Assembly: GCA_050012755.1 (NCBI GenBank)
Contig: JBEKGO010000005.1
Coordinates: 12,543-76,542 of the forward strand
Reading direction: 5' to 3'
DNA from: Candidatus Bathyarchaeia archaeon
GTDB lineage: Archaea; Thermoproteota; Bathyarchaeia; Bathyarchaeales; Bathycorpusculaceae
DNA: 64,000 bases
In this document: positions 1 to 64,000 of the stretch, piece after piece
How positions within the stretch are numbered: the stretch's first letter is position 1
How the letters are laid out: each line of letters opens with the position of its first letter
Translations under genes and position numbers: made by a program
Notes under the pieces: model-generated
Databases searched by the model: none
What the model was told of the DNA's origin: nothing
Seen by the model: the letters and a program-made list of their open reading frames with translations, nothing else

Positions 1-659
1 CAAAATTGAAATGCTATCCCGCCGTTTTGGTCGGTCGTAATATTTTCAACGGACTTCTGCCTACCATTTAATGTAGTTATCTCAATTATAGCAGTTGGAA
101 CAGGGAAGGTATTGATAGTTCCATCCGAACTTTGGTTCTGATAGAAAACAGTAAAGTACCAAGAGTCGCCTTCTGCAGGAAAACCTTGCGAAGGATTGAC
201 ATCCATGACAAGGTTAGATTTCACGTAAGTAATCGTAGTTTGCGAAGTTATTGTTGTCGTCGTGAGGGTGTGAATAATTTCAGTGGCGCTACGAAAAAAG
301 TTGGTTCCATAAGAAAGACTAACATTAACATCGTTTGACTGATACTTGTTAAAAAAGTGCATTACATATGTCCCTGTCTCGTTTGCAGTTATGTTAAAAG
401 TTTCAAAGGATGTTTTGATGCTCTGGTAAACTACATTGTATGAAGGAGTTGTAACAAAGAAATCAATTAATGACCCGTTTTCAACTGACATATTGCCGAC
501 TATGTTATCGGATGCCGAAAGCTGTATTTTCTGAACGACTTCGTCCTGACCTGGACTCATCGTAAAGTTGACATTTGTTGCTTCTGCTAAGGCAACAAAC
601 GTGCCTGCGAATAGCAATACGAGCAAAGCAGCGTACACAAGTTCCAGTCTTATGGTCAT
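1..659 (-). CDS. Secreted/surface protein, runs off the left edge; possible GOLD/emp24-like beta domain
   Basis: Not in the ORF track. Hand translation from ATG 659 gives MTIRLELVYAALLVLLFAGTFVALAEATNVNFTMSPGQDEVVQKIQL...GTYVMHFFN..., open to base 1. Signal-peptide-like N-terminus, many N-x-S/T sequons and a Thr-rich linker. Confidence 0.75.
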   Translation of the reverse strand, partial: MTIRLELVYAALLVLLFAGTFVALAEATNVNFTMSPGQDEVVQKIQLSASDNIVGNMSVENGSLIDFFVTTPSYNVVYQSIKTSFETFNITANETGTYVMHFFNKYQSNDVNVSLSYGTNFFRSATEIIHTLTTTTITSQTTITYVKSNLVMDVNPSQGFPAEGDSWYFTVFYQNQSSDGTINTFPVPTAIIEITTLNGRQKSVENITTDQNGGIAFQF

Positions 660-705
660 GAAGTATTCGGCCTAAAGGTTATCTATGATTTTCTATTAAT
701 TGATA

Positions 706-1005
706 TTATCTTTTGGCAGTTTTTCCACTGGGCAGTTTGCTGACAAACTCATCGATGGCGGCTTTAGTGCCTATGTAGATATGTTTGTCAATTCTGACTT
801 TAGAAATTTTCCCACCACGGGCTAGATTGTAAAGATATTGGTTAAGAGTGTCTTCTCTAATGTCCTTGAATGTAGCCAAAAGATCAGGATCCGAGTACTT
901 AAAAACCTCTGTTGGCCTGTCTTCAATATATTTCAACACTTTATCAGTTTGGTTTTCCTCTAAAGCCTTAAGTGCATCCTCAACTTTCATCAGATTTAAC
1001 CTCAT
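706..1005 (-). CDS. Small winged-helix-like DNA-binding hypothetical protein
   Basis: 99 aa; IREDTLNQYLYNLARGGKISKVRIDKHIYIG resembles a wHTH recognition helix plus wing. Confidence 0.55.
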   Translation of the reverse strand: MRLNLMKVEDALKALEENQTDKVLKYIEDRPTEVFKYSDPDLLATFKDIREDTLNQYLYNLARGGKISKVRIDKHIYIGTKAAIDEFVSKLPSGKTAKR

Positions 1006-1191
1006 TGTTAGTTTGTTTAAATTATGATTTAATATTATTCAGATATACTTTCTTATAAATATTTTCTGTCTTATGTCTAAAATTAATAGACTTTGAACAC
1101 TTAATTAAAGTGGTGTTATAGAACCTTGTCAAACTTTTTAAAAAATCCTTATTTTCATACAAAAATCAGAAAAACTTAAGATGTCCTTCAA

Positions 1192-2430
1192 ATGCTAAGA
1201 AGCCTAAAGGTGCCGTTGTCTATGGGAATGCCCCTTGTAACTTCTCCTCCAAAAGGACAAACTCTTTCATTCAAAAACCTAGTTCTAACCTATTCAAATG
1301 AGTCTTTGATGGACTTTCGCTACCAAGGTGTTTCATTAGAAGAAGCTATTTTCAAACCATTGAAAGCATCACAATTTGGACTTTATTTTACCTTAGACCC
1401 TAGCATAGGTGTAGTATGTCAAGAAATATTTGATCTGGCAGGACATATCCAAAAAACTTTAGGAAAGTATACTCTATCTGCAGGCATTGCTAACGCAGCA
1501 TTTGGGTGGTTTAAGAACGCGACAAGGCCTCTAAGCAGTGTTGGCGCCCAAGTGGCATCGACTATTGTTTGGCAAAAAGTGTGCGAAGAAGCGTGGAAAT
1601 GGGAAACACGCAATAACCCGATTAAACTCCACAAGGGAACTCCATACTACTTTTTGGCTGGAGAATACTTAACTGCAGGTAATTTAGATGCGGGTTATTT
1701 GTTCGTTCACAATGCAGTTGAGGAAGATAAACGGCTAGCATTACAAACTGGAACACCTCAATCATACAAGGATTGTCCTGCTTACATGCTTGCTTCATTG
1801 GTTGTTAGTAAAAACAATTACTTGCATGATTTGGTTGATGAAATGAAAAAAACCATTGATGCCTATATCTCATCTTTTGTTACCGCCTTTGGGGCATTCT
1901 CTTTCAGCGATTTAGAAAACAAATTCCTAAGAAATGATGCACTTGAAGAAATCAAGTATGTCTTCATTTATAACATGAGCAGTCTTATCCAACAAAAGAA
2001 ACTTGTCGTTTCAGGGGATTTAATGAATAATGATTTTTCCCGGCTCCGCAACCTCGACACGATTGTCAACTTTAGTATTATAATCGATAAGGTGCTTCAG
2101 GCTCGATTTGGTGAAGATTACATGAATCGCAATATTGAGGCTTATTCAGCTACCAAAGGTCTAACCAAAGCTCAGCTAGAAAGATTCAAAAATGAGAAAG
2201 CCTTCGGCGATGACCCGGATGTAATAATACCTAAGTTGCTGCCTGCAACTGTTACGTTCAATGATGGAACTCCAGTTCGACCCGAAATTGTGTGTATGCT
2301 AATTGCACACAAACTAAGGAATTATGGAAGCCATAACCTGTCGAGTCAGTTAATATTTGCAACGCAATACAATCAAGTGATTGAAAAATTGATGCATTCG
2401 CTATTTTTAGCTGTTAAAGAGTTACCATAA
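1192..2430 (+). CDS. Hypothetical protein with C-terminal HEPN-like RNase motif
   Basis: 412 aa; helical C-terminal region with R-x4-H motif (LRNYGSHNL); island context. Confidence 0.55.
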   Translation: MLRSLKVPLSMGMPLVTSPPKGQTLSFKNLVLTYSNESLMDFRYQGVSLEEAIFKPLKASQFGLYFTLDPSIGVVCQEIFDLAGHIQKTLGKYTLSAGIANAAFGWFKNATRPLSSVGAQVASTIVWQKVCEEAWKWETRNNPIKLHKGTPYYFLAGEYLTAGNLDAGYLFVHNAVEEDKRLALQTGTPQSYKDCPAYMLASLVVSKNNYLHDLVDEMKKTIDAYISSFVTAFGAFSFSDLENKFLRNDALEEIKYVFIYNMSSLIQQKKLVVSGDLMNNDFSRLRNLDTIVNFSIIIDKVLQARFGEDYMNRNIEAYSATKGLTKAQLERFKNEKAFGDDPDVIIPKLLPATVTFNDGTPVRPEIVCMLIAHKLRNYGSHNLSSQLIFATQYNQVIEKLMHSLFLAVKELP

Positions 2431-2595
2431 TTGGCTGCGAAAGAAAATAGAAAAATGCGGGAGACACGTCTACTGTGGGCCACGTCCAAATCATATTCTG
2501 TTTGAATTGGACTAAGGTTTGATTAATACCGGTTAACGATTACCAAGCCACTAGAAATCTCAAATTTTATTAGGTTAGCCAACAACCTTGGTTCG

Positions 2596-3423
2596 ATGTC
2601 TACTGTGGAATTAAGCGTATGGGTCTCGATAGCGGGTGTACTCGTAAGTTCGCTAATTAGTATACTAATCGCTCTAAAACTGGGCCCCTGGCATGTAGAA
2701 AAAATGAGACTAAGAAGGGAACACAGTCAAAAATTCCTCGAAGATGGCCTCAAACCCTGGTTGAATGAAATACACGTGCTGTGCCGTTTTGGAGCAGAGT
2801 ATACAAAAAACGACAAAAAATTCGTGCCTTACATCCCTGATGATCCAAATCAAATACTGTTTGTAGGTCTGAAGGCGCACCTAATTACAGGCTACCCTGA
2901 AGTTCTGCAGGAATGGACAAATTACAAAAAAATAGTTCAGGAAAATAACCAGAAATGGGCGGATCTGTTTAACGATCTTATCCTCAAAATTGAAACAGCG
3001 ACTAATATTCCAAAATTTCACTTCTACGTACAAGAAACAAAACCTCCGTATTTTATTGCGCCAGTCAACATTGTGGCTTATATATGTAACAAAATACGCT
3101 ACGAATTAGTAAGTGGGCAGCCGTTCGTTGACAGAATAAATTATACACCAACAAGTGAGGGAAATTTAAGATATTTCAGCGTAGCAGCCTCAGTCGGAGA
3201 ACTTGGACGCGTGAATGTCTCCGAAGATTTTAGCTCCGTGCTAAAGACCATGGAAGAGCATCAGTCAGATAAAGCTGTGAGAGCTAAAATGGGCGAACTT
3301 CTCCGAGTTGAGAATGAAGACCTATCAAAAATAAAGACTATTTTCGAGGACAAACTCAAAGAACTAATGCGCTCTATTGAATTAGGCAATTATCTTAAAG
3401 GCAAGTGCAAATATTGCCCATAA
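2596..3423 (+). CDS. Membrane-anchored hypothetical protein with C-terminal CxxC
   Basis: 275 aa; N-terminal hydrophobic helix SVWVSIAGVLVSSLISILIAL; ends GKCKYCP. Confidence 0.75.
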   Translation: MSTVELSVWVSIAGVLVSSLISILIALKLGPWHVEKMRLRREHSQKFLEDGLKPWLNEIHVLCRFGAEYTKNDKKFVPYIPDDPNQILFVGLKAHLITGYPEVLQEWTNYKKIVQENNQKWADLFNDLILKIETATNIPKFHFYVQETKPPYFIAPVNIVAYICNKIRYELVSGQPFVDRINYTPTSEGNLRYFSVAASVGELGRVNVSEDFSSVLKTMEEHQSDKAVRAKMGELLRVENEDLSKIKTIFEDKLKELMRSIELGNYLKGKCKYCP

Positions 3424-3668
3424 TACTCCAGAACTGAACTGGACAAACTGTGCATTAAACTGTCTTCCTTGGCTCCACTGGCAGCTTAGTCGCAAAGCGT
3501 GGATTACCTTACTCATTGTCAGCTTAATGAACAAATAACAAAGTGAACAGTTACCACGTTTCGCATGAAGTTATAGTTACATTAAACCGCCGTAAAATGG
3601 GTTGGAGAACCTTTGCCGACAGGAAAGCTTTAGAGTGCTTTTTGGTATACAACTAGCGCGGTTAAAAG

Positions 3669-4166
3669 ATGGCCGAATTCAGTCAACCGCTTCCTGAGCT
3701 CATTACGCTTTTACTAATTCCAATCGTAGTATACATTTTAGGGAGAGTATCCGAAGAAGGCGGAAAATCAGCTTATAGGAAATGGCGAGGTGAGATTGTT
3801 TTCAAAAAAGAAACTGAGGGGGAGACTGCTGCCTTAACCATCCAAACTAACTCACCGGTATATTTAGACGACTTAACAGTGCACCTTAAAAACAAACCGT
3901 TTGATGTGCTTTCCCAAATCAAGGACCAACTGAAGGTCGATCAAAACAAACGCATACAATTTAGTCCTCTGGACAAAATACGAATCGAGGGCATTCTTCA
4001 AGAACGCGGTGATAGGAAGTTATTTGTAGATGCTTACATTGGCATTGACAATGCATGTTTCTCCGAAGACCTTGATGTAGAATATTCAAAAGCCGAGGAA
4101 TTTATGGAAAACACGAAAATGACCCTTGAAACTTCAAGGAAAGTCTACAACCGCTTTCTGCTTTAA
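3669..4166 (+). CDS. Membrane-anchored hypothetical protein
   Basis: 165 aa; N-terminal TM helix LITLLLIPIVVYILG followed by basic residues. Confidence 0.7.
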   Translation: MAEFSQPLPELITLLLIPIVVYILGRVSEEGGKSAYRKWRGEIVFKKETEGETAALTIQTNSPVYLDDLTVHLKNKPFDVLSQIKDQLKVDQNKRIQFSPLDKIRIEGILQERGDRKLFVDAYIGIDNACFSEDLDVEYSKAEEFMENTKMTLETSRKVYNRFLL

Positions 4167-4169
4167 CAG

Positions 4170-4358
4170 TTAGACGCGTTTTTTCTTAATTACTATGTAA
4201 TCCTGATAATTGGGATCGAGTATCTGGAAGTATTCAATGTCTTGATTAACGCCTAATTCAAGGTGGTCCACCACACTTGCTGGAATGTAGAGCTTGTTAT
4301 TGCTGTATAACTTGCCTGTCCCAATAGACTTCAATTCGTTGGGTGCAATAGTTACCAT
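4170..4358 (-). CDS. AbrB/MazE/SpoVT-like DNA-binding protein
   Basis: 62 aa; KLYIPASVVDHLELGVNQDIEY matches the swapped-hairpin pattern. Confidence 0.65.
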   Translation of the reverse strand: MVTIAPNELKSIGTGKLYSNNKLYIPASVVDHLELGVNQDIEYFQILDPNYQDYIVIKKKRV

Positions 4359-4609
4359 AAGTCATCAGCTATCCAGTGGAGTGGTATTTTATTGTTGCCT
4401 AAAATATTTTTGGTCCAAAATTGGTCCAGTTTTAGTACATTAATTGGTCCAAAATTGGTCCACGATGACCAGTAAAGACCTTGGCCTGATTTTGGTCCAA
4501 TATTGGTCCATATTTGGTCCAGGATGAATAAAATCGATTCGTTGGTCTCAGAGGCGGTTTTACCTCGAATTATCTGTGAACTCCCTCCATTAGGATAAAA
4601 AGCTATCAT
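4352..4609 (-). CDS. Small ORF containing the 11-bp repeat cluster, coupled to both neighbours
   Basis: 85 aa; ATGA overlap with the upstream RHH stop and ATGGTAA overlap with the AbrB start; repeats translate as LDQIWTNIGP-like peptides. Confidence 0.45.
   Translation of the reverse strand: MIAFYPNGGSSQIIRGKTASETNESILFILDQIWTNIGPKSGQGLYWSSWTNFGPINVLKLDQFWTKNILGNNKIPLHWIADDLW
4410..4522. repeat. Cluster A of 11-bp-phased TTGGWCCAA palindromic repeats
   Basis: TTGGTCCA at 4410, 4421, 4444, 4455, 4492, 4503, 4514, with degenerate units between. Confidence 0.95.
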
Positions 4610-4788
4610 TTCTGTCTACTTCCTCTATCGAGCCATTTTGAAAAGTCAGCTTTGTTTTCGTAAGCAAATTCGAGGACTAGAGATATCGCAGTCTTAGTGC
4701 TTGGTACTTTTTTCATTATCAAAGTCATTTCGATTCGTAGCTCTTCAACTCGACGCCTATCTTCGTCGCTGATATTTACCGAGGGCAA
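4606..4788 (-). CDS. Ribbon-helix-helix (CopG-like) protein
   Basis: 60 aa; N-terminal strand MPSVNIS followed by two helices. Confidence 0.65.
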   Translation of the reverse strand: MPSVNISDEDRRRVEELRIEMTLIMKKVPSTKTAISLVLEFAYENKADFSKWLDRGSRQK

Positions 4789-5006
4789 AGCTGTTCACAT
4801 GATTTCTATATTTTATTACTATAATATAAGCTTTTATAGTTACTAAATAATATTATTATAAAAATACCTGAATTCCATTGTTTGATATTTATGTTTAGAA
4901 GAAAGTGAGATTACTGGGGGATGTATCTAACCACCTTCGCATAATGATTTATGAAAGTATTTGATGTTCTTTCCGGGATTTTCTTTCTTTTAGTTTTTTC
5001 CAGAGC

Positions 5007-5813
5007 TTGGTCCAATATCGGTCCATAGTGATCGTAATAGAGTTGGTCCAATTGTTGCCCATAAATGGTCCTTTTTTAGGGCAAGAATTGGTCCAATAAT
5101 GGTCCAGATTTGGTCCAAGGCAAGAAGTAATATCTCCTTGACGACGGCAGCTGTGGCAACTGCGCTAATGCCGGCGAAAACACCAGCTGTAGTTGATGCG
5201 GTGAATGCAGCGGAGTCGGAAGTTGTTAAAAGAACTGCTTTTCGCCGTTGAAATTTTGGTCCAATATTGGTCCAAATTTGGTCTAAGACGAAAAAAAGAA
5301 AATAGACAGGAGATGGCGACAGCAGCGGCAATTGAAGTAATTGCGGCGAAGGCAACAATCGCATAGATGGCGGAGGAGGCGGCGGCGGAACTGAACAAAA
5401 GAAATACAACTATGTCATCAAATTATTGGTCCAATTTGGAGCGTGGAAACTGTTGGACCAAAATTACCCCAAAGTTGGTCCACTATTGGTCCAAAAAAAG
5501 TCAAGGTTGCGATAACAGCGCTGATCGTGATGGTGGAAGCAACTATGCACAAGGCTAAGATGGACGCCACTAATTTCGCGATTAACTTCTTTGGTTCAAT
5601 ATTGGTCCAGATTTGGTCCAAGATAAAGAAGTTAATGCATTGACGACGTCGGCAGTGGTTGTAGCCTCAGTAATGGCGAATAGGCAACAATCAACGGGGG
5701 CAGCACCACGCAAAAATTACACTGCCACTGAATTTATTGATCCAATATTGGTCCAGAATAAGGTCATTTATTGGACCATTTTTAGTCCTAAAATTGGTCC
5801 ATTATTGGTCCAA
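5007..5813. repeat. Clusters B-F of 11-bp-phased TTGGWCCAA repeats separated by 96-139 bp spacers
   Basis: Clusters at 5007-5118, 5256-5286, 5426-5494, 5591-5621, 5737-5813; most steps within a cluster are exactly 11 bp; spacers are GC-rich and triplet-periodic. Confidence 0.95.
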
Positions 5814-5898
5814 AATCAAACTGTTAAACCTTAGTTGTTTGTCAAATTTTAAATAGCCATGAACATAGAGTTAGATTAACAGTCAAGAGTGATACCGT

Positions 5899-6930
5899 TT
5901 GAAATCTCCATTCGCACCATTCGACATCGAATCAACTAATTCAGAAGATTTCTTCCAAGCATTGTTGCCGTTAATCCCAAGGGCTATCGAGGTTGGACAT
6001 GCCTGCTATGAGCAAGTCCTAATAAAAGATGGCAGAATTGAGGAAGGAGAATACGATAAAGCCAAGGGGCTAGAAGGATTATACGTAAGTTCAATGGAAA
6101 TTTCAGATGATAGTGCTGGTTTCTCATTAAAAGGTCGTGCCTTTGCCAGCACTCCGATAGTAAAAGATCTGGAGAACACTTTGCTTAATTTGCGAGACTA
6201 TTTACTTACCTTAGGAGTCTACGACCCTAAGCCGTGTAAAGGACACCATGATCTTTTTTGTAGTCTGGTTATTGAAACCATGTTTTTCATGCCTGGCTCT
6301 TTTAGGATTAATTTAGTTGTTCGCAAATTACATGATGAAACCTATGAAGGAAGTGTCGGTGTCTCTTATGAAACTCTAGTCAATGACATAATCGAAGCAA
6401 AATCACATTTGACAGAATCAAAAAGAATCCGCGACCAGACATACGAGGAAATGCTGAAGAAGGTTAAGGATGCAGAAACTACCGATGAAAAAAAGAAAAC
6501 TCTAGAAAGCTTTGCCAATATTCTTTTTACTGACGCAGGATTTGAAGTAAAATACATAAGTAAAAGAGGAATTGATAGCGAGGTTGACCTATTTGTTATC
6601 AATGAATCTAAGGATAATTTTAAGATGCAACTGGGTAACCCGATTATAGTAGAATGTAAAAACATAAGTGAACCTGCAACTTCCAGCATCATTCGCAATT
6701 TTCAGACGAAGCTAATGGACAAAGCAGCATTTACAGGCGTATTATTTTCACTCAAAGGCATCACTGGTTCTAACGACGCCCAAAATGCAAAAGCTGCAAT
6801 TAGAACCTCTCTAATCGCACGCAACACGCGCATAATAGTAATTGACGGAAATGACCTCGAAAAAGTAGCGCAAGGGGAGTCATTCCTGTCTGTTCTCAGG
6901 GAAAAATTCTATGAGCTATCGACCATCTGA
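5899..6930 (+). CDS. Mrr-like (type IV) restriction endonuclease, PD-(D/E)xK C-terminal domain
   Basis: EVDLFV...IIVECKN motif and downstream Mrr_cat-like GVLFS...IIVIDGNDL; about 200 aa unassigned N-terminus. Confidence 0.75.
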   Translation: MKSPFAPFDIESTNSEDFFQALLPLIPRAIEVGHACYEQVLIKDGRIEEGEYDKAKGLEGLYVSSMEISDDSAGFSLKGRAFASTPIVKDLENTLLNLRDYLLTLGVYDPKPCKGHHDLFCSLVIETMFFMPGSFRINLVVRKLHDETYEGSVGVSYETLVNDIIEAKSHLTESKRIRDQTYEEMLKKVKDAETTDEKKKTLESFANILFTDAGFEVKYISKRGIDSEVDLFVINESKDNFKMQLGNPIIVECKNISEPATSSIIRNFQTKLMDKAAFTGVLFSLKGITGSNDAQNAKAAIRTSLIARNTRIIVIDGNDLEKVAQGESFLSVLREKFYELSTI

Positions 6931-7078
6931 TGCCTTCTATTTGAGATTATCCAGCGGTTATCCGGAAAAAAATATTTGCCCCTGACACGTTCTCGCTTAG
7001 CCGGATTTATATCCTCAGGTTCTCTAATAACTCCCAGATGTTTCGACTACATCTAAACTTGCAAGCTTATTGTTTTCA

Positions 7079-7510
7079 TCACTTTGTTGATTGCATTCCG
7101 CTGCACTTTTTTGCAGCACTGACTGTTTCAGGTATGGACAATTTCTTTAGTTGCCTTATCCGATTTTTAAGAGTACTCATTAATTCTTGATTATTTCTAA
7201 GCCTTGACCTTATTATTTTGAACATGCTATTTCCTTCATCAGTTAATTTATAGTCATATCTTCGCTCGCCGTTAGGGAAACGAACTGTTCTCTGTTCTAA
7301 GATTCCTGATGTCACTAAAGTATCAATAGTATCTGCTAGCTCCTCAGAATAGGGACCGTAAAAATAGGATTCAAATTCAAAGTTAAATGGTAGCTGATCA
7401 CGGTATTTAAGAATGCAAATGTCTTTTTGTATCCGAGTCCTACCTTCAACAATGGAGTTATTGAAACCGAAAAAAGCAATTAGCAAAGATATGTCTTGCG
7501 TCTTAATCAA
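7079..7510 (-). CDS. YwgA/DUF4065 (SocA/Panacea-like) winged-helix protein
   Basis: GRTRIQK...FEFESYFYGPYSEEL...YKLTDEG family pattern; overlaps the HD gene by 8 bp. Confidence 0.7.
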   Translation of the reverse strand: MIKTQDISLLIAFFGFNNSIVEGRTRIQKDICILKYRDQLPFNFEFESYFYGPYSEELADTIDTLVTSGILEQRTVRFPNGERRYDYKLTDEGNSMFKIIRSRLRNNQELMSTLKNRIRQLKKLSIPETVSAAKKCSGMQSTK

Positions 7511-8801
7511 ATTCTGTCTCCTCTTTTACCAAGTTTTTTAATTTCTCTTTAATATTTCTATTTACAATATTTCTTTCAATTGTTGGAGAAATGTAAACTT
7601 TGATTACATTCTTCGCGGCAATTACATCTACTATATCTGATTCATTCCTTAATTCATATTCAGCCTTTGTCGGATGATCTAATAAAATACGCCTTGGAGT
7701 TCTTGACTTAATGATGTCACATATTATAGAATATTTCTCTTGCTGCAGTTCCTCTGCAAGTCTTAAAGACAAGTGTTCCGATAATTGATCTGGATCTTCT
7801 TCTAATTTTGCTAAAAACTCGGGTGACATTCTAAAATTTCGCTTCGTCAATTCGTTGTCAAGTTTTGACACATAAAGTAACCTTGGATTTTCAGCAGCTA
7901 TTAGCTTAACTATTTCTGCACCCTTTTTCTTTAGCTGCGATAACATGCTCTCATCATCGGCTTCAACATAGGCATCGAGTTGAAAAGTTTGTCTAATGTC
8001 AGTATCAGTAGCGCATAGCAAAAAAGCTTTTTCCAACATTTTCTCCGCAATTCTTGATTGTTCTATCAAATAAACCAAATCATACATGCTCTTCCAAATG
8101 ACAACAAATAACTCAGCAGTTACCACTGCTTGTTTAGTGAAATCCAGACCTAAGATGCAATTTGGCATGTCGTCTTCTGAGCCTATAATGGTGTAAGACC
8201 TCAAAAAATGGCTTAAATCAAAACTGTACCTTAGTCCCACATGATAAGCATCTCGAAGAAGATAATCTAGTTTATCACAATCTAAAGGTCCGTCTATTAT
8301 TTGATGCAGAAATGGATGAGAATGACTTTTCGGTCCAATTAATTGAATTACCGAACTTTTTGTTATGCCCCAATTTTCAATATCATTAGGTATTTTTTTT
8401 CTAATTATTTCTTCGGTCATTTCCTCATGAGTTTTTCCATTTATTAATTTTAGGACGAAATCGGCAGCATGAGAAAAGGGTGCGTGCCCTATGTCATGAA
8501 GAAAACCGGCAGCCATAACGTTATTTCTATTGTCGATTAAATTTTGCGATATGAACTGTTTTCCCTTATTTTTCATTTTTGTTGAAAGCATATCGACCAT
8601 GTTACCAGCAAGTTGCATTGTTCCTAACGCATGCGAATACCTTGTATGGATTGCGCCTGGAAAATTCATGTAAGCCTTTAAACCTAGTTGACGAATGAAC
8701 ATCATTCTCCTTACTGATGGATGATCATTTATGGCTATCAACCATGGAGGAAATAGAATAGTTCCTTGGATTGGGTCAGGCAGTTGATGACTTTGATTCA
8801 A
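7503..8801 (-). CDS. HD-domain phosphohydrolase, SAMHD1/YwfO-like dNTP triphosphohydrolase
   Basis: IRQLG, HTRYSHALG, LHDIGHAPFSH and LDCDKLDYLLRD motifs. Confidence 0.85.
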   Translation of the reverse strand: MNQSHQLPDPIQGTILFPPWLIAINDHPSVRRMMFIRQLGLKAYMNFPGAIHTRYSHALGTMQLAGNMVDMLSTKMKNKGKQFISQNLIDNRNNVMAAGFLHDIGHAPFSHAADFVLKLINGKTHEEMTEEIIRKKIPNDIENWGITKSSVIQLIGPKSHSHPFLHQIIDGPLDCDKLDYLLRDAYHVGLRYSFDLSHFLRSYTIIGSEDDMPNCILGLDFTKQAVVTAELFVVIWKSMYDLVYLIEQSRIAEKMLEKAFLLCATDTDIRQTFQLDAYVEADDESMLSQLKKKGAEIVKLIAAENPRLLYVSKLDNELTKRNFRMSPEFLAKLEEDPDQLSEHLSLRLAEELQQEKYSIICDIIKSRTPRRILLDHPTKAEYELRNESDIVDVIAAKNVIKVYISPTIERNIVNRNIKEKLKNLVKEETEFD

Positions 8802-8948
8802 AGTAACTCTGTATGACTTATGGAACTAAATTGCTTAAAACACTTTTCAATTCTAACCTGCTGTTCAAATGAGGCATCATTAACGATAAGATATCATTAG
8901 ATAAATAAAAGAGTGAACTGGGAGTGAAATCTTTATCATAGCGTAGGA

Positions 8949-9155
8949 TCAAGTCGCTCCCGAAAACCTATGGCCGCATTCATGGCAGAGGTAACGCTGA
9001 ACCTTTCCTGTTCGGGTGTATCTCATTCCATCTTTGCAGTTTCTTTGACTGTTGCAATCTGTGCAGGTTACAACCTTTCGTCTGGATTCGCCGCTGAGAA
9101 TGTGTTCTGGGAAGATTTTGCCGGAGTCTGGGCAATTTACGATCTTGTGTTTCAA
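8949..9155 (-). CDS. Small zinc-ribbon protein (IS1 InsA-like / integrase N-terminal-like), paralog of 10299-10502
   Basis: CTDCNS...KDGMRY...VQRYLCHECGHRFS; first knuckle degenerate (CPDS). Confidence 0.6.
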   Translation of the reverse strand: MKHKIVNCPDSGKIFPEHILSGESRRKVVTCTDCNSQRNCKDGMRYTRTGKVQRYLCHECGHRFSGAT

Positions 9156-9328
9156 TTCTTATCGCTTCGGCTCTTTCGCCAAGCACGCTAAAAGAAAAGG
9201 GGGGGTTTTGCGGGAGATGTGTCCAGCCATCCTATATTAAGGATTTAATAAAGAGTTGATGAAGGACAGTAGCGTCCAACCTAAGCGAATTCAGGGTTAA
9301 TTACTCATGCACTAAATGTTTGCTTGAT

Positions 9329-9399
9329 AAAAAAAGGAAATTAGTTGCGGAGAAACCTACTGGGTGGTGATACCGCCTCTTTCTCTGGTGTTCGAATCC
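9329..9399 (+). repeat. Diverged direct-repeat copy of the att-proximal sequence, ending in a T-loop-like GTTCGAATCC
   Basis: aaaaaaagg...tgcggagaaacctac..ggtgata..ctttctctggtgttcgaatcc aligns with 10536-10609. Confidence 0.75.
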
Positions 9400-9538
9400 A
9401 ATCACCTTTGCAGAAGCACCTGGGATTTGATTTCCATTCTAGTCCTATTCGATCGCTTTCTCTTTATTTATAAGGAAGCTGGAAATGCATTGACAGGCCA
9501 TTTATAAAGCAACTGTCAATGGAGGCTCACTACTTGCC

Positions 9539-9946
9539 TTATTCTTGAAGAGAAACGAGCATTTGACTGACACTAACTATCTTAACTCCCCTAAAATTCT
9601 TCAGTGCTACCAGATGGCTATCTCCAGAAACAATAAAGTCAGCTTTTCCATCATAAGCCGTCTCAACAACCATATCATCTTTAGGATCCTCTTCAACCAA
9701 TTTGAGTTTCGAGACTACCTCCACCACTTCTGTTGCTTGCATCAGAGCGAAAATAATTCTGTGAATCTCATCCTCGTCAGTCCTAAATTTTGGCCTTCGA
9801 AGGACAGTGCCAAGCTCTCTTAGAAGCACGTCTGAGGTTACAATGCAGAATTCTTTCGAGATCCCTTTTCTTAAGAGTTCTCGCGGTTTGCCATCAGAGA
9901 TTATGGCGCTAACCAAAACGTTGGTGTCAAGCACGACTCGAAGCAT
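9539..9946 (-). CDS. vapC: PIN-domain toxin (VapC-like, COG1569 type)
   Basis: RVVLDTNVLVSA...DPKDDMVVETA...ADFIVSGDSHL. Confidence 0.9.
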   Translation of the reverse strand: MLRVVLDTNVLVSAIISDGKPRELLRKGISKEFCIVTSDVLLRELGTVLRRPKFRTDEDEIHRIIFALMQATEVVEVVSKLKLVEEDPKDDMVVETAYDGKADFIVSGDSHLVALKNFRGVKIVSVSQMLVSLQE

Positions 9947-9950
9947 TGGA

Positions 9951-10217
9951 TCATCTGTTTTCTTTTCTGGCTTCAGCTATTTCTTTTTGTATCTCTTTGT
10001 CAGATATTTTCAGCTGTTTTTGGTCCATCAACTTGAATAAGTCTTCCCATTCTTTCTTCAAGTCAGGAAGTTCTAGCTTTTTCATTATCACAGTGTCGCC
10101 TCTTCCGTAAACTAAAAACTTGGTTCTTGGTTTTATTCCAAGCTCCTTTCGTATCGACTGAGGGATGACGACTTGCCCTTTCTCGCTCATTGTAGTTACT
10201 TCAAGCTCTTCGGTCAT
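9951..10217 (-). CDS. AbrB/MazE-type antitoxin
   Basis: TTMSEKGQVVIPQSIRKELGIKP; directly upstream of the PIN gene. Confidence 0.9.
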   Translation of the reverse strand: MTEELEVTTMSEKGQVVIPQSIRKELGIKPRTKFLVYGRGDTVIMKKLELPDLKKEWEDLFKLMDQKQLKISDKEIQKEIAEARKENR

Positions 10218-10298
10218 TCTTATCAGTAAGAATATTTTACTTTCACACTATTAATGCTTTCCACATATAAGGTCCCTTAAGTTTTAAGGGGCTTCAAG

Positions 10299-10502
10299 TC
10301 ATGAAAACCTACGACCGCAGTCTCGGCAATAATAGCGCTGAAAGACTCCGGACGCCGTGTATCGTTTTGCGTCTTTTCGGTTCCTATCACTGCCGCATCG
10401 CGGGCACTTAACAATCGGCTTATCTGCTTGGCTGGTTTCATGCCAAAACTCTTTAGGCAATAACTTACCGCAATGAGGACAATTCATTACTTTTTGGTTC
10501 AT
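10299..10502 (-). CDS. Small double zinc-ribbon protein (IS1 InsA-like / integrase N-terminal-like)
   Basis: MNQKVMNCPHCGK...CPRCGSDRNRKDAKRY...FQRYYCRDCGRRFS; ATG 10502 has a GGAGA SD (ORF track extends to GTG 10595). Confidence 0.7.
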   Translation of the reverse strand: MNQKVMNCPHCGKLLPKEFWHETSQADKPIVKCPRCGSDRNRKDAKRYTASGVFQRYYCRDCGRRFS

Positions 10503-10602
10503 GTTTTTTTCTCCTGCCAAACTGTGTTCGAAGAGAAAAAAAAGGGAAAAGAAACTGCGAAGAAACGTATCGAGAGGTGATATCCCCACTTTCACTGGTG
10601 TC

Positions 10603-10623
10603 CGAATCCCTTCCCCGGCGCCA
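10603..10623 (+). other. attR-like displaced tRNA 3' end (most compatible with tRNA-Ser)
   Basis: CGAATCCCTTCCCCGGCGCCA = T-loop end, 3' T-stem, 3' acceptor strand, G73 and CCA. No pairing 5' half is present upstream. Confidence 0.65.
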
Positions 10624-11045
10624 CATTAAGACCAGATATATGTTGAAGGGCTAAAATTGAAAAAGCCAAGGGTTCTGCTAAGGTCCGGGGTTAAGTAACG
10701 TTTCACAGCTTGGACAGAAATGGAGGATTTTATGCCTGTTCAGCAGATACTATTTTTCCTCATCTTCTACATTCAAACTCCACTTTCTCCAACGTAGTTA
10801 CCGATTATTTTTAAAAAAATAAGTCGGAACAATTTAACTTTTGAGTAATTTCCGTCTTTTAAACCTGTGAGCTTAGGCTCGCCAAAAAACACAATATCTA
10901 ATGGAATGAAATTGCTTTTGCAACATTTTCATGTATAAAAACTTTAATAGCCGAGGTTGCCGAGGTTGGTGTAAAATAAGAACTCCCCATGACCTCCCTC
11001 CTCCGCCTCTCTCTGTCTCTCTAAGTCTATCCAAGATGATGTGTC

Positions 11046-11945
11046 TTGCCACTGTTTGAAACAAGAAAGAGCAATATACTTCAAGATGCTGTTGTCTTAG
11101 ATGCACAATCGGAGCCGCCGGGCGGAACACCTCTTTGCCGTGAAACGTATCTAGCTTCAATGGCTTCAAACATTTCCAGCATTTTCACTTCGGGCCGCGC
11201 CAGAAACCTCTTTGTTTGGGGACCCCCAGGGACAGGCAAAACAACAAGTATTCAATACTTACTGAAGGAAACGCAGCAGCACTCAAAAGATATTACTTGT
11301 CCAGTTGCCGCAGCCTATGTAAATGCGGGCAGAACCAGAAATCCATATTATACTTTACTTGAAATTCTTAAACAGCTTAATATTGAAGTACCAGAAATCG
11401 GATGGCAATTTTTTCGCCTTAAACAGGCTTTCGAGAGCACACTCAAAGAAAAACCCGTTTTAATAGCCATTGATGAAGTTGAAAGCATTCTCTTCAAAGA
11501 AAAAGAGCCTTTAATCTACTACTTGAATCGCCAGCCAAAAACAACACTAATTCTAATTAGCAACAAATTAAGTCAAGCGACTCAACTTCCGGAAAAATGC
11601 TTAAGCACATTACAACCGATGATGATCCTGTTTAATCCATACTCAGCATCAGAAGCATTCCAAATTCTGAAAGCTCGAGCTCAGCGGGCCTTTAAACCAA
11701 ACGTTATTTCGGATGAACTCCTATGCACTATTGCAAAAGCAACCGAGGACATGGCTGATATTCGGCTTGGCATGTCAATGTTACTCACAGCCGCCCAATC
11801 AGCCGAAACGAGCCAAAAAACCACAATCAATAATGAAGACGTTCAATTTGCCATAGAAAATGCGCAGAGAGTGAAAAGCCTCACAACAATTAATGATCTA
11901 AGCAAAAAAGTAAAGAAACATCTTGGCAAGACAATCGATTTCTGA
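11046..11945 (+). CDS. Orc1/Cdc6-like AAA+ ATPase lacking the C-terminal winged helix
   Basis: GPPGTGKT Walker A, LIAIDEVE Walker B, FNPYSASE...ILKAR, DIRLG sensor II; 299 aa. Confidence 0.85.
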   Translation: MPLFETRKSNILQDAVVLDAQSEPPGGTPLCRETYLASMASNISSIFTSGRARNLFVWGPPGTGKTTSIQYLLKETQQHSKDITCPVAAAYVNAGRTRNPYYTLLEILKQLNIEVPEIGWQFFRLKQAFESTLKEKPVLIAIDEVESILFKEKEPLIYYLNRQPKTTLILISNKLSQATQLPEKCLSTLQPMMILFNPYSASEAFQILKARAQRAFKPNVISDELLCTIAKATEDMADIRLGMSMLLTAAQSAETSQKTTINNEDVQFAIENAQRVKSLTTINDLSKKVKKHLGKTIDF

Positions 11946-12060
11946 AACGATAGCTTCAATGTGCTCAGCCTTCAGACCTTAATTAGGTTTGTGAGGTGCA
12001 GATTTGGGTTAATTTTATATCTAAATCAAAGAATATCAAGTCAAGAGTGGATTTAGCAAT

Positions 12061-12249
12061 ATGGAGAAGATTGCTGAAGGCATCAGTGACTTTGGTGATT
12101 TCAAAGCTATTTTGTTTAGCACATCCAATGGACGCCATTTTGTTCGATTTGAGCCCCTAAACAGTGCCGAAAAATCTTATGTTGAGTGGCTTGGCGGAGA
12201 CGAGTATTTAGAGTGGCTCAGATTGTGGGTTAAATGTTCTGCGATATAA
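12061..12249 (+). CDS. Small hypothetical protein
   Basis: 62 aa isolated ORF; no recognisable motif. Confidence 0.35.
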   Translation: MEKIAEGISDFGDFKAILFSTSNGRHFVRFEPLNSAEKSYVEWLGGDEYLEWLRLWVKCSAI

Positions 12250-12313
12250 CTATTTTTAGATTCTGCTGAAGAATAATAGCAAAAAATGAGTAAGCAATGT
12301 TCTTGGTGAGTGA

Positions 12314-14164
12314 CTATTCTGTCATGAAGGCTATGTCGTCCCATGGATGTCTGTAGAGGCCTTGCTTAAGCCGTTTTTGGTCTAGGAAGTGCGCAGTCAT
12401 ACCGATGGTTCTCCCCACTACGAATAGACCATTGAGAGCTCCCATCTGAATGTATTCGTCGGCTTCCTGCTTTGTCATCTCGTTTCTGAGCATATCAACA
12501 AAGCAAATCCCTATGCATCCGTCCACGTTCAGGATGAGATTATCTTTTTTAGCTGTTGTAACTTTTTCCACTTCAAGGGCATAATCCAGCAGCGGTGTAG
12601 CTTTGAAATGTTTCTTAGCGTATTCCTTCAAGATGGAAACTCGCATGTCAGGGTTGTTTATACTCTTTATCAAGTGTCCAATGCCTTGGATGTTTTCACC
12701 TTTCTGCTTCATCTCTTCAACAAATTGAACAGGGGTTAAGCCTCTGTCATATGCATCAGTAAACATTTGGGCTGCACCATCGATTGCGCCTCCAAACCTA
12801 GGTCCGATTGTAAGCATACCACTCGCAACCGAAGAAATCAGATCCTTCCCTGCTCTGGCAGCAACTATGGTATTATGAGCGCCCGACACTGCAGGTCCAT
12901 GGTCAGCAGTAACCATGATAGCCATTTCTATAAACTTGCTCGCGTACGTTGGAAACTGACGCTTAAACCAGAGAGTGCTGAGGACCCCACCGATTCCTAT
13001 GTCTTTTTTAAAGACCTCGGAAATGGGCATTTTGCCATAAAGCAGTTCTTCGCCACGGTCGTCTGAAATCGTGCATATAAAATTAGCGGGCTTCCTGATT
13101 AGCCCCTCTTTAAGCGCCTTAGCGTAGTCCATTGGGATTTTTGGCACTGGCGGCTCCGGCTTGGGCTTGATAACGCCCTTGCAAACCAGATTCTCATATG
13201 TTTCTCTTATTTTCTGGTCATAATCATCATATGAATTTGGAACGATAGCTCCAGCATTTCGCAATGCAGTGTTTTTTGCGTCTGCAGTTTCTACATCGCA
13301 GCCTGCTTTTGCGCCGGCATGGCCAAACTGCACTTCTGTTTTGAATGCTTTTGAGCATGTTCCGGTGACCCAAATCACCAATGGCTTGGTTATTTTTTTG
13401 TTTTTAATAGCTTCTGCAATTTCGTATTCAGCGGTACCGCCTACTTCACCTAAGCATACCAGCATTTTGATTTCTGGAATACACTCAAACCTAAGCAGAT
13501 GATCGAGAAGGGTAGAGGCAGGATAAGTGTCTCCACCAATAGCTATGCCTTCGTACAGACCATCCGTGTTTCTAGCGATGATGTTATATGCCTCGTTGCT
13601 TAGACCGCCCGATTTAGATACAAATCCTACGGAACCAGGTCTATGAAGTTTCGAGTCAACGATGTTTTCAATCGTGCCGCCAGCGTTGCCAATTTTGAAA
13701 CAACCAGCTTTTATTCCTCCCACAGTAGCGGGACCAATGATGACTTTTCCGAGAGCTTTGGCTTTAGCAGTGACCATTTTCATTCGCCGCTCAGGCACCC
13801 CTTCAGCTATTACTACAACCGTGCGTATCTGCGGTAGGGAAAGCGCTTCCTCAGTTGAAGATGCTGCTGACCTAAATGAAGCAAAATTTATTACAACATC
13901 AACGTTTGGATGCCTCTCGGTTGCCTTTGCGAAAGTCTTGTACATGGGTATTAGGATTTCTTTCTTGCCGAAGAAAAATTTTGAGAAGCTGTCTGAACCT
14001 GTAGGATTGATTATTGCTGCGACCGACGGGGTTTCGCGTCCTGCTACATAGTCGAAGTCTAGCATTCTCTGAGTTGCGGCTGCTTGGTTATTGTAAATGA
14101 ATGCTTGAGTATTTCTATCGAACAACTCGCAATTGGAAGTTTTGGTTGATTTTGTTTTTGCCAT
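12314..14164 (-). CDS. aclA: ATP citrate lyase subunit alpha (CoA-binding + citryl-CoA lyase)
   Basis: QFGHAGA phospho-His, [43 protein letters not shown]. Confidence 0.95.
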
Positions 14165-14165
14165 G

Positions 14166-15479
14166 TTATTTTCCGTCCTTCAAAGCCAATGAAACAATTT
14201 TGGTCATGTGAGTTTCTGGTCCATAGACTTCAATCGGCACACCTAGCTTCTCTCCGAGCTCTCTCATTTGACAGAGACCTTCCTTATAGTTTGGACCGCC
14301 TCTGCGAACGTAAATTTTGACTTTATTCTCTTGAAGATTTTTCTGGTACTCCTTAAGTGCTTTAATAATGCCTTTAAAAGTACTTGCGACGTCAGTGAAA
14401 TTTGCGATGCCGCCACCTATGATTAGAAACTTGCCCTTTGGATGCGGCTTTCTTGTCATGACATCAAGTATTGTTTTTGCGTAGAAGTAGGTGAATTCCT
14501 CGCTTGGGTCGCCAGAATATTCACCGTAGTTCGCCAATTCATGCATGAAGCCAAGGTCGGTAATTGTATCTGCATAAATGACTGAGGCACCGCCGCCTGC
14601 AACCATTGTCCATATTCGTCCTTCGGGATTAAGAACGGTTAACTTGAGCGAAGCTCCTGTCTTGGAATCTAATTCCTCGATGTAAGCTTCTTCTTTGGTC
14701 AGGATTCGACCGAAGGGTGCGGGAAACTCTATGTTGCCCCATTTTGCGCCGCTTTCAAACTCGGCAGTGCTATCGATTTTGGCTGCAAGATCCAATGGAA
14801 CAACGGAATCTTTTGTCACCACAATCGGATTCATTTCCAAATAAGTGAAGTTCAAGTCAGCATAGAATTTGAACAGGGCTTCTATGAAGCCAGAAATACG
14901 TTTTTTCCGATCAATGGGAACGGATGACAACAGTTTCTTCTCGATTTCCGCTACTTTTGGGAATGTACCAATCGGTACTTCTAATCGGACTGCCTTTGTG
15001 TCTACATCGCCGACATTCACGCCACCTTTAGGGTAGAACAGGATTGTGTCGCCGTCTTTAGTTGACATTATGGCTAGATAAGATTCATCAGATTCTTTGT
15101 GAGGTACCATCGGTTCGATGATAAAGTGGGTAAGTTGTCCAACAGTTCCTTTATCGGCGGGTTTTCCGTTGGCGTCAAACTTCCCATGAATCGTTATTGG
15201 TTTCTGGGATTTTTCCTCTATCCATGCTTTGGCTTGGTCGTAATTGGCGTTGAGTAAGACAAGGTTGTTCTTTCCTCTGCGCTTAATCAGCTGGTCAGGT
15301 TTGACAACCAATTTCTCGGTGGTTAGCCATTTGTGCTCTTTCGGCAGCTTCTTCATATCAGTACTGGGATCAACTGTGACAATCTTATCTGAAATGTCGT
15401 ATTTTCCTTCCGAGTAGTCATTGAACAAACGAGCGAGCATCCGTTTGCCGTCAGCTTCCCTAATCGCTTTGTGCGCCAT
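14166..15479 (-). CDS. aclB: ATP citrate lyase subunit beta (ATP-grasp + citrate binding)
   Basis: [59 protein letters not shown]. Confidence 0.95.
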
Positions 15480-15492
15480 TCATATCTACTCT

Positions 15493-16719
15493 CTATTGAA
15501 GCTTTTTCCTGAGTCTTTTTGCTACTTCAGCAATAAACTCTTCGGTGTCAACCTTTCTGTTCTTCGGGTCAGGTGCAGCAACAAGCATCAGGTCACCAGT
15601 CATTACTCCGCTTTCAACAGTTTCAAGAGCTGCTTCTTCGAGTTTCTTCGCGAAATCCGCAACTTCAGGTGTCTTGTCAAGCTCGCCTCTCTTTCTAAGG
15701 CAACCAGTCCAAGCGAATATCAAAGCCATTGAATTGCTTGAGGTCTTTTCGCCCCTGAGATATTTGTAGTAGTGTTTCTGAACTGTACCATGTGACGCTT
15801 CAAACTCGTAATATCCTTGGGGACTGACAAGGACGGAGGTCATCATTGCCAAGCTGCCGTAGGCTGAGCCTAACATGTCGCTCATGACGTCGCCGTCATA
15901 GTTCTTGCATGCCCATAGCAAACCGCCCTCTGTTTTCATTATTCGGGCAACTGCGTCATCGATGAGAGTGAAAAAGTAATCAAGCCCAGCTTCCTTGAAC
16001 TTGATTTCCCAGTTCTTCTTGTACTCTTCCTCGAAGATCTTTTTGAATTGTGCATCATATGTTTTAGAAATCGTGTCCTTAGCGCCAAACCAGAGGTGTA
16101 TCTTCTGGTCATAAGCGTAGGTAAAGCAAGCCTTCGCGAAGCTCTCTATTGACTTGTCGGTGTTGTGAATGCCTTGAATAACTCCTGGACCCTTGAAAGC
16201 CTGAATGGTTCCCCGCCAAAGCTCCTTCCCAGCGGTGTTCGTGAAAAGTATCTCGGCTTTTCCAGCTTCGGGAACTCTGTACTCACAATTCTTATACACA
16301 TCGCCGTAAGCGTGTCTGCCGATATGAATTGGTTTTTTCCAGGAAATGACAGACGGCGGAATGTTTTTCACTAAAATCGGTGCTCTGAAAACTGTGCCAT
16401 CCAAGGCGGCTCGGATGGTTCCGTTGGGGCTACTCCATTCTTTCTTGAGGTTGTATTCCTTAACGCGATCTTTGTTCGGTGTGATGGTGGCGCATTTTAC
16501 TCCGACACCGTATTTCTTTATGGCTTCTGCCGCCTCAAGAGTTATTCTGTCTTCAGTTTCATCCCTTTTCTTCAATTGAAGGTCATAATACGCAACACTC
16601 ATATCTACATAGGGCAAAAGTAGCTGGTCTTTGACCATTTGCCACATTACTCTAGCCATTTCGTCTCCGTCGATTTCAACAATTGGTGTCTTAATTTTTA
16701 TTTTGCTCAATCTAAGCAT
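15493..16719 (-). CDS. icd: Isocitrate dehydrogenase, homodimeric NADP-type (eukaryote-like subfamily)
   Basis: [49 protein letters not shown]. Confidence 0.95.
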
Positions 16720-16725
16720 CCTCTT

Positions 16726-18663
16726 TCAATTTCCTTTAACTGTGTAGGGGAGCAGACCGCCAGCGAAAAGTATGTCTTTTTGTCTTTGAGAAAGGCTGTA
16801 TCCAAGCTCGATTTTGACGTCCTTTGTCTTGTCAATCAATATTACAGGCTCATTGTTCAACAATTTCTTTTTGATGTCTGGGATTTCAATTTCGTCGTCT
16901 TGTTCTATTTTGTCATAGTCAGCCAAATTCTTGAAAGAGAGCGGAATTATTCCAAAGTTCACGAGGTTAGCTGCGTGGATTCTTTCCACCGATTTGGCTA
17001 TGATTGCTTTCACTCCAAGGTACATTGGACACAGTGCAGCGTGTTCTCTGGAACTTCCTTGACCGTAAGACTCGCCAGCAACGATAACCGTCGCCAATCC
17101 TTGTTTTTTCGCTTCCATGGCTCTGGTGGGGAATTCTTTGTCAATCGGTTCGAAAACATATTTTGAATATTCTGGGACATTGGAGCGGTATTTGAGTCTG
17201 GCTCCTGCGGGCATTATGTGGTCTGTTGTGATTTTATCGCCGACCTTTATGCCGACAATGCCTTTTATTTGCTCAGCCATTTTGTCGTTGACCGGGGGCG
17301 TACCGATGTTTGGACCCCTAACAATCTCAACATTTCTGTCAGCCTTTTTTGGGAAAATAAACATAGAATCGTCTATGAAGAATTTTGTTGGCATGCTGAC
17401 TTTCGGGTAGTCTATGCCTGCTTTTCTTGGGTCAGTGAATTTCCCTGTGAGTGCTGCTACAGCTGCAACTTCTGGGCTCACAAGATAGACTTGTGCGTCT
17501 GCTGTGCCGCTTCTTCCTTCGAAGTTTCTATTGCTTGTCCTGAGTGAGACGCCTGTCGATTTGGGGCTCTGGCTGTTGCCAATGCAAAAGCCACATGTTG
17601 CTTCTAGTAGTCTAGCGCCAGAGTCTAGTAGGTCGCCTAGGTAACCGTCTTTTGTTGCCATCTGCAGAACTTGTCTTGAGCCTGGGGCAACTCCGAAGGA
17701 TACATCGGGGTGCACTTTTTTGCCCTTCATAATTTTGGCTACAGTTGCTATTTCTTTGTAAGAAGAATTGGTACAGGAACCAAGCATTACTTGATCCACT
17801 TTCAAATCCTTCAAGTCACTAACTCGAATTACGTTGCCTGGGCTGTGCGGCGCCGCTGCAAGAGGCTCCAACGTGCTAAGGTCAAGGTCCACGATTTTGT
17901 CATATTCTGCGTCATCGTCAGCTTTTAGTTCGACCCAATCAGCTTCTCTACCTTGTGCTTTAAGAAACTTTTTTGTCTCCTCATCTGAGGGGAATATTGA
18001 TGTTGTGACTCCCATTTCGGCACCCATGTTGGTTATTGTGGCTCTTTCTGGAACAGTTAGGCTTTTTACTCCTGGACCCGCGTACTCCATAACCACATCG
18101 ACGTTGCCTTTCACCGAGAACATCTCTAGCATCTTTAGAACGACGTCTTTGGCGGTGACCCAAGCCTTGAGGCTGCCTTTCAGGTTTATTTTGTAGACTT
18201 TTGGACAATTAAGATAGAATTCTCCTCCGCCCATTGCTACTGCAACGTCCAGTCCGCCGGCTCCGATGGCGATCATTCCGATGCCGCCGCCGGTAGGAGT
18301 GTGACTGTCGGAACCTAGAAGAGTTTTTCCCGGTTTACCGAATCGCTCCAGATGAACTTGATGGCAAATCCCATTTCCCGCTTTGGAGTAAATGATCCCG
18401 TACTTGGCAGCTACCGTTTGAAGGTATTTGTGGTCGTCAGCGTTCTCAAAACCTACCTGAATGGTATTGTGGTCGACGTAGCTCACGGAAAGCTCGGTTT
18501 TTACTTGCTTAAGGTCCATTGCTTCAAACTGTAAGTATGCCATTGTTCCTGTGGCGTCTTGAGTAAGGGTTTGGTCAATTTTTATGCCTATTTCATAGCC
18601 TGGTACGTATTCACCCGTTACAAGATGTTCTTCTAGTATTTTTCGAGTAAGGGATTTACCCAT
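16726..18663 (-). CDS. acn: Aconitate hydratase
   Basis: DQTLTQDATGT, GICHQV, GSDSHT, GSCTN and CGFCIG cluster ligands, NRNFEGR, GSSREHAA. Confidence 0.95.
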   Translation of the reverse strand: MGKSLTRKILEEHLVTGEYVPGYEIGIKIDQTLTQDATGTMAYLQFEAMDLKQVKTELSVSYVDHNTIQVGFENADDHKYLQTVAAKYGIIYSKAGNGICHQVHLERFGKPGKTLLGSDSHTPTGGGIGMIAIGAGGLDVAVAMGGGEFYLNCPKVYKINLKGSLKAWVTAKDVVLKMLEMFSVKGNVDVVMEYAGPGVKSLTVPERATITNMGAEMGVTTSIFPSDEETKKFLKAQGREADWVELKADDDAEYDKIVDLDLSTLEPLAAAPHSPGNVIRVSDLKDLKVDQVMLGSCTNSSYKEIATVAKIMKGKKVHPDVSFGVAPGSRQVLQMATKDGYLGDLLDSGARLLEATCGFCIGNSQSPKSTGVSLRTSNRNFEGRSGTADAQVYLVSPEVAAVAALTGKFTDPRKAGIDYPKVSMPTKFFIDDSMFIFPKKADRNVEIVRGPNIGTPPVNDKMAEQIKGIVGIKVGDKITTDHIMPAGARLKYRSNVPEYSKYVFEPIDKEFPTRAMEAKKQGLATVIVAGESYGQGSSREHAALCPMYLGVKAIIAKSVERIHAANLVNFGIIPLSFKNLADYDKIEQDDEIEIPDIKKKLLNNEPVILIDKTKDVKIELGYSLSQRQKDILFAGGLLPYTVKGN

Positions 18664-18890
18664 AAAGACTCATTCCTTTGGAAAGGTTTGTTTTTCTTTT
18701 ATGCATATAAAGGTTGTCAATTTATAAGACAACTATCAGAATTTAAGTATTTACTTAAACAAATTGTAGTAATTTCAATACTTTAAATTCAAGAGATATT
18801 GTAACTATTTTAATATGCGTATTTGGTATGAACTTTTTTTCTGTTGAAACGCATTCTTTGAAATTTTGCTTTGCTTCTGTTTCCACAGGT

Positions 18891-18960
18891 GTACGTGCTT
18901 GTACGTGCCTATACTTCCTTGTACTTGCTTGTACTTTGGTGTACTTCTGTGTACGTAACC
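18891..18960 (+). repeat. 10-bp-phased GTAC array (7 units)
   Basis: GTAC at 18891, 18901, (ATAC 18911), 18921, 18931, 18941, 18951. Confidence 0.9.
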
Positions 18961-18989
18961 TACAAACGTTACGAGTTTTAGAACAAAAA
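18956..18989 (+). repeat. Degenerate copy of the conserved anchor motif
   Basis: TAACCTACAAA-CGTTA-CGAGTTTTAGAAC-AAAAA; mostly transition differences from the consensus; followed by GGCAACCCAA as in the 31 kb copies. Confidence 0.65.
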
Positions 18990-19062
18990 GGCAACCCAAT
19001 GTACAGAGGACAAAGTCTTGTGCAGAAACCTTATAATAATCGCCCCGTTTTCGCGCATTTCC

Positions 19063-19136
19063 ACACAGAATTACACATATTAACACATTTTAACACAATT
19101 AGACACATTTCAGCTCAAATCCACACAAATAAACAC
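19063..19136 (+). repeat. 10-bp-phased ACAC array (8 positions)
   Basis: ACAC at 19063, 19073, 19083, 19093, 19103, (19113 degenerate), 19123, 19133. Confidence 0.9.
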
Positions 19137-19137
19137 G

Positions 19138-19172
19138 CAACCTGCAAACGAACCAAACCCTAAACCAAAAAA
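19138..19172 (+). repeat. Conserved anchor motif
   Basis: CAACCTGCAAA-CGAAC-CAAACCCTAAACC-AAAAAA. Confidence 0.9.
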
Positions 19173-19327
19173 GCAAAGTGAAACAACCTGAACAAAAACT
19201 GGCCCAAACCCCCTCAATATGTCTGCTTTTGTCTTAATCGCTTATAGAAATTAATTAGTCAAAATTGATTTAATTTATATAAGCAACGTATAGTTTAGAT
19301 ATGTTATATCCTGCTTGGGGTAGACTT

Positions 19328-20302
19328 ATGAGTGAATCACGTAAAGTCCAACAGACACCTACCGGTACATTTTTTGTTTGTGTGCCTAGAGAATGGGCTA
19401 AAAAGAGTGCCTTAAAAAAAGGTGATTTAGTACGTTTAGAGGTTACTGCCGACGGCAAGCTTGTTGTGGATCCTTCCAATAATGTTGAGGCACCACCTAG
19501 AATCACTTCTTTAACGGTTGGTCCCTACTTGGGCAGAGAGATTGTTGGTCGTTACCTATTAGGTTATGACATAATTGATATTGAAGCGAAGGACAGAATT
19601 GACTCTGAAGCTAGGAAAATAGTTAAGTCAACTGCTAGTTCTTTGGCGGGCTTAGAAATTGTTGAAGAAACCAGCTCAAAGATTTCTTTACAAACCTTAA
19701 TGCAGCAGCCTTCAGGATTTATACCTGAAAAAATTCTTCATAGAACTTACGCAATCGTAGCGGGGATGACTCGTGACGCCGCTAACTCCTTTGTTTATGG
19801 GGATGTTGAGTTAGCTAAGAATGTTGTCGAGAGAGATGCCGAGAGCAACAAGCTTTATTTCTTGTTGGTCAGAATTCTGAGGACAATAATTCAGAATCCT
19901 CGCTTGAGCGAGAAACTTGGGATTACTCCTATAGAATGTTTAGATTATCGTTTGGCAGCAAGTTTGATTGAGGGTATAGGCGACGCATGTGTGCAGCTGG
20001 CGGCAGAAACAATTGCGCTTAACGGCGTGAAGATGCCTAGTGAACTTCAAAAATTGCTGCTTGATTTGCAGGAAACTTGCTGTAAAGCCAATGAGCAGGC
20101 ATTAAAATCCTTTGTAACCAAGGATATTTCATTAGCGGAAAATGTACGAAACCTGAGAACAAAAATCGATGATACATACTCAAACGTTGAGAAAGTGGCA
20201 AAAGACTCTTCTGTAGATTTGATGCCGCAGCTTTTAGCAGCAGTTTCTTTCCTTAGACAGATTTACGAACGAAGCGTTGACATGGCAGACTTAGTTGTTT
20301 AA
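19328..20302 (+). CDS. phoU: Phosphate uptake regulator PhoU with N-terminal AbrB domain
   Basis: MSESRKVQQTPTGTFFVCVPREWA AbrB domain plus two PhoU repeats (ORF track starts at 19301). Confidence 0.9.
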   Translation: MSESRKVQQTPTGTFFVCVPREWAKKSALKKGDLVRLEVTADGKLVVDPSNNVEAPPRITSLTVGPYLGREIVGRYLLGYDIIDIEAKDRIDSEARKIVKSTASSLAGLEIVEETSSKISLQTLMQQPSGFIPEKILHRTYAIVAGMTRDAANSFVYGDVELAKNVVERDAESNKLYFLLVRILRTIIQNPRLSEKLGITPIECLDYRLAASLIEGIGDACVQLAAETIALNGVKMPSELQKLLLDLQETCCKANEQALKSFVTKDISLAENVRNLRTKIDDTYSNVEKVAKDSSVDLMPQLLAAVSFLRQIYERSVDMADLVV

Positions 20303-20356
20303 TGGCTGGTAAAGGGTTAAATTTCATAGTTTACATTCAAATCAGGGATAACTTAC

Positions 20357-20977
20357 ATGCCAAGTATCACCGATAAAGTCGCTGATGCTCTTTACTCATC
20401 TGGCTGCTTAAAGTTTGGAAACTTTAAAATTAAGTCAGGAGCAAATAGCCCGTATTACATTGACCTTGCCCGTTTGCTTTCCAAACCAAAACATCTGTGC
20501 ACGATTGCTGAATTAGCAGCTGAGCAAATTAAACAAATAATGATTTCTGACTCAGTAGACAAATTGGCTTCGATTGAGCTTAAAGGTGCGTTGATGGTCC
20601 CCAGCATAGCTTGCCAAGTGAACTTGCCCTGCATCATAGTTAGAAAGGAGGCGAAAGCCTATGGAGTTACAGGAAGAATAGCTGGCGCCGACGTAGCGAA
20701 AGGTGACAGCATCCTGTTCTTTGATGACGTCATAAGTGAAGGCTTATCCAAAATTGAAGGCATCAAGCTCTTGCAAGATCTAGGAGGTACTGTTAAACAT
20801 TTACTAGTTGTTGTTAACCGAGAACAAGGCGGCAAAGAGAACCTGGAGAAACTAGGTTTCAAAGTGCATGCTTTAGCTAAAATCAGTGAACTCGTCAATT
20901 CACTATGTCAAAATAACCACATTTCAAAATTGCAAAACCAAGAGGTTTTTGCCTACCTGAAAAATTTTAAGGCTTAG
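20357..20977 (+). CDS. pyrE: Orotate phosphoribosyltransferase
   Basis: FGNFKIKSGANSPYYID, RKEAKAYG, ILFFDDVISEG PRPP loop. Confidence 0.85.
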   Translation: MPSITDKVADALYSSGCLKFGNFKIKSGANSPYYIDLARLLSKPKHLCTIAELAAEQIKQIMISDSVDKLASIELKGALMVPSIACQVNLPCIIVRKEAKAYGVTGRIAGADVAKGDSILFFDDVISEGLSKIEGIKLLQDLGGTVKHLLVVVNREQGGKENLEKLGFKVHALAKISELVNSLCQNNHISKLQNQEVFAYLKNFKA

Positions 20978-21201
20978 AAGAATACCACTTCATAATTTCT
21001 TTCGAGACGTTAGTAGAATAACCGCTTTTCATAAGCACCTTTCTAAGGTCTTTTTCCCCGTGAGACTCCATGTTTCGTCTTCAAATTGCCCTTGCAGGCT
21101 TAATATAAAGTTAATTAAAAACTAGGTAATATTTCAAATTATTATATACCTACATTTATTTGGATGCCTGACAAAAGAGTCACTTCAAAGGAAGAAACCT
21201 C

Positions 21202-22212
21202 ATGATGAACGACCAAAAACAAGTGGTTGAAGCCCTACTGAATTCACAAGCTTACCCTGAAGAACCAGGTAAAATCGAACTAATACAAACTCATAGTTCC
21301 TTTGTCTTTGTGACCAAGAAATTTGTTTATAAAATGAAGAAAGCTGTAAACTTTGGGTTCCTTGATTTTTCTACACTTGAAAAAAGACGCTTCTTCTGCG
21401 AAAAAGAATTAGAACTTAACAGAAGACTTTGCGAGGACGTATATCTTGAAGTCGTACCCATCAACAAATCAAACAATATTAAAATAGAAGGCGATGGCGA
21501 AACGATTGAATATGCCTTGAAAATGAAGCGTCTTCCTCAGCAAAAAATAATGACAATTCTTCTTAAAGAGGGCAAAGTGAACAATAAAACCATTGATGAG
21601 TTAGCCAAGATTATCGTGGAATTCCATTCTAAGGCCCAAACGAGCAGTGACATAAACATATATGGCTCTCTAAAAATCGTAAAGACAAATTGGGATGAAA
21701 ATTTCACTCAAACCCTAAAATATATTGATCGAACAATCTCACAAATGGATTTTGAATTTCTTCAAAGTCGTGTTAACAATTTCAATGAAAAAAATAGATT
21801 GCTTTTTGAAAACAGGATAAAAGACAATAAGATCAGAGACTGCCATGGCGATATGCATTCAGGAAATATTTTCATCACAAACCCAATCTGTATCTTTGAC
21901 GCTATCGAATTTAACGATCGTTTCAGATACTCTGATGTAGCTTCAGATGTTGCCTTTTTAGCGATGGACCTTGATTTTCAAAAGAGAGCTGACTTATCAG
22001 ATTACTTCATAAACCGATACATAATCTATTCTAAAGACCAAGAGTTAGTAAAGGTTCTTTCATTCTATAAGTGCTACAGAGCTTATGTACGTGGAAAGGT
22101 AATCAGCTTCAAACTCGATGACCCAAATGTGAAAATCGCTGAAAAGAAAGCCGCAGTCAAAGAAGCACGATCATACTTTAAACTGGCTGTAAAATATGCG
22201 AAAGACCTATGA
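21202..22212 (+). CDS. Aminoglycoside-phosphotransferase-like kinase (COG2187 N-terminal domain)
   Basis: IQTHSSFV, YKMKKAVNFGFLDFST, RDCHGDMHSGNI, IFDAIEFNDRFR. Confidence 0.85.
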   Translation: MMNDQKQVVEALLNSQAYPEEPGKIELIQTHSSFVFVTKKFVYKMKKAVNFGFLDFSTLEKRRFFCEKELELNRRLCEDVYLEVVPINKSNNIKIEGDGETIEYALKMKRLPQQKIMTILLKEGKVNNKTIDELAKIIVEFHSKAQTSSDINIYGSLKIVKTNWDENFTQTLKYIDRTISQMDFEFLQSRVNNFNEKNRLLFENRIKDNKIRDCHGDMHSGNIFITNPICIFDAIEFNDRFRYSDVASDVAFLAMDLDFQKRADLSDYFINRYIIYSKDQELVKVLSFYKCYRAYVRGKVISFKLDDPNVKIAEKKAAVKEARSYFKLAVKYAKDL

Positions 22213-22220
22213 AATCTCTA

Positions 22221-23087
22221 TTATGCGAATTGATTAACTACCCAATCAGGAATTTCAACGGTGCCCATTAAGATTGGTTTCTGGTGGCAATCGCTTCCGC
22301 CAGTCATCAGTAATTTCTTTTTCTTTGCGAACTCCACATAATGAAAAGTTGTTTCTGCGGTGTTCCTTGAATGCCAACATTCCACGCCGTCAATATAAGG
22401 CAACATTTTCTCTTGGATAATTTCCGTTTGCTCAAATAACGATTTAGATAGTGCTGCCAACGAAGTGCCATGCGGGTCATTTGGGTGAGCCAGAACCAAT
22501 TTTCCACCTGCACCTCTGATAAGACTGGAAGCTTCTTCCAAATAAAGCGGATACTTGGGAACATCACATTTTACAAGATACTTGTCAAATGCTTCCTGAC
22601 GTGTTTTAACGATGTTTTTCTTCACTAAATAATCAGCAATGTGGGGTCTGCCAAGCACTCCATCAACTGACTCCTCAATCTGCCTTAAATCATCATGGCC
22701 TAGCGCTGAAATGTTTTCTTTTTTGAATTCTGTGTTTAGATTGTTGAAGATTTTTGCAGCTCTGTCTTCTCGATATTTCGCTATTTTTACCAGTTTGCTT
22801 CTTAATGCTTCATTATCGGCGTCAAATTGATATCCTAAAAAATCTAGCGAAACCGCTTTGCCTTCATTGTATTTTGGGTGCGAAAAAGTCACGTTTAGCT
22901 CCACGCCTGTGACGTATCCTACCTGTTCTTTTTTCGATAATGTTCTGGCTTGGGTTTGGCAGACAATAGAGTCGTGATCTGTAATCGCCAGAAATCCGAT
23001 GTTTCTGGTTTTTGCTTCTTTAAGAATTTCCTGCACAGTCAACTTTCCGTCTGAAGCTGAGGAGTGAACGTGCAAGTCAATTATCAT
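22221..23087 (-). CDS. PHP-domain phosphoesterase (YciV/TrpH-like)
   Basis: DLHVHSSASDG, ITDHDS, GRPHIA, LAHP, GGSDCH. Confidence 0.9.
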   Translation of the reverse strand: MIIDLHVHSSASDGKLTVQEILKEAKTRNIGFLAITDHDSIVCQTQARTLSKKEQVGYVTGVELNVTFSHPKYNEGKAVSLDFLGYQFDADNEALRSKLVKIAKYREDRAAKIFNNLNTEFKKENISALGHDDLRQIEESVDGVLGRPHIADYLVKKNIVKTRQEAFDKYLVKCDVPKYPLYLEEASSLIRGAGGKLVLAHPNDPHGTSLAALSKSLFEQTEIIQEKMLPYIDGVECWHSRNTAETTFHYVEFAKKKKLLMTGGSDCHQKPILMGTVEIPDWVVNQFA

Positions 23088-23104
23088 TCGGAAAACCGTG
23101 CTCT

Positions 23105-23854
23105 TTACTTTTTCTCCATTCTTATAACGTACCAGTCTTTAGCATTATCGTGGCAAGTATCAACCGTCAAGTGCAGAATTCTAAGCGTTGGAAAGTTTTT
23201 CTTTATTTCTTCAATATTAACAGATTCAAACTTCTTCTTGTTCGCAAGGTAGGCATCTACTGTTAAAGCATTTGATTCGTATTTCTCTTTAGTTCTCCTC
23301 TCAATTCTTGCAACAGAAACTTCCTGCGGACAACTTGTTTGCATGATGACAAATTCCATGTTATGTTTCGCTGCCACTTCAGCCGCGCGTCTGCGTAAAT
23401 CCTGCGTGACAAATGTGGCATCCAAAATTATGCCGCCGTCTTTTTTGTCTGCAAGTTCATCTGCTCGACGAAAGACTTCATCGTAAACAGACATGCGCTT
23501 GTTCATGTTTCCAGCAACTTTAGGGTCAAAAACGTCCTCATTTTTTAGTACCTCTAAGCGGATTATGTCGCTTCGAAGAATTGTGTATTCTTTGATTTTT
23601 GAGACTTCTTCTGCAGTTTCTGTTTTCCAAGTTCCAGGTAATCCGCATGTAATAAGTAATGTTCTGAGTCCCAGATTTACTTTAATGAATTTGGCAAAAG
23701 GTTCTCTCAAGCATGCTGCCTCTTTACAGTTAGCTTTGAATGAGGTGTAATTAAACTTTTTCCAGCCCAAAAATGGTGCTTGCCCCCTTGCTTCACACTT
23801 AACCTGACTTTGCCTTAAAGGAAATTCTAAATAGGTAGGAGACACAATGTTCAT
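23105..23854 (-). CDS. AAA_33 / P-loop kinase (COG0645-like)
   Basis: TCGLPGTWKT, ILRSDIIR, IILDATF; true start possibly TTG 23710. Confidence 0.8.
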   Translation of the reverse strand: MNIVSPTYLEFPLRQSQVKCEARGQAPFLGWKKFNYTSFKANCKEAACLREPFAKFIKVNLGLRTLLITCGLPGTWKTETAEEVSKIKEYTILRSDIIRLEVLKNEDVFDPKVAGNMNKRMSVYDEVFRRADELADKKDGGIILDATFVTQDLRRRAAEVAAKHNMEFVIMQTSCPQEVSVARIERRTKEKYESNALTVDAYLANKKKFESVNIEEIKKNFPTLRILHLTVDTCHDNAKDWYVIRMEKK

Positions 23855-23871
23855 AAAAAGAAGGAATATTT

Positions 23872-25128
23872 GTGGAAGAATTCCAAGTTAAAGACAAAAC
23901 TTTGGCACCTCAAGGTCACTTACAAATTGAATGGGCAGCAAAACATATGCCCGTCCTTAAAATAATAGAAACTCGATTTGAAAAAGAAAAACCGCTTAAA
24001 GGCCAAACCTTGGCCGCATGCCTACACGTAACCAAAGAAACAGCAGTTCTCATAAAAGCATTAATCGCTGGGGGCGCAGACATCGCACTTTGCGGTTCCA
24101 ATCCGCTTTCAACACAAGACGACGTTGCTGCAGCCTTAGCAGACAGTGGTGTACACGTCTTCGCTTGGAGAGGGCAAAACACCGAAGAATATTACAAATG
24201 CATTGATAACGTCCTCGACTACAAGCCAACCATAACCCTTGATGATGGCGCAGACTTAGTCGGAACCCTGCACAGCAAGCGCCAAAACCAGATAAAAGAC
24301 CTTAAGGGCGGAACCGAAGAAACCACAACCGGTGTCATACGCCTGAGAGCCATGGAACAAGATGGTAGCCTCAGGTACCCCATCGTAGCTGTCAACGATG
24401 CCTACACCAAGTACCTCTTCGATAACCGGTATGGAACAGGTCAAAGCACTATGGATGGAATTCTTCGGGCAACTTCAGTTTTGATTGCGGGCAAAAACTT
24501 TGTGGTCGGCGGGTACGGATGGTGCAGCCGAGGCATCGCAATGCGGGCGCAAGGTATGGGTGCAAATGTAATTGTCACCGAAGTCCAACCTACTCGAGCA
24601 TTAGAAGCAGCCATGAATGGTCTACGAGTTATGCCAATGTCTGAAGCTGCAGCTATTGGCGATATCTTCGTAACGGCAACCGGCGACCTAAATGTTATCC
24701 GTAAAGAGCATATGCAGAAGATGAAAGATGGCGCTATAATGTGCAATAGCGGCCACTTTAACGTAGAAATTAGCATCCCTGACTTAGAATCGATTTCCAA
24801 AGGCAAACGAACTATTCGACCAAACATGGAAGAATATGCCCTAAGGGATGGCAGAAAACTATACCTGCTCGCCGAGGGTAGACTGGTCAATTTAGCCGCA
24901 GCAGAAGGTCACCCATCAGAAGTTATGGACATGTCTTTTGCAAACCAAGCCCTCAGCTCTGAGTTTATAGCTAAATCTGGCAAGCTTCAAACAAAAGTTT
25001 ACTGCGTGCCGAAAGAAATCGATGAAAAAGTCGCTGAATTAAAGCTTAATTCGATGGGTATAAAAATTGACCAGCTTACAGCTGAACAGAAAAAATACCT
25101 GTCGACATGGGAAATGGGAACTACATAA
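23872..25128 (+). CDS. ahcY: Adenosylhomocysteinase
   Basis: [50 protein letters not shown]. Confidence 0.97.
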
Positions 25129-25200
25129 TCAAGAGCCTGCTTAAACATGACAAACTTTAAATTGCTTGACATAGTACATGGCTATAAAGTGGTGACTTAA

Positions 25201-25548
25201 ATGGTTAGCAAAGATCAAGGTATAGGTGGAGCAATACTAGCAGTCTGCGTAATCGTCATTATAGGATTTATCGTCCTCGTAGGCTACCCCCAAATCTTGG
25301 GACTGAATAACCCCGATACAGTCAGGCTGTATGCAGTGACGGTTCTTGTTACAGTAGCATTCATCGCCATACTAGCGATCGGAGCGTGGATAGGCTGGAC
25401 AATGGCAACAACACCGCCTCCAAAACCAATCGAAGAAATAACAACTGAGATGGAAGAGAAAAAGGAAGAACCAAAAACAGAAGAGCCAGCTAAACAAGCC
25501 GAAATGCCTGCCACCGATGACAAAACTGCACCAAAGAAAAAGAAATAA
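25201..25548 (+). CDS. Conserved small two-TM membrane protein
   Basis: Two TM helices then WIGWTMATTPPPKPIEE and a charged tail; GGTGA SD. Confidence 0.8.
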   Translation: MVSKDQGIGGAILAVCVIVIIGFIVLVGYPQILGLNNPDTVRLYAVTVLVTVAFIAILAIGAWIGWTMATTPPPKPIEEITTEMEEKKEEPKTEEPAKQAEMPATDDKTAPKKKK

Positions 25549-25617
25549 ATTCGCATAAATCTTTCTATCTTTCGCTTCTTTAATTTTTTTATTTGTTAAT
25601 ATCAAAACTCAAATTTT

Positions 25618-25840
25618 TTACCTCATTTTTCTGAGCATGCATTCAAGGATATCCATGCAAGAGAGACATTCGTTAGGAATTTTCTCCCTTCTGACGTTCA
25701 CTTGGGTAACCGAAATGATAGTGAGAATCTGCAGGTTTTTCTTTATTTTGTGTCGTTGTCTGTTAGCGAAAAATTGTTTCTGTAAGTCTTTCTTCTAATG
25801 TGTTATTTTGTGCCGCGAAAGCATCTGTTATTTCAGTCAA
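25618..25840 (-). pseudogene. Disrupted small Cys-rich protein gene
   Basis: Hand translation: LTEITDAFAAQNNTLEERLTETIFR*QTTTQNKEKPADSHYHFGYPSERQKGE, then a frameshift to IPNECLSCMDILECMLRKMR*. One in-frame TAA and one frameshift. Confidence 0.4.
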
Positions 25841-26032
25841 ACAATATGAACAGGCGGTATATGGCTCACATGAATGCTGTTTTAAATCTAACGCTTTAAG
25901 TAGCGTTTTGAAACTTTTCTTACACGAAGGATTTTGACAATTAGACGACGTTTTTAACCACTCTCTTTACTGACATTAGAGAATGGGTTTTGCTGGTTTA
26001 TAGTGTTAATGAATCTGGACTGAAGAGTCTAA

Positions 26033-27229
26033 CTACTCTGCAGTGCAAGCTTGGGTTGGAGAAGCCAACTTCTTTAAGTCATCAGTGCCTTCAGCGTATC
26101 CTGAGGCAATTAACACGTCGCCTTCTTGGATTCTTGAGTCTGCTCTTGGGCGCAAGCATTTCTCTCCTCGTTTGATTACTAAGATCCACATGCCGCTTTC
26201 TTCATGAACTCGCGCTTCCTTTAAGGTCTTGTTTATGAGCGGAGAATCTCCAGTAACACAAGCTTGTGTGACTGTTTCCTCAGCTTCCTTAATGGTTAAT
26301 TTCAAAATTGGATGCGGTTCGATGCCTCTTAGAACAACTTCAGCCATATCTGCAGCTGCATCAGCAATTTTTTCCGTTGCTACACCCAGCCGAATTAGTC
26401 CTAGGAAACCCGAAGCTTCTTCCTTCTTGAAGTCACTGGTTAAAGCGAGCAATTCAAAATCGGTGTGCAACTGATCCATGCGTTCTTCAAGGCGCTCGAC
26501 TTCTTCAGCTAGTTCCTTACTGTTCAATAGAAGTGAAGAATACGCTAAATCCAACATAACTTCAGATGTGTCTTTTAGTTCTACGAATCTTGAAACTATT
26601 TCCTCGAATTTAGCTCGTTCTTGAACGTTTAGTTTTGCAAGTTCACCCTCAGCTAAATCTTTAAACTCTTCAGTGCCCGATTGCGCGCCACGAGTGATTA
26701 ATATGTCCCCTTCAAAGACTCTCTCAGTCTTCTTGGGATTAAGTATCCAATCATTATTTCGTCGGATGGCAATGATATCGACACCCATTCTTGCTGCTAA
26801 ATCCAGTTCCTCTATTCTTTTCTTCACAATCGCTGAATTTGATTTAACAGTCACTTTCATTAAACGCTCTTCTACTTTTTCAAAAATTTCGCCAACTATA
26901 GGGTGAATGCCAATGTTGCGGATTACTATGGCTGCTATGTCGGCAGCAGCATCCGAAATTTTATCGGTTGAGGAAGCAACTCTGGAGATGCCGACCATTG
27001 CTTCAGCATCTTTTGGATCTCTGGAAGCAACCATTATTTCCATGTCTAAAAGATATGCCAACGTATCTACGCGGCTTTCGAGCGCAATAACGTCTTCGGC
27101 GAGGTCTTTATCATTGTATAAAGCCGCGGAATACGCTAAATCAATCATTAGTTCAGAAAGATTTTTCATTTCAAGTAAGAGTTCCCTAACTGGAATAGGT
27201 TTGTACTCTATCTTTTCAAATTTAGGCAT
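26033..27229 (-). CDS. PhoU/TrkA-C domain protein (potassium channel-associated family), internally duplicated
   Basis: Two MK(N/D)xSExMxDLAYS PhoU-like units, each followed by an RCK-C domain. Confidence 0.85.
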   Translation of the reverse strand: MPKFEKIEYKPIPVRELLLEMKNLSELMIDLAYSAALYNDKDLAEDVIALESRVDTLAYLLDMEIMVASRDPKDAEAMVGISRVASSTDKISDAAADIAAIVIRNIGIHPIVGEIFEKVEERLMKVTVKSNSAIVKKRIEELDLAARMGVDIIAIRRNNDWILNPKKTERVFEGDILITRGAQSGTEEFKDLAEGELAKLNVQERAKFEEIVSRFVELKDTSEVMLDLAYSSLLLNSKELAEEVERLEERMDQLHTDFELLALTSDFKKEEASGFLGLIRLGVATEKIADAAADMAEVVLRGIEPHPILKLTIKEAEETVTQACVTGDSPLINKTLKEARVHEESGMWILVIKRGEKCLRPRADSRIQEGDVLIASGYAEGTDDLKKLASPTQACTAE

Positions 27230-27285
27230 TCCTTGAGATCGCTCTCCTGAATAATATGTCGTTCTTGATTATTTGAATTATACTC

Positions 27286-28560
27286 TTAAGTTCCGATTAA
27301 TAATAAAGCTATTAGCAAAGCTATTGAGGTCACGATTGCAGCTAATGATGTTTCAACTGGAATTACAAAGTGTTCCGGATTCAAACCCCTTTTGAATGTC
27401 AATATCGCAATCCCGTAAGATATAAGCACAATACTTATGACCGCTATTACGTTAGATAACCAAATTGTCCCAATAAAATCGAGCACATTTGATAGCTGAA
27501 ACACATGATTAATCGCTATAGATATGAGGGCTAAAATGGTCACAACTAAAAGTGATGCCGTCCCAGCGCTTAAAATATTCTTTGCGTGATTTTTTATTGA
27601 AGCAAAAGTTGGTGTCAGTATTCCCAAAGCGAGTTTTGTGTTTGCGGTCGAGCCTACGACTGAGCCAACATTGCTAACCATATTAATTAAAGCTGGATAA
27701 ATTGTGTAGATTTCTTTTCGGTTTGCGGCGAAGTTACTTATTCCTTTGAAAATAGTTCCTGTTAGAGTTACTAACATTGCTACTAACATTAGCATCAGGA
27801 GCGATTCGCGTATAGTTGTTATGAATTCAGGTTCTTGTTTGTCTTTAGATAATAAATATAAAACAAGGAAGACATGAGTAAAACCGATTGCGATAATTGC
27901 TAAATAGCCTAAGGGCAAAAAGAAGAAGAGGTTTAGGACTCCAATATAGCACAGTGTTATGAAAATGATTGCTGCTGTTGATATTATCGGGTAAACCACT
28001 ATGTCTGGATCTAGTCCTCTTCTGAAAGACACAAAAGCAACTTTTATGGTTACAAAAGTAAAAAGCAGACCGATGGCCAGTGTTGAAACCATAACTGATG
28101 ATATGGCTGCAAAATCAGTTAGAGCTATGCCCCAAAGCAAATAACCAAACAATAAGGAAATTAAGCTAACTGTTAGGCTTGTTACAAGCGTTAATACAAT
28201 TATGGCATGGATTAATTTATGGAAGCTTCTGGTATTTCCAGAAAAACGTGGGTGAATAGTACCAAGATGGAGCCCAGTACTTAGACGACCACTAAGTAAA
28301 CCGCTAATTACCCTTGTACTAATGAGTGTTGGATAAAGAGCCAAAGCCCAAGGCGAGAGCCTGAAAACGTTAAGCTGATAAGCAATCAGGAAACCAGCAG
28401 CTAATCCTGCTATGTCAAAAAAATAAGCTAATGATGTTTCTTTGAACATTCCCCAGAAGTTTTTTGAAACGCCGCCATGTGAGATTCTGATTGCCCCCTT
28501 AATACTCACGATCCGTTGGATCTCTTGACAGAGAATGTGTTGGCTGGAGTTTTGCTGCAA
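27286..28560 (-). CDS. MgtE/SLC41-type divalent cation transporter
   Basis: Duplicated membrane domain with GLDPDIVVYP and GLNPEHFVIP motifs; start uncertain. Confidence 0.85.
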   Translation of the reverse strand: MQQNSSQHILCQEIQRIVSIKGAIRISHGGVSKNFWGMFKETSLAYFFDIAGLAAGFLIAYQLNVFRLSPWALALYPTLISTRVISGLLSGRLSTGLHLGTIHPRFSGNTRSFHKLIHAIIVLTLVTSLTVSLISLLFGYLLWGIALTDFAAISSVMVSTLAIGLLFTFVTIKVAFVSFRRGLDPDIVVYPIISTAAIIFITLCYIGVLNLFFFLPLGYLAIIAIGFTHVFLVLYLLSKDKQEPEFITTIRESLLMLMLVAMLVTLTGTIFKGISNFAANRKEIYTIYPALINMVSNVGSVVGSTANTKLALGILTPTFASIKNHAKNILSAGTASLLVVTILALISIAINHVFQLSNVLDFIGTIWLSNVIAVISIVLISYGIAILTFKRGLNPEHFVIPVETSLAAIVTSIALLIALLLIGT

Positions 28561-28818
28561 TCAGAATTGTTTGTTGTTACTTTCAACCACTCGGTCGCTG
28601 TGAGGGCATCATCCGTATTTATCGATTTGTGGACTCTCATCATATTTTCATCGCCATCGATTTTTGGTTGGCGGTCCACAGGTCCCGATTCCTGCGTTTT
28701 GCGGGCTGCCAAAGCCATTTTAACTGCCGATTAAAGTTTTTGAAAGACACCCATGGCTTAAATAGTTTCTGCAAATGTACTTATTTTTAATTAACTTTTC
28801 GTGTTCATGTTTCCTTGG

Positions 28819-30912
28819 TTAGGGCTTATGGGTGACATTTTTTGGTTGATAAACGCACCATGGATCCTCAGTTAGATAATCGTTCTTTAATTCCGCAGGT
28901 TCATGGAGGTCGCCGCAGTAATCTATGAAGTCATTTGAAAGACCGTACGCTCGGGCTCGGCAGCCACCACATAAAGCGCGATATTCGCAAACGCCGCATT
29001 TGCCTTTAAGTGAATTAGGGTTTCTTAGGTCTTTGAAGACTTTTGAGTTGAACCATATTTCCTTGAAGCTTTTTTCCCGAATATTTCCGAGTTTAATTGG
29101 CAGGTAGGGACAAGGTGTTACATCTCCGTTTGGGTAAATCCGACAATAGTATAATCCAGCGATGCAACCACGAATCCACTGCCGCATATCTAAGCCCATG
29201 CCTTTTGCTATTCGCATAAACTGCGGTGCACAGGAGGGCCTAACGTTTAATCTGTGATTGACGGCTTTTGCAAATGTTTTTGTAATCATTTCTTCATATT
29301 TTACTGGCGAAATGTCGGTTAACTTGATTCCTCGTCCAGTTGGAACAAGAAAGAACAAGTGGAAATTTTCAACGCCTATATTTTCAGCCAATGACATTAC
29401 ATCATCTATTTGATCGTAATTCTGTTGCGTCAAGGTGGCGTTGACTTGAACAAGTACATTGTTTTTTCTCAACGCTTTGCAAGCTTCAACAGCTTTCTCC
29501 CATGCCCCGGCTACTCCTCTAAACTCGTCATGTTGTGCTGGAATATTGGAATCAAGACTAATTGATACAGTAGCTATTCCCGCTTCCTTTAATTTTCTTG
29601 CAGCAGCTTCATCAATGAGGCTTCCGTTGCTTCCAAGCCCCATTTTCAAGCCTTTCTTTGATCCGTAATTGATTAGTTCAAAAATGTCTGGTCGCAAAAG
29701 AGGTTCACCCCCGCTCAGAATTAGAAGTGGTGCGCTAACTTCGTAGATTTGATCTATGAGTTCTTTTGCTTCTTTTGTAGTTAATTCATTGTCAAGTTTT
29801 TTCTCTGTTGCGTTGATGTAGCAGTGAGAACATTTCATGTTGCATTCGCGTGTGACGTTCCAGGACATGACAAGAGGAACAAAACGTTCCGAAGCCTTTG
29901 CCATAGGTGAGTGTGCGAGTTTTAGGTAAAATTCGCAATTCTTATGCGTTGCTAATCGTTTCGGTTGCCAAAGTGTAAATGGAAAAGGAAGCACTGTGTC
30001 TAACATTGCTTTGGCATGAGCAAAACAGAAATGAGTGCAGAACAGCGAAGAAACTTCTGGAGTTACGCTGTATTTTTCCTGTGCATATGTGTGGCTTCCA
30101 AAAACTGGGCAATTCAAAAATTCCATGTGCCCATCTAGAGTGTCTGTTGTCATTGTGTAATTGATGAAGTGATCGCTTAACATAATTGATTGCAGTTTTT
30201 CCCGCCGCATACCAACTTTAAGCGTTACGTCAAGAGCTATGTTAACTGTTTCTTGACCAAATCTATCCTGGACCCTTTGCATTGCGTTCTCTAGGGTAGG
30301 CAGGTCCATGTTTTTTGCCAGTTCAGCCATGACTAGTAAACCCTTGAGTGTTTCGTATTCTTGAATTAAACGCATCTGTACAATCTGTTCTGTCCAGTCA
30401 AGAAACAGTTTTTTTAAAGTTGCAGACGCCTCAGAGTTTTTGTTGTTTAGCAGGTTTTCAACTGCTTTGTTACCTCTCGACAATTTTGTGAAAAGATTAA
30501 TTTTTTCCATTGTTCCTAAATGTGGAGTAAGGGCTATTTGCTGAAAATCGAAGCTAAGTGGCGCGATTCCTCCAATCAGGGCTTTTGCGTCAGATTCAAA
30601 ATCACTATAAATCTCTCTAAGCTTGGACGTCACATCGGGTAAGTCTGAATGCAACTCGTCAATTAGCATGCTTGCTTCAGACTCCATTTTTGTAACCATA
30701 GCCATATGATACAAAAGTGAGCCAGCCATGCTTGGATCGGCTTGTTTGCCACCGTCTACTCCAGTAAAAATTTGAGAAAACAAACTCTTTGCCAAATCAA
30801 AGTTTTTCTCTGTTATGGCGGTTAAGGTTTGATTGAGTTTTTGTTGTCTTAGAAGCAAGAGTTGCGCCCATTTATGGCAGTGTCCTGCGTCGAATTTTGT
30901 TACTCCATCCAC
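28819..30912 (-). CDS. Radical SAM/SPASM enzyme (AhbC/AhbD-like) fused to a 345-aa N-terminal region
   Basis: CNMKCSHC, SGGEPLLR, PSCAPQFMR, SPASM GCIAG...CPY...CGVCEYRALCGGCRARA; N-terminal Cys-containing V4R-like segment. Confidence 0.85.
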   Translation of the reverse strand: MDGVTKFDAGHCHKWAQLLLLRQQKLNQTLTAITEKNFDLAKSLFSQIFTGVDGGKQADPSMAGSLLYHMAMVTKMESEASMLIDELHSDLPDVTSKLREIYSDFESDAKALIGGIAPLSFDFQQIALTPHLGTMEKINLFTKLSRGNKAVENLLNNKNSEASATLKKLFLDWTEQIVQMRLIQEYETLKGLLVMAELAKNMDLPTLENAMQRVQDRFGQETVNIALDVTLKVGMRREKLQSIMLSDHFINYTMTTDTLDGHMEFLNCPVFGSHTYAQEKYSVTPEVSSLFCTHFCFAHAKAMLDTVLPFPFTLWQPKRLATHKNCEFYLKLAHSPMAKASERFVPLVMSWNVTRECNMKCSHCYINATEKKLDNELTTKEAKELIDQIYEVSAPLLILSGGEPLLRPDIFELINYGSKKGLKMGLGSNGSLIDEAAARKLKEAGIATVSISLDSNIPAQHDEFRGVAGAWEKAVEACKALRKNNVLVQVNATLTQQNYDQIDDVMSLAENIGVENFHLFFLVPTGRGIKLTDISPVKYEEMITKTFAKAVNHRLNVRPSCAPQFMRIAKGMGLDMRQWIRGCIAGLYYCRIYPNGDVTPCPYLPIKLGNIREKSFKEIWFNSKVFKDLRNPNSLKGKCGVCEYRALCGGCRARAYGLSNDFIDYCGDLHEPAELKNDYLTEDPWCVYQPKNVTHKP

Positions 30913-31052
30913 ATCCTTAAGACTGTAAGATTCGTTGATGAAGGTAAAAAAGGTTAACGGTGTGTATTCTGATTAATGATACGCCATCCTTAGTAGAGGT
31001 TTGTATTCGATAAACTAATTAACCTCTAAATTAACCATAAGCCAATTAATAG

Positions 31053-31349
31053 GTGAAAAATTTGAGTTTCGACTGGATCTATACTCTTATTGGCTTCTTA
31101 ATCATGCTAGGCTTGTTAGGCGGCATCGGAATAAACAAGCCTCGAGGAATGAGCGTCAAAATGTGGTGCGTCGGCTACTTGGCAGTTGCGTTAGGCTTCG
31201 ATATCCTTGTAGTTCTAGGATTAGTCGGAAACTACGCACCGCTTAACAATTTGCTCTTGGGGCTATCAGCGGGTGCGGCTACGGGGTTAGCTATACATGT
31301 GATGCACCACATAAATGAGGAAAATGTGAACCCAACTATAATGGGTTAA
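31053..31349 (+). CDS. Small membrane protein
   Basis: 98 aa; three hydrophobic segments. Confidence 0.65.
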   Translation: MKNLSFDWIYTLIGFLIMLGLLGGIGINKPRGMSVKMWCVGYLAVALGFDILVVLGLVGNYAPLNNLLLGLSAGAATGLAIHVMHHINEENVNPTIMG

Positions 31350-31477
31350 GCGAGATCTTTTCGTGAGTAACGGTACAGCCATTCAGTTTTTTGATTTTGT
31401 AAGGTTTAATGAAACTGGTGAAACTCAGTTATTGACGGTTTTTTTGCTGAGTGCTGAACTGACTGTTTTGGGTTGTA

Positions 31478-31511
31478 TTTTTGGTTTAGGGTTTGAATGA
31501 TTTGCAGGTTG
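31478..31511 (-). repeat. Conserved anchor motif
   Basis: Minus strand CAACCTGCAAA-TCATT-CAAACCCTAAACC-AAAAA (then TACAACCCAA). Confidence 0.9.
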
Positions 31512-31575
31512 AGTCAAAAAAAGTCTAAAAAAGTCGGAATTCGTCCAAAAAAGTCAAAATAAGTCAAAAAAAGTG
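31512..31575. repeat. 10-bp-phased AGTC array (7 positions)
   Basis: Plus-strand AGTC at 31512, 31522, 31532, (CGTC 31542), 31552, 31562, (AGTG 31572), with A-tract spacers. Confidence 0.9.
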
Positions 31576-31641
31576 AAGGAATAGAAATGATCTATTCTTT
31601 TGTTTTTTCTGCTATTTTTGTTATGTGTGTTTTGGATTGTT

Positions 31642-31675
31642 TCTTTGGTTTGGGGTTTGCAGCGTTTGCAGGTTG
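31642..31675 (-). repeat. Conserved anchor motif
   Basis: Minus strand CAACCTGCAAA-CGCTG-CAAACCCCAAACC-AAAGA (then AACAATCCAA). Confidence 0.9.
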
Positions 31676-31676
31676 C

Positions 31677-31750
31677 GACTAGATTTGACTATTTTTGACT
31701 TTTTATGTCTAGTTATGACTAGAACTGACTGTTTTTGACCCTTTTTGACT
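31677..31750. repeat. 10-bp-phased GACT array (8 positions)
   Basis: Plus-strand GACT at 31677, 31687, 31697, (GTCT 31707), 31717, 31727, (GACC 31737), 31747. Confidence 0.9.
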
Positions 31751-31885
31751 CCGCATAATCTTAGCTAAATTAATTGACACGGTAAGTTCATAGCTCCACT
31801 GCAAAAACAAAAAACAGTAAATAAAGCAAAAGCATAAGAGCCTAAGCATAAAAGCAGAACTTAAGAAACAGGTAACAAGATCAAA

Positions 31886-33460
31886 ATGAGCGCGCAAGAA
31901 AAACTCCAACAAGCAATCGAGGCTACAATCGCAGCGGGATACCAATTAGACAGCGAAGCTTTCGAATTCCTAAGCCAAAACTTAGACATCAATGACCCAG
32001 TTGACATAATGAATTCAGCCCTTCAGAAGCTTCAGGACCTCGAAGAAAAGCCGTTCTTCATCGACAGAGTTTTCTTAGAAACATTAGCGCAGCAGCTAAC
32101 CGCGTCAGTTATCGAAACACAAAATCAACATCAAGAGCAAAAGGCTTTTGAGCCACCTATTCAGCAGCAGATAAGCCAAATCATTACGGATGAGAACACC
32201 GCTTTTTACCCCTACGCCAGAGACATAAAATCATGCCTAACTATTCTGGAAGATGCAACCGGCAAACTAAGTTCGAACGGAACATTAGAAGAATATGTAC
32301 AGTATTTCCAAGATAGGTTCAAACGTATCGAACATTTGCTGAGGCAAAGAATTGACGTGAGAGCCGCAACATCCATACTTGAAGCGCTCAAATCCCCTCC
32401 AAAAACAAAGCTCAAAATTATTTGTATGATAACGGAAAAAAGAGAATCAAAAAACCAAATGATATTGTCAGTTGAGGATTTGCAAGGCAGCGCAACTGTT
32501 TTGGTTCCTCAAAAAGCGCAGGAAGAAGTCAAAAAAAGAGCCCTCCTTCTTTTGCCAGATCAAGTGGTCTGTTTGGCAGTGATAAAAACACGAACCAACC
32601 TTTTCCTAGCTGAAGACATTATCTTTCCAGAAATAGGCAAAAAACCTCAGCAGAGAGCCCAAGAACAAGTTTATGCTGTCTTAACTTCGGACCTTCACAT
32701 TGGCAGCAATAAGTTTGAAAAAGAAGCATTCAAGCGGTTCATATCATGGCTAAGGGGCAAATATGGAAACGAGGAAATGAAGGAAATAGCAGGAAGAGTA
32801 AAGTACGTTTTGATCGCCGGCGACATAGTTGATGGGGTTGGAATTTACCCTAACCAAGCAAAGGAATTATCTATTCGGGATGTTCATAAACAATATAATT
32901 TTGCAGCTAAATATCTGGAAAAAATTCCTGAGTACATAGAAATAGTGATTTCACCCGGGAATCATGATGCTTCACGTAAGGCTTTACCGCAGCCTGCAAT
33001 CCCAGAAGGCTATTTGACCGGAATTCAAGGGAAAAAAAATATTCATTCTGTTGGAAGCCCCTGCCTGTTGAGCCTGCATGGCGTGGAAGTTTTAATGTAT
33101 CATGGCCGAAGCTTGGATGACATAGTCGCGGTAATACCTGGAATGGATCAGGCTCACCCAGAAAAATCAATGAAACTGTTAATGCAAAGTCGGCATTTAG
33201 CGCCAGTTTACGGTGGAAAAACCATGTTATCGCCAGAGAACCGCGATTACTTAGTTATTGATAGAGTACCAGATATTTTTCACGCGGGCCATATCCACGT
33301 TTTGGGATACCTCAATTATCGTGGAGTGCTTGTTGTGAATTCAGGTGGCTGGCAAGCGCAGACTGATTACATGGAAAGATTAGGGTTGGTTCCTACCCCC
33401 GGAAAAGTGCCAGTAGTAAACCTGCAAACACTAGAAATAACTGTTCTTTCATTCATCTAA
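31886..33460 (+). CDS. polB: DNA polymerase D small subunit (DP1)
   Basis: YFQDRF, OB domain, SDLHIGS, AGDIVDGVGIYP, PGNHDA, HAGHIH, VNSGGWQAQT. Confidence 0.97.
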   Translation: MSAQEKLQQAIEATIAAGYQLDSEAFEFLSQNLDINDPVDIMNSALQKLQDLEEKPFFIDRVFLETLAQQLTASVIETQNQHQEQKAFEPPIQQQISQIITDENTAFYPYARDIKSCLTILEDATGKLSSNGTLEEYVQYFQDRFKRIEHLLRQRIDVRAATSILEALKSPPKTKLKIICMITEKRESKNQMILSVEDLQGSATVLVPQKAQEEVKKRALLLLPDQVVCLAVIKTRTNLFLAEDIIFPEIGKKPQQRAQEQVYAVLTSDLHIGSNKFEKEAFKRFISWLRGKYGNEEMKEIAGRVKYVLIAGDIVDGVGIYPNQAKELSIRDVHKQYNFAAKYLEKIPEYIEIVISPGNHDASRKALPQPAIPEGYLTGIQGKKNIHSVGSPCLLSLHGVEVLMYHGRSLDDIVAVIPGMDQAHPEKSMKLLMQSRHLAPVYGGKTMLSPENRDYLVIDRVPDIFHAGHIHVLGYLNYRGVLVVNSGGWQAQTDYMERLGLVPTPGKVPVVNLQTLEITVLSFI

Positions 33461-33490
33461 TGTGTTCTCAAGAAGCTGACCTATGCTGGG

Positions 33491-34717
33491 CTAGGTTTTT
33501 GTGTGAGTCTGTGGCGAATAGCAGATTAAACGGCTAAAGCGAGTATCGTCATTAAATACATCTCGGATCAAGCTTCTTGAGATTTCAAGTCTTATTTTTT
33601 TGGTTCTGCCGTATCTCCCCATGCTCACAACTTTGGCGTTAGCAAGTCCCATAGAATCCAACTCATTAATTAGAGTGCCCAATCGCCGTTGTGTCAGCAA
33701 CCCAGAACCCATCTCGCCGCATAATTCATTGTAAACATCGTATATTTCACCCGTTGTCGCGCTTGGTTTATTCAAGTGATAAACGCTGAGTAGAACCAAC
33801 TTAGAATGCAACGTTAAATTCTTTAGAGATTCCACTACACGATTATGTTCAATGTGTTTTTCTGCTTGACGCACATGCTCTTCCGTGACAACTTTGGCGC
33901 CTTGTCGTTCAGCCACTTCTCCAGCGACACGCAGCAAATCCAGAGCGCGCCTCGCATCACCATGCTCTGCAGCAGCCAAAGCCGAGCAAATGCTAAGTGC
34001 TGAATCAGACAAAACACCTTCTTGGAACGATAGTTTTGAGCGTTCAAGAAGAATATTTCGAAGTTCACCTGCATCATATGGCCTAAAAACCAATTCTTCC
34101 TCACTAAGAGAACTAAAAACTCTTGGATCCAAAAATTCCTTCAAACGTAGATCGTTTGATATCCCGATGATCGCGACTTTGCTTTTTGTTAAAGTTTCGT
34201 TTATCCTTGTTAATTCATACATGAAGGCATCGCCTTTATCTTTGATCAACGCATCAATTTCATCAAGAATTATGATGAAAATTATTCTGGTTGAATCTAG
34301 AGCAGTTCTAAACCTGTCGAAAACTTCACCAACTGATAATCCTGTAAAAGGTATTGGCATACCGATGTTTTGGCTTAGAGCTGCGAAAACCCGGTATTCT
34401 GAACCTGTCATTCGACAATTAATATAACAAAATTTTACTTGTGAACCGTACTCTTTTGCCTTTGATTCTAAATGACTTAAGACGTATTTTGTTACTGCTG
34501 TTTTCCCAGTACCGGTTTTTCCATAAATAAAAATGTTAGAGCATCGTGAATCTCTTAGGACTGGTGCCACAGTTTGTCCCAACAATTTTATTTGTTCTTC
34601 TCTGTGGGGTAGTTTCTCTGGAAGATAGTCGTGCCTTAGTACTTCTCTGTCTTTAAACAGCCGAACGCCATTTACGAAATTCTCAAAGACATCTTCTAAT
34701 ATGTTTTGATCCCCCAT
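33491..34717 (-). CDS. cdc6: Orc1/Cdc6 replication initiator
   Basis: YGKTGTGKT, LDEIDAL, LDPRVFSSL, HGDARRALDLLR, C-terminal wH with SMGRYGRTK. Confidence 0.97.
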   Translation of the reverse strand: MGDQNILEDVFENFVNGVRLFKDREVLRHDYLPEKLPHREEQIKLLGQTVAPVLRDSRCSNIFIYGKTGTGKTAVTKYVLSHLESKAKEYGSQVKFCYINCRMTGSEYRVFAALSQNIGMPIPFTGLSVGEVFDRFRTALDSTRIIFIIILDEIDALIKDKGDAFMYELTRINETLTKSKVAIIGISNDLRLKEFLDPRVFSSLSEEELVFRPYDAGELRNILLERSKLSFQEGVLSDSALSICSALAAAEHGDARRALDLLRVAGEVAERQGAKVVTEEHVRQAEKHIEHNRVVESLKNLTLHSKLVLLSVYHLNKPSATTGEIYDVYNELCGEMGSGLLTQRRLGTLINELDSMGLANAKVVSMGRYGRTKKIRLEISRSLIRDVFNDDTRFSRLICYSPQTHTKT

Positions 34718-34865
34718 GTGCTCATTCCATCCTTTTCAGAGGTAGAACCGTTATTTCGAGTGGAGAAGATAAAGGATGCAGTACAAAAAACTGGTTCTAT
34801 AGCACAATATTCTTTAAAAAACATGGAAAAATCAGATTACAACCAACTAAACAGAGAGCAAGCCA

Positions 34866-34887
34866 CACCCCAAAGCTTCTACTGGAA
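34866..34887 (-). promoter_or_regulatory. ORB element 1
   Basis: Minus strand TTCCAGTAGAAGCTTTGGGGTG resembles the TCCAGTGGAAAC + G-string consensus. Confidence 0.75.
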
Positions 34888-35052
34888 AAAAATAGCCAAC
34901 ATGAGAAAAGGCATTATATATTATTATTTAGTAACTATACTCTGAGTGTTAAGTGCATATATCATATATTAATAATTGCCATCCAAATTTTTAGATAAAA
35001 ATTCTGCAAATCTTTTTTTAAAGATTCCCCGACTTCTTTTTGCTCTTCAAAA

Positions 35053-35074
35053 CTCGAGAGGAAACATAGGGGTG
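35053..35074 (+). promoter_or_regulatory. ORB element 2
   Basis: CTCGAGAGGAAACATAGGGGTG. Confidence 0.7.
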
Positions 35075-35302
35075 CCTCTGCAGACATCAACGCCATGGTA
35101 AATAAGTGATAACTTAACCTTTTCTTTATCATGAGTGTTGACTTTTTTCGGGATCTGTTATCTTCAGAATTTTACAAGAGATTCTTTCTGATTTTCCATT
35201 CACAAAATTGTGAATACATGTGAAATAGCGTTAATTTTGCTGCTTAGTCACCTTCCTTTACTTCAGAATTACCTATTTCTTGTCAGTTTACTGTGAACAG
35301 CA

Positions 35303-35324
35303 CACCCCTCCGCTTCTACTGGAG
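35303..35324 (-). promoter_or_regulatory. ORB element 3
   Basis: Minus strand CTCCAGTAGAAGCGGAGGGGTG. Confidence 0.75.
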
Positions 35325-35516
35325 ATCTAGAACCAAACAAGAACTTTTGTTCTTTAGACAATCTGATTAAGTGTGAAGCTGGTAATGCCCAATAAAATGC
35401 AATACTCCCTCATTTTACCGAAACAAGCATTATGTTCATTTTTTAAGTTGTGCTGTTTCACCATAACAGCTATAAGTTGTGAAGTATAAAGCTGTGAACC
35501 CTAAGGTGCGCATCTA

Positions 35517-35948
35517 ATGCCAGCTCGTAAAATGCGTGTGGAGCTGTTCGATAGCGATGGTAATCGATATACTATTGCCTTCGAGGGTCAAGTAACCCGG
35601 GACAAAGCTCTGCGCCTTTTGGATCTTGTGGAGTTGTTGGGAGGTGCACCAAGCGAGGGGCCTACTGTAAATTCAGGTGCTGCCTTGCCCAGTCGTGTTC
35701 TTTCACGATTTGAAAAAGTTCAACTGGTAATTCAGAAGAGTTTTCCACTGGTTTGGTTTTCTTCAAGAGACATACAGTCGGTCTACGAGCAAGAGCTAAA
35801 AGAGCCTGTAGGTCTTAGTACGATTTCTACTTATCTTTCCAGGATGGCAGGCAAAGGTCTGCTTCTGAGAACTGGTGGATCAAATAATTTGAAATACAAA
35901 ACTGCGCCTAATATTCCTCAAGCCACTCTGAAGCAGCGGATAAAATAA
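35517..35948 (+). CDS. Origin-adjacent protein with C-terminal winged helix
   Basis: 143 aa; FSSRDIQSVYEQELKEPVGLSTISTYLSRMAGKGLL wHTH; small N-terminal alpha/beta domain. Confidence 0.85.
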   Translation: MPARKMRVELFDSDGNRYTIAFEGQVTRDKALRLLDLVELLGGAPSEGPTVNSGAALPSRVLSRFEKVQLVIQKSFPLVWFSSRDIQSVYEQELKEPVGLSTISTYLSRMAGKGLLLRTGGSNNLKYKTAPNIPQATLKQRIK

Positions 35949-35999
35949 AATTATTAACAGAATGATGCAAATGAATACATCTTATAATTGTTTTTCAAT

Positions 36000-36728
36000 T
36001 TATGTAGGTTGGCTGTTCTCAGGTTTCCTTAGCAGCTTTTCCATTTCTTTTTTAATACTGTAGCTGAAAGGTATTTTGCCTACTTCCCTCTCTAGGTAGC
36101 CTTCTTCATAGAGTTTCTTCATTAATCTGGCCGTGTGTTCTCTGCTAAGGCGGACTCTTTCTTTGATTTCGGGCGCTGTCTTGGGACCTTCTGAAGATAA
36201 CATTTCTAAAACTGAGATTTCTGTGTCGGTTAACGTAGCCATTGCTTTGTCCCGTCTGATTGGCATAACGGGTTCGATTCCAATCTCTGGGGCAGTAGTT
36301 AACTTTTTGATTTGGTCTTCGAAACCGGCAATCTTTATTTTTACTGTTTCCTGAGAGGCTGCTATATCTTTGATTTTCGACTCTAAACCAGTTAATCCTG
36401 AGACAATGTTTGTATTGCTCTGTGAATTAATCTGTGAAATGTTGGTAATTTGATTTTCCAAGGGGGATATTCTTTTATCTAATGTATCGACTTTTTTGAG
36501 GCTACTGTCTACCTTCGCTAAGTTTCCTTCTATTTTAAATGCTATTACGTCCAGTTTGTCGGCTTCGCGCTTTAGCTCTCGATCAAAACTGAGAACAATA
36601 TCTTCGACAATACTCTTAGCTTTCTCGTATTCTTTTTGTGCCTTGCGTACCTGTCTATAATATTCGACCGATGCCGCTACTGTGACAGCAAGCAAAACGC
36701 CTAAAAGCGCCGTTACAAAATCGACCGT
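36000..36728 (-). CDS. TM anchor - coiled coil - winged-helix protein
   Basis: Hydrophobic N-terminus VDFVTALLGVLLAVTVAASV, heptad region, LTDTEISVLEML...SREHTARLMKKLYEEGYL wHTH. ORF track starts at TTG 36695; the frame continues to ACG 36728 behind a GAGGGG SD. Confidence 0.85.
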   Translation of the reverse strand, partial: TVDFVTALLGVLLAVTVAASVEYYRQVRKAQKEYEKAKSIVEDIVLSFDRELKREADKLDVIAFKIEGNLAKVDSSLKKVDTLDKRISPLENQITNISQINSQSNTNIVSGLTGLESKIKDIAASQETVKIKIAGFEDQIKKLTTAPEIGIEPVMPIRRDKAMATLTDTEISVLEMLSSEGPKTAPEIKERVRLSREHTARLMKKLYEEGYLEREVGKIPFSYSIKKEMEKLLRKPENSQPT

Positions 36729-37024
36729 GATTTTCCCCTCTGTGATATGTTCGTGATTACACGTGATTTAGTCAGTTGCATCACACATCACAGTTATCCA
36801 TGGACTTTTTAAGGTTTGTGGTCATGTCAACGCATGTTAACTATGATGTCACACATCACATCAGATTTCTATCTTAAATAATAGTGCTAAATGTAATCAT
36901 GAAAACCCTTAATTCAGCTTATTTTGTCTTTTAAGGCTTATTCTGCGCCCTACAAACCATATCTATATGCCTCTCATCAGTGGCATTAGAAATCGTTCTT
37001 CTGTCTTGTGATTTGTGACATCAC
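36727..37024. promoter_or_regulatory. Cluster of TGTGAY/RTCACA motifs including a 17-bp inverted repeat
   Basis: GTGAT at 36727, 36742, 36753, 36763; TGATGTCACACATCACA at 36844-36860 is inverted at 37007-37023 with one mismatch. Confidence 0.6.
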
Positions 37025-37500
37025 AAGCCCTCTTCTGATGGACTAGAAAGGCGTTTTAGGCTTGTTTCAAGCTCCTGGCGTATGATTTCTATGACTTTTA
37101 GATGGTCTTTTAGCTCTTCTTCCTTCTCTGGTGTGTCTTGGTGTGCGTCGACATACTCGTGCAGTTTGTTGGCTATTTCTACATAGGGGTCAAGAGTTGT
37201 GCTATCAAACACTCCCAAATACCCTAGAAGTAGCACTGTATAAATCGATTTTATGACATTTTCCTTGGACTGTTTTAGTGTCCTATTGAAGGCTCCGCGG
37301 CTTATTTTAGCCTTAGTTAGCCGTAAGTTGGCTTTTTCATCGTACTTTAGCTGTTTGCCTGAGAAATTTTCAGCTAAAATGTCAATAAGTAGTGTTTCAA
37401 GCTGGGTTTTTGTTAATTGGCTGTTTTTAGCGAGTATCTTTGCAATGGGGTCGTTTAATGCTCCATTTAGCCAAGCTTGTACAGTGTCTTTTAGCTTCAA
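37021..37500 (-). CDS. Origin-linked HTH-like protein
   Basis: 159 aa; LTKTQLETL...ISRGAFNRTLKQSKENVIKSIYTVLLLGYLG. Confidence 0.8.
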   Translation of the reverse strand: MKLKDTVQAWLNGALNDPIAKILAKNSQLTKTQLETLLIDILAENFSGKQLKYDEKANLRLTKAKISRGAFNRTLKQSKENVIKSIYTVLLLGYLGVFDSTTLDPYVEIANKLHEYVDAHQDTPEKEEELKDHLKVIEIIRQELETSLKRLSSPSEEGL

Positions 37501-37900
37501 ATCTGTCGTTCCTCCGTATGTCTTAATGGATACGGTTTTGTATACTGTCTCATCTTTTTAAGGGTTATCCAAGCAAATCTTTTGCGTTTAGCCACTATTA
37601 ACTCATCAAATATGCCTTAAAATGCAAGAATAAGGCAAATGGGCAGATTTTATAGCATTTAACGCCTGATAAGACGCAATTAACAAATAGATGGCAATAT
37701 TATTGGACCTTTAGTTCGAAACTATTTATTAATTTTAAACAAACATTACAGTTCTAATCGTCTGTTCAAAGTTTTTCTTGTCTGTGTTTTAGCGGTTTTG
37801 CCTCTTTCTTTTTTCTGGAACACACTTATTTGGCATTGATCGCTTTAGCTCGGTCCACGATTCCGAATAATAAATCCAAGAAGATGGCTTAAGAGAGGCT

Positions 37901-37995
37901 TTGTGACGTCACCAGTCACGTTGAAATCACAGTGATTTGTCATGAAGCAGCCTTGATATCACAGCTTGTGATAAGGTTGTGATGCCTTTGTGATT
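37901..37995. promoter_or_regulatory. Second TGTGAY motif cluster
   Basis: GTGA at 37903, 37932, 37968, 37979, 37990 (last three 11 bp apart) plus TCAC copies. Confidence 0.55.
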
Positions 37996-38019
37996 CTAAT
38001 TCCTATCTGGTCTTGTCGC

Positions 38020-38871
38020 TTAGAGAAGCTCTGAGTACTCTTTTAATTTGTCAAACAGTTCGGGTCGTAAATCTCTCAATGTGGGGATAAAGGTTTCAGC
38101 TGTTCTCAGATCTCCGTAATCTACTTCGCATATGACAAGGTCTTCTTCATCATACTTTGCTTTGGCAAGAATATCTCCAGATGGGCTAACTAACCTGCTT
38201 CCTCCCCAAAATTGCAGTCCATCTTGGACTCCGACCAGGTTTACGTAGGCAAGATAAGCGGTATTTTCAATTGCTCTTGCGCAAGTTAATATTTCAAAGT
38301 AGCTTCGGCGCACTGCGGGAGATGCTGATATGCAGACAATTAGTTGTGCTCCCTTCAAACGGGTTAGTCTGAGGACTTCTGGAAAGAAAATATCGTAACA
38401 GATGCACAGACCAATGTTGCCTAAATCTGTTTGAAACGCTGCTGCTTGATAACCTGGACGGAAATACCTTTTTTCTTCGAAAACACTGTGCGTTGGCAAG
38501 TACATTTTACGGTATTTGCCGATTAAACCTTTTGGACCAACCAAGACAGCAGTGTTAAAAACTGTTGCTTGTGTTTTCTCGCTTAACTCAGGCATTCCAA
38601 AAATAACATGCATGCCCGTTTTCTTTGCCAACTTCTCAACTTTCTCCACAGTTGGTCCGGGAATAGTTTCCGCTAACTCGTAAAATTGGTCCCTAATCAC
38701 ATAACCAGATACTGAAAGTTCAGGAAAGATAGCAAGATCTGCACCTTGCTCCTTTGCTTTGAGAGTTATTGCCTCGATTTTTTGAAAATTTCCTTCTTTG
38801 TTTTCGCGGTTACTGCTTATTTGGGCAAGGGCAAGTTTGATTTTATCTTTCATGTGTTTTCCACTTTTCAA
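38020..38871 (-). CDS. Carbon-nitrogen hydrolase (nitrilase family)
   Basis: E-K-C triad: IFPELS, YRKMYLP, ICYD; overlaps the nadE stop. Confidence 0.9.
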   Translation of the reverse strand: MKSGKHMKDKIKLALAQISSNRENKEGNFQKIEAITLKAKEQGADLAIFPELSVSGYVIRDQFYELAETIPGPTVEKVEKLAKKTGMHVIFGMPELSEKTQATVFNTAVLVGPKGLIGKYRKMYLPTHSVFEEKRYFRPGYQAAAFQTDLGNIGLCICYDIFFPEVLRLTRLKGAQLIVCISASPAVRRSYFEILTCARAIENTAYLAYVNLVGVQDGLQFWGGSRLVSPSGDILAKAKYDEEDLVICEVDYGDLRTAETFIPTLRDLRPELFDKLKEYSELL

Positions 38872-39710
38872 TAAGTATGTCTGGGAAGCCTAAAATCATT
38901 TCCTACAGTTCTATACCCAACTTTAGGGGCTAAAGGCATTCTTCGCTTATGTTCATTTGCCAGCCATCTAATCTTAACGGCATTAACAATAGCCTTTTGA
39001 ATTTGCAACTGATCAGCTATTTCATCAGCCGTCATGAACTTCTCAAGCCCATAAAGAATAAGATCTAAAGTTTCATATTTGATTCCAAGTTCAGTCTCTG
39101 CAAGCTGATCAGGCCAAAGAGCTGGAGTGGATGGTTTCAAAGCAAGTTCTTGCGGGATTCCTAAATGAATTGCAAGTCTCCGAACCTGCGTTTTGTACAA
39201 ATCCATAATTGGAGTTATGTCTGCGGCGGCATCTCCCCATTTAGTAAAATAGCCCATCATCGTTTCAGATTTATCGGAGCTGCCGCAAACAATTCTGTTA
39301 AACTTGTTAGCGTAATAGTAAAGGTATACCATTCTGGTCCTTGCCTTTAGATTGCCTTTGCAAAGTCTATCTTTCGGATCAAACACGGGAATTGCTTTAT
39401 ACAAGCATGCTAAGACATCTGACATGTCACAGATTTGTGTTTGCAAATCAAACTTTTCTGCAACTACCTTTGCGTCATCAATGTCTTTTTGACTGAAGTT
39501 TTCCTCTTCAGGCAGCATAAGCCCAAGTACCTTGTTGCCGCCCATTGCGCGGCTCGAAAGTGCCGCTATTGTTCCGCTGTCAATTCCGCCGGACAGGCCA
39601 AGCACGATTCCTTTGGCTCCAGCGTTTTCAACATACTCTTTAATGAATCGACAAATTCTTTTTTCAGCTTCTGAAAAATCTATTTCTAAAACAAAAGGCG
39701 TTAATTTCAA
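38868..39710 (-). CDS. nadE: NAD+ synthetase (synthetase domain only)
   Basis: GLSGGIDSG, GNLKARTRM, GSSDKSE, GYFTKWGD, KPSTPALW. Confidence 0.95.
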   Translation of the reverse strand: MKLTPFVLEIDFSEAEKRICRFIKEYVENAGAKGIVLGLSGGIDSGTIAALSSRAMGGNKVLGLMLPEEENFSQKDIDDAKVVAEKFDLQTQICDMSDVLACLYKAIPVFDPKDRLCKGNLKARTRMVYLYYYANKFNRIVCGSSDKSETMMGYFTKWGDAAADITPIMDLYKTQVRRLAIHLGIPQELALKPSTPALWPDQLAETELGIKYETLDLILYGLEKFMTADEIADQLQIQKAIVNAVKIRWLANEHKRRMPLAPKVGYRTVGNDFRLPRHTY

Positions 39711-39814
39711 TTAGTTTGTCACGCAGCCTCATATTGTTGAGTTTGTAGGCAAGTATTTAAGGACAAGGATAAATATTAAATGAACATTATCACCAATTTA
39801 GAAGGCTGTTATAT

Positions 39815-40081
39815 TTGGGGCGAAGAAGGAAAAAAGTAGTTCATATTCCCAAGAAACGTTTACCTAAATTCTTCTCATGCCCAACATGTGGAAAAGAAAC
39901 GGTTAAAGTTGAAATATTCAGAGAAGACAGTCATGCTGTTGCCCAATGCAGTAGCTGTGGTCTTAAAGAAGAATTTCCAGTTAAACATGCACAAGGCGAA
40001 GTTGACGTTTACTGCATGCTAACCGACCGAGTTTATGGTTCTGCAAAAAGAACCCCTGTTACAAACGTAAAAAAAGAGTAG
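39815..40081 (+). CDS. elf1: Transcription elongation factor Elf1-like
   Basis: MGRRRKK...LPKFFSCPTCG...CSSCG...EVDVYC. Confidence 0.9.
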   Translation: MGRRRKKVVHIPKKRLPKFFSCPTCGKETVKVEIFREDSHAVAQCSSCGLKEEFPVKHAQGEVDVYCMLTDRVYGSAKRTPVTNVKKE

Positions 40082-40092
40082 TCGAAGGATTA

Positions 40093-40848
40093 TTGATGCT
40101 AGGGCCTGTCGAAAAATACTTGCTCGAAAAAATAAAAGCTGAAGGCTCAATCCATATAACCCTTATAGACCCGGAAAAAGCAACGGTTCAACAAGCTGCT
40201 AACATTGCTGAAAGCTCCCGAAACAGTGGAACTGTTGCAATAATGGTTGGAGGCTCAACTTTTGCTTCTCAAGCTCACCTTGATGACGTTGTAAAATCCA
40301 TCAAGAACTCTGTAAAACTTCCCACAATACTTTTTCCCAACAACATAACAGGCATAAGCAGTTATGCCGATGCCATATGGTTTATGTCACTTCTCAATTC
40401 AGTAGATCCCTACTTTCTGATGGGGGCCCAGATTCTTGGAGCTCCACTTGTCAAGAAGTTTCATTTAGAACCTATTTCTATGGGCTATATAATAGTGGGC
40501 GATGGGGGAACTGCTGGCATTGTCGGGAAAGCAATTTCAGTTCCGTACAATAAACCTGAACTCGCAGCTGCTCATGCTCTTGCTGGTCAATATCTTGGGA
40601 TGCGCTTTATTTATTTGGAAGGTGGGTCTGGCGCAGCAAATCCTGTACCCCCTGAAATGATTCGGGCCGTCAAACATTTGCTTGAAATTCCTCTCATTGT
40701 GGGCGGAGGAATAAGAACTAAGGAGCAAGCAGTAGCTGCTACCTCTGCCGGAGCAGATATAATCGTAACCGGTAACGTTACTGAGACCTCTGATGCTAAC
40801 CAAAGGATTTCCGAAATCATCGGGGCCATCAAGGGCATTAAAGTTTAG
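40093..40848 (+). CDS. Geranylgeranylglyceryl phosphate synthase
   Basis: TLIDPEK, IMVGGST, ILFPNN, FMSLLNS, YLEGGSGA, IVGGGIR. Confidence 0.92.
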   Translation: MMLGPVEKYLLEKIKAEGSIHITLIDPEKATVQQAANIAESSRNSGTVAIMVGGSTFASQAHLDDVVKSIKNSVKLPTILFPNNITGISSYADAIWFMSLLNSVDPYFLMGAQILGAPLVKKFHLEPISMGYIIVGDGGTAGIVGKAISVPYNKPELAAAHALAGQYLGMRFIYLEGGSGAANPVPPEMIRAVKHLLEIPLIVGGGIRTKEQAVAATSAGADIIVTGNVTETSDANQRISEIIGAIKGIKV

Positions 40849-40937
40849 TGCTGCGACTTTCTGCCTGCCTTTTCTGATTAGTTTTTAGAAAGCCAAAATA
40901 ACCTATTATTCTATATGTTGCCAATGGAAGCTGCACT

Positions 40938-43900
40938 TTGAACATTAGCAAAGGCTATCAAAATTACGTTGAAACAATGGAAAAAACACTGAAGCAACTA
41001 TATGCGATAAGCGATAGCGCCAGATCAAAAGGCTTAGATCCATCTTTGAAAACGGAATGCATCATCGCGCAAGACATCGCTGACTTAGTAGAAGGCTTAG
41101 TTGGTCCAAAAAATGTAGCTCTCAGCATAAGAGACTTAAGCACCAAAATTCCAAGAGAAGAAATCGCGTTTAGAGTTGCAGAAGAAATCGTTCTAGGAAA
41201 ATTCGGTAGCATGGACCCTGAAAGGGCTGCTGAACAGGCGATTCGAACAGCTCTTGCAATTTTCACTGAAGGCTTGACTGCCGCACCGATTCAGGGCGTA
41301 GCCGAAGTCAAGATAAAAACTAACGCCGATAGGACGCGCTACTTGGCGATATATTTTGCAGGGCCAATCAGGTCGGCAGGCGGAACAGACCAGGCGCTAA
41401 CTTTGGTTGTGGGCGACTTTGTACGTCGTCAGCTTGGTCTTGATAAGTATAAGCCTACCGATGAAGAGGTTTCCCGTTTTATTGAAGAATTAAGGTTATA
41501 TGAACGATCGGTTGGTCGTTTTCAATATCACATTCCTGATGAAGAATTGAAGAAAGCACTGAACCTGATTCCAGTTGAATGCACCGGCACAGAATCCGAC
41601 CCTGTAGAAGTCTCTTCCTACAGAAACCTACCAAGAGTAGAAACAAATCGTGTTAGAGGAGGCGCACTCAGAGTAGTTAACGATGGCATCGTTGGGCGAG
41701 CGCAAAAAGTGTCCGTCATCATTGACAAGATTGGTTTTCAAGGCTGGGATTGGCTAAAGGAATTCAAAAAGAAATCAGAGAAGAAATCAGGCGGGTTTAT
41801 GGACGATGTGATTGCGGGTCGTCCAATATTTGCTTTTCCATCGCGACGAGGCGGCTTCAGGTTAAGGTATGGCCGATCACGGAACACGGGTCTCTCCGCC
41901 GTAGGAATCCATCCTGCAACAATGCATGTGCTAGAGAATTTTCTAGCAGCTGGAACGCAGATGCGTTTAGAGCTTCCAGGGAAAGGTTGTGTTACTCTTC
42001 CAGTAGATGCTATCGAGCCCCCTGTTGTTTTGTTAAAGGATAACTCGGTAGTTCGAGTGACTTTAGAAAATTTTGGTGAAGTTAAAGGTAAAATCCAAAA
42101 AATCCTTTTTCTAGGCGACATTCTGATTAGTTTTGGAGATTTTCTTTATTCTAACAAAACGCTTCCACCATCAGGGTACGTTGAGGAATGGTGGGCTAAG
42201 GATGTTCAGAGAGCTGTTGAACAAAAATTTGGCTCAGACTGTCGGAAGGCGGCAGATGATATTCAAATTTCTTTATCGCGATTAAACGGTTTTGTAGCTG
42301 ACCCTTTTAGTAATAAACCTACGCTTAGGGAGGCAGTGCTTCTCAGCTTGCATTTAGGCGTGCCTTTGCACCCAAGTTACCTGTTCTTTTGGTCAAGCTT
42401 ATGTGATGTTCAAGAGGTTGAACTGCTGAGAAAGTGGTTGGCTTCTGGTGAGGTTTTGATCGAAGATGGTATTGTTAATAAAATTTCATGTGATGTTAAA
42501 GAAGACGTTACGAGTCTGTTGAGAAAAATCCTTGTTCCCCACAAGATAACTGGTGGAAAGATTTTGTTGCAAGGCGAAGCTGCAGGTGCTTTAGCGCTGT
42601 GTCTGGGTCTTGGTAAAACCATTGACATCGCTCAAGCAATGACTGTGCTGGAAGCAGTCAGTGCGCTTTCGGGTGTGCAGGTTAAAGATAAAGCACCAAC
42701 TTATGTAGGTGGACGCATGGGGCGTCCGGAGAAAGCCAAAAGACGCGATATGAGGCCACCTGTTCATGTCCTTTTCCCAGTTAGCCTGGCTGGCGGAATG
42801 CATAGAGATCTCTTGGAAGCGGCAAAGCAGGGTCCTGTGTTTGTTGAAATGGTTAAGCGTAAGTGTCCAAACTGCAAAAATTACACTTTAAGGGTCAAAT
42901 GCTCCAACTGCGGATGCAACACTGTTGCGGAAAGTTGTTGCCCTCGCTGTGGAAGAACTTTAAAAGATAACAGTTGCCTCACTTGCAAGACTGATGCTGT
43001 TCAGTACCAGCGACAACCTGTTAACTTTAAAGACATCATTGGTGACGCCTGCAAATCTCTTGGTTATCCAGCTCCCAAAATGCTAAGAGGCGTTAAAGGC
43101 TTAACTAACAAGGATAAGACTCCGGAAATTATCGAAAAAGGTATTTTGCGGGCAAAATATGATTTATCAGTTTACAAGGATGGCACAATCCGCTTTGATG
43201 CTACCAACGCTCCTTTAACACATTTTACTCCTGCCGAAGTTGGCGTGTCCGTTGAAAAAATAAGACAGTTAGGCTATTGCTCTGATACACATGGCGCAAG
43301 CTTAACTGATCCTGATCAAGTCTGTGAGCTCAAAGTTCAAGATATTGTAATTCCATGGCGAGCAGGAGATTATTTTATTCAGATCGCAGCTTTTATTGAC
43401 GATTTGCTAGTCAGAGTTTACAAACTTCCAGCTTACTACAACGTCCAGAAGCCTGAAGACCTTGTTGGGCATCTGGTTTTTGGTTTAGCGCCCCACACCT
43501 GTGCTTGTATTCTGGGGCGCGTCGTTGGTTACACTGATCGTAACGTGATTTACGCCCACCCTATATGGCACTCAGCCAAACGCCGAGACTGCGACGGCGA
43601 TGAAGACGCGATTATGTTAGCCTTAGATACCCTTGTAAATTTCTCCAATGTTTATTTGCCTGCTCAAATTGGCGGAATAATGGATGCCCCCATACTTCTA
43701 ATTCCGTTTGTTAACACCAGGGAAGTTCAAAGGCAAGCTCACGATTTTGATGTTGACGCGACATATCCTCTTGAGTTCTACCAAAAAACTTGGGATAAAG
43801 GAGAAGCTAAACACGTGAGCTCAATTATGGATGTTATCAGTCATAGGCTTGGGACTGAAGCGCAGTTTGAAGGCTTCCAATATACTACACCTGTGACAAA

Positions 43901-44342
43901 CATAAACCTTGGAAACGCTAACAGCGCATACAAAGAATTCAAATCAATGATTGAAAAACTCAACATGCAATTAGAGTTAGGTTCAAGAATTGATGCTGTA
44001 GACGTCAAACGGGTTGCCTTAAAAGTTCTGACAACCCATTTCCTCAGAGACATAGCAGGCAATCTGCGTGCTTTCTCAACTCAAGCGTTTAGGTGTAAAT
44101 CGTGCAACAAAAAGTTTCGCCGCCTGCCTCTCAAAGGAAAATGCCCCTACTGTGGTGGAAAGTTGACGCTTACTGTTTACCGTGGTGGCATCGAGAAGTA
44201 TCTGGTAGCAGCCCAGCAGCTTGTTGACACTTATGGCTTGCCCAAATATTATACTCAACGTATGGATCTGATAAAAGAAGAGATAGCCTCAATATTTGAT
44301 AACAAAAAACCAAAGCAAGCTAAACTTTTTGATTTTGAGTAA
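40938..44342 (+). CDS. polC: DNA polymerase D large subunit (DP2), no intein
   Basis: AGPIRSAGGT, GFRLRYGRSR, DGTIRFD, RRDCDGDEDA catalytic motif, C-terminal Zn finger. Confidence 0.98.
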   Translation: MNISKGYQNYVETMEKTLKQLYAISDSARSKGLDPSLKTECIIAQDIADLVEGLVGPKNVALSIRDLSTKIPREEIAFRVAEEIVLGKFGSMDPERAAEQAIRTALAIFTEGLTAAPIQGVAEVKIKTNADRTRYLAIYFAGPIRSAGGTDQALTLVVGDFVRRQLGLDKYKPTDEEVSRFIEELRLYERSVGRFQYHIPDEELKKALNLIPVECTGTESDPVEVSSYRNLPRVETNRVRGGALRVVNDGIVGRAQKVSVIIDKIGFQGWDWLKEFKKKSEKKSGGFMDDVIAGRPIFAFPSRRGGFRLRYGRSRNTGLSAVGIHPATMHVLENFLAAGTQMRLELPGKGCVTLPVDAIEPPVVLLKDNSVVRVTLENFGEVKGKIQKILFLGDILISFGDFLYSNKTLPPSGYVEEWWAKDVQRAVEQKFGSDCRKAADDIQISLSRLNGFVADPFSNKPTLREAVLLSLHLGVPLHPSYLFFWSSLCDVQEVELLRKWLASGEVLIEDGIVNKISCDVKEDVTSLLRKILVPHKITGGKILLQGEAAGALALCLGLGKTIDIAQAMTVLEAVSALSGVQVKDKAPTYVGGRMGRPEKAKRRDMRPPVHVLFPVSLAGGMHRDLLEAAKQGPVFVEMVKRKCPNCKNYTLRVKCSNCGCNTVAESCCPRCGRTLKDNSCLTCKTDAVQYQRQPVNFKDIIGDACKSLGYPAPKMLRGVKGLTNKDKTPEIIEKGILRAKYDLSVYKDGTIRFDATNAPLTHFTPAEVGVSVEKIRQLGYCSDTHGASLTDPDQVCELKVQDIVIPWRAGDYFIQIAAFIDDLLVRVYKLPAYYNVQKPEDLVGHLVFGLAPHTCACILGRVVGYTDRNVIYAHPIWHSAKRRDCDGDEDAIMLALDTLVNFSNVYLPAQIGGIMDAPILLIPFVNTREVQRQAHDFDVDATYPLEFYQKTWDKGEAKHVSSIMDVISHRLGTEAQFEGFQYTTPVTNINLGNANSAYKEFKSMIEKLNMQLELGSRIDAVDVKRVALKVLTTHFLRDIAGNLRAFSTQAFRCKSCNKKFRRLPLKGKCPYCGGKLTLTVYRGGIEKYLVAAQQLVDTYGLPKYYTQRMDLIKEEIASIFDNKKPKQAKLFDFE

Positions 44343-44421
44343 GCTAAAGCTTTTCAATGTAAAACGCTTGTTTATCTATGGGTGAACAATCATAAGGGAA
44401 ACTCTGCATCCGAACGCTTTC

Positions 44422-44652
44422 TTGAAAAATATAAGAAATGTAAATAGTGGTCTTAAAGCTAGAACTAAGATATTGGAAACTCTTGAGGCCAAACCAAGTT
44501 TCGCTGGAAGAATAGCCAAAGAAGCTTTCTTATCTTATAGCGTTGTGATACATCACCTGCGGCTTCTCGAAAAAGAAGGCATTGTTTACCGCAAAGGAAG
44601 TAGACCCTACTATTGGGTATCTACAGGGTTAGGGCAGAAACGCCTAAGTTAG
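44422..44652 (+). CDS. Small ArsR-like winged-helix protein
   Basis: RTKILETL...SYSVVIHHLRLLEKEGIV. Confidence 0.75.
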   Translation: MKNIRNVNSGLKARTKILETLEAKPSFAGRIAKEAFLSYSVVIHHLRLLEKEGIVYRKGSRPYYWVSTGLGQKRLS

Positions 44653-44984
44653 AAAGTACATTCGCACGGTGAATGCTGGCATTTTGGGCATTTATGGTTA
44701 TATTTGTTGACAGCTGCTTTTTCAAGATTAATCTCCATTATGTTTGCGAGGGACGCAAGCCACGCAATCACATCAGCAAATTCTTTCTCGGTAGCCTCCT
44801 TGTCAGTCCCTTTCCTTAACTCTTCGCCCAATTCCTCAACCTCGTCAACAAGCCAATTAAAAGTCCCGTTTACTCCACGTTCAGAGTCTCTCTTGAAATA
44901 CAGTTGCCGCATCATTTCTTGAAATTCATGGATTTGCATATGCTCACCAATTTGACATTCAATAAGTAAAATTCCTTTAAACAT
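44649..44984 (-). CDS. MazG-like nucleotide pyrophosphohydrolase
   Basis: WLVDEVEELGEEL...EKEFADVIAWLASLAN; C-terminal CPKC..PCEC. Confidence 0.85.
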   Translation of the reverse strand: MFKGILLIECQIGEHMQIHEFQEMMRQLYFKRDSERGVNGTFNWLVDEVEELGEELRKGTDKEATEKEFADVIAWLASLANIMEINLEKAAVNKYNHKCPKCQHSPCECTF

Positions 44985-45073
44985 TTAAGGTATGATTTGT
45001 GAAAATACTGTTTAGCCTTCTGTCTGCGCAAGATTAATTAAATGCAGGCAATACATGAGAGGCAGGGATATTG

Positions 45074-45247
45074 GTGAGTAGGAAGAAAAAGAAAGACACG
45101 GGTCCAATGCCTGCAGCAAGTGCAGGTTTGCTTAGGTTCTTCGAGGAAGAAACCGAAGGAATAAAAATTAGACCTGAACTGCTCGTAGTGTTCGCAGTTT
45201 CACTAATAGTCATTTCTGTTTTGGCTAAAGTATTTTTTGCAGGTTAA
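45074..45247 (+). CDS. secG: Preprotein translocase subunit Sec61beta
   Basis: Not in the ORF track (57 aa): MSRKKKKDTGPMPAASAGLLRFFEEETEGIKIRPELLVVFAVSLIVISVLAKVFFAG. Confidence 0.9.
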   Translation: MSRKKKKDTGPMPAASAGLLRFFEEETEGIKIRPELLVVFAVSLIVISVLAKVFFAG

Positions 45248-45254
45248 ACGCGTC

Positions 45255-45545
45255 TTACCGCCTCGGCGGGGTCGCGTGCAAAACTTCTATTCTTTGAACC
45301 GAATTCAAATGAAGAAATAGTTCGCTTCTTTCTTCTCGACTCGCAACTTGCGGAATAGGCTGGGCAATAGTTGATCTTAAAACAATTGCTTCTGCGTCTG
45401 ATAGCCAGATACCTGATGGTTCATGCGTTACTGCAACCAGCATGCCTTCAAAACCATAGGCTGGATCTATAATAACACGGATTTTTTTGCCTAAGTTCCT
45501 CTCCAACATGTGAAATATTGAAGGAGGCAAATCTTGATCTGCCAT
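45255..45545 (-). CDS. Sm/Lsm-like protein
   Basis: LGKKIRVII..GFEGMLVAV (Sm1-like) and LFLHLNSVQRIEV (Sm2-like). Confidence 0.6.
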   Translation of the reverse strand: MADQDLPPSIFHMLERNLGKKIRVIIDPAYGFEGMLVAVTHEPSGIWLSDAEAIVLRSTIAQPIPQVASREERSELFLHLNSVQRIEVLHATPPRR

Positions 45546-45792
45546 AGAGCTCGCAAACTAATACAATAGTTATCCTAAAGATAAAACAGTTCCCCTGCTA
45601 AAACCATATTGACTTCTCTGCTCATTGGTGAAAAGTGCCGTTTGTTGCCTTTGTTTTTTTACTCCTTCATGCCTAATTACACCCGCCTCGCTTGTCTGTT
45701 ATAACAAAATTTGTGTTTCTTGCTCTTACTTTGGCTAAAGAATTTTAATAACTCCTTCTAAATCCATATGGCAGCTTAGCAGAGTTGAAAGC

Positions 45793-47619
45793 ATGGAGAG
45801 CAAAAGTTCACTTAATAAATCAATTGATAGTGCCTCTAAACACTACTCCTCTATGTTTCCTCTTCCCTCGTTCAGAACAGCCCTTGTTGTCGTCGCTGCG
45901 TTATGCATAGCAAATGGGCTTTCAACTTTCGCCGTCCCCCAGTCTCAAAAGCTACTTTATGGTTTAGCTCTTGGTCTTGCTTTTTTCGCTCTTACCCTTG
46001 TCTCTGACTTAATAATAACCAAGATACCCCTTAGAAATGACCCAATTTTCTCGTTAAGACGTACTCTTGTCGTATCCCTTGTTGGATGGATTATATGGCT
46101 TGTTTTCAATATCTCAGGTATCGCGTTAAGCTTTACATTTGGCTTTTTGATTTGGGTTAAACTCTGCCTAATAGGCTACGCAGCCGTCATAACTCTTAGA
46201 ATCATCGTTCTGATTGCAACTTCAACCTCCGATCGTTGGAGAAAAGGGATATCTGTCTTGTTTCAACCTGCCCTTTGTATAATTGCTTTTGTGATTTTTT
46301 GGTTTAACACTTCAAACGCATTTCCGCTTATGCAAGTTTTGCTTTTCATTGTTGTTTCTCCAATAATCTCTTTTCTTTCAGTCATTCTATTTTTTTACTC
46401 TATTGAACGTTCAAGTCAGAAAACCTTTTCAATGCGCTCCATACCCCTGTTTAGAGCATTCATAGTTAACTGGGCAACCGACCAAAATGCGCTTATGGAA
46501 AAATACCTTGAAGAAATGGGTGAAGACAAAGACATTGAAGTTACTCTTCTAAAATTTGACTCTTCGAAACCTAAAGCGGCTATCATTGTTCCGCTTGTGC
46601 ACCCAGGTCCATTCAAGAATATCGGCAGCAGTCTGTTGCCTTCGCTTCTGAAACAAGGCTTTGAAGAAGAATATGGCTGTGCCACTTGTACTCCTTTGGG
46701 CATTCTTGGTCATGAGCTTGATTTGGCTTCGCAAGAGCAGAATCATAAAATAGTTTCTCAGGTAATCGCTTCTGCAAAGTTTAAGTCTACGGCAGATTTA
46801 GCGTCGCCTTCTGTCAGAATCACAGAGGGTGCTGCTACTGCTTCAGGCCAGATTTTTGGAGATACACTTTTTCTTTCTTTTTCGCTTGCTCCAGAAACAA
46901 CTGAAGATTTACCGCAAGGCCTAGGTCGATTTGTTGTTGAGGAAGCAGCAAAATACGGTTTAAACGGTTCTGTAGTAGTTAATACTCACAATAGCATTAG
47001 CGACTTGGTTGATGTCGAAGCGCATTTGAACGAATTACAAACTGCCGCTTCTAAATGTATTCAAAAGGCAGTAAGACTGCAAACGAAACGGTTCTTGGTT
47101 GGCGCTGATAGCGTGTTTCCAAAAGAATTTTCGTTGAAGAACGGAATGGGTACGGGCGGAATCACAGCTATCGTTGTTCAAGTAGAGACCCAGAAAACCG
47201 TTTATGTCGTCATTGACGGAAATAATATGATTCCTGGGTTGCGTGAAAAGATTCTTACGTCTTTGGCTTCAGTCGGGTTTGCTGCAAGTGAAGTTTTCAC
47301 TACTGATACTCATGCTGTGAGTGCATTGATCACTGGTGGGCGGGCTGGTCGACGAGGTTACCATCCTGTTGGCGAAGCGATGGATCAAGAATTGCTGACC
47401 CGTTACATCTGTGATGTTGCAAAAAACGCAGGCGCAAACTTGGAGGTCGTCAGTGCTGGATACTCGAACTTCATTGTTCCGCAAGTCAGAGTAATCGGGG
47501 AAGAACGGTTGAAATCAATAACAACACTTGTTGATAGCGCCATTAAAAAAGCAAAACAAATGCTTCCAATTTTTGGGTTAGAAGGTCTACTTCTAATCTT
47601 GCTCTTGCTGCTCTTCTAA
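45793..47619 (+). CDS. DUF2070-family membrane protein
   Basis: N-terminal TM block, PLVHPGPFKNIGSS, IDGNN, TTDTH; C-terminal TM. Confidence 0.8.
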   Translation: MESKSSLNKSIDSASKHYSSMFPLPSFRTALVVVAALCIANGLSTFAVPQSQKLLYGLALGLAFFALTLVSDLIITKIPLRNDPIFSLRRTLVVSLVGWIIWLVFNISGIALSFTFGFLIWVKLCLIGYAAVITLRIIVLIATSTSDRWRKGISVLFQPALCIIAFVIFWFNTSNAFPLMQVLLFIVVSPIISFLSVILFFYSIERSSQKTFSMRSIPLFRAFIVNWATDQNALMEKYLEEMGEDKDIEVTLLKFDSSKPKAAIIVPLVHPGPFKNIGSSLLPSLLKQGFEEEYGCATCTPLGILGHELDLASQEQNHKIVSQVIASAKFKSTADLASPSVRITEGAATASGQIFGDTLFLSFSLAPETTEDLPQGLGRFVVEEAAKYGLNGSVVVNTHNSISDLVDVEAHLNELQTAASKCIQKAVRLQTKRFLVGADSVFPKEFSLKNGMGTGGITAIVVQVETQKTVYVVIDGNNMIPGLREKILTSLASVGFAASEVFTTDTHAVSALITGGRAGRRGYHPVGEAMDQELLTRYICDVAKNAGANLEVVSAGYSNFIVPQVRVIGEERLKSITTLVDSAIKKAKQMLPIFGLEGLLLILLLLLF

Positions 47620-47690
47620 ATTAACGTAGCTTACAGAGTAGTAAAGGTTAATATTGATTCTTTACTAGGCTTTTGTGGAGTTATTTCAAA

Positions 47691-49028
47691 ATGAATTCTT
47701 ACCCTAAAATTATTGTTTCCCCACCCGGCCCCAAGGCAAGGGAGCTCGTTATAAAGGATGAACGGTTTGTCTCTCCATCGTATCTGCGGTTTTACCCACT
47801 TGTCGTTGAATCAGCAAACGACTGCGTGGTTAAGGACGTTGATGGAAACGAGTACATTGATCTTAACTCCGGCATAGCCTGTATGAACGTAGGCCATAAC
47901 CATCCTCGCGTAGTTGAAGCCATAAAGAGCCAGTGTGACCGTTTTCTACATTATTCTAACACGGACTTCTACTACAAAGAAGTCATCAATCTGGCAGAAA
48001 AGTTAGCTACCATAACTCCTGGAGAAGGTGAGAAAAAAACCTATTTCGGCAATAGCGGCACCGAAGCCGTAGAGGCAGCAATAAAGCTTGCAAAATGGCA
48101 CACACGCAAACCCCAATTCATAGGATTCATCGACGCTTTTCACGGACGTACTATGGGTTCATTAGCTTTCACCGCGAGCAAACCGATTCAAAGGAGACAC
48201 TTTTCTCCCTTTATGCCTGGAGTCGCTCACGTTCCTTACCCCCATTGCTACCGTTGCCCCTTCAAACTAGAGCAACCAGACTGTAATTATTGGTGCGCAG
48301 ATTTTATTGAGGAACAAGTACTTCAAAAGTATATGCCTGCAGAAGATGTTGCAGCTATTCTTTTTGAACCAATTCAGGGAGAAGGCGGCTATGTAGTTCC
48401 TCCAGCCGAGTTTTTCCAAAAACTCAAAAAAATCGCCGATAAATATGGAATACTGCTCATCGATGATGAAGTCCAGTCTGGCATAGGCAGAACTGGCAAA
48501 TGGTTCGCTATCGAGCACTGGGGCATCGAACCAGACATAATCTGTAGTTCAAAGGCTTTAGCGTCAGGCTTACCCATCGGCGCAACAATTGCCAACGCAA
48601 GAATTATGGATTGGACAAGTGGGTCGCATGCAAGCACTTTCGGCGGAAACCCGCTATCCTGTGCTGCTGCAGCGGCAGTTATAGATGTTATTAAGGAACA
48701 GCAATTGCTCGACAATGCTAACAAGCAAGGAACTTATACGATGAAAAGATTAGAAGAACTCAAAGAATCTAACAGTATAGTTGGAGATGTACGTGGTAAA
48801 GGTCTAATGATTGGCGTTGAAATTGTCGAGGACAAAGAAACGAAAAAACCTTCTCATCAAAAAGCAACTGAAGTTATGGTGCGTTCATGGAAACGCGGAG
48901 TCGCCGTTGTCACTTGTGGCGTTTCAACGCTGAGGATAGTTCCACCACTAACAATACAAACTGAAATGCTTGCAACTGCATTGGATATCGTTGAAGATAC
49001 AATTAATGAGGTCGCAAAAGAAGCATAG
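47691..49028 (+). CDS. Class III aminotransferase (4-aminobutyrate/acetylornithine family)
   Basis: NSGTEAVEAA, FHGRT, EPIQGEGG, DEVQSGIGRTG, SKALASG, STFGGNP. Confidence 0.9.
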   Translation: MNSYPKIIVSPPGPKARELVIKDERFVSPSYLRFYPLVVESANDCVVKDVDGNEYIDLNSGIACMNVGHNHPRVVEAIKSQCDRFLHYSNTDFYYKEVINLAEKLATITPGEGEKKTYFGNSGTEAVEAAIKLAKWHTRKPQFIGFIDAFHGRTMGSLAFTASKPIQRRHFSPFMPGVAHVPYPHCYRCPFKLEQPDCNYWCADFIEEQVLQKYMPAEDVAAILFEPIQGEGGYVVPPAEFFQKLKKIADKYGILLIDDEVQSGIGRTGKWFAIEHWGIEPDIICSSKALASGLPIGATIANARIMDWTSGSHASTFGGNPLSCAAAAAVIDVIKEQQLLDNANKQGTYTMKRLEELKESNSIVGDVRGKGLMIGVEIVEDKETKKPSHQKATEVMVRSWKRGVAVVTCGVSTLRIVPPLTIQTEMLATALDIVEDTINEVAKEA

Positions 49029-49029
49029 G

Positions 49030-49584
49030 CTACTTTGCTTTCACTTTCTTCACCGTTCTACGCGGTTTTCTCTTAAGAGCAGTACCGCAAACTTTGCATT
49101 CCTTCGCCGAGCTGTTGGCTGGGTATTCTCGGAAACAAGCTGGGCAATACCTTATCCACTCTAAAAGCCGTTTGATACCAAAAGTGACAAGCGCCGAAAA
49201 TTCTATATTTAATTGTGTGGCAACATTCTGAATTGAGTAATCATCACTGACAATCTGAGGATTGTAACCCGTTGCTTTCAGTTCTAATGCTAAAGCTAGT
49301 AGTTCAATGTCAGTTTCCGATAATTTGAAGGAGTCGCCAACTTTGCTAGACGATGCTCTAATTTGATTTACGTATTCTCTTGACGGCGCTTTAACTTTCA
49401 CCCGTCCGTTTTCTAATGCTGTTTCGAAGCGTAGCTTATTCATAGAATTTCTTTTTATTTCTTCTTCAACCTTGGGAACAGTCACTTGCTCTACGTTTAA
49501 TGAGAAAGGATCAAAACCTGCTACAAAAGCAGAAGTATCTAGAACAATAGCTCGTTTACATGGGTTGTTGACTTGAGGATTCAT
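49030..49584 (-). CDS. nob1: Nob1 PIN endonuclease (rRNA processing)
   Basis: VLDTSAF, LSETDIELLALA, SDDYSIQNVA, C-terminal CPAC..CKVCG. Confidence 0.9.
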   Translation of the reverse strand: MNPQVNNPCKRAIVLDTSAFVAGFDPFSLNVEQVTVPKVEEEIKRNSMNKLRFETALENGRVKVKAPSREYVNQIRASSSKVGDSFKLSETDIELLALALELKATGYNPQIVSDDYSIQNVATQLNIEFSALVTFGIKRLLEWIRYCPACFREYPANSSAKECKVCGTALKRKPRRTVKKVKAK

Positions 49585-50429
49585 TCTGTTCCCTTAAAAA
49601 GCAAGCGGCTTTTCAGTCGGTCGTAAAAATCAGTTTCAAACCTTATGAAAGAGGTAATGTTTTTGGATACTGTGACTACTAAGGTTGGCTGTTTACTGTT
49701 TATCTGTTTACGGTACTTCCCATCAATGAGAACAAGGATTTCCTCTGCCTTAGTTACGTTTAAAGTGATGGTGGAGTAGGCAGGAAAAACAAGTGGATGA
49801 AAAACTGTTAGCGGGCAGATGGGGGTGACAACGAAAGCGCCTACCGCTGGGTCTAAAACTGGTCCACCTGCAGAAAATGAGTATCCAGTGGACCCTGTTT
49901 GGGTGGCTATAATTAGTCCGTCTGCTTGGCAATTGAGAATCGGTTTACCATCCTTGCATATTTGCGTATAAAGTATTTTTGATGGTTCACCAGCAGAAAT
50001 TACAACATCATTCAATGCGTCAGGTAAAATTTCTTCGCCCGCAATCACCGATAGTTTTGCGCTTTTCTCTATTTTGTATGTGCCTTTGAGAATTTTATCC
50101 ACGGCTTCAAAAGCGTTCTTGGGTTCAATTTCAGTTAGAAATCCTCGGAGCCCCATGTTTATTGCTAAAATTGGCGGTTCAGGCTTACTTAGGCCTATAC
50201 ATGTTCGAAGTATTGTTCCGTCGCCGCCGATTGTTATTAAGAAGTCAGTTTTCATTTTTGAGAGGGGAACCATCTCTTCCTTAGTGGCAATTTTTCCCGC
50301 GAGCGTATCTTCGATGTAAACTCTCAATCCTTTCTTCGCAAGATACTCTGCAAGCTCTTCCGCAAGCTTCAATGCAGATTTCCTATCGTAGCGGGCAATT
50401 ATTCCTACACTTTTGAACAATAATTCCAA
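49581..50429 (-). CDS. nadK: NAD kinase
   Basis: GGDGTIL, GFLTE, ALND, ADGLIIATQTGSTGYSFSAGGP. Confidence 0.92.
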   Translation of the reverse strand: MELLFKSVGIIARYDRKSALKLAEELAEYLAKKGLRVYIEDTLAGKIATKEEMVPLSKMKTDFLITIGGDGTILRTCIGLSKPEPPILAINMGLRGFLTEIEPKNAFEAVDKILKGTYKIEKSAKLSVIAGEEILPDALNDVVISAGEPSKILYTQICKDGKPILNCQADGLIIATQTGSTGYSFSAGGPVLDPAVGAFVVTPICPLTVFHPLVFPAYSTITLNVTKAEEILVLIDGKYRKQINSKQPTLVVTVSKNITSFIRFETDFYDRLKSRLLFKGTE

Positions 50430-50496
50430 CTCAGTAAAATAGCGTGAACTTAATCTATATTAAGCTTTTAAGGTATTCTGGACAAGGTCGATGTGA

Positions 50497-51300
50497 ATGA
50501 CAACTTCGCCCAAGACTATGCCTGTTCTCTTTGTTGGTCATGGTTCACCAATGAACATCGTTCTCCATAACAGCTACACTGAAAGTCTCGTCAAAGCCGC
50601 TAAAGACCTTCCAAAGCCCAAAGCAATACTTGTAGTCTCGGCTCATTGGCTAACAAACGGCACATACGTAACATGCGTTGAAAAGCCAAAAACAATCTAC
50701 GATTTCTACGGGTTTCCAGACGAATTATACAAATTGAGTTATCCAAGCCCCGGCTCACCAGACAACGCTCAACTAGCAATCAAAGTGGCAAAGTCAACTC
50801 AGATAAAATGTGGAAACTGGGGGCTAGACCATGCTGCGTGGGCTGTCTTGAAACATATGTATCCCGCGGCTGACATTCCAGTTTTTGAGATGAGCCTCGA
50901 CTACTCGCCCTACAACAATTGGAATCCAAAGCCTCTGGAGTTTCATTACAAATTAGCTTCAGAACTTGCACCTCTACGAGAAAAGGGCGTTCTTATTATC
51001 GGAAGCGGAAACATCGTTCACAACCTGGGGCTCATTGATTTCGACACCGACGCTAAACCCTTCGATTGGGCTGTAAAATTTGACGAAAAAGTCAAACAAT
51101 GCCTAGTTTCAGGAAATCACAAAGACCTCATCAACTACACGGAGTTAGGAAAAGAAGCCCCTTATGCAGTGCCCACTCAAGACCATTATCTGCCAATGAT
51201 TTACGCAATTGGACTGCAGAAAAAAGGGGAAACTCTGAAATTTATCCATGAAGGTTTTCAAAACGGCTCAGTGTCAATGCGAGCCTTCCAGATAGGATAA
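50497..51300 (+). CDS. ygiD: 4,5-DOPA extradiol dioxygenase (LigB/YgiD family)
   Basis: FVGHGSPMN, SAHW, WGLDHAAW, GSGNIVHNL, PTQDHYLP. Confidence 0.88.
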   Translation: MTTSPKTMPVLFVGHGSPMNIVLHNSYTESLVKAAKDLPKPKAILVVSAHWLTNGTYVTCVEKPKTIYDFYGFPDELYKLSYPSPGSPDNAQLAIKVAKSTQIKCGNWGLDHAAWAVLKHMYPAADIPVFEMSLDYSPYNNWNPKPLEFHYKLASELAPLREKGVLIIGSGNIVHNLGLIDFDTDAKPFDWAVKFDEKVKQCLVSGNHKDLINYTELGKEAPYAVPTQDHYLPMIYAIGLQKKGETLKFIHEGFQNGSVSMRAFQIG

Positions 51301-51416
51301 AAACCACATGGTTTTTCAATATTCAATATGTTTTGTTGATGCTTTTGTATACCGTCTTGTTCGAGTGAGGCTTTCTTCTTTTTTTCTCACAGTGACCGAG
51401 GTATAGGTCAAAAGTT

Positions 51417-51452
51417 TATACAGTATGATATACAGTTTGATATACAGTTGTG
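51417..51452 (+). promoter_or_regulatory. Three 12-bp direct repeats (TATACAGT-N4), likely RHH operator
   Basis: TATACAGT at 51417, 51429, 51441, immediately before ATG 51458. Confidence 0.65.
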
Positions 51453-51457
51453 AGTCT

Positions 51458-51808
51458 ATGCCAAAAGGTATGCCTAAAACGTTTAAAGGATTCCGATTTA
51501 ACACCAAACTCTATGAAGAATTTAAGACGCTGGCAACCAAGAACGGTTATACTGTGACGGCCGCTTTTGAGAAATTTATGTCCAACTCTATTGAGTTTGG
51601 GCTTTCTTTTCCTTCCCCGGCTAAGGTGGAAAATGTAGAGGCTGAAGCTCGAATTATGCTTGCTTGGCTCAAAGAAGGACGTTACTGGGTAAATCTCGGC
51701 GGAGGAGCAGAAACCAGTACTCGAGGTCGCCTTCTGTTGCTTTTGCCCAATATTGTAGATGCCAATTTGAGAGTGGATATAGAAGAAACTTTGAAAAAGA
51801 AACCTTAG
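51458..51808 (+). CDS. RHH-type DNA-binding protein with C-terminal extension
   Basis: KTFKGFRFNTKLYEEFKTLATKNGYTVTAAFEKFM; ORF track starts at 51425. Confidence 0.7.
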   Translation: MPKGMPKTFKGFRFNTKLYEEFKTLATKNGYTVTAAFEKFMSNSIEFGLSFPSPAKVENVEAEARIMLAWLKEGRYWVNLGGGAETSTRGRLLLLLPNIVDANLRVDIEETLKKKP

Positions 51809-51997
51809 ACCGTTGTTCTACGGGGTATGTTAAGTCGAACTTGCGTGTCGTCATCAATAAGTAAGAATAGCCGCGCAACAAATCAACCTAACCATTCTGT
51901 TTTTGGTTCTCGTGCCATAACCATTAAGCCGCTTTTTGTTTGGAATAAGAAATCTTACTTGAAAGTTGAGAGCTGTCAATAGATTTGAAAACGCAAA

Positions 51998-53470
51998 CTA
52001 ATGCGTATACATAAAGGCGGCTCTCCCTGGTGGCGCCGCATGGGAAGCTGCTCGGCAGGCTAATGCTAGAGCCATCAGTTGATCATCATGTTTTCCTTGC
52101 GGATGCCAGAACTTTAAGTGGATCCGTTCTTGCGCAGTTTTCGGCTGCAAATATTCATATTGCTGCTCATTCATCTGCGCAATCAACGCCTTGTCATCTC
52201 CAATTATCTTAAGCAATTTCTTTTCCATTAGGAGTTTAAGATTGTTTAACATGTTTTCTTTTTCTATATCAGTAAAGAATACCCCTTCAACGCCAAACAT
52301 ATCAATTCTGTAAAGTTCATCAACTATTGCATCGCCGATTCCACCCTTGTCCACGCCTAATCTTTCGAATTTGAAGACTTGGTTAGCTCTAGCTACATAT
52401 CCGATTACTTCTGGATAACTGGTGCCTAGTGGAAGCTGCCGTTTATGCACCACCCGCATCTCCCCCGAATCAAATCTTTTCACAACAACTAGCACGCTAT
52501 AATCAACTTGTTTGCCTAAATCTAACCCCGCATAATAAGGTCCCTCAAGCTGTCCCGGTTTTGTTTTTTCAATGTCTTCGATGTAGGCGTTAGGCGAGTC
52601 AGGGTTCCCCAAATCTGCATCTACGCAAGTGACAATCAAGTTAATTGGGAAGAAAGTGTGTGTAGCTTCTACCCATAAGCCTTCAACTTCTCTTTGCCAC
52701 TCTTCCTGCGTCATAACCTCCTTCCATTCATCAAGTTCTTTCTGGCTAACAAGAGGACTTTGATAACTTGCGTAATGATGCACGCTGTAACGATTTGTAT
52801 CCAAAAAAGCTTTGCGAAAAACATGATCAGAGCTCATCGGTGTACCACTCATTACAAGGCAAGAATTAGGTTTTGTTAACATCATCATTATTTCACTTGT
52901 TATCATTTCGCTTGGAACAATCGATGCCTCATCAATGAAAATGAAGTTTGGATGATATCCTCTGAGTCTGTCTTTTGAGCATGGTAAGGCGATGAGTCTT
53001 CCGCCTAGAGGCGGTTTTACTGTTATTATTGTTCTCGAAGTTCCATGTTTTTGAATCAACTCTTTCAATAGTGGGTTAGCCATAGTGGTTGAGAAACAGT
53101 AATCAAACATAATCATCGATTGACGTTGAGTGCTACTTATGATTAAACTCTCAATCTTGGGTTTTGTGAATAACAACCAGAGATTCTTTCTACTAAATAC
53201 CAAACTCTTGCCCCATCCTCGCCCACAAACCGCCACCTGCTTAGAATTAGTGTCTCTGAGAAGCTTCTGATGTTCCGGTGCATGAACAAGCCATTTATCG
53301 CCGCACATTAACACCGCGAAAAATACAGGATCCTGAACAAGTTTGTCAATTACTTCTTTGTGAGATACCAATTGTCTTAGCGCTTTAGGCTTCTGCAACA
53401 AACCCTCGCAAACCGAACCAGCAAATTCCAAGTCATTTGTTACCTTCTCGATGAAAGTCTTCTCGTCCAA
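51998..53470 (-). CDS. terL: Terminase large subunit
   Basis: GRGWGKS Walker A, LRGYHPNFIFIDEA Walker B, SGTP motif III, nuclease GLDLGKQVDYS, VDKGGIGD, HDDQLMALALA. Confidence 0.9.
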   Translation of the reverse strand: MDEKTFIEKVTNDLEFAGSVCEGLLQKPKALRQLVSHKEVIDKLVQDPVFFAVLMCGDKWLVHAPEHQKLLRDTNSKQVAVCGRGWGKSLVFSRKNLWLLFTKPKIESLIISSTQRQSMIMFDYCFSTTMANPLLKELIQKHGTSRTIITVKPPLGGRLIALPCSKDRLRGYHPNFIFIDEASIVPSEMITSEIMMMLTKPNSCLVMSGTPMSSDHVFRKAFLDTNRYSVHHYASYQSPLVSQKELDEWKEVMTQEEWQREVEGLWVEATHTFFPINLIVTCVDADLGNPDSPNAYIEDIEKTKPGQLEGPYYAGLDLGKQVDYSVLVVVKRFDSGEMRVVHKRQLPLGTSYPEVIGYVARANQVFKFERLGVDKGGIGDAIVDELYRIDMFGVEGVFFTDIEKENMLNNLKLLMEKKLLKIIGDDKALIAQMNEQQYEYLQPKTAQERIHLKFWHPQGKHDDQLMALALACRAASHAAPPGRAAFMYTH

Positions 53471-53745
53471 TTCCTAAAATCCCTCCTAATCAGCCTACGC
53501 ATAGGTCCATCTGCGTAATGAACCCCTGCAACAAAATCGCCCAACGTATCTTCATCAAACTGTGCTCCCTCCTTTTTCCTTGTTTGAAGTTCATTTAAAA
53601 TAACTGCGTGGTATGCCAGAGCATTAGCGACGCGAACTTTATCCATGGGTTGAAGGGCTGGATCATTAAACATTTTCTTTAAGTCTGTCATTAATTCCCT
53701 TTCTGTTTTTATGAGCTCTTCATCATTTTCTTGATTTTCTGACAT
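53440..53745 (-). CDS. Helical hypothetical protein overlapping terL, candidate small terminase subunit
   Basis: 101 aa; 31-bp overlap with the terL start; basic C-terminus. Confidence 0.65.
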   Translation of the reverse strand: MSENQENDEELIKTERELMTDLKKMFNDPALQPMDKVRVANALAYHAVILNELQTRKKEGAQFDEDTLGDFVAGVHYADGPMRRLIRRDFRNWTRRLSSRR

Positions 53746-54083
53746 TGCTTATCCTGAATCCACTTTTCACTTGATTTTGAAAGACTGAAATTTTCTCGAA
53801 ACTCAGCGCGCTAAAGCTAGCAATGTTTCTAACCTTTAAACCAAGCATAGAAACGACTTTTTGAAGTAGTAGAGAGGGCAGTGAAAGTGAAATCACCTGA
53901 TTCTTCAAAGTGGCAAAAGCAGATTCCTAATGCATTATTTCAAAGAGAACCCAAAAGTGCTAAGTGATAAGATTTTAGAGTTAGTGCAAAACATAGAGAA
54001 AACGTTGGTGATTTCAGGAATAGATTGTTACAAAGAGCAAAATAGAAACTGTTCTTAAGTCACATCATAGACAGGGTTTATGT

Positions 54084-54345
54084 GTGAAAATTTCCGCGTT
54101 ACTCGAAACACCATCTGTCAAAATCCTACTTTATTATATGAACATGGGAATGCGGTGCACAGAACTAACAAAGTTGATAGCAAGTGGAGGAACACTTTCA
54201 CTCAATACTAATGAGCTTGAGGAAGATGGTCTTTTAGAAAGAAGAATCATGACATCTAACCTGCACAAGCGTTTTACTCCTTAGCGAAAAAGGTTCAGAA
54301 ATATCAGTTCTTCTTTGCAAGAACAAAAACATAATTGATAAATGA
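54084..54345 (+). pseudogene. Frameshifted HxlR-like winged-helix regulator
   Basis: Joining frames gives MKISALLETPSVKILLY(LYEHG)..TELTKLIASGGTLSLN..ELEEDGLLERRI..(PAQAFYSL)..(KGSEISVLL); several single-base shifts. Confidence 0.6.
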
Positions 54346-54394
54346 TATGATCTTTTTGCGAGTCCAATCACTCTTATCTATTGTTTGGTTTTCA

Positions 54395-57300
54395 TCATAC
54401 TTCATCATTCTTATTACGGGCTTGTGGTTCAGACTCAATAAACTCTTGTTCAATTTCGTTTATCTGGTACAGATCATAAATTTTCTTGTCTAATCTCCTA
54501 TCCAGAACGACCATTTGGTGATGTAATTCGTGGGCTGATTCAAGTAATTTGCAATAGTGTTCTGTTATTCTATTAATGGCTGTCAGGTTTTCATTCTTAA
54601 TCTTATTGAAGATGGGAATCTTTGCAGATAACAGCTTTTGGAACAAATTGCCTGTTCCCATAGATTTCCAGTTCCTATTAGCATACAGCATAACAAATCT
54701 TCTGAGAGAATCATTTATTATTCTGCATTTGAGAACAAGGTAACCACTTTCTACTTTATCACTACCGATTGGTAAAAAGTCAACTCTGAACTCCAGAGAA
54801 TTCTCTTCTTCTGCTACCTCTATTTTCTTAATTGCTCCTTTCCTGATTCTGTCTGCATATTGGCAATCAATCGAGTCTAAGCCGTGATAAATAGTTGAGA
54901 ACTTGGTGTAAGCAATTATCGGAGAATCAACGCATTGGTTAAAATCCAAGTTTATTGCTGCTCTCTTGTTTGACAAGGACATTAGCTCCTCAACGTTACT
55001 GACTATTGACAGGTGAAGCGCTTTTTCAGACTCGTCGGTTAGGTTTATTTTTTTAATTGGGATTTCGGCTAAGGGACCGCTAAAGTACTCCATATATCCG
55101 TCTCTTTTGAGTTTTGTAGCAGATCGGTAATAGAAGTTCATTAAACGAGAATTCAAAATACCCAAAACATACTTTATGCTAACAAGCTCTGTTCTTGATA
55201 CAAGTACATAGGTATCGGTGAGCGTGTAGAACGACTCATTATCAAAAGCGAACTTGTTAGATGTGGCATAATTGGGAACAAGAAGTTTTTCCTTCACACA
55301 ATCAAATAGTTCCCTGTTGCGAGGAACACTGAGTTCATACCATTTACGCGTCCCATGCCTCACTTGAAAGCGCGCTTCAAGTTCAATTCTAAATTGTTTT
55401 AGATAGTTTATTGTGTTAGGGATGGTTTCCGGATTAATTTCAGGAACCGTGTAAATTAGTGATAGGTTTCGATAACCGATATGATACCGCTTAACATCTC
55501 GAGTCTTAACGTATTTCTTTAGTACTTCAGTCTCTAACTGATATTTCTCGATTATTTCAGGAGTTACTATGAATGCTTTGTTTAGACCTGTTGTCATTCC
55601 CTGCCCTATATTACAAATGTCATTATCACCAAGCTTCCACGAATTTCTGCGGATTTTTTCTTTTAGCATTTCTATTTTTGAGGACGAAAAAATCCATGGT
55701 TCAGCGGTCAACTCTCCTTGGAGCCAGCTAAATACACTGATATGCTCATCCTCAAATGAATCTTTGTTTTGATTAGCTTCAATATGTTTGAAAAGATCAC
55801 TGTAACTCTCGGACCAATTTTTAACCTTAACCAATTTTATTCGATTATTTGCACGAGCTTCTGAATCAGAATTGCGCTCAAAAATGATTATGGACGTGAG
55901 AACATTTGCACCTTTGAAAAATTGAACATTCCCTGAATCCAAAATAAGCTTAATCCTTGCATTTTTTAGAATCCAATCCCTTAGTTTATCAGCCCAACGT
56001 GACTCGAGCCAATACCGAGCAACGATGAAGCCTAACACCCCCTTTTCCTTTAGTAGACTCAAACCGCGCATTATGAAATAGAAGAGGATATCGTTCTGAC
56101 CTCTATAAACTTCAGACCATTCAGTGCTTTCCCTGAGGTATTTTTTTAGCTCATCCGATTGCGTTGATATTGTAAAATATGGGGGATTACCTATAATAAC
56201 ATCAAACTTCCCTCCCTCAACGGCTCTAAAACCCTTTTCCCAGCGAAATGGTTGAACGCTAGAAAATCCCTCTCCAAAAAACTTTTTAAGTTCTTCATCT
56301 TCCAATCCAATTATCGAGTTGCCAACCTTGATATTTTCTTGAAGAATTAGCGGTAGCTTTTCACCTCTCTTCAATGCTTGGAGCATGAGGTTTACAGATG
56401 CTATTTCAGTAGCAGAAGAATCAATATCTACCCCGAAAATGTTTTCCATGAGTATCTTCTTTTCAAAGTTCTCAAAAGGTTGATGCCGTCTCGATTCAAG
56501 TTCCCAAGCTTCTTTGTTCTTTCCTTCAGCTCTAAGTCTAAATATTTTGTTCGTTATCTTCTGATTTTCTTCACTGATTTTTTCGTTATATGCCCTATAC
56601 TTTTTTTCAAGCCTTTCAAAAGCCTTGATTAGAAAAGACCCAGAGCCGCACGCAGGATCAAGAATACGGACTTTGGCCACTTGAGAAAATTTTTCAATTG
56701 ATTCCGAAATTCTCTCGTCTTCGTAATACTTAACAGCCTCGTCGAATGCCTCTGCAACTTTCTCAAGTGCGTTGGATGCAATATAATTTACAACGGGAGG
56801 CTCAGTGTAGTATACACCGCTTGATTTCTTCAATATAGGGGTTGGTTTGAGTTCAACATCATTGTTTATGAATAATTTGCTTCCAAGGTAGCTTTCGTAA
56901 GTATTTCCGAGAATGTCGGAAGTGAACTTTCTAAAGTTTTGGCCATAGAGCGCTTTAATGATGTCAGCCAACGTATCACTACTTATCCTCGAAAGCACTT
57001 TATCGAGCTCTAGGTCTTCTTCGAAGATTTTGCTGTCATGAATTTGGTTAAAACCAACGAAGAGTTGTTTGATGATTTCAGTAAGAGAAGTGTAAGTCCG
57101 TGTTTTGGACCAATACTCAAATGCGGCATGGAGCTGGTCAGGATCCGAAAGAACCCACTTGTCTTCTGCATAGCGAATGATAACAAATCGGTCAATTATT
57201 CTTTGGGTGTATTTTTGGAGCTCCTCAGCTTTCAATTCAGGGCAGTTTCTATGCATATTCCGAGCGAGTTTGAGACGCCAATCATTTAGAGCATTTAGGA

Positions 57301-57895
57301 AATTTAGATCGACATCAGGCCTTTCAATTCTTCCTTCCAGTTTGTTAATATTTCCATCCGATACTTGTTCATTTGTTAAAAGCATTAGATCATCTATTCG
57401 CTCCAAATACTGCGTAGGCGACTCGATGTCGAGAACTACTTCACCAGTTTTAGAGTTAAAAAGCCTAAATTTCTCGAAATTTGTTAATATTGCCCATTTA
57501 GCATCAATACTCATTCCTGCGTAATTAAGCACTTGGCGTTCCTCTGACGTCCAGTCTGCATAAATTTTTTGGCCAGAGAGAGTTAATTGGACCCCTCGCT
57601 CCAAACGGGATGGCACACCGCCAAATCGTTTTGCTTCAACAAAAATAATAGGTTTGCCGCTAACTTTTAGAGCTACATCTGCGTGACCAATCCCTCGCAC
57701 ATAATTCTCTGAATCGTATTCTTTTGAATCGTCAGTTTTCCAGCCTAATATACTAAACAATGGATCTACGTAGTCCTTTCTAACATTTGCTTCACCAATT
57801 TCCTTGAGCCCTTTGTCGCCGAGCTCAAATTTGCGAACGGTATATTTTTGAATAAGCTGCTTTACACCATGCACAACATTGTCATATTCGGCCAT
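54395..57895 (-). CDS. Type IIG restriction-modification enzyme (REase + N6-adenine MTase + TRD)
   Basis: N-terminal HADVAL...FVEAKR, GVYYT, ILDPACGSGSF motif I, IIGNPPY motif IV, TaqI_C-like TRD. Confidence 0.92.
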   Translation of the reverse strand: MAEYDNVVHGVKQLIQKYTVRKFELGDKGLKEIGEANVRKDYVDPLFSILGWKTDDSKEYDSENYVRGIGHADVALKVSGKPIIFVEAKRFGGVPSRLERGVQLTLSGQKIYADWTSEERQVLNYAGMSIDAKWAILTNFEKFRLFNSKTGEVVLDIESPTQYLERIDDLMLLTNEQVSDGNINKLEGRIERPDVDLNFLNALNDWRLKLARNMHRNCPELKAEELQKYTQRIIDRFVIIRYAEDKWVLSDPDQLHAAFEYWSKTRTYTSLTEIIKQLFVGFNQIHDSKIFEEDLELDKVLSRISSDTLADIIKALYGQNFRKFTSDILGNTYESYLGSKLFINNDVELKPTPILKKSSGVYYTEPPVVNYIASNALEKVAEAFDEAVKYYEDERISESIEKFSQVAKVRILDPACGSGSFLIKAFERLEKKYRAYNEKISEENQKITNKIFRLRAEGKNKEAWELESRRHQPFENFEKKILMENIFGVDIDSSATEIASVNLMLQALKRGEKLPLILQENIKVGNSIIGLEDEELKKFFGEGFSSVQPFRWEKGFRAVEGGKFDVIIGNPPYFTISTQSDELKKYLRESTEWSEVYRGQNDILFYFIMRGLSLLKEKGVLGFIVARYWLESRWADKLRDWILKNARIKLILDSGNVQFFKGANVLTSIIIFERNSDSEARANNRIKLVKVKNWSESYSDLFKHIEANQNKDSFEDEHISVFSWLQGELTAEPWIFSSSKIEMLKEKIRRNSWKLGDNDICNIGQGMTTGLNKAFIVTPEIIEKYQLETEVLKKYVKTRDVKRYHIGYRNLSLIYTVPEINPETIPNTINYLKQFRIELEARFQVRHGTRKWYELSVPRNRELFDCVKEKLLVPNYATSNKFAFDNESFYTLTDTYVLVSRTELVSIKYVLGILNSRLMNFYYRSATKLKRDGYMEYFSGPLAEIPIKKINLTDESEKALHLSIVSNVEELMSLSNKRAAINLDFNQCVDSPIIAYTKFSTIYHGLDSIDCQYADRIRKGAIKKIEVAEEENSLEFRVDFLPIGSDKVESGYLVLKCRIINDSLRRFVMLYANRNWKSMGTGNLFQKLLSAKIPIFNKIKNENLTAINRITEHYCKLLESAHELHHQMVVLDRRLDKKIYDLYQINEIEQEFIESEPQARNKNDEV

Positions 57896-58244
57896 TCTTT
57901 GCCAGCACTTCCATTGAAACCAGTCGGTAATATAAATGAAATATAAATAAAAGATTATGTTATTTACCGATTAAGAATCTGATGTGTGATGATTAATTCT
58001 GCAAGCCGTTAAAAAGTTAAGATATAGATAATTCCTTATCGGTTTAGCAAAAATGCGAATTGGAGATGAATTATTTTTTTCCCCTAAATTCAAGTTTAGT
58101 GTTTTAGATTGGAAGAATACGGACCAAATTGTTATCGACAATTCAATTGCAGGTTAGTTTTGGAAAATCAAATAGTGGTCTTCCTTAGTAGTATTTGATA
58201 AAAATTCTTTAAGCAAGTCTTCGTAAACATAGGTCAGGTATGGT

Positions 58245-59150
58245 ATGGATAAGACGGACGTTATCCTCGTTCAGTTGCTATTGATGAATTCTAGGCTCTC
58301 GTACGCCGAGTTGGCTGAGAAACTAAACTTATCCGTCAACGCTGTCCATAAGCGAATTCAACTTTTGATTGAAGCAGGTGTTATCCGTAGGTTTACTGCT
58401 AAACTTGGGCCAGTTGCGGCCCCTCAAGTCACCGTTTTTATTTCTGGTGTTTCGGAGTTGTCTTCGGTTCAAGATTTGCCTGGCAAGCTGGCAACTCATG
58501 GCTCTATTTACTGGCTGGCAGTTGGAGGTGGCAAAATCCTGTACGTCGGTGCTTATTTGAGAAACATCAATGACTTGGCACCGTTGGTGCAATATGTGAA
58601 AGATGTCCTGGGTATTCCTGAACCTACAATAGGCATTGTGGCGGGTGTTGCACCCGTGAACATCGTGGTAGGCTCTAAGCCGCCTGAGACTTCACTTTGT
58701 GACTTAGACTACAAAATAATCCATTGTTTACAGGATAATTCGCGAAAACCACTCTCCGAGATCGCAGAACAATTGGGCGTGGCAACAAAAACGGTTCGCC
58801 GCAGACTCAACCGCATGATTAAAAACTGGTTAATCGATCTCTCGGTCGAATGGTATCCTGACAAGTCAAACGACATTATTACCCTTATTGAGCTTCACGC
58901 TAAAGCTAACGCTGACCCTAATCTTCTATATGGAATTGTCAAAAAATATTATCCGCATGTACTGTTCTTCTGGTCTTACGCCAACCTATCAAACACCGCA
59001 ACCTTAGCCGTCTGGACCAACACAATGCTGGAACTGCAAAATATCCGAGAAACCCTTGAAAAAGGACCAGGCGTAGCTTCAGTAACTCTGAATACATTGT
59101 ATGTAGGCTATATTTTCAAAACTTGGCGAGACCAAATTCCCGAAAAATAG
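58245..59150 (+). CDS. Double-domain Lrp/AsnC-family regulator
   Basis: Two HTH units: MDKTDVILVQLLLMNSRLSYAELAEKL and LDYKIIHCLQDNSRKPLSEIAEQL. Confidence 0.85.
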   Translation: MDKTDVILVQLLLMNSRLSYAELAEKLNLSVNAVHKRIQLLIEAGVIRRFTAKLGPVAAPQVTVFISGVSELSSVQDLPGKLATHGSIYWLAVGGGKILYVGAYLRNINDLAPLVQYVKDVLGIPEPTIGIVAGVAPVNIVVGSKPPETSLCDLDYKIIHCLQDNSRKPLSEIAEQLGVATKTVRRRLNRMIKNWLIDLSVEWYPDKSNDIITLIELHAKANADPNLLYGIVKKYYPHVLFFWSYANLSNTATLAVWTNTMLELQNIRETLEKGPGVASVTLNTLYVGYIFKTWRDQIPEK

Positions 59151-59296
59151 CCACGGTCTTCTTTTTCAACCTCACGTGTTACAAAAAGGCATTCTGAAGC
59201 TATTTTTTTGTCGTTTTCTCTCACAACAAGCTCACATGAAACTAAATTCTCGCAAACCCACACATCAATCAAGAATCAAAAATAGAAAGTGAAAAC

Positions 59297-60043
59297 ATGA
59301 CTGAAAACGCAATAATAATAGAACATCTTGAGAAGCAATACCAAGATGTCAAAGCCCTTGACGACCTCAGCCTGCAAGTTGGCAAAGGCGAACTTTTCGG
59401 ACTTTTAGGTCCAAACGGCGCAGGCAAAACCACTACCATAAACATACTCTGCGGACTGCTAAAGCCAACACGGGGCGGAGCAACAGTCTGTGGCTACGAT
59501 GTAGAGAAAGAAGCCTCCAAAGTCAAAGACTTAATCGGAGTATGCATCCAAGAAACCGCTATTTACCCATATTTAACAGGCGCAGAGAACGTGGATCTCT
59601 TCGGCAACCTATACACCATGGATAAAGACACACTTAAGACTCGCCAAATAATGCTATTTGATAAGATGGGTTTGACCGAGGATGCTAAACGCAAAGCGAG
59701 TAAATACAGCGGCGGCATGAAACGGCGTTTAAGCTTGATTCTATCCTTAATTCACGACCCACAAGTTGCCTTCTTAGACGAACCCACCGTGGCGATGGAC
59801 CCTCAATCTAGACATGCGGTTTGGGATTTTATAAAAGAACTCAAAACCCAAAACAAAACCGTAATCTTAACAACCCACTACATGGAAGAAGCCGAAGAAC
59901 TCTGCGACCGAGTCGGCATCATAGACCACGGAAAACTCATCGCACTTGGAACACCTGAGGAATTAATTTCCAAAAACCAAGTGAAGAATTTGGAAGAGGT
60001 TTTCATCAAGTTAACTGGGCGAAACATCCGGGAGGAATCTTAG
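59297..60043 (+). CDS. ABC transporter ATP-binding protein (DrrA-like exporter)
   Basis: GPNGAGKTT, YSGGMKRRL, FLDEPT, TTHYMEEA. Confidence 0.95.
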   Translation: MTENAIIIEHLEKQYQDVKALDDLSLQVGKGELFGLLGPNGAGKTTTINILCGLLKPTRGGATVCGYDVEKEASKVKDLIGVCIQETAIYPYLTGAENVDLFGNLYTMDKDTLKTRQIMLFDKMGLTEDAKRKASKYSGGMKRRLSLILSLIHDPQVAFLDEPTVAMDPQSRHAVWDFIKELKTQNKTVILTTHYMEEAEELCDRVGIIDHGKLIALGTPEELISKNQVKNLEEVFIKLTGRNIREES

Positions 60044-61201
60044 ATGAAGCTCCAACGCATTTTATCATTGACAAAGAAAGAAATTAAGAAAACTGTCCGA
60101 GAACCTGCAGTGCTGTTCATGATTTTCCTGTTCCCAATAATCTTCGTGGTTGCTTTCGGTGCATCTTTTGGTGGCGCAGGAAGCGGGCAAACGGTTTACA
60201 ACATCGGCGTAGTAAACACCGATTCAGGGGCCTCCTCGCTTTCTTCGCAGCAGTTTCTGACCGCTTTAACAGATACAAAAATCCTCAACTGCCACATCTA
60301 CACAGACAACCAAACAGCTCAAAATGACCTCTCTCAGGGCAAAATCCAAGCTGCCATGATCATCCCTGTCGATTTCAGCCAAAGCTTAACGTCTTATCAA
60401 GCATCACCAAACAACCCTGACCAATGGACAAACGCAACGATCTCCCTCTACCTAGACAAAGGCTCCCTCATTGCCACTCAAGCTATTCCACCAATAATGC
60501 AGCAGGTGCTATCCACCATGACCAACCAGAACACACAAACAATTCAAAGTCCACTCCATATAGAAACCGCTTCATTGGTAGAAGTGAAAACAACTTCGGC
60601 GTTTGATTTTCTTGCTCCAGGTATGTTTACTTTCGCGTCAATTTTCCTTATAATGATAGTTGGGCAGTCGTTTGCGCAGGATCGAGAGAACGGTATGATG
60701 AAACGCATCCGCATCACTCCTACTACTCCTTCGGAGTTCATGGCTAGCCAAGTCCTATCTTACATGTTAATCGCGCTAATTCAGGCGGCGCTTGTCTTCA
60801 CTATGACTTTTGCCTTAGGCTTCAAACCAAATGTTGGTATCTCAACCTACGCCTTTGCATTCGTGCTTGTGCTGGTCTTCTCAGTGTCGAACGTTGGTTT
60901 CGGTTTAATTACTGCCACTATAGCTAAGTCACCTGGCGCTGCTACAGGCATTGCTTTCCTCTTCGTTATCCCACAGCTGTTCCTTGGAACCTTCGTAGGC
61001 GCATCACTCAGCGCAGGCGCCAAAGTGGCAGGGCAGTTTGTACCCAGCTATTATGTTACTGACGCTTTGACTTCCTTGTTCCTTCGCGGAGCAACATTAA
61101 CCAGCACAACTATCCTCGTTGACTTCGGAATTGTCTCGGTATCATGCGTTGCTATCTTGGCAGTTGGCATAGCCCTGTACGCAAAGTACTACAAAATCTA
61201 A
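60044..61201 (+). CDS. ABC-2 type permease
   Basis: One N-terminal TM, extracellular domain, five C-terminal TM; DRENGMMKRI. Confidence 0.92.
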   Translation: MKLQRILSLTKKEIKKTVREPAVLFMIFLFPIIFVVAFGASFGGAGSGQTVYNIGVVNTDSGASSLSSQQFLTALTDTKILNCHIYTDNQTAQNDLSQGKIQAAMIIPVDFSQSLTSYQASPNNPDQWTNATISLYLDKGSLIATQAIPPIMQQVLSTMTNQNTQTIQSPLHIETASLVEVKTTSAFDFLAPGMFTFASIFLIMIVGQSFAQDRENGMMKRIRITPTTPSEFMASQVLSYMLIALIQAALVFTMTFALGFKPNVGISTYAFAFVLVLVFSVSNVGFGLITATIAKSPGAATGIAFLFVIPQLFLGTFVGASLSAGAKVAGQFVPSYYVTDALTSLFLRGATLTSTTILVDFGIVSVSCVAILAVGIALYAKYYKI

Positions 61202-61217
61202 GCAATGGTGAGTCAAA

Positions 61218-61586
61218 GTGACTAAACGTGAACCAATTGACATCGCGGCGTTGGCCAAGCAGGCACAGGTCTCGGAAGAAAAAGAAGCATACATTCAACT
61301 GGACAAAACCCAAAGCTACCGCATCGGCATGGGCGCCAGAGCAAATCCTCCCGCTATGCCCTCTTTTTTCGTAGAAGTAATCCTCAACCTATCCACAAAA
61401 AATAGGAATGTTGACTTGCAACGGCTGGAAAACATACTGGCATGCCTGAAAACATTGAAAGCCCGAGGTTACACATTAATTTGCGAGGATAGCAATTGCA
61501 TCTCCTGTGAAACCGCATTTGACATACAAAATCCAAACAGAGAATACCAAGCAATCAAAGCCGTGATGCAAACAATCAATCTCTGA
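61218..61586 (+). CDS. Hypothetical protein
   Basis: 122 aa; GTG start with GGTGAG SD. Confidence 0.65.
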   Translation: MTKREPIDIAALAKQAQVSEEKEAYIQLDKTQSYRIGMGARANPPAMPSFFVEVILNLSTKNRNVDLQRLENILACLKTLKARGYTLICEDSNCISCETAFDIQNPNREYQAIKAVMQTINL

Positions 61587-61763
61587 ATAGGCAAAGCTTC
61601 GGCTTAAGTACTCCAATCGTAGCAGTAGCTAAAACAACTGTAGCCCCAACATATACGCTCGCCCGAATACAAAAACCCCTATCAGTTCCACATCAACTGT
61701 TTTAGTTCAGTCAAATTTAGCATCTCCAGCAAACACTTTGAAGACTAAAAAAAGGAACCAGTA

Positions 61764-62750
61764 TCAGAACGTTGATATGGTTTGTTGTGGCGATGGCCAC
61801 CTGTCGGGAATTTTCCTCGCGCTAACTTCAACTTTCGTTATTCCGCTAATTCTGGCAATCTGGTCTTGTATAGCGAATGATTCAGAAGTGTCTCTAATCA
61901 TTGCAGTTCCTTGGATGTCATAATCGCCACTTGTTCTTGTAATAATTATCACGTCTAGTATTTTCGCAAGCGACTCAATAACCGTGTTAGACAAACCGCC
62001 TGGAGCTGCAAAAGCTATGTTGAAATCTAATATCGAGGAGTATCCAATCTTACTCGGGCTTATTTGTATTGACACTTTCATTGAACCCTTTTTCCTAAGG
62101 TTATGGTATCTCTTTATGACGGTTTCAGTAGACACTCCTATTTGTTTGGCAATTTGACTAAACGAGGCGCGCCCATCCAGAGTAAGCTTCGCCATGATTT
62201 GCTTATCCAGTTCATCAATCAGCGTTTCAGCTTCGAGAGCACTAACTGTTTTGTTTAGATCTTGTCGGCCGTCCTTATCGGCTTGTTCCAGAATGCCCGT
62301 GAGGTTCAGGTTTTCAGGAATGTTTCTAACGCCAGTCCAAATATAGGTCTTTAACCCCATCGTCGGTATTTTCTGCTTTATTATCTGCTTTACATGGTCC
62401 AGTTCATTTAGGTCCTTTAAGGATGCATATGCTCTAACATTATAAACACTATTATACTGTCGGAAGGCTTTCACCTCAGTTATTTTTGGTAAAAGCTCCA
62501 TAACCTGTTCCATTTGCTCTGGATTTACGCTTACAAGAAGAGTTGCGATTGCGTCAAACCCAAAATGGCTATAATTAATTTGAACCGTTGCACCTTTAAT
62601 TATGCCTTTTTTTTCCATCGCTCTGCAACGTTTCCAAGCCACGTTTTTTGTAACATTGCATGCTTCTGCCAACTCATCATAACCAGTCCGCCCGTCTTTT
62701 AATAGGATTCTCAGTATTTTAGCGTCAAGGTCATTGAGTTTGGTATTCGT
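61764..62750 (-). CDS. Double-domain Lrp/AsnC-family regulator
   Basis: Two HTH-RAM units. First HTH helix (NDLDAKILRILLKDGR) lies upstream of the track start TTG 62672; frame open to ACG 62750 after AGGAGG. Confidence 0.85.
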   Translation of the reverse strand, partial: TNTKLNDLDAKILRILLKDGRTGYDELAEACNVTKNVAWKRCRAMEKKGIIKGATVQINYSHFGFDAIATLLVSVNPEQMEQVMELLPKITEVKAFRQYNSVYNVRAYASLKDLNELDHVKQIIKQKIPTMGLKTYIWTGVRNIPENLNLTGILEQADKDGRQDLNKTVSALEAETLIDELDKQIMAKLTLDGRASFSQIAKQIGVSTETVIKRYHNLRKKGSMKVSIQISPSKIGYSSILDFNIAFAAPGGLSNTVIESLAKILDVIIITRTSGDYDIQGTAMIRDTSESFAIQDQIARISGITKVEVSARKIPDRWPSPQQTISTF

Positions 62751-62837
62751 TTTCCTCCTTTCTTCCGCATATAGTCCACTGATAAAACTGCCAAATTATT
62801 TTAATTTTTGGCTATTTTGAACAGTTGCCACGCTTTT

Positions 62838-63815
62838 CTAAAAAGTTGAAATGTACTGCCTCGGTGTGGGCCATTTTTTCCACGCTTCGCCAAATCTCAG
62901 TAGGTCGGTGTCTACTTTTGTTATTCCTCGGATTTTTCCAATCTCTTCCTGAATGGAAAGCAACCGATCTAAATCTTGCACCATTGCATATATTTGCAGA
63001 TCGTAGTCTCCCGTTGTTTTCATGATGCTTATAATATCAGGTATCTTGCTGATTTTCTCGACAATCATGTCTGATTTTTCATCAGATGTAACGGTAAAAA
63101 AAACACATAAGGCGCGGTATCCAATTCTATTAGGGTTGACCTGAATTGTGACTTTTAGAACACCATTATTTTTTAATTTTTCATATCTCCTCTTGGCTGC
63201 GTAGGGCGAGAGTCCTATCTTCAAACCAAGTGATTGCATCGACATCCGACCGTTTTCAGCGAGTAAGTCTGCTATTCTCAGGTCAATCTCGTCGATGCGT
63301 ATATTTGGTTCTTCCATAATCTTCATCGTATGACTGATAGGGACCTCATTTTTTTTCCTGTTATTTTCTGTAATTGATAGATTAAAGTTCATTTCCTTTA
63401 CATCGGTCCATATTGCAGTTTTCATTTCCGAGACTGAAAAATTTCTCTTGATGCAATCCTTAACCTCGTTCAATTGTTCAAGCGTATTAAGAATCGTAAT
63501 AACACCTATACTATTTTCGACTCCTCCACTATAGATGGAGTAAACGTTGGGCATCTTTTGCAAGTATTCAATAAGTTGATCTGCTTGGCGGAAGTTTACA
63601 TTAATCAACATGTTGGCAACAGCCTTGTAGCCAAAGAGTTTATAGTTGATGTGTGTTGTTGCGCCTGTGATTATGCCCATTCTTTCCATTTTGCGGTAAT
63701 TCTTCTTGACAGCTTCTTTCGATAGATCTGTAGCTTGCGCAATTTCTTGTTCACTTTTGCGCCCGTCAACTAGTAACTGTTTAAGAATTTTCGCCTGAAC
63801 TTCACTAAATTGCGT
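62838..63815 (-). CDS. Double-domain Lrp/AsnC-family regulator, tandem paralog
   Basis: HTH1 (SEVQAKILKQLLVDGRKSEQEIA) lies upstream of the track start ATG 63689; no in-frame ATG/GTG/TTG upstream; ACG 63815 after GAGGTA. Confidence 0.82.
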   Translation of the reverse strand, partial: TQFSEVQAKILKQLLVDGRKSEQEIAQATDLSKEAVKKNYRKMERMGIITGATTHINYKLFGYKAVANMLINVNFRQADQLIEYLQKMPNVYSIYSGGVENSIGVITILNTLEQLNEVKDCIKRNFSVSEMKTAIWTDVKEMNFNLSITENNRKKNEVPISHTMKIMEEPNIRIDEIDLRIADLLAENGRMSMQSLGLKIGLSPYAAKRRYEKLKNNGVLKVTIQVNPNRIGYRALCVFFTVTSDEKSDMIVEKISKIPDIISIMKTTGDYDLQIYAMVQDLDRLLSIQEEIGKIRGITKVDTDLLRFGEAWKKWPTPRQYISTF

Positions 63816-64000
63816 GATCCATACCTCTATTCCTTTTTAGGGTCATGAGGTTTCCATCAATTTAAATTCATCGATGAAAACGCTTGGTGTTTTTCTCAAT
63901 CACCAATTCTGTTTTTCGTGCTGTTATTATCTTCTTACATTAACGCCATATTTATCGCTAAACTGGCTATTTCATTCAGTATTTTCTGAAGTATTACAAA

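Follow-up and report, generated by a model that had tools for sequence, protein, structure and literature searches.

A kilobase-scale array of 11-bp-phased palindromes beside a small AbrB-like gene on an archaeal chromosome: a putative multi-operator region

The chromosome of an uncultured peat archaeon carries a large array of the 9-base palindrome TTGGWCCAA, with 30 sites in 10 clusters distributed over about 1.4 kb (positions 4410-5813 of the 64,000-nucleotide stretch analysed here, referred to as the window). The array adjoins the gene for a small AbrB-like protein, and this gene in turn converges on the gene for a 165-residue protein (p165). Our best explanation, to which we assign a probability of about one half, is that the sites form a large multi-operator array for the AbrB-like protein, within a conserved archaeal module consisting of array, AbrB-like gene and p165. 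The anatomy of this module, its conservation and its gene linkage can be read directly from the window and its relatives (Table 1).

Table 1. Features of the array locus (positions in the window)
Feature	Position	Strand	Remark
Gene for 165-aa protein with N-terminal hydrophobic helix	3669..4166	+	convergent with AbrB-like gene, 3-nt gap
AbrB-like gene, 62 aa, putative swapped-hairpin DNA-binding protein	4170..4358	-	conserved partner of array
85-aa ORF	4352..4609	-	most likely no gene; open frame through stop-free repeats
Candidate TATA box of AbrB-like gene, AT-rich, AAATATTTTA	4400..4409	-	read by eye; abuts proximal site
Proximal site clusters	4410-4463 + 4492-4522 (4410..4522)	.	7 TTGGWCCAA sites, 11/23-bp spacing
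T5 tract, candidate archaeal terminator	4597..4601	-	directly 3' of RHH-like stop codon; codons 3-5 of 85-aa ORF
RHH-like gene, 60 aa, TTG start	4606..4788	-	within array
Distal site clusters	5007..5813	.	0.8-kb stretch without credible gene, upstream of RHH-like gene
Distal clusters, first four	5007-5051, 5088-5118, 5256-5286, 5426-5434	.	
Distal clusters, last three	5453-5494, 5591-5621, 5737-5813	.	
Higher-order repeat of about 170 bp	5060..5860	.	site triplet + GC-rich spacer (alignment)
Candidate TATA box TTTTAAATA of divergent Mrr-type gene	5847..5855	+	read by eye; 34 bp beyond last site
Mrr_cat restriction-endonuclease-like gene, 343 aa	5899..6930	+	Pfam PF04471, E 1.4e-6; flanks array; putative regulated cargo

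Each cluster holds two to six palindromes, mostly spaced by exactly 11 bp or one turn of DNA (15 of the 29 successive spacings). Allowing one mismatch, the window contains 102 matches to TTGGWCCAA compared with 50.8 ± 7.6 in shuffled sequence, and with up to two mismatches the density is 20.7 per kb between positions 4380 and 5830 and 3.3 per kb elsewhere. The first-pass annotation had counted about ten units within positions 4170-4788. For the 85-aa ORF this count is correct (seven exact copies of TTGGTCCA and about three degenerate ones, all in 11-bp phase and read as LDQIWTNIGP), but the array continues for a further 0.8 kb upstream of the RHH-like gene. The proximal clusters sit between the RHH-like and AbrB-like genes, and around the distal ones public annotations call ORFs on conflicting strands, all with non-coding scores. 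Junctions between successive units read CCA-ATAT-TGG or CCA-AAAT-TGG. The distal region is also organized at a higher level, with at least three paralogous copies of a unit of about 170 bp in the window and one homologous copy in the related locus L158 (positions 4749-4949 aligned with window positions 5803-5591, 70% identity by blastn). The spacers of this unit have a GC content of 46-51% and, on the strand that is sense for the AbrB-like gene, an open frame that is RNY-periodic and hydrophobic. The array is invariant across at least seven independent assemblies from different samples; nine contigs with an identical AbrB-like protein, together with Logan runs, are clonal (100% identical) and offer no polymorphism for dN/dS or copy-number tests. 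None of the RNA runs searched contains the locus. An Rfam search gave nothing at the gathering score and only noise at E ≤ 1. Folding the inter-gene segment as RNA gives a z-score of -2.7, which palindromes lead one to expect, and a literature search for the motif returned primer matches only.

The three independent loci available to us, the window, L158 (an 11-kb contig) and L245, share phased sites immediately upstream of the AbrB-like gene, with p165 convergent, and differ in everything else. Since just two relatives occurred among the matches listed, this linkage rests on n = 3; more relatives probably exist. The AbrB-like orthologues are 89% (L158) and 43% (L245) identical to the window protein, each encoded directly downstream of the TTGGWCCAA repeats, and the p165 orthologues are 78% and 35% identical. 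Between the window and L158 the synonymous sites of these flanking genes are saturated, with dS values of 1.2-1.6 and omega values of 0.05-0.07 (AbrB-like gene: dS 1.19, omega 0.047; p165 gene: dS 1.62, omega 0.069). The cluster adjoining the AbrB-like gene can be aligned with L158, and in this comparison the adjacent sites remain intact at 11-bp spacing, whereas the intervening sequence has diverged and acquired indels. Even in L245 we found 18 sites in six clusters with spacings of exactly 11 bp, embedded in spacers unrelated to those of the window. The earlier proposal that the constraint acts on DNA and not on a protein repeat is supported. The site consensus is unchanged between AbrB-like proteins that are 43% identical, and consequently there is no co-variation that would point to the reader of the sites.

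A metagenome scan for three TGGWCCA sites returned L245 among the matches listed (at least 120), a set that did not include the window's own locus, and a scan of genome contigs for TTGGTCCAWWWTTGGTCCA gave, among the matches listed, single chance matches in bacteria. Viral contigs contained the site doublet at 29 loci, and control 8-mers with equal spacing at 21 and at least 111 loci. These doublet loci include a phage family with TTGGTCCAA triplets (L131, L141, L146, L157 and L248) and an element with sites beside a primase-helicase (L140). We rejected the viral doublet arrays as relatives, as no locus other than L245 encodes AbrB-like, p165 or RHH homologues. On unrelated viral and metagenomic contigs, TTGGTCCA repeats adjoin a 395-aa ORF that by eye is a candidate tyrosine integrase.

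The protein encoded next to the array was labelled AbrB by the first-pass annotation, and its neighbour RHH. Neither label is backed by a significant Pfam, NCBIfam or PDB match; both derive from weak profile hits and secondary-structure patterns. The AbrB-like gene has a coding score of 0.165 bits per codon (real-gene median 0.143). A PDB profile search with the 62-aa protein gave no match. Pfam does not assign the window protein to MazE_antitoxin (PF04014), and the L158 orthologue (P0004) reaches this family below threshold (E = 0.099). By hhalign, the 62-aa family aligns with AbrB/Abh/SpoVT/MazE over 30 columns that cover the "IP" hairpin-helix (probability 33%, E 4.6e-4; motif GK..nnKLYIPasVvdhLeL..nqdiEYfqi). 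A single-sequence AF2 model of low confidence (pLDDT 62) places strands at residues 10-13, 16-19, 22-26 and 54-58 and a helix at residues 27-30, a pattern compatible with a beta-beta-alpha-beta-beta topology; Foldseek found no meaningful match for this model. On these hints, the protein may be AbrB-like, with a putative swapped-hairpin fold. The earlier idea that a small DNA-binding protein encoded beside the array is the likely reader of its sites has gained support, even if p165 or a factor encoded elsewhere could bind them instead. Judged by its sequence, p165 is a predicted membrane protein and the second conserved gene of the module. Pfam, NCBIfam and PADLOC contained no match for any of the three core proteins, p165 included.

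The RHH-like gene, by comparison, is a real gene but seems not to belong to the module. Eight remote homologues share an MPS(I/V)xVSDED N-terminus, and an AF2 model from the eight-sequence alignment (pLDDT 81) shows an extended N-terminus followed by helices at residues 8-25, 31-44 and 46-58. This protein has no significant match in Pfam, PDB or Foldseek; the best Foldseek matches are small transcription factor-DNA complexes at a non-significant level (E about 4, TM 0.53). The linkage between repeats and RHH homologues that the first reading implied did not hold up, as the gene is absent from both L158 and L245, and ten loci encoding four remote homologues of the family are devoid of TGGWCCA sites. 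These distributions suggest that the RHH-like gene is lineage-specific cargo inserted into the array and not the reader of the array. What had been described as a translationally coupled mini-operon most likely reflects the insertion of an RHH gene into a larger operator region.

The surroundings of the array are those of an archaeal chromosome, with genes for PolD, Cdc6 with canonical ORB boxes, ATP-citrate lyase and GGGP synthase. The locus has core metabolic genes on one side and a defence island on the other, and variable defence islands surround it in both the window and L158. Homology between these two loci ends at the site blocks; in L158 the space between two blocks is occupied by a 100-aa gene and an Mrr_cat gene different from that of the window. 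Candidate promoters recur at the edges of the blocks. In both the window and L158, the AbrB-like ATG is preceded at 40-50 nt by an AT-rich, TATA-like box that abuts the last site; L158 has AAAAATTTATTG at the equivalent place after the last site and then a conserved GGATAGCTGAT just before the ATG. In L245 the last site triplet precedes the AbrB-like ATG by 15 nt. On the opposite side, TTTTAAATA precedes the Mrr-type gene of the window and also stands after the site triplet that precedes the 100-aa and Mrr_cat operon in L158, where ATATTTTAAAG follows the first site towards a divergent 288-aa gene. We read AAATATTTTA, TTTTAAATA and ATATTTTAAAG as putative promoter boxes from their sequence and position. 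A bacterial promoter scan was set aside as inapplicable to archaea.

How might such an array work? In the operator-array explanation, for which we infer the AbrB-like fold, the DNA binding, the promoters and the regulatory outcome, AbrB-like dimers would occupy one site after another along a single helical face and read either the CCA-W4-TGG junctions, which directly adjoin the candidate TATA box for the AbrB-like protein, or the TTGG-W-CCAA dyads. Each cluster would then nucleate a cooperative filament. Since the end clusters abut candidate TATA boxes, both of the regulator's own gene and of genes beside or within the array (for Mrr-type nucleases and, in the window, also for the RHH-like protein), occupancy of the sites would autoregulate the regulator and repress potentially toxic genes of the defence island. 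Internal clusters may contribute added cooperativity, looping or titration.

The closest precedent for the junction sequence is AbrB of Bacillus subtilis, the sites of which consist of pairs of TGG motifs, CCA-WWWW-TGG (in-vivo consensus TNCCA-WWWW-TGGNA), with footprints of more than 40 bp that accommodate several tetramers (PMC3025583). The consensus for AbrB and Abh (PMC3025583) is identical to the junction of successive 11-bp units in our array, and the putative swapped-hairpin-type regulator with repressor logic would be a second likeness, with the fold standing at an hhalign probability of 33%. AbrB, however, has a C-terminal tetramerisation domain, relaxed specificity and sites over hundreds of promoters, whereas the protein described here is a 62-aa single-domain protein associated with one array of 18-30 near-perfect sites. 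A second precedent is the archaeal AbrB-like protein C68 of the Sulfolobus plasmid-virus pSSVx, which binds between its own and a divergent promoter (PMC5569661). C68 recognizes the motif TATG(C/GG)TTTTC and has few sites, which are on a mobile element (PMC5569661); a phased array of kilobase length has not been reported for this protein. Tandem 11-bp units bound by a small archaeal repressor are also known from F55, an RHH protein of the virus SSV1 that binds the consensus ATAGATAGAGT over the BRE/TSS of several promoters including its own, such that graded occupancy acts as a switch (PMC5569661). F55 differs from our system in motif and protein family and in having two tandem repeats per site at a handful of viral sites (PMC5569661), and the RHH-like protein of the window lacks linkage to the repeats. 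Beyond these cases, the length of the array sets it apart, with 18-30 units in spaced clusters over at least 1 kb. The arrays of MetJ (metbox), Omega (heptad) and StbA (stbDR) likewise consist of tandem short units on which successive dimers bind to one helical face; in these systems copy number tunes affinity, with two to ten units at single promoters.

The same length is also an argument against the operator-array explanation. Thirty sites in 1.4 kb far exceed the needs of autoregulation, and most internal clusters are not beside any credible gene. We weighed several alternatives. One is a motor-less structure resembling a centromere or heterochromatin and formed by the whole module, membrane-anchored p165 included. 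In it the 62-aa protein would polymerise on a dedicated scaffold of at least 1 kb and either tether or organise the island at the membrane or provide a switchable silencing domain for toxic defence genes. We consider this unlikely, though conceivable; if true, it would represent a previously undescribed archaeal system and not an ordinary operator.

A segregation site in the strict sense, where a filament of the AbrB-like protein would serve as adaptor and be captured by a motor or by membrane-anchored p165, seems improbable to us. The partition or copy-control role proposed earlier was modelled on ParR/parC of plasmid R1, in which parC, about 160 bp on a plasmid, comprises ten iterons flanking one promoter. 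The window resembles this system and similar centromeres in its many clustered 11-bp-phased sites beside the gene of a small, putatively dimeric DNA-binding protein, and the filament-like, also autoregulating, cooperative binding of ParR is similar to what we propose here. A conserved membrane-protein gene adjoining the adaptor gene and an array much larger than a normal operator would also fit a segregation site. But the sites of our array are palindromic and chromosomal, the array is about ten times longer than parC, and the RHH gene is dispensable in the relatives. To our knowledge, parC is always accompanied by the ParM motor. As the first annotation had noted, the window lacks such a motor: its scanned ORFs of at least 120 aa contain no ParA, ParM, Rep or integrase domain, and neither these ORFs nor the called genes of L120 and L158 include a partition NTPase of the ParM, ParA or TubZ type; a SegA-type NTPase is likewise absent from the window and L158. 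The array is chromosomal, flanked by core metabolic genes and a defence island and 30 kb from a canonical ORB/cdc6 origin, and we found no Rep, no plasmid or virus backbone and no homologue of the AbrB-like protein or p165 in 72,556 plasmids or in the viral contigs. The centromere role has no support from these data.

We are about as doubtful of an architectural role, where the 11-bp alternation of GGWCC and AT-rich segments would dictate where archaeal chromatin proteins sit or keep them away, or where the AbrB-like protein would itself be a local nucleoid protein, as exemplified by AbrB-like proteins of the Sso7c4 type. In this way the defence island would be insulated or silenced, instead of particular promoters being regulated. 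The strict helical phasing, the kilobase scale, the clusters far from genes and the variable defence-island location in the window and L158 would all fit this explanation. The exact 9-mer, however, is kept at 43% protein identity, which points to sequence-specific reading and not to mere dinucleotide periodicity, and the terminal clusters do adjoin TATA-like boxes.

Recombination or cassette-boundary sites, as in integrons or the arm-type sites of integrases, are a rather improbable explanation. It would account for cargo that differs between blocks (the RHH-like gene in the window, the 100-aa and Mrr_cat genes in L158) and for homology that stops at these blocks, and the TTGGTCCA repeats beside the candidate integrase mentioned above would fit arm-type sites. 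On the other hand, no recombinase, integrase or transposase is encoded within 10 kb in the window or on the L158 contig, and at least seven assemblies are free of copy-number or arrangement polymorphism.

A neutral satellite or relic, in which a 170-bp unit, perhaps derived from a membrane-protein gene, was tandemly amplified and simply persists, is very unlikely. The higher-order unit does include the spacers, and their periodic hydrophobic frame suggests a former coding sequence; yet the sites are conserved despite saturated synonymous sites, and L245 retains sites and phase with unrelated spacers. Equally hard to credit is a secondary replication origin with iterons derived from an integrated element. 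Clustered direct repeats, a long intergenic region and a truncated Cdc6-like gene at a distance of 5 kb (11046-11945, without the winged-helix domain) speak for this proposal. But TTGGWCCAA is unlike the ORB box, the window has a canonical pair of ORB-like boxes (CACACCCC...CTTCTACTGGA at 34864 and 35301) beside the full-length cdc6 and PolD-DP1 genes (34864-35336), the Cdc6-like gene is missing from the L158 contig, and neither a Rep gene nor an obvious AT-rich unwinding element flanked by inverted sites is present.

Finally, the 85-aa ORF had been read as a dual-coding gene, translated and coupled to its neighbours. The three minus-strand ORFs are present as originally described, with overlaps of ATGA (4606-4609) and ATGGTAA (4352-4358), and public gene callers also annotate the middle one. 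Its score of -0.082 bits per codon, however, falls below the 5th percentile of real genes (0.017) and is similar to that of spurious repeat ORFs at 4990-5409 (-0.100) and 5418-5621 (-0.076). Among 5.8 billion proteins its sole match is itself, and with tblastn it aligns in several frames on both strands, the hallmark of DNA repeats. L158 retains 49 aa of the frame, which is disrupted by indels of lengths not divisible by three and ends 29 nt short of the AbrB-like start codon, and L245 lacks it. Nor is the open frame as remarkable as it first seemed: the repeat blocks are stop-free in this frame, and when we shuffled the 146 non-repeat bases, one minus-strand frame was left without any stop in 4.7% of trials. 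Since oligo-T tracts are termination signals for archaeal RNA polymerase, we read the T5 tract within codons 3-5 of the ORF as a candidate terminator. With the frame broken or absent in relatives, a non-coding score and no homologues, dual coding is scarcely credible and can be considered refuted; the ORF is most likely an artefact of stop-free repeats and not a gene. This case also calls for caution in annotation, since stop-free DNA repeats give rise to annotated ORFs (85, 124 and 66 aa at this locus) that may seem translationally coupled.

Should the AbrB-like protein indeed read the array, this dedicated operator array would rank among the largest known for a minimal transcription factor, with 18-30 phased sites maintained by selection across deep divergence. 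Because the three proteins associated with the array appear to be members of no described family, the module represents a defined experimental target. If the operator-array explanation is true, this module would also provide a handle on how archaea control nuclease-rich defence islands.

Three overlapping minus-strand ORFs (overlaps ATGA and ATGGTAA) and genuine, 11-bp-phased repeats are present as the first-pass annotation described, but the array is not confined to the middle ORF. Counting sites with at most two mismatches to TTGGWCCAA, we found 30 (14 perfect) in 10 clusters that extend over 4410–5813. Exact 11-bp spacing occurs in 15 of 29 successive site pairs, and the density is 20.7 sites per kb in the array as compared to 3.3 per kb elsewhere. 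Upstream of the RHH-like gene, seven clusters occupy 0.8 kb devoid of any credible gene: public annotations place ORFs there on conflicting strands, and these ORFs score as non-coding. The clusters are part of a higher-order unit of about 170 bp, in which a GC-rich spacer is included. Each spacer holds one stop-free, RNY-periodic frame (G1 0.30–0.44, Y3 0.57–0.84) on the AbrB-sense strand for an Ala/Ile/Val/Thr-rich, transmembrane-like peptide. The corresponding frame in L158, a contig with a diverged relative of the locus, has no start codon. These frames could be left over from a membrane-protein segment that was captured, or could encode small hydrophobic peptides.

Nine contigs with the same AbrB-like protein as the window show no difference from it across the locus (100% identity), and no variants occur among Logan contigs from other runs. 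The array is therefore stable, and these copies are uninformative on constraint. At least two diverged relatives were found. The AbrB-like protein and the 165-aa membrane protein (p165) are 89% and 78% identical to those of the window in L158, and 43% and 35% identical in L245, a peat and soil contig recovered through a metagenome pattern scan. Both relatives carry TTGGWCCAA clusters at exactly 11 bp immediately upstream of the AbrB-like gene (in L245, 6 clusters with 18 sites in all, extending over some 900 bp), and in both the 165-aa gene converges on the AbrB-like gene with a gap of a few nucleotides. The site blocks and the far end of p165 mark the limits of homology between the window and L158. 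Between the L158 site blocks, a 100-aa gene and an Mrr_cat gene take the position of the RHH-like gene. That the cargo varies between loci would suit recombination or cassette sites, but neither a recombinase nor polymorphism was seen.

The RHH-like gene is not a constant partner of the array. Its product found only itself in a word-indexed search of 5.8 billion proteins, as did the 85-aa ORF. An exhaustive HMMER search returned eight remote homologues whose N-terminus matches that of the RHH-like protein, which validates the TTG start. Neither the L158 nor the L245 locus contains an RHH homologue. Four RHH-family homologues have unremarkable neighbourhoods, with AIRS-domain or radical-SAM genes downstream, and their ten loci contain zero TGGWCCA sites. 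Arrays without the protein and protein loci without sites both argue against the proposed RHH-iteron centromere, and all the partners that define a partition locus (motor, replicon, conserved adaptor) are lacking. The HMMER search also yielded P0005, a 1345-aa protein containing six tandem units of about 150 aa, each beginning with a sequence resembling the RHH-like family (..EDKKQIEELRVDVTEKD..), an unusual repeated use of a small domain.

By Pfam scanning of its large ORFs, the window is archaeal chromosome: it encodes both PolD subunits, full-length Orc1/Cdc6, ATP-citrate lyase and aconitase. Isocitrate dehydrogenase, GGGP synthase, NAD synthase and Lrp/AsnC regulators were also found; no tRNA genes or Rfam families were detected in the window. 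This DNA is present in peat and wetland metagenomes. The first 11 kb, together with 6 kb to the left (from contig L120), form a defence island with a type I R-M system, DarT/Macro, the Mrr-like nuclease, a dGTPase-like HD protein and a PIN protein. At its edge, adjoining ATP-citrate lyase, a second Cdc6-like AAA+ protein (299 aa, 11046–11945) has the lid domain and no C-terminal winged-helix domain. A terminase-large-subunit-like ORF (51998–53470, weak Terminase_6N match) adjoins a 1166-aa type IIG/Eco57I-like R-M fusion (54395–57895); this region could represent another island or a virus remnant.

Coordinates of features in the window and in related contigs
Feature	Position	Remarks
ORB-like boxes	34864–34899 and 35301–35336	intergenic, beside full-length orc1/cdc6 and PolD small subunit
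Full-length orc1/cdc6	33491–34717	
PolD small subunit	31886–33460	
DarT/Macro (DarTG-like) pair and type I R-M system (HsdR, HsdS)	L120 14921–20189	left of window start
Weak DarG-like and specificity-subunit-like matches	window 7079–7510	
dGTPase-like HD protein	window 7503–8801	
L158 site blocks	4750–4949 and 5981–6134	
GC-rich spacers	window 5120–5250, 5288–5420, 5497–5588, 5624–5734; L158 4815–4918	AbrB-sense strand frame

The array is unlikely to be a replication origin. Its sites are not ORB-like, and the truncated Cdc6-like gene nearby is absent from the 11 kb of contig L158. Two intergenic ORB-like boxes (CACACCCC...CTTCTACTGGA) beside cdc6 likely mark the canonical oriC, which would lie 30 kb away from the array.

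In the comparison of the window with L158, synonymous positions are essentially saturated (dS 1.19 and omega 0.047 for the AbrB-like gene; dS 1.62 and omega 0.069 for p165). The array sites that adjoin the AbrB-like gene are nevertheless intact, as is their spacing, whereas inter-site sequence and the putative 5' leader have diverged by substitutions and frame-breaking indels. Selection therefore acts on the DNA sites and not on the 85-aa frame, which bears out the proposed constraint on DNA and contradicts a neutral satellite. Dual coding with a conserved frame does not hold. The L158 counterpart is 49 aa long and stops 29 nt before the ATG, and L245 has no equivalent. In a 3-periodic Markov model trained on 32 long window ORFs, the 85-aa ORF scores −0.082 bits/codon, on a par with the evidently spurious repeat ORFs (−0.100, −0.076). 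The AbrB-like and RHH-like ORFs reach 0.165 and 0.048 (real 60-codon chunks: median 0.143, 5th percentile 0.017). With the repeat blocks fixed and the remaining 146 bases of the 247-bp gap shuffled, a minus-strand frame was entirely open in 4.7% of shuffles, so that the open frame is merely a mild coincidence.

The conserved neighbour of the array is the 62-aa protein, which can plausibly, though weakly, be assigned to the AbrB/MazE/SpoVT fold. The L158 orthologue matches Pfam PF04014 with E 0.099. When hhalign compared the protein with aligned sequences of AbrB, Abh, SpoVT, MazE and the PF04014 domain encoded in the window itself, the match fell on the 'IP' hairpin-helix (probability 33%, E 4.6e-4). 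The strand/helix order in a low-confidence AF2 model is compatible with the fold, and fold search with the model was uninformative. The in vivo consensus of Bacillus subtilis AbrB is a TGG pair arranged as CCA-WWWW-TGG (PMC3025583), precisely the junction between successive units here. Archaeal precedents exist for a single-domain AbrB-like factor (C68 of pSSVx, acting between its own and a divergent promoter) and for tandem 11-bp operator units (F55 of SSV1) (PMC5569661).

AAATATTTTA (4400–4409) immediately adjoins the last site (4410–4418), some 45 nt before the AbrB-like ATG. In L158 a corresponding box is present together with a conserved GGATAGCTGAT ahead of the ATG, and in L245 the last site triplet lies 15 nt from the ATG. 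At the opposite end of the array, TTTTAAATA (5847–5855) lies between the last cluster and the Mrr-like gene; in L158 this box follows the site triplet that precedes the 100-aa/Mrr_cat operon. Immediately following the stop codon of the RHH-like gene, a T5 tract (4597–4601) could plausibly serve as an archaeal terminator, in which case the RHH-like gene would be monocistronic and the 85-aa ORF would start inside the terminator. We infer these promoter and terminator assignments from sequence.

Other TGGWCCA arrays in phages and metagenomes were rejected as relatives: control 8-mers are equally or more frequent, and no proteins are in common. One phage family (L131, 680–910; L141, L146, L157, L248), with family-B DNA polymerase, lysozyme and a GC content of about 40%, carries an intergenic tandem unit of about 95–106 bp, each with a TTGGTCCAA triplet at 11-bp phase. 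Since these phages share no proteins with the archaeal module, the coincidence is probably convergent. TTGGTCCA-type repeats occur in other mobile elements in different roles (L140, 3722–4100; L130/L149, ~4512–4693). Those of L140 form origin-like, mixed-orientation clusters between primase-helicase and terminase genes. In seven contigs such repeats adjoin a 395-aa ORF, by eye a putative tyrosine integrase, consistent with arm-type sites. Among the matches listed, 12 metagenome contigs (L164, L183, L186, L190, L206, L216, L234, L237, L250, L265, L273, L277; GC 0.54–0.58) have in common a conserved stretch that surrounds one TGGWCCA triplet and may be a conserved non-coding element of some bacterial lineage.

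The locus is a conserved archaeal module in defence islands in which a very large phased putative operator array accompanies genes for an AbrB-like protein and a membrane protein. Most probably the array serves as a multi-operator regulatory region, a reading to which we assign a probability of about one half. An architectural or silencing role of the array as a whole is the most interesting reading that the evidence permits.

Follow-up and report, generated by a model that had tools for sequence, protein, structure and literature searches.

A 64,000-nucleotide stretch of Candidatus Bathyarchaeia DNA (hereafter the window) contains, between the genes of two small proteins (p62 and p165) and a nuclease gene of the Mrr type, a dense array of short palindromes, and the question raised by this locus is which protein such an array serves and for what purpose. 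For TTGGWCCA the window yields 45 strand-matches where 3.7 would be expected (the maximum of 100 shuffles being 10), and 37 of the 45, corresponding to 23 distinct sites, fall between positions 4410 and 5813; the hand count of about 23 exact copies in the original prediction, which included the proximal cluster A, was therefore exact. At up to two mismatches to TTGGTCCAA the array comprises 30 units, with unit-to-unit distances of 11 bp (15 pairs), 22–23 bp (9), 34 bp (5) and 45 bp (3). The pentanucleotide GGWCC reaches 18.3 per kb in the array compared with 0.93 per kb in the rest of the window (20-fold), and with 11 bp as the dominant spacing both the local density and the phasing of the motif are established within the window. 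The core is oriented alike in 24 of 26 cases in the array (24 GGTCC, 2 GGACC) compared with 31 GGTCC and 27 GGACC outside it, a uniformity which may be a mere trace of recent duplication.

The units are arranged in clusters (Table 1). As had been proposed, five of them (B to F, of 3–10 units) are separated by gaps of 96–139 bp, measured in order as 137, 139, 96 and 115 bp, and the recurrence of a triplet block was confirmed by sequence comparison. Cluster A lies outside the segment 5007–5813 originally described, yet it is part of the same array.

Table 1. Features of the iteron locus, in coordinates of the window.
Feature	Positions	Strand	Remarks
p165, 165-aa protein	3669..4166	+	N-terminal hydrophobic (predicted membrane-anchor) helix; p62 partner
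p62, 62-aa AbrB/SpoVT-like small protein	4170..4358	-	Proposed binder
Putative p62 promoter and leader	4359..4409	-	AT-rich TATA-like AAATATTTTA (minus strand), right after last iteron; read from sequence
Iteron cluster A	4410..4521	.	7 units (2+2+3) and a degenerate unit at 4542; p62-proximal
p60, orphan 60-aa ORF	4606..4788	-	TTG start; between clusters A and B
Very AT-rich stretch	4789..4870	.	p60 promoter region if p60 is real; sole candidate unwinding element
Iteron cluster B	5007..5118	.	Up to 10 phased units, 6 good; terminal triplet 5088-5118
Spacer B	5119..5255	.	GC 50%; 3-nt periodicity; homologous to spacers C, E and L125 spacer
Iteron cluster C	5256..5286	.	Triplet
Spacer C	5287..5425	.	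GC 46%; 3-nt periodicity
Iteron cluster D	5426..5494	.	4 good units; inverted one at 5453
Spacer D	5495..5590	.	GC 45%; 3-nt periodicity
Iteron cluster E	5591..5621	.	Triplet
Spacer E	5622..5736	.	GC 46%; ~70% identical to L125 4814-4917
Iteron cluster F	5737..5813	.	6-7 units; inverted one at 5771
Putative Mrr-type gene promoter	5814..5898	+	TATA-like TTTTAAATA at 5847-5855; read from sequence
Mrr_cat (type IV restriction-like) nuclease, 343 aa	5899..6930	+	Pfam PF04471, E 1.4e-6

Misassembly is excluded, since positions 4101–6000 are 100% identical across seven independent JGI and Logan assemblies and the low-depth contigs of four further runs contain no variants or joints at the locus. Nor is this a CRISPR array: the spacers are mutually homologous, each repeat block consists of an 11-bp unit in triplicate, and no cas families were found in scans of the window. 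Rfam has no match in the array region, no RNA-seq run was found to contain the locus, and a literature search with the motif returned primers only.

The function of the units is best approached through related loci. In nine of nine loci with upstream DNA (the window and eight related environmental sequences) 5–25 T(G/A)GWC(C/T)A sites stand directly before a p62-like gene, against 0.1–0.8 expected per locus, and the number of site pairs 11 bp apart was unmatched by 1000 shuffles. At all nine the sites stand at multiples of 11 bp from one another (pooled over the seven distant loci: 11 bp, 31 pairs; 22 bp, 22; 33 bp, 18), and the start codon of the p62-like gene is always 7–70 bp from the last iteron. 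Because a phased array precedes every p62-like homolog at the nine loci, the units are read as protein-binding iterons; of the original prediction, the platform of binding iterons is supported and the replication-origin version of it is not supported. The core differs by locus (TGGWCCA, TGGWCTA, or TAGWCTA), and the conserved feature is a 7-bp pseudo-palindrome T-R-G-W-C-Y-A with AT-rich 4-bp linkers. Such drift is more readily reconciled with a binder encoded by the module itself than with a restriction site or a factor of the host. Larger layouts also recur: multi-cluster triplet arrays are found in L125, the second close locus, where a nuclease operon is flanked by clusters and the counterpart of cluster A is at 5981–6136, L142 has five clusters over 830 bp, and in L143 arrays flank the operon on both sides.

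The second conserved companion is p165, homologs of which (33–78% identity) adjoin every p62 homolog. The two genes converge in the window, L125, L135, L137, L140, L141, L142, and L146 and are co-directional in L143 and L148 only. The N-terminal hydrophobic helix of p165 is conserved; no match to the protein exists in Pfam, PDB, PADLOC, or PHROG, metagenome and IMG/VR scans returned an identical copy only or none, and its AF2 model is of low confidence (pLDDT 52.8) and gave no meaningful match in a fold search. Array, p62 and p165 together constitute a conserved three-part module, hitherto undescribed, for which Pfam, PDB, PADLOC, PHROGs, PLSDB, INPHARED, and IMG/VR contain no match. As to known anti-phage defense, p62, p165, and p60 have no PADLOC match; weak PADLOC matches are limited to neighboring genes (Mrr-like, HD/dGTPase-like, and wHTH). 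Three-fold TGGWCCA-N4 stretches also occur elsewhere (99 in 185,579 genomes and 23 in IMG/VR), all of them bacterial or phage, with the source genome not represented; as they encode no p62 or p165 relatives by tblastn and HMM searches, they are treated as convergent arrays.

The p62 family numbers nine members (clustering at no more than 50% identity), and the homologs include P0003 at 89% identity and seven others (P0007–P0013) at 41–50%. An hhalign comparison of the family with an AbrB/SpoVT/MazE/VapB alignment gave a probability of 83% (E 8.9e-6, 37 columns) against a small reference of four sequences that included a VapB-type antitoxin from the window, and a local AbrB-profile HMM matches the L141 member at E 0.002. 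In Pfam p62 has no match, and one of the nine family members reaches MazE_antitoxin or PrlF below threshold (E ~0.08–0.1). The AF2 monomer (pLDDT 74; strands 9–16, 40–46 and 55–59, helix 27–32) suggests a beta-beta-alpha-beta-beta layout compatible with AbrB topology; a Foldseek search with this monomer gave nothing at E<0.001, MazE (1mvf_D) scoring TMt 0.60 at a probability of 0.41. Residues E8, L9, G13, G15, K22, and P26 are invariant in the family alignment, in which the DxxxR motif that contacts DNA in AbrB and MraZ (PMC12957436) is not evident. Neither p62, a single domain of ~60 aa, nor p165 matches HTH or PadR families. The array is interpreted, at a probability of about 60%, as a set of iterons bound by p62 in a module with p165, p62 rather than p165 being the presumed binder; most likely it would be a p62 docking site acting as operator and/or centromere-like platform. 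The first suspect for iteron binding was p60, which has a ribbon-helix-helix-like look when judged by eye; it was rejected as an orphan absent from L125 and the related loci, with a self-match only among 5.8 billion proteins and none in Pfam.

The surroundings of the array suggest how such binding may be used. The Mrr_cat gene of the window is transcribed away from the array, and the TATA-like TTTTAAATA lies ~30 bp beyond the last iteron; the same element follows the iterons upstream of the nuclease operon of L125, where a 223-aa Mrr_cat gene, unrelated in sequence to that of the window, is flanked by iteron clusters. That both putative nuclease promoters abut iteron clusters fits transcriptional control and not a decoy. 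A nuclease gene is found beside the array in these two of the nine loci only, no Mrr_cat neighbor being detected at the others. In the mechanism proposed here, each palindrome would be occupied by one p62 dimer, with no discrimination of the central W, and neighboring dimers, brought onto the same helical face by the 11-bp spacing, would bind cooperatively, the triplet (33 bp) being the basic block. Cluster A, which abuts the promoter of p62 itself, would mediate autorepression, and the distal clusters B–F, which reach the promoter of the divergent nuclease gene, could repress or time its expression. Bridging of the clusters might produce a single large nucleoprotein assembly, which p165 could link to the membrane. 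Repression and bridging are presumed, and a role of the module in membrane tethering or segregation is offered as a tentative suggestion that is more probably wrong than right. Besides the sub-threshold AbrB assignment, the DxxxR motif not in evidence, the possible duplication behind the uniform orientation and the nuclease link at two loci only, two further observations count against the model: some 30 sites over 1.4 kb far exceed the needs of an autoregulatory operator, and the GC-rich, 3-periodic spacers of 96–139 bp are left unaccounted for.

In a rival reading the array is primarily a centromere, with p62 as binder, p165 as anchor and NTPase-free segregation or tethering as the main function, regulation being secondary; the system would then derive from an archaeal plasmid or virus and be fixed now in a chromosomal island. 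Centromeres of the parC and parH types have a similar number and clustering of sites. The same resemblance extends to stbS and tubC (bioRxiv 10.1101/2022.04.29.490116). One contig that carries the module also encodes a Prim-Pol replicase (L143), elsewhere the module lies beside a family-B polymerase gene (L137/L138), the island in the window contains relics of integrated elements (a Cdc6-like ORF, Zn-ribbon and tRNA-like fragments), and the conserved hydrophobic helix of p165 would suit an anchor. However, NTPases of the ParA, ParM, or TubZ type are absent in Pfam scans of the window, L125, L143, L137, L142, and L148, no relatives occur among 72,556 plasmids and 50,697 phages (PLSDB and INPHARED; tblastn) or in IMG/VR, and L142 sits among ordinary metabolic genes. 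A direct-repeat search around the island revealed no att sites, and no AbrB-type centromere-binding protein of archaea was found in the literature. A primarily centromeric array is possible, if unlikely.

The spacers raise the question of whether the region is, or recently was, coding, either for small Ala/Ile/Val-rich hydrophobic peptides, one per higher-order unit in the manner of tandem type I toxin-like cassettes, or as a decayed gene of a repeat protein in which the 11-bp repeats are incidental. The homology noted earlier between the spacers that follow clusters B and E was verified and extends to spacer C and to a spacer of L125. All four spacers have a strong 3-nt periodicity (matched by 0–1 of 500 shuffles), their best-frame codon-usage scores (0.12–0.30) overlap those of real genes (0.23 ± 0.10), the peptides obtained from a minus-strand reading are transmembrane-like and resemble each other between the window and L125, and gene callers place ORFs of 66–139 aa in the array region. 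As structured RNA the spacers gave z-scores of −2.4 to +0.7 and no Rfam match. Selection at the protein level, on the other hand, cannot keep an 11-bp period; the hydrophobic frame shifts between units, lacks ATG starts and is broken by stop codons in C, E, and L125; no third-position excess is seen among the mismatches of homologous spacers (8:7:11, p = 0.6); the indels between spacer E and L125 in the nucleotide alignment are not multiples of 3; the top-scoring strand is inconsistent among spacers; and the spacers of L142 have no periodicity. That the region is or recently was coding is considered very improbable; a speculative variant would have the 3-periodic spacers give rise to hydrophobic micro-peptides under control of the iterons.

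Similarly improbable is a role as replication origin, suggested in the original prediction, in which an initiator would bind the iterons of what is now an integrated element. Multiple clusters of direct repeats, the AT-rich stretch, a Cdc6-like ORF 5 kb away and replication genes in L143 and L137 would agree with this proposal, but the gene consistently linked to the array encodes a 62-aa protein and no initiator, the replication genes vary by locus (Prim-Pol, PolB, or none, as in L125 and L142), the Cdc6-like ORF of the window lacks the DNA-binding winged helix, no local change of skew is seen, and a candidate for the host origin lies elsewhere, at ~31.5–31.9 kb. Typical origin iterons measure 17–22 bp, and the unit of the array (9+2 bp) is shorter.

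The least credible proposal is a GGWCC device, which would act either as a switch sensitive to methylation or to draw off the adjacent nuclease as its decoy or sink: all good units do contain GGWCC and a Mrr_cat gene adjoins the array in the window and in L125 (the latter with Vsr and a C5-methylase fragment nearby), but the two Mrr_cat proteins are unrelated in sequence, no Mrr_cat neighbor was detected at the other loci, and relatives keep the 11-bp phasing with TGGWCTA or TAGWCTA cores devoid of GGWCC. Because the core drifts in this manner while GGWCC in the rest of the window occurs at its expected frequency (58 observed, 52–64 expected), this part of the original prediction is not supported; the one element of it to survive is the recurrence of a Mrr_cat gene beside the array in L125.

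The p62-bound array may be compared with several systems in which small proteins occupy short repeats. ParR/parC, omega of pSM19035 and ParG of TP228 combine about 10 short iterons, spaced by roughly one helical turn and clustered around the operon promoter, with a small dimeric ribbon-helix-helix binder that polymerizes and autoregulates, and a motor NTPase (ParM or ParA) is always present. As in partition systems, short phased repeats adjoin here the gene of a small DNA-binding-like protein; no NTPase was found, in contrast to the dedicated NTPases of partition types I, II, and III (ParABS, ParMRC, and TubZRC), and the candidate binder is AbrB-like instead of ribbon-helix-helix. The C proteins of mobile restriction-modification systems belong to the helix-turn-helix class and act on a single palindromic C-box or a pair of them, an arrangement that would delay or limit nuclease expression. 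They resemble the proposed module in having operators before the binder gene and the nuclease gene, iterons abutting Mrr-type promoters in the window and L125, but a nuclease is a neighbor in only two of nine loci. The AbrB-type antitoxins (MazE, VapB, PrlF) are likewise small swapped-hairpin proteins acting on repeats in their own promoters, as is proposed for p62. Unlike these, p62 lacks a toxin-binding tail at the C-terminus, in at least six of ten loci the partner gene is convergent and not co-transcribed, toxin-antitoxin operators are greatly exceeded in size by the arrays and the partner is predicted to be membrane-anchored, so that with mostly convergent genes and no toxin-binding extension the pair is not a type II toxin-antitoxin system. 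A genuine pair of a VapB-type protein and a PIN protein is encoded 5 kb away in the same island.

A similar site architecture is known from StbA of plasmid R388. Its targets are 9-bp repeats set 2 bp apart and grouped into arrays of 2, 3, 5, and 2x5, and the protein is both a repressor of several promoters and a centromere-binding protein (bioRxiv 10.1101/2022.04.29.490116). The stbDRs of stbS and the present iterons have in common the 9+2 bp (11-bp) phasing, direct repeats in several arrays (of 2, 3, and 5), and a main array upstream of the gene of the binder; one small protein both represses and binds the centromere, and segregation proceeds without a dedicated NTPase, a role proposed for the module as well. 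StbA differs in being a PadR-like helix-turn-helix protein of a bacterial conjugative plasmid with the partners StbB and StbC, whereas the module has an AbrB-like candidate binder, a predicted membrane-anchored partner and an archaeal host, and its array is ~3x larger than stbS and split by 96–139-bp GC-rich spacers. Since no HTH of the StbA family is present, the site architecture alone is shared. With respect to the fold, the SpoVT/AbrB-type cradles of MraZ bind cooperatively to a series of four phased boxes that precedes their own promoter (PMC12957436). These boxes, upstream of the dcw operon, provide a parallel for one SpoVT/AbrB-type cradle per short box, for phased repeats on the same face and for autoregulation, as proposed for p62; MraZ is, in contrast, a two-domain protein of ~150 aa that forms 8–12-mer rings on 3–4 boxes of 4–5 bp at 10-bp spacing, and its sequence relationship to p62, which lacks a visible DxxxR, is limited to the match to the AbrB-core profile.

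For the annotation of these genomes, the array accounts for several spurious gene calls over repeats in public assemblies, and the GGWCC restriction-site content of its units is incidental. A small protein on short phased iterons is a familiar design of bacterial plasmids (parC, stbS, omega sites), as it is of the MraZ boxes. To our knowledge, very little is known about the maintenance of archaeal plasmids, viruses, and islands and about the control of their toxic cargo. A new kind of NTPase-free anchoring or silencing system of archaeal mobile elements, in which an AbrB-like polymer on triplets, with clusters bridged and tied to the membrane, both segregates the element and silences toxic cargo such as Mrr-type nucleases, is a speculative and rather improbable extension of the p62-iteron model. 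Rare yet clearly conserved, the combination of phased iterons with the genes of a 60-aa AbrB-like protein and of a predicted membrane protein provides a testable candidate for an archaeal maintenance or control system.

The motif TTGGWCCA has 45 matches on both strands of the 64-kb window, against 3.7 expected, and 37 of them represent 23 distinct sites that all lie within positions 4410–5813; the repeats are real and far above chance. When up to two mismatches to TTGGTCCAA are allowed the array comprises 30 units, with 11 bp between successive units in 15 cases and other short distances that are mostly multiples of 11 (±1). GGWCC occurs at 18.3 per kb within the array and at 0.93 per kb outside it, a 20-fold difference, and the cores share one orientation in 24 of 26 cases inside, compared with 31:27 outside. 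The array seen in the original prediction is confirmed, including its phasing, its five clusters and the gaps of 96–139 bp between them; cluster A is part of the same array, and the spacer homology claimed after clusters B and E is recognizable after cluster C as well. Misassembly is excluded, since seven independent assemblies (different samples, different assemblers) carry identical copies of the 1.9-kb region and contigs of four further runs contain neither a variant nor a joint.

In favour of coding, the spacers have a strong 3-nt period, score like genes in codon usage and translate to similar hydrophobic peptides; against it, their frames are inconsistent and interrupted by stops, ATG starts are absent, mismatches by codon position (8:7:11) show no third-position excess, and protein-level selection cannot maintain an 11-bp repeat. 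Periodic spacers are specific to the lineage of the window and L125, the closest related locus. As structured RNA the spacers gave no signal. Public gene calls across the array (85, 66, and 124–139 aa) are iteron translations with LDQIWTNIGP-type repeats and almost certainly spurious.

The array lies between the small ORFs p62 and p60 and an Mrr_cat nuclease gene. p60 has no relative among 5.8 billion proteins. p62 has one close relative (P0003, 89% identity, in L125), and an exhaustive HMMER search added seven distant ones (41–50% identity); the DNA surrounding all of them was retrieved and compared. A homologue of p165 (33–78% identity) adjoins the p62-like gene in every locus, convergently in most and co-directionally, overlapping or near-abutting, in L143 and L148. 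Directly upstream of the p62-like gene, all nine loci with upstream DNA carry an array of T(G/A)GWC(C/T)A palindromes (5–25 sites per locus versus 0.1–0.8 expected), with 7–70 bp between its last unit and the start codon. No shuffle out of 1000 yielded as many +11 pairs as the real sequence, and the distances pooled from the seven distant loci include 11 bp (31), 22 bp (22), and 33 bp (18). The conserved entity is thus a three-part module of phased array, p62 and p165, which supports the earlier reading of the repeats as iterons of a nucleoprotein platform. Dispersed, triplet-built multi-cluster arrays are recurrent: iteron clusters flank the nuclease operon on both sides in L125, five are spread over 830 bp in L142, and arrays lie on both sides of the p62-p165 operon in L143/L144. 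The core is TGGWCCA in the window, L125, L140, L142, and L143, TGGWCTA or TAGACTA in L141 and TAGWCTA in L146 and L148, with mixed orientation of the central W in the distant loci; to judge from these sequences, the module and its binding specificity seem to evolve together.

The proposal that the array is an origin of replication could draw on an AT-rich stretch at 4789–4870, but it is not supported, as no initiator is consistently linked to the array, there is no skew signal and origin iterons are typically longer than this unit. A GGWCC methylation switch or nuclease decoy, also suggested earlier, is not supported either: GGWCC is absent from the cores of some relatives, and the rest of the window has 58 GGWCC sites, in line with the 52–64 expected.

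Derived from peat and wetland metagenomes, the window is part of an archaeal chromosome; it encodes both PolD subunits and a full Orc1/Cdc6, and has a likely chromosomal origin at ~31.5–31.9 kb. The intergenic region there, before the PolD small-subunit gene, holds two opposed arrays of 10-bp units (AGTCAAAAAA, 6.3 copies; TTTGACTATT, 6.7 copies) and a third short array, adjoined by the full-length Orc1/Cdc6 gene. Core metabolic genes start at 12,314; positions 1 to ~12,000, with upstream DNA from longer contigs, form a defence and mobile-element island comprising type I R-M, DarT/DarG, the Mrr_cat nuclease, an HD/dGTPase-like gene, a PIN/AbrB toxin-antitoxin pair, two Zn-ribbon ORFs with tRNA-like fragments and a truncated Cdc6-like ORF. 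Each Zn-ribbon ORF is followed by a conserved GGTGATAYC...CTGGTGTYCGAATCC stretch resembling the 3' part of a tRNA, where ARAGORN and Rfam called no tRNA, and the Cdc6-like ORF lacks the winged-helix domain; all are probably relics of integrated elements. Terminase-like and fused restriction-modification ORFs suggest a second mobile or defence region.

Features of the window and of related loci
Feature	Sequence	Positions	Strand
p165	window	3669–4166	convergent with p62
p62	window	4170–4358	minus
p60	window	4606–4788	minus
Cluster A	window	4410–4521	
Mrr_cat gene	window	5899–6930	plus
Gene call, 85 aa	window	4352–4609	minus
Gene call, 124–139 aa	window	4990–5409	minus
Gene call, 66 aa	window	5443–5643	plus
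Two Zn-ribbon paralogues and adjoining 299-aa Cdc6-like ORF	window	8949–9480 and 10299–10660; 11046–11945	
Two 10-bp tandem-repeat blocks (TGTACTTGCT-type, ACACAWATTA-type) between aconitase and AbrB(MazE)-PhoU fusion genes	window	18889–19136	
Candidate chromosomal replication origin	window	31512–31856	
Genes around candidate origin	window	28819–30912, 31886–33460, 33491–34717	
Terminase-large-subunit-like ORF	window	51998–53470	
MmeI/Eco57I-type fused restriction-modification enzyme, 1166 aa	window	54395–57895	
Iteron clusters with 100-aa ORF and 223-aa Mrr_cat/Zn-ribbon nuclease gene between them	L125	4750–6136	
184-aa module neighbour	L148	1906–2460	minus
TGGWCCA triplets (example)	L108	5047–5181	
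TGGWCCA triplets (further examples)	L123, L103, L111		

In L143 the module adjoins a Prim-Pol replicase and in L137/L138 a family-B polymerase, neighbours consistent with a mobile-element origin; no relatives were found in known plasmids, phages or IMG/VR. In L125 a 100-aa ORF and a nuclease gene lie between iteron clusters, whereas in the window the orphan p60 lies between clusters and a different, unrelated Mrr_cat gene outside them. There seems to be gene exchange inside the array or next to it. The 184-aa neighbour in L148 has a D...E-L-K pattern (CDLALGPSDEVLVELK) and looks PD-(D/E)xK-nuclease-like by eye; Pfam gave no match.

p62 has no significant sequence match in Pfam or PDB. In an hhalign comparison the p62 family matched an AbrB/SpoVT/MazE/VapB profile across the beta2-alpha-beta3-beta4 core (probability 83%, E 8.9e-6), but the AbrB, SpoVT, and MazE reference sequences are approximate, and the AbrB-like assignment is therefore a lead, short of proof. 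An HMM from the same reference set matched the L141 member at E 0.002, and the AF2 model of p62 (pLDDT 74) has an AbrB-compatible strand-helix-strand-strand layout. Foldseek with the monomer returned nothing significant, MazE being listed with TMt 0.60, and p62 lacks the DxxxR motif that AbrB and MraZ typically have. In p165 a conserved hydrophobic helix at the N-terminus is followed by a soluble domain of ~125 aa; the protein has no match in Pfam, PDB, PADLOC or PHROGs, and its AF2 model was too poor for use.

TGGWCCA triplets at 11-bp spacing are also present in 99 stretches of bacterial genomes and in 23 IMG/VR contigs, where ~1 would be expected by chance; these include T4-like phage contigs with two identical intergenic triplets 106 bp apart. 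None of these stretches and contigs encodes a p62 or p165 relative, hence this site design seems to have arisen convergently with other protein families.

Short phased iterons before the gene of a small DNA-binding protein are a well-known design. No description was found, in the libraries and literature searched, of the proteins, of the predicted membrane-anchored partner p165, of the archaeal setting or of a higher-order array with periodic spacers. The closest precedent on the protein side is MraZ, whose own promoter is preceded by four phased boxes, each read by one SpoVT/AbrB-type cradle (PMC12957436). The array with its 11-bp phasing, its position relative to the p62 start and the strict way in which it is linked to p62 and p165 are established. 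In the proposed mechanism one p62 dimer would occupy each palindrome, and the spacing and AT-rich linkers would place dimers on one helix face for cooperative binding in blocks of three. Cluster A, abutting a TATA-like stretch upstream of p62, may mediate autorepression. Upstream of the Mrr-type gene, a TTTTAAATA element lies ~30 bp beyond the end of cluster F, and the element also follows the iterons upstream of the different, unrelated Mrr_cat operon of L125; the nuclease gene is probably also under p62 control, in the manner of controller proteins in mobile restriction systems. So large an array, together with a predicted membrane-anchored partner, suggests a role beyond that of an operator, for example in a bridged nucleoprotein complex with a possible tie to the membrane. 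If so, the module would work like StbA/stbS of plasmid R388, an NTPase-independent system in which a single small protein acts as repressor and as centromere-binding protein; its sites are 9-bp repeats separated by 2-bp spacers, in arrays of 2, 3, 5, and 2x5 (bioRxiv 10.1101/2022.04.29.490116).

Follow-up and report, generated by a model that had tools for sequence, protein, structure and literature searches.

A putative three-gene regulator module amid conserved short boxes beside a predicted Bathyarchaeia replication origin

What do three small genes do beside a predicted chromosomal replication origin, and which proteins are the short repeated boxes around them meant for? The question is raised by the genome of an uncultured peat archaeon of the Bathyarchaeia, of which we analyzed a stretch of 64,000 nucleotides (the window). 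Here, an orc1/cdc6 initiator gene (33491..34717, minus strand; 408 aa) lies immediately left of an intergenic region with the predicted oriC (34718..35516), followed by p143 (35517..35948, plus strand), p231 (36000..36728, minus strand; ~242 aa from an upstream start) and p159 (37021..37500, minus strand). The latter three genes are deeply conserved, have no assigned function, and each lies amid conserved short boxes of its own. A preliminary description of this DNA had proposed that their proteins bind TGTGA-family boxes and thereby modulate initiation or organize the origin. To our knowledge, almost nothing is known about non-Orc1 factors at archaeal origins outside the Sulfolobales and a few euryarchaea, nor do we know of any established link between origin firing and the cell cycle in lineages that include the ammonia oxidizers and the abundant Bathyarchaeia of sediment and peat. 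Based on the comparisons presented below, we think it probable that the trio constitutes a deeply conserved regulator module flanking an ORB-type origin, with the boxes acting as operators of these same proteins. We found no published description of such a three-gene module of putative DNA-binding regulators.

The initiator gene matches the NCBIfam model for ORC1-type replication proteins (E = 2.8e-150) as well as Pfam Cdc6_lid and Cdc6_C. Judging from this adjacent initiator and from its ORB repeats, the neighboring region is a predicted archaeal oriC of the ORB type (oriC1 type), which we define by repeated ORBs (a C-string plus a TTCCA-TGGA-like dyad), an oppositely oriented pair of which encloses an AT-rich unwinding region. 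Four ORB-like boxes of alternating orientation (34864-34899 and 35301-35336, plus strand; ~34735-34770 and ~35055-35085, inverted) surround an AT-rich stretch at ~34900-35050, which sits between the inverted pair; the repeat was also detected as direct repeat D2. The ORB cores are near-invariant across 69 species. Two distant loci (L084 and L086) share the ORB architecture of the window, and the core TTTCCAnTGGAAA is clearer in L082, L084 and L086 than in the window itself. GC skew over the 64 kb was uninformative for the predicted origin, a search of positions 34500-38200 returned no Rfam matches, and a scan for bacterial-type promoters and terminators gave only chance-level hits. A search for RNA sequencing runs covering this stretch found none.

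Between the origin and p143, all TGTGAA boxes listed in the preliminary description were reproduced (35209, 35219, 35292, 35372, 35478 and 35493, with TTCACA at 35199). The distal site (35199..35224) combines a palindrome, TTCAC-AAAATT-GTGAA (35199-35214), with a third box at 35219, a 10-bp step from the TGTGAA at 35209. The next box (35292..35297, plus strand) is separated by 4 nt from the ORB2 C-string and is kept as (A/T)GTGAA beside CACCCC in close loci and also in L084 and L086; it is followed by a conserved box, TGTGAAGCTGG (35372..35385, plus strand). Archaeal TATA/BRE geometry places the putative p143 promoter at 35458..35509 (plus strand), with TTCACC at 35458, a TATA-like CTATAAG at 35471-35477, a pair of GTGAA boxes spaced by 15 bp (35478 and 35493) and a GGTG Shine-Dalgarno sequence at 35506-35509. 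In the alignment of close loci, the promoter block TTCACCATAACAGCTATAAGnTGTGAAG..TAAAG.TGTGAAC is near-invariant. None of the GTGAA boxes lies within the AT-rich unwinding region; they are found on its p143 side and extend over the p143 promoter.

A related word, GTGAY, accompanies the other two genes. The TGTGAY clusters with 10-11 bp steps and the 17-bp inverted repeat described previously were found again, with TGTGAY/RTCACA at 36741, 36780, 36787, 36848, 36855, 37007, 37014, 37020, 37902, 37926, 37958, 37967, 37978 and 37989, the last three in 11-bp steps. Around the p231 start and promoter (36726..36860), CGTGAT occurs at ~36726, 36753 and 36763 and TGTGAT at 36741; a tandem ATCACACATCACA (36780-36792) lies just downstream of a TATA-like CTTAAAAAG (minus strand, ~36806-36814), and GTCACACATCACA occupies 36848-36860. 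The inverted repeat (I9; 94% complementary) pairs 36844-36860 with 37007-23, where TGTGATTTGTGACATCACA (37007..37025) overlaps the p159 stop and contains cTGTGATTTGTGACG, invariant in close loci. The distal cluster (37902..37994) comprises GTGACGTCAC (37903-37912), ATCACAGTGAT (37926-37936), TATCACAGCTTGTGATA (37957-37973) and TGTGAT at 37978 and 37989. In L082 and L086, GTGAY palindromes likewise precede the p231 homologues; such boxes are not evident in Nitrososphaeria-type loci.

Because the motifs are just 5-6 nt long, one might suspect that a short word has clustered by chance, or through base composition, in the AT-rich DNA between genes. The enrichment and conservation of the motifs refute this reading, to which we assign a negligible probability. 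In first-order Markov simulations (5000 runs), none reached the observed counts, be it for TGTGAA/TTCACA in 35190-35516 (7 vs a simulated mean of 0.37), GTGAY in 36696-37020 (10 vs 1.75) or GTGAY in 37895-38000 (9 vs 1.02), so that the check suggested in the preliminary description came out clearly positive. The top 300-bp windows for TGTGAA and for TGTGAY in the entire 64 kb both fall in this stretch. The same pattern holds across 70 related loci: TGTGA is dense in each of the three intergenic regions (8.6, 23.9 and 10.1 occurrences per kb) vs 1.44 per kb elsewhere. Individual boxes appear as near-invariant alignment columns in 67-71 species (~70 Bathyarchaeia) while neighboring bases vary, and the TTCAC-N6-GTGAA palindrome is present in 71/71 close loci vs just two occurrences in 806 kb of flanking sequence. 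These short boxes most likely represent docking sites (operators), with the regulators p143, p231 and p159 as candidate binders.

AF2 modeling of the proteins gave moderate confidence (pLDDT 66 and 61); the p143 model (mean pLDDT 66; 75-86 across the winged helix) shows a new N-terminal beta-beta-alpha domain (~residues 5-42), followed by a disordered linker and, at the C-terminus, a BlaI/MecI-like winged helix (~residues 64-129). Foldseek returned MecI/BlaI, Fur and RosR matches (E ~3e-3), and the top 50 matches are of MecI/BlaI, Fur/Zur, RosR and ArsR types; a profile search against PDB sequences gave no match. Pfam Penicillinase_R scores 14.4 bits on the window protein, under its cut-off of 22.6, and passes it in the distant homologue of L081 (23.3 bits); several database homologues carry a precomputed PF03965 match. 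The family comprises 372 clusters at 50% identity, throughout which a putative recognition helix, LSTxSTYLxRL, is nearly invariant. The comparison with WhiP, the winged-helix initiator of Sulfolobus, drawn in the preliminary description was not borne out: p143 carries one winged helix, with fold matches of the BlaI/Fur/RosR kind, instead of a WhiP/Cdt1-like tandem, and the window protein has no Pfam match above cut-off.

BlaI and MecI, which provide the best fold matches for this winged helix, are dimeric repressors that bind inverted repeats at their own promoters. They differ from p143 in carrying the winged helix at the N-terminus and a helical dimerization/cleavage domain at the C-terminus, an order reversed in the AF2 model of p143, and in having a protease-sensor partner, which p143 lacks. 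p143 may be a dimeric winged-helix protein recognizing GTGAA half-sites, namely the distal TTCAC-N6-GTGAA palindrome with its extra box, the single boxes, and the pair between its own TATA element and ribosome-binding site. The half-site spacing of 11 bp from center to center fits a winged-helix dimer on one face of the DNA, and the near-invariant LSTxSTYLxRL helix matches an invariant GTGAA core. We infer that, through binding at these places, p143 represses its own gene, possibly by looping ~290 bp of DNA. The putative loop would then enclose ORB2, an Orc1 box with a GTGAA box 4 nt away, and the control region of p143 would have merged with the right half of oriC in Bathyarchaeia.

Do the boxes, then, belong to the origin or to the p143 gene? 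Two loci with a p143 paralogue (L083 and L085) allow this distinction, since neither cdc6, ORBs, p231 nor p159 are found nearby. Both nevertheless contain nine GTGAA/TTCAC words in ~430 bp (Poisson P ~1e-5), among them boxes close to the promoter and, farther away, a TTCAC-N6-GTGAA palindrome. As the palindrome and boxes persist beside a paralogue without cdc6 or ORB, the boxes follow the p143 gene, which shows that the array is part of this gene's own control region and not of the origin as such. The proposed pairing of p143 with GTGAA is thus supported by comparison, with the paralogue loci decisive. Of the earlier proposal that the proteins act on the origin through these boxes, the p143-GTGAA part stands on comparative grounds (71/71 loci and the paralogue), while the array proved to be tied to p143 and not to the origin. 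The palindrome also occurs in L086, and L084 has an N5 form. Upstream of p143 homologues in distant loci, GTGAA is 3- to 8-fold enriched, the enrichment being weak in L081, L087, L088 and L090 (P 0.01-0.06, or fewer boxes). As a side observation from L089-L091, L090, with its fewer GTGAA boxes, contains some TTAAC/GTCAA words.

The same loci bear on the idea that the boxes belong to another factor, either as an extension of the Orc1/Cdc6 site or as sites of a general nucleoid protein, with the three genes being unrelated neighbors. One GTGAA box is indeed contiguous with ORB2, and the ties between proteins and boxes are comparative, none of them direct. However, most GTGAA boxes lie 50-200 bp away from any ORB, ORB1 and both inverted ORBs have no GTGAA adjoining, and in L083 and L085 the boxes accompany the p143 paralogue with no cdc6 or ORB. 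A general nucleoid-protein site is unlikely because TGTGAA is not enriched in the rest of the 64 kb (36 observed vs ~40 expected from composition). Overall, we regard this explanation as distinctly improbable.

Which protein would read the GTGAY boxes is less clear-cut, as their half-sites vary in spacing and orientation (spacers of 0, 1 and 5 nt, plus 7- and 11-bp tandems). Such variation is unusual for one rigid dimer, a point against the operator reading, and the binder may be p231, p159 or both. Under the operator reading, p231 and/or p159 would occupy the GTGAY sites, palindromic as well as tandem, of the p231 promoter, of the 3' end of p159 and of the distal cluster. Behind an N-terminal transmembrane helix and a coiled coil of ~100 aa, p231 carries at its C-terminus a winged helix of the MarR/TrmB type, which scores above both Pfam cut-offs (MarR PF01047, 32.5 bits vs 24.6; TrmB PF01978, 27.1 vs 25.6). 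It differs from MarR proteins, which are soluble, ~150 aa in length and have dimerization helices flanking the winged helix, by its membrane anchor and coiled coil, and it has neither the sugar-binding nor the MarR dimerization domain of these regulator families. The site at 37957-37973 reads TATCAC-N5-GTGATA, which we take to resemble the TGM/TrmBL1 site; the TrmBL1/Tgr site is TATCAC-N5-GTGATA. The start of p231 is probably a conserved ACG at 36726-36728, given ACG at this position in 58/69 loci and ATG in 5/69; at the annotated TTG, most loci have a Leu codon, and the upstream extension ITVDFVTALLGV is kept at the protein level.

p159 is all-alpha with no assigned fold, and 91% mean column identity across relatives. 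The preliminary description had counted three helix-turn-helix genes. This holds for p143 and p231 with their winged helices; for p159, the candidate consists only of a sigma-region-4-like sequence pattern, ISRGAFNRTLKQSKENVIKSI, with no profile or fold match. Neither p159 nor four distant orthologues matched Pfam or NCBIfam, a profile search of p159 against PDB sequences found nothing, and a fold search on a low-confidence model returned noise (best E 0.96). Its putative promoter (37528..37563, minus strand) shows an ATAC-N6-GTAT palindrome (37531-37544) beside a TATA-like CTTAAAAAG (minus strand), with AATGgATACagTTTTGTATAC ... TTTTTAA as the consensus in close loci.

Autoregulation alone does not explain why the trio stays exactly at oriC across classes. 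The block cdc6-oriC-p143-p231-p159 is syntenic in ~76/80 related genomes (cdc6 in 79/80, p231 in 78/80, p159 in 76/80) and recurs in 9/11 distant loci labeled Bathyarchaeia, Nitrososphaerales/Thaumarchaeota or Odinarchaeia, which confirms the linkage to cdc6 that had been suggested as a check. Eight of these (L081, L082 and L086-L091) have cdc6, a gap of 500-740 bp, and homologues of p143 (plus), p231 (minus) and p159 (minus) in the order and orientation of the window; L084 lacks the p231 homologue. In Nitrososphaeria-type loci, p159 and p231 probably form an operon. The polD-cdc6-...-polD island is also syntenic as a whole.

A direct role of the trio in initiation or segregation is possible, and the corresponding rival reading is an origin accessory or tethering system with autoregulation as a side effect, which we hold to be rather unlikely. 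In such a system, p143 on the ORB-interleaved GTGAA boxes might modulate Orc1 binding or MCM loading and egress in the manner of UBP at the Sulfolobus ucm motif, a doubtful proposition in our estimate; similarly speculative is the second component, in which membrane-anchored p231 together with p159 would hold the origin for positioning or segregation through GTGAY arrays 1.2-2.8 kb away. Besides the position of the trio at cdc6/oriC in Bathyarchaeia, Nitrososphaerales/Thaumarchaeota-labeled and Odin-labeled contigs, this reading draws on the GTGAA box abutting ORB2 in close loci, L084 and L086, on the build of p231, whose membrane anchor, long coiled coil and DNA-binding head suit tethering, and on the precedent from Sulfolobales, in which an essential protein other than the initiator binds origins (PMC12141716). 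Against it, the box architecture recurs at the p143 paralogue away from any origin, the block has no ParA/SegA-type or other NTPase, and the synteny of the entire polD island makes the linkage not specific to the trio. A combined version is equally tentative: a shared accessory layer of oriC1-type origins in Bathyarchaeia, Nitrososphaeria and some Asgard-labeled archaea. In this scheme, p143 would act as a replication-transcription feedback switch that couples Orc1 occupancy or MCM loading with transcription of the p143 gene, and p231 and p159 would fasten GTGAY arrays to the membrane, positioning or segregating the origin without a ParA motor.

On either account, the module offers three small, expressible proteins, two of them without family assignment, and defined candidate sites of 5-6 bp, which are interleaved with initiator boxes and whose conservation spans classes. 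Should the proteins prove to be autoregulators and nothing more, they would represent a new family of transcription factors whose operator is defined; should they have a role at the origin, they would constitute the second archaeal origin accessory factor after UBP and the first candidate for tethering an archaeal origin to the membrane.

Several known systems resemble the trio in part. UBP, which binds the ucm motif at Sulfolobales and Desulfurococcales origins (Dhanaraju et al. 2025, PMC12141716), sets a precedent, at the level of concept, for archaeal origins bound by a second factor. As proposed for p143, it is a sequence-specific non-initiator DNA-binder with a short conserved motif by the ORBs. 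The two differ in that ucm lies inside the unwinding element and GTGAA boxes outside it, a point against the tethering reading; moreover, UBP binds hundreds of genomic sites, and its gene is not at the origin (PMC12141716), whereas TGTGAA shows no enrichment in the rest of the window and p143 is encoded beside the predicted oriC. Identity of p143 with UBP was rejected, as UBP has a beta-hairpin saddle fold in place of a winged helix and beta-beta-alpha domain (PMC12141716). The haloarchaeal oapABC genes (now arvABC) likewise form a small cluster conserved by oriC1/orc1 across a whole class, but their proteins (small GTPase, DUF2073, zinc ribbon) are unrelated to the trio and function in vesicle formation and not in replication, OapA being the vesicle-forming GTPase (PMC10927574). 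Origin synteny can thus mislead, and this case warns against reading function from it, including in favor of tethering. Finally, SegAB of Sulfolobus, invoked in the preliminary description, and AspA-ParB-ParA of pNOB8 resemble the trio in that their site-specific DNA-binders are encoded close to short sites that are repeated or palindromic. This analogy fails on the motor: no ParA/SegA-type ATPase is encoded between polD-small and polD-large or appears in the gene tables of the distant loci, and the trio shows no SegB homology. AspA itself is found among the weak fold matches of p143, at rank 48.

The three small genes p143, p231 and p159 lie beside orc1/cdc6 in a gene order reconstructed from an ORF listing and domain scans: PolD small subunit (31886-33460, plus strand), orc1/cdc6 (33491-34717, minus), a first gap of 799 bp (34718-35516), p143 (35517-35948, plus), p231 (36000-36695 as listed by the ORF-finder, minus), a gap of 325 bp, p159 (37021-37500, minus) and, beyond 519 bp, CN-hydrolase and NAD synthetase genes (minus), with the PolD large subunit farther along the window (from 40938, plus). 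The anatomy of the 799-bp gap is that of a predicted ORB-type archaeal origin: it carries direct repeats resembling Orc1/Cdc6-bound origin boxes (ORBs) at 34864-34899 and 35301-35336 (ORB2), inverted ORB-like repeats at ~34735-34770 and 35055-35085, and an AT-rich stretch (~34900-35050) bracketed by one inverted ORB pair. In gap alignments the ORB cores are near-invariant among relatives; GC skew across the 64-kb window was uninformative on the predicted origin.

All TGTGAA and TGTGAY boxes of the preliminary description were reproduced at their coordinates, as was its 17-bp inverted repeat in a repeat search. In region-by-region first-order Markov simulations, all 5000 trials fell short of the seven TGTGAA/TTCACA sites seen in 327 bp (simulated mean 0.37), the ten GTGAY sites in 325 bp (1.75) and the nine GTGAY sites in 106 bp (1.02), which bears out the motif density noted earlier. 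The box regions are the top 300-bp windows for both motifs across the whole 64 kb, where TGTGAA otherwise occurs at or below compositional expectation. The GTGAA class is confined to the 330 bp at the right end of the origin gap and the GTGAT/GTGAC class to the surroundings of p231 and p159; the two should be treated separately.

Close homologues of p143 and p159 number ~3000 each, all "hypothetical protein" from Bathyarchaeia MAGs. Across 80 species-level loci from a genome scan, tblastn shows synteny all the way from polD-small to polD-large, and the anticipated linkage to cdc6 holds (cdc6 in 79 loci, p231 in 78, p159 in 76). Among relatives, p143 (73–92% identity) and p159 (79–94%) are about as conserved as Cdc6, and p231 is far more variable (47–87%). 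In 70 loci the three gaps have TGTGA densities of 8.6, 23.9 and 10.1 per kb, and the remaining sequence 1.44, the boxes forming invariant islands in drifting gap DNA. Consensus elements of the first gap are TTCACAAAAtTGTGAA-TACA-TGTGAA, (a/t)GTGAA 4–5 nt ahead of the ORB2 C-string, TGTGAAGCTgG and the p143 promoter block TTCACCATAACAGCTATAAGnTGTGAAG..TAAAG.TGTGAAC..GGTG..ATG, in which a TATA-like element is followed by two GTGAA boxes and a ribosome-binding site; going by established promoter geometry, these two boxes would occupy the usual position of an archaeal repressor. Around p231 and p159, conserved sites comprise single CGTGAT and TGTGAT boxes, the 7-bp-step tandems ATCACACATCACA (directly downstream of the TATA-like CTTAAAAAG on the p231 strand) and GTCACACATCACA, TGTGATTTGTGAC on the p159 stop, two TGTGAT boxes at an 11-bp step, and the distal-cluster palindromes GTGACGTCAC, ATCAC-A-GTGAT and TATCAC-N5-GTGATA. 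The putative p159 promoter region (37528-37563) has a conserved palindrome of its own, ATAC-N6-GTAT (37531-37544), adjoining the TATA-like CTTAAAAAG of p159; as it differs from GTGAA and GTGAY alike, each gene of the trio has a different conserved promoter element.

Winged helices were found in two of the supposed three HTH proteins. The only Pfam/NCBIfam match of p143 is a sub-threshold Penicillinase_R, and its AlphaFold model from 20 orthologues (mean pLDDT 66; 75–86 over the C-terminal half) shows an N-terminal beta-beta-alpha domain joined by a disordered linker to a canonical winged helix; the top Foldseek matches are MecI/BlaI, Fur/Zur, RosR and ArsR-type winged helices (E ~3e-3). The family is thus sizeable, with 372 clusters at 50% identity found by profile among 1.8 billion representatives, and its LSTxSTYLxRL helix is conserved. 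The p231 C-terminus exceeds the MarR and TrmB winged-helix cut-offs, and the protein has a long coiled coil; p159, modelled as all-helical, had no match, HTH or other, by profile, PDB sequence or fold search. Likeness to BlaI/MecI (p143) and MarR/TrmB (p231) is limited to the winged helix. The trio lacks the defining features of SegAB and WhiP/Cdt1, previously cited as precedents, and of the Sulfolobales origin-binding protein UBP. Neither the trio nor GTGAA boxes at these origins turned up in our literature search; we rate winged-helix regulators with operators as known and their conserved origin-embedded arrangement as so far undescribed.

To reach beyond close relatives, a profile from p143 relatives at 25–40% identity was searched against a large protein collection, and the contigs of eleven matches were examined. 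In nine (labelled Bathyarchaeia, Nitrososphaerales/Thaumarchaeota or Odinarchaeia by their submitters), the p143 homologue again neighbours cdc6, divergently across a 500–740 bp ORB-containing gap, followed on the opposite strand by p231 and p159 orthologues (phmmer E 1e-14 to 1e-46 in five loci), except in L084, which is without p231. GTGAA/TTCAC is 3- to 8-fold enriched upstream of distant p143 homologues, with promoter-proximal tandem boxes seen again; L086 has both a TTCAC-N6-GTGAA palindrome and a GTGAA adjoining an ORB, and L082 and L086 again show GTGAY palindromes ahead of their p231 orthologue.

In the other two loci, L083 and L085 (one labelled Archaeoglobi), a p143 paralogue has arginine-biosynthesis and tRNA-modification genes around it, and there is no cdc6, ORB, p231 or p159. 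Their 430-bp upstream gaps nevertheless hold nine GTGAA/TTCAC sites (~21 per kb, where the remainder of the locus has ~3; Poisson P ~1e-5), including TTCAC-N6-GTGAA ~380 bp upstream and boxes directly before the start codon. Among close relatives, 71 of 71 origin gaps contain that palindrome, of which 806 kb of flanking DNA has just two copies. A p143-family gene directly downstream is thus the sole feature common to all box arrays, which supports p143 as the putative GTGAA binder and argues against Orc1, p231 or p159; of the earlier proposal that the three proteins bind the TGTGA boxes, the p143–GTGAA pairing gains support, and p231 and p159 become less likely for this class. The paralogue loci likewise show that the combination of distal palindrome and proximal boxes is a feature of the p143 gene's own control region. 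Bathyarchaeia and their relatives are distinctive in that this region has merged with the right-hand half of the predicted oriC, so that ORB2 lies between distal and proximal putative p143 sites.

We consider it fairly probable that p143 on GTGAA and p231/p159 on GTGAY act as promoter regulators, the trio being a conserved origin-flanking regulatory unit. On this account p143 would sit as a dimer on GTGAA half-sites, repressing its own promoter, perhaps via looping, and GTGAY sites would be occupied by p231 and/or p159, which would control the promoters of these two genes. It seems unlikely to us that the trio acts directly in initiation or in positioning the origin: the trio is kept at oriC across classes, one GTGAA box abuts an ORB and p231 is built like a tether, but paralogue loci carry box arrays too, every box lies outside the unwinding element and a partition ATPase is absent. 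Precedents point both ways, since UBP acts at the ucm motif of origins in Sulfolobus (PMC12141716), whereas the haloarchaeal "origin-associated" gene oapA proved to encode a vesicle-making product (PMC10927574).

Several further observations concern the genes themselves. The p231 start is very probably a non-canonical ACG (36726-36728, minus), 33 nt upstream of the ORF-finder TTG. With the added residues, (I)TVDFVTALLGV (minus strand 36696-36728), a transmembrane helix becomes complete, and these residues show protein-level conservation with synonymous variation; across 69 loci the position reads ACG in 58 and ATG in five, in-frame stops lie 1–2 codons upstream in 15, the annotated TTG is an ordinary Leu codon (TTA/CTA/CTG) in most, and a GGGG-type Shine-Dalgarno sits ~7 nt upstream. 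This ACG overlaps a CGTGAT box of the opposite strand. In Nitrososphaeria-type loci, a tight operon is formed by adjoining or overlapping p159 and p231 within a strictly conserved island (LipA, NUDIX, PolD-small, cdc6, trio, Elf1, PcrB, PolD-large), and convergent p143 and p231 homologues overlap at their 3′ ends by ~15–55 nt (L081:5352-5402, L087, L088, L089-L091). Some Bathyarchaeia have a two-gene insert between p143 and p231 (L019:6515-9050, L086:5481-8001; also L032, L037, L066, L075), encoding a 330–340-aa protein (faint NurA match in L086) and a HerA/DUF87 ATPase; being co-directional behind p143, it may make p143 the head of a DNA-end-resection operon in those lineages. The ~330 bp that separate the p159 promoter from the distal GTGAY cluster (37570-37895) are poorly conserved in sequence, within a gap of steady total length (~505 bp across ~70 species), with no Rfam match or ORF explanation found. 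Within that cluster, TATCACAGCTTGTGATA (37957-37973) has the form TATCAC-N5-GTGATA, that of the glycolytic motif to which TrmBL1/Tgr binds in Thermococcales; the p231 winged helix passes the TrmB cut-off, and the likeness is no more than a lead.
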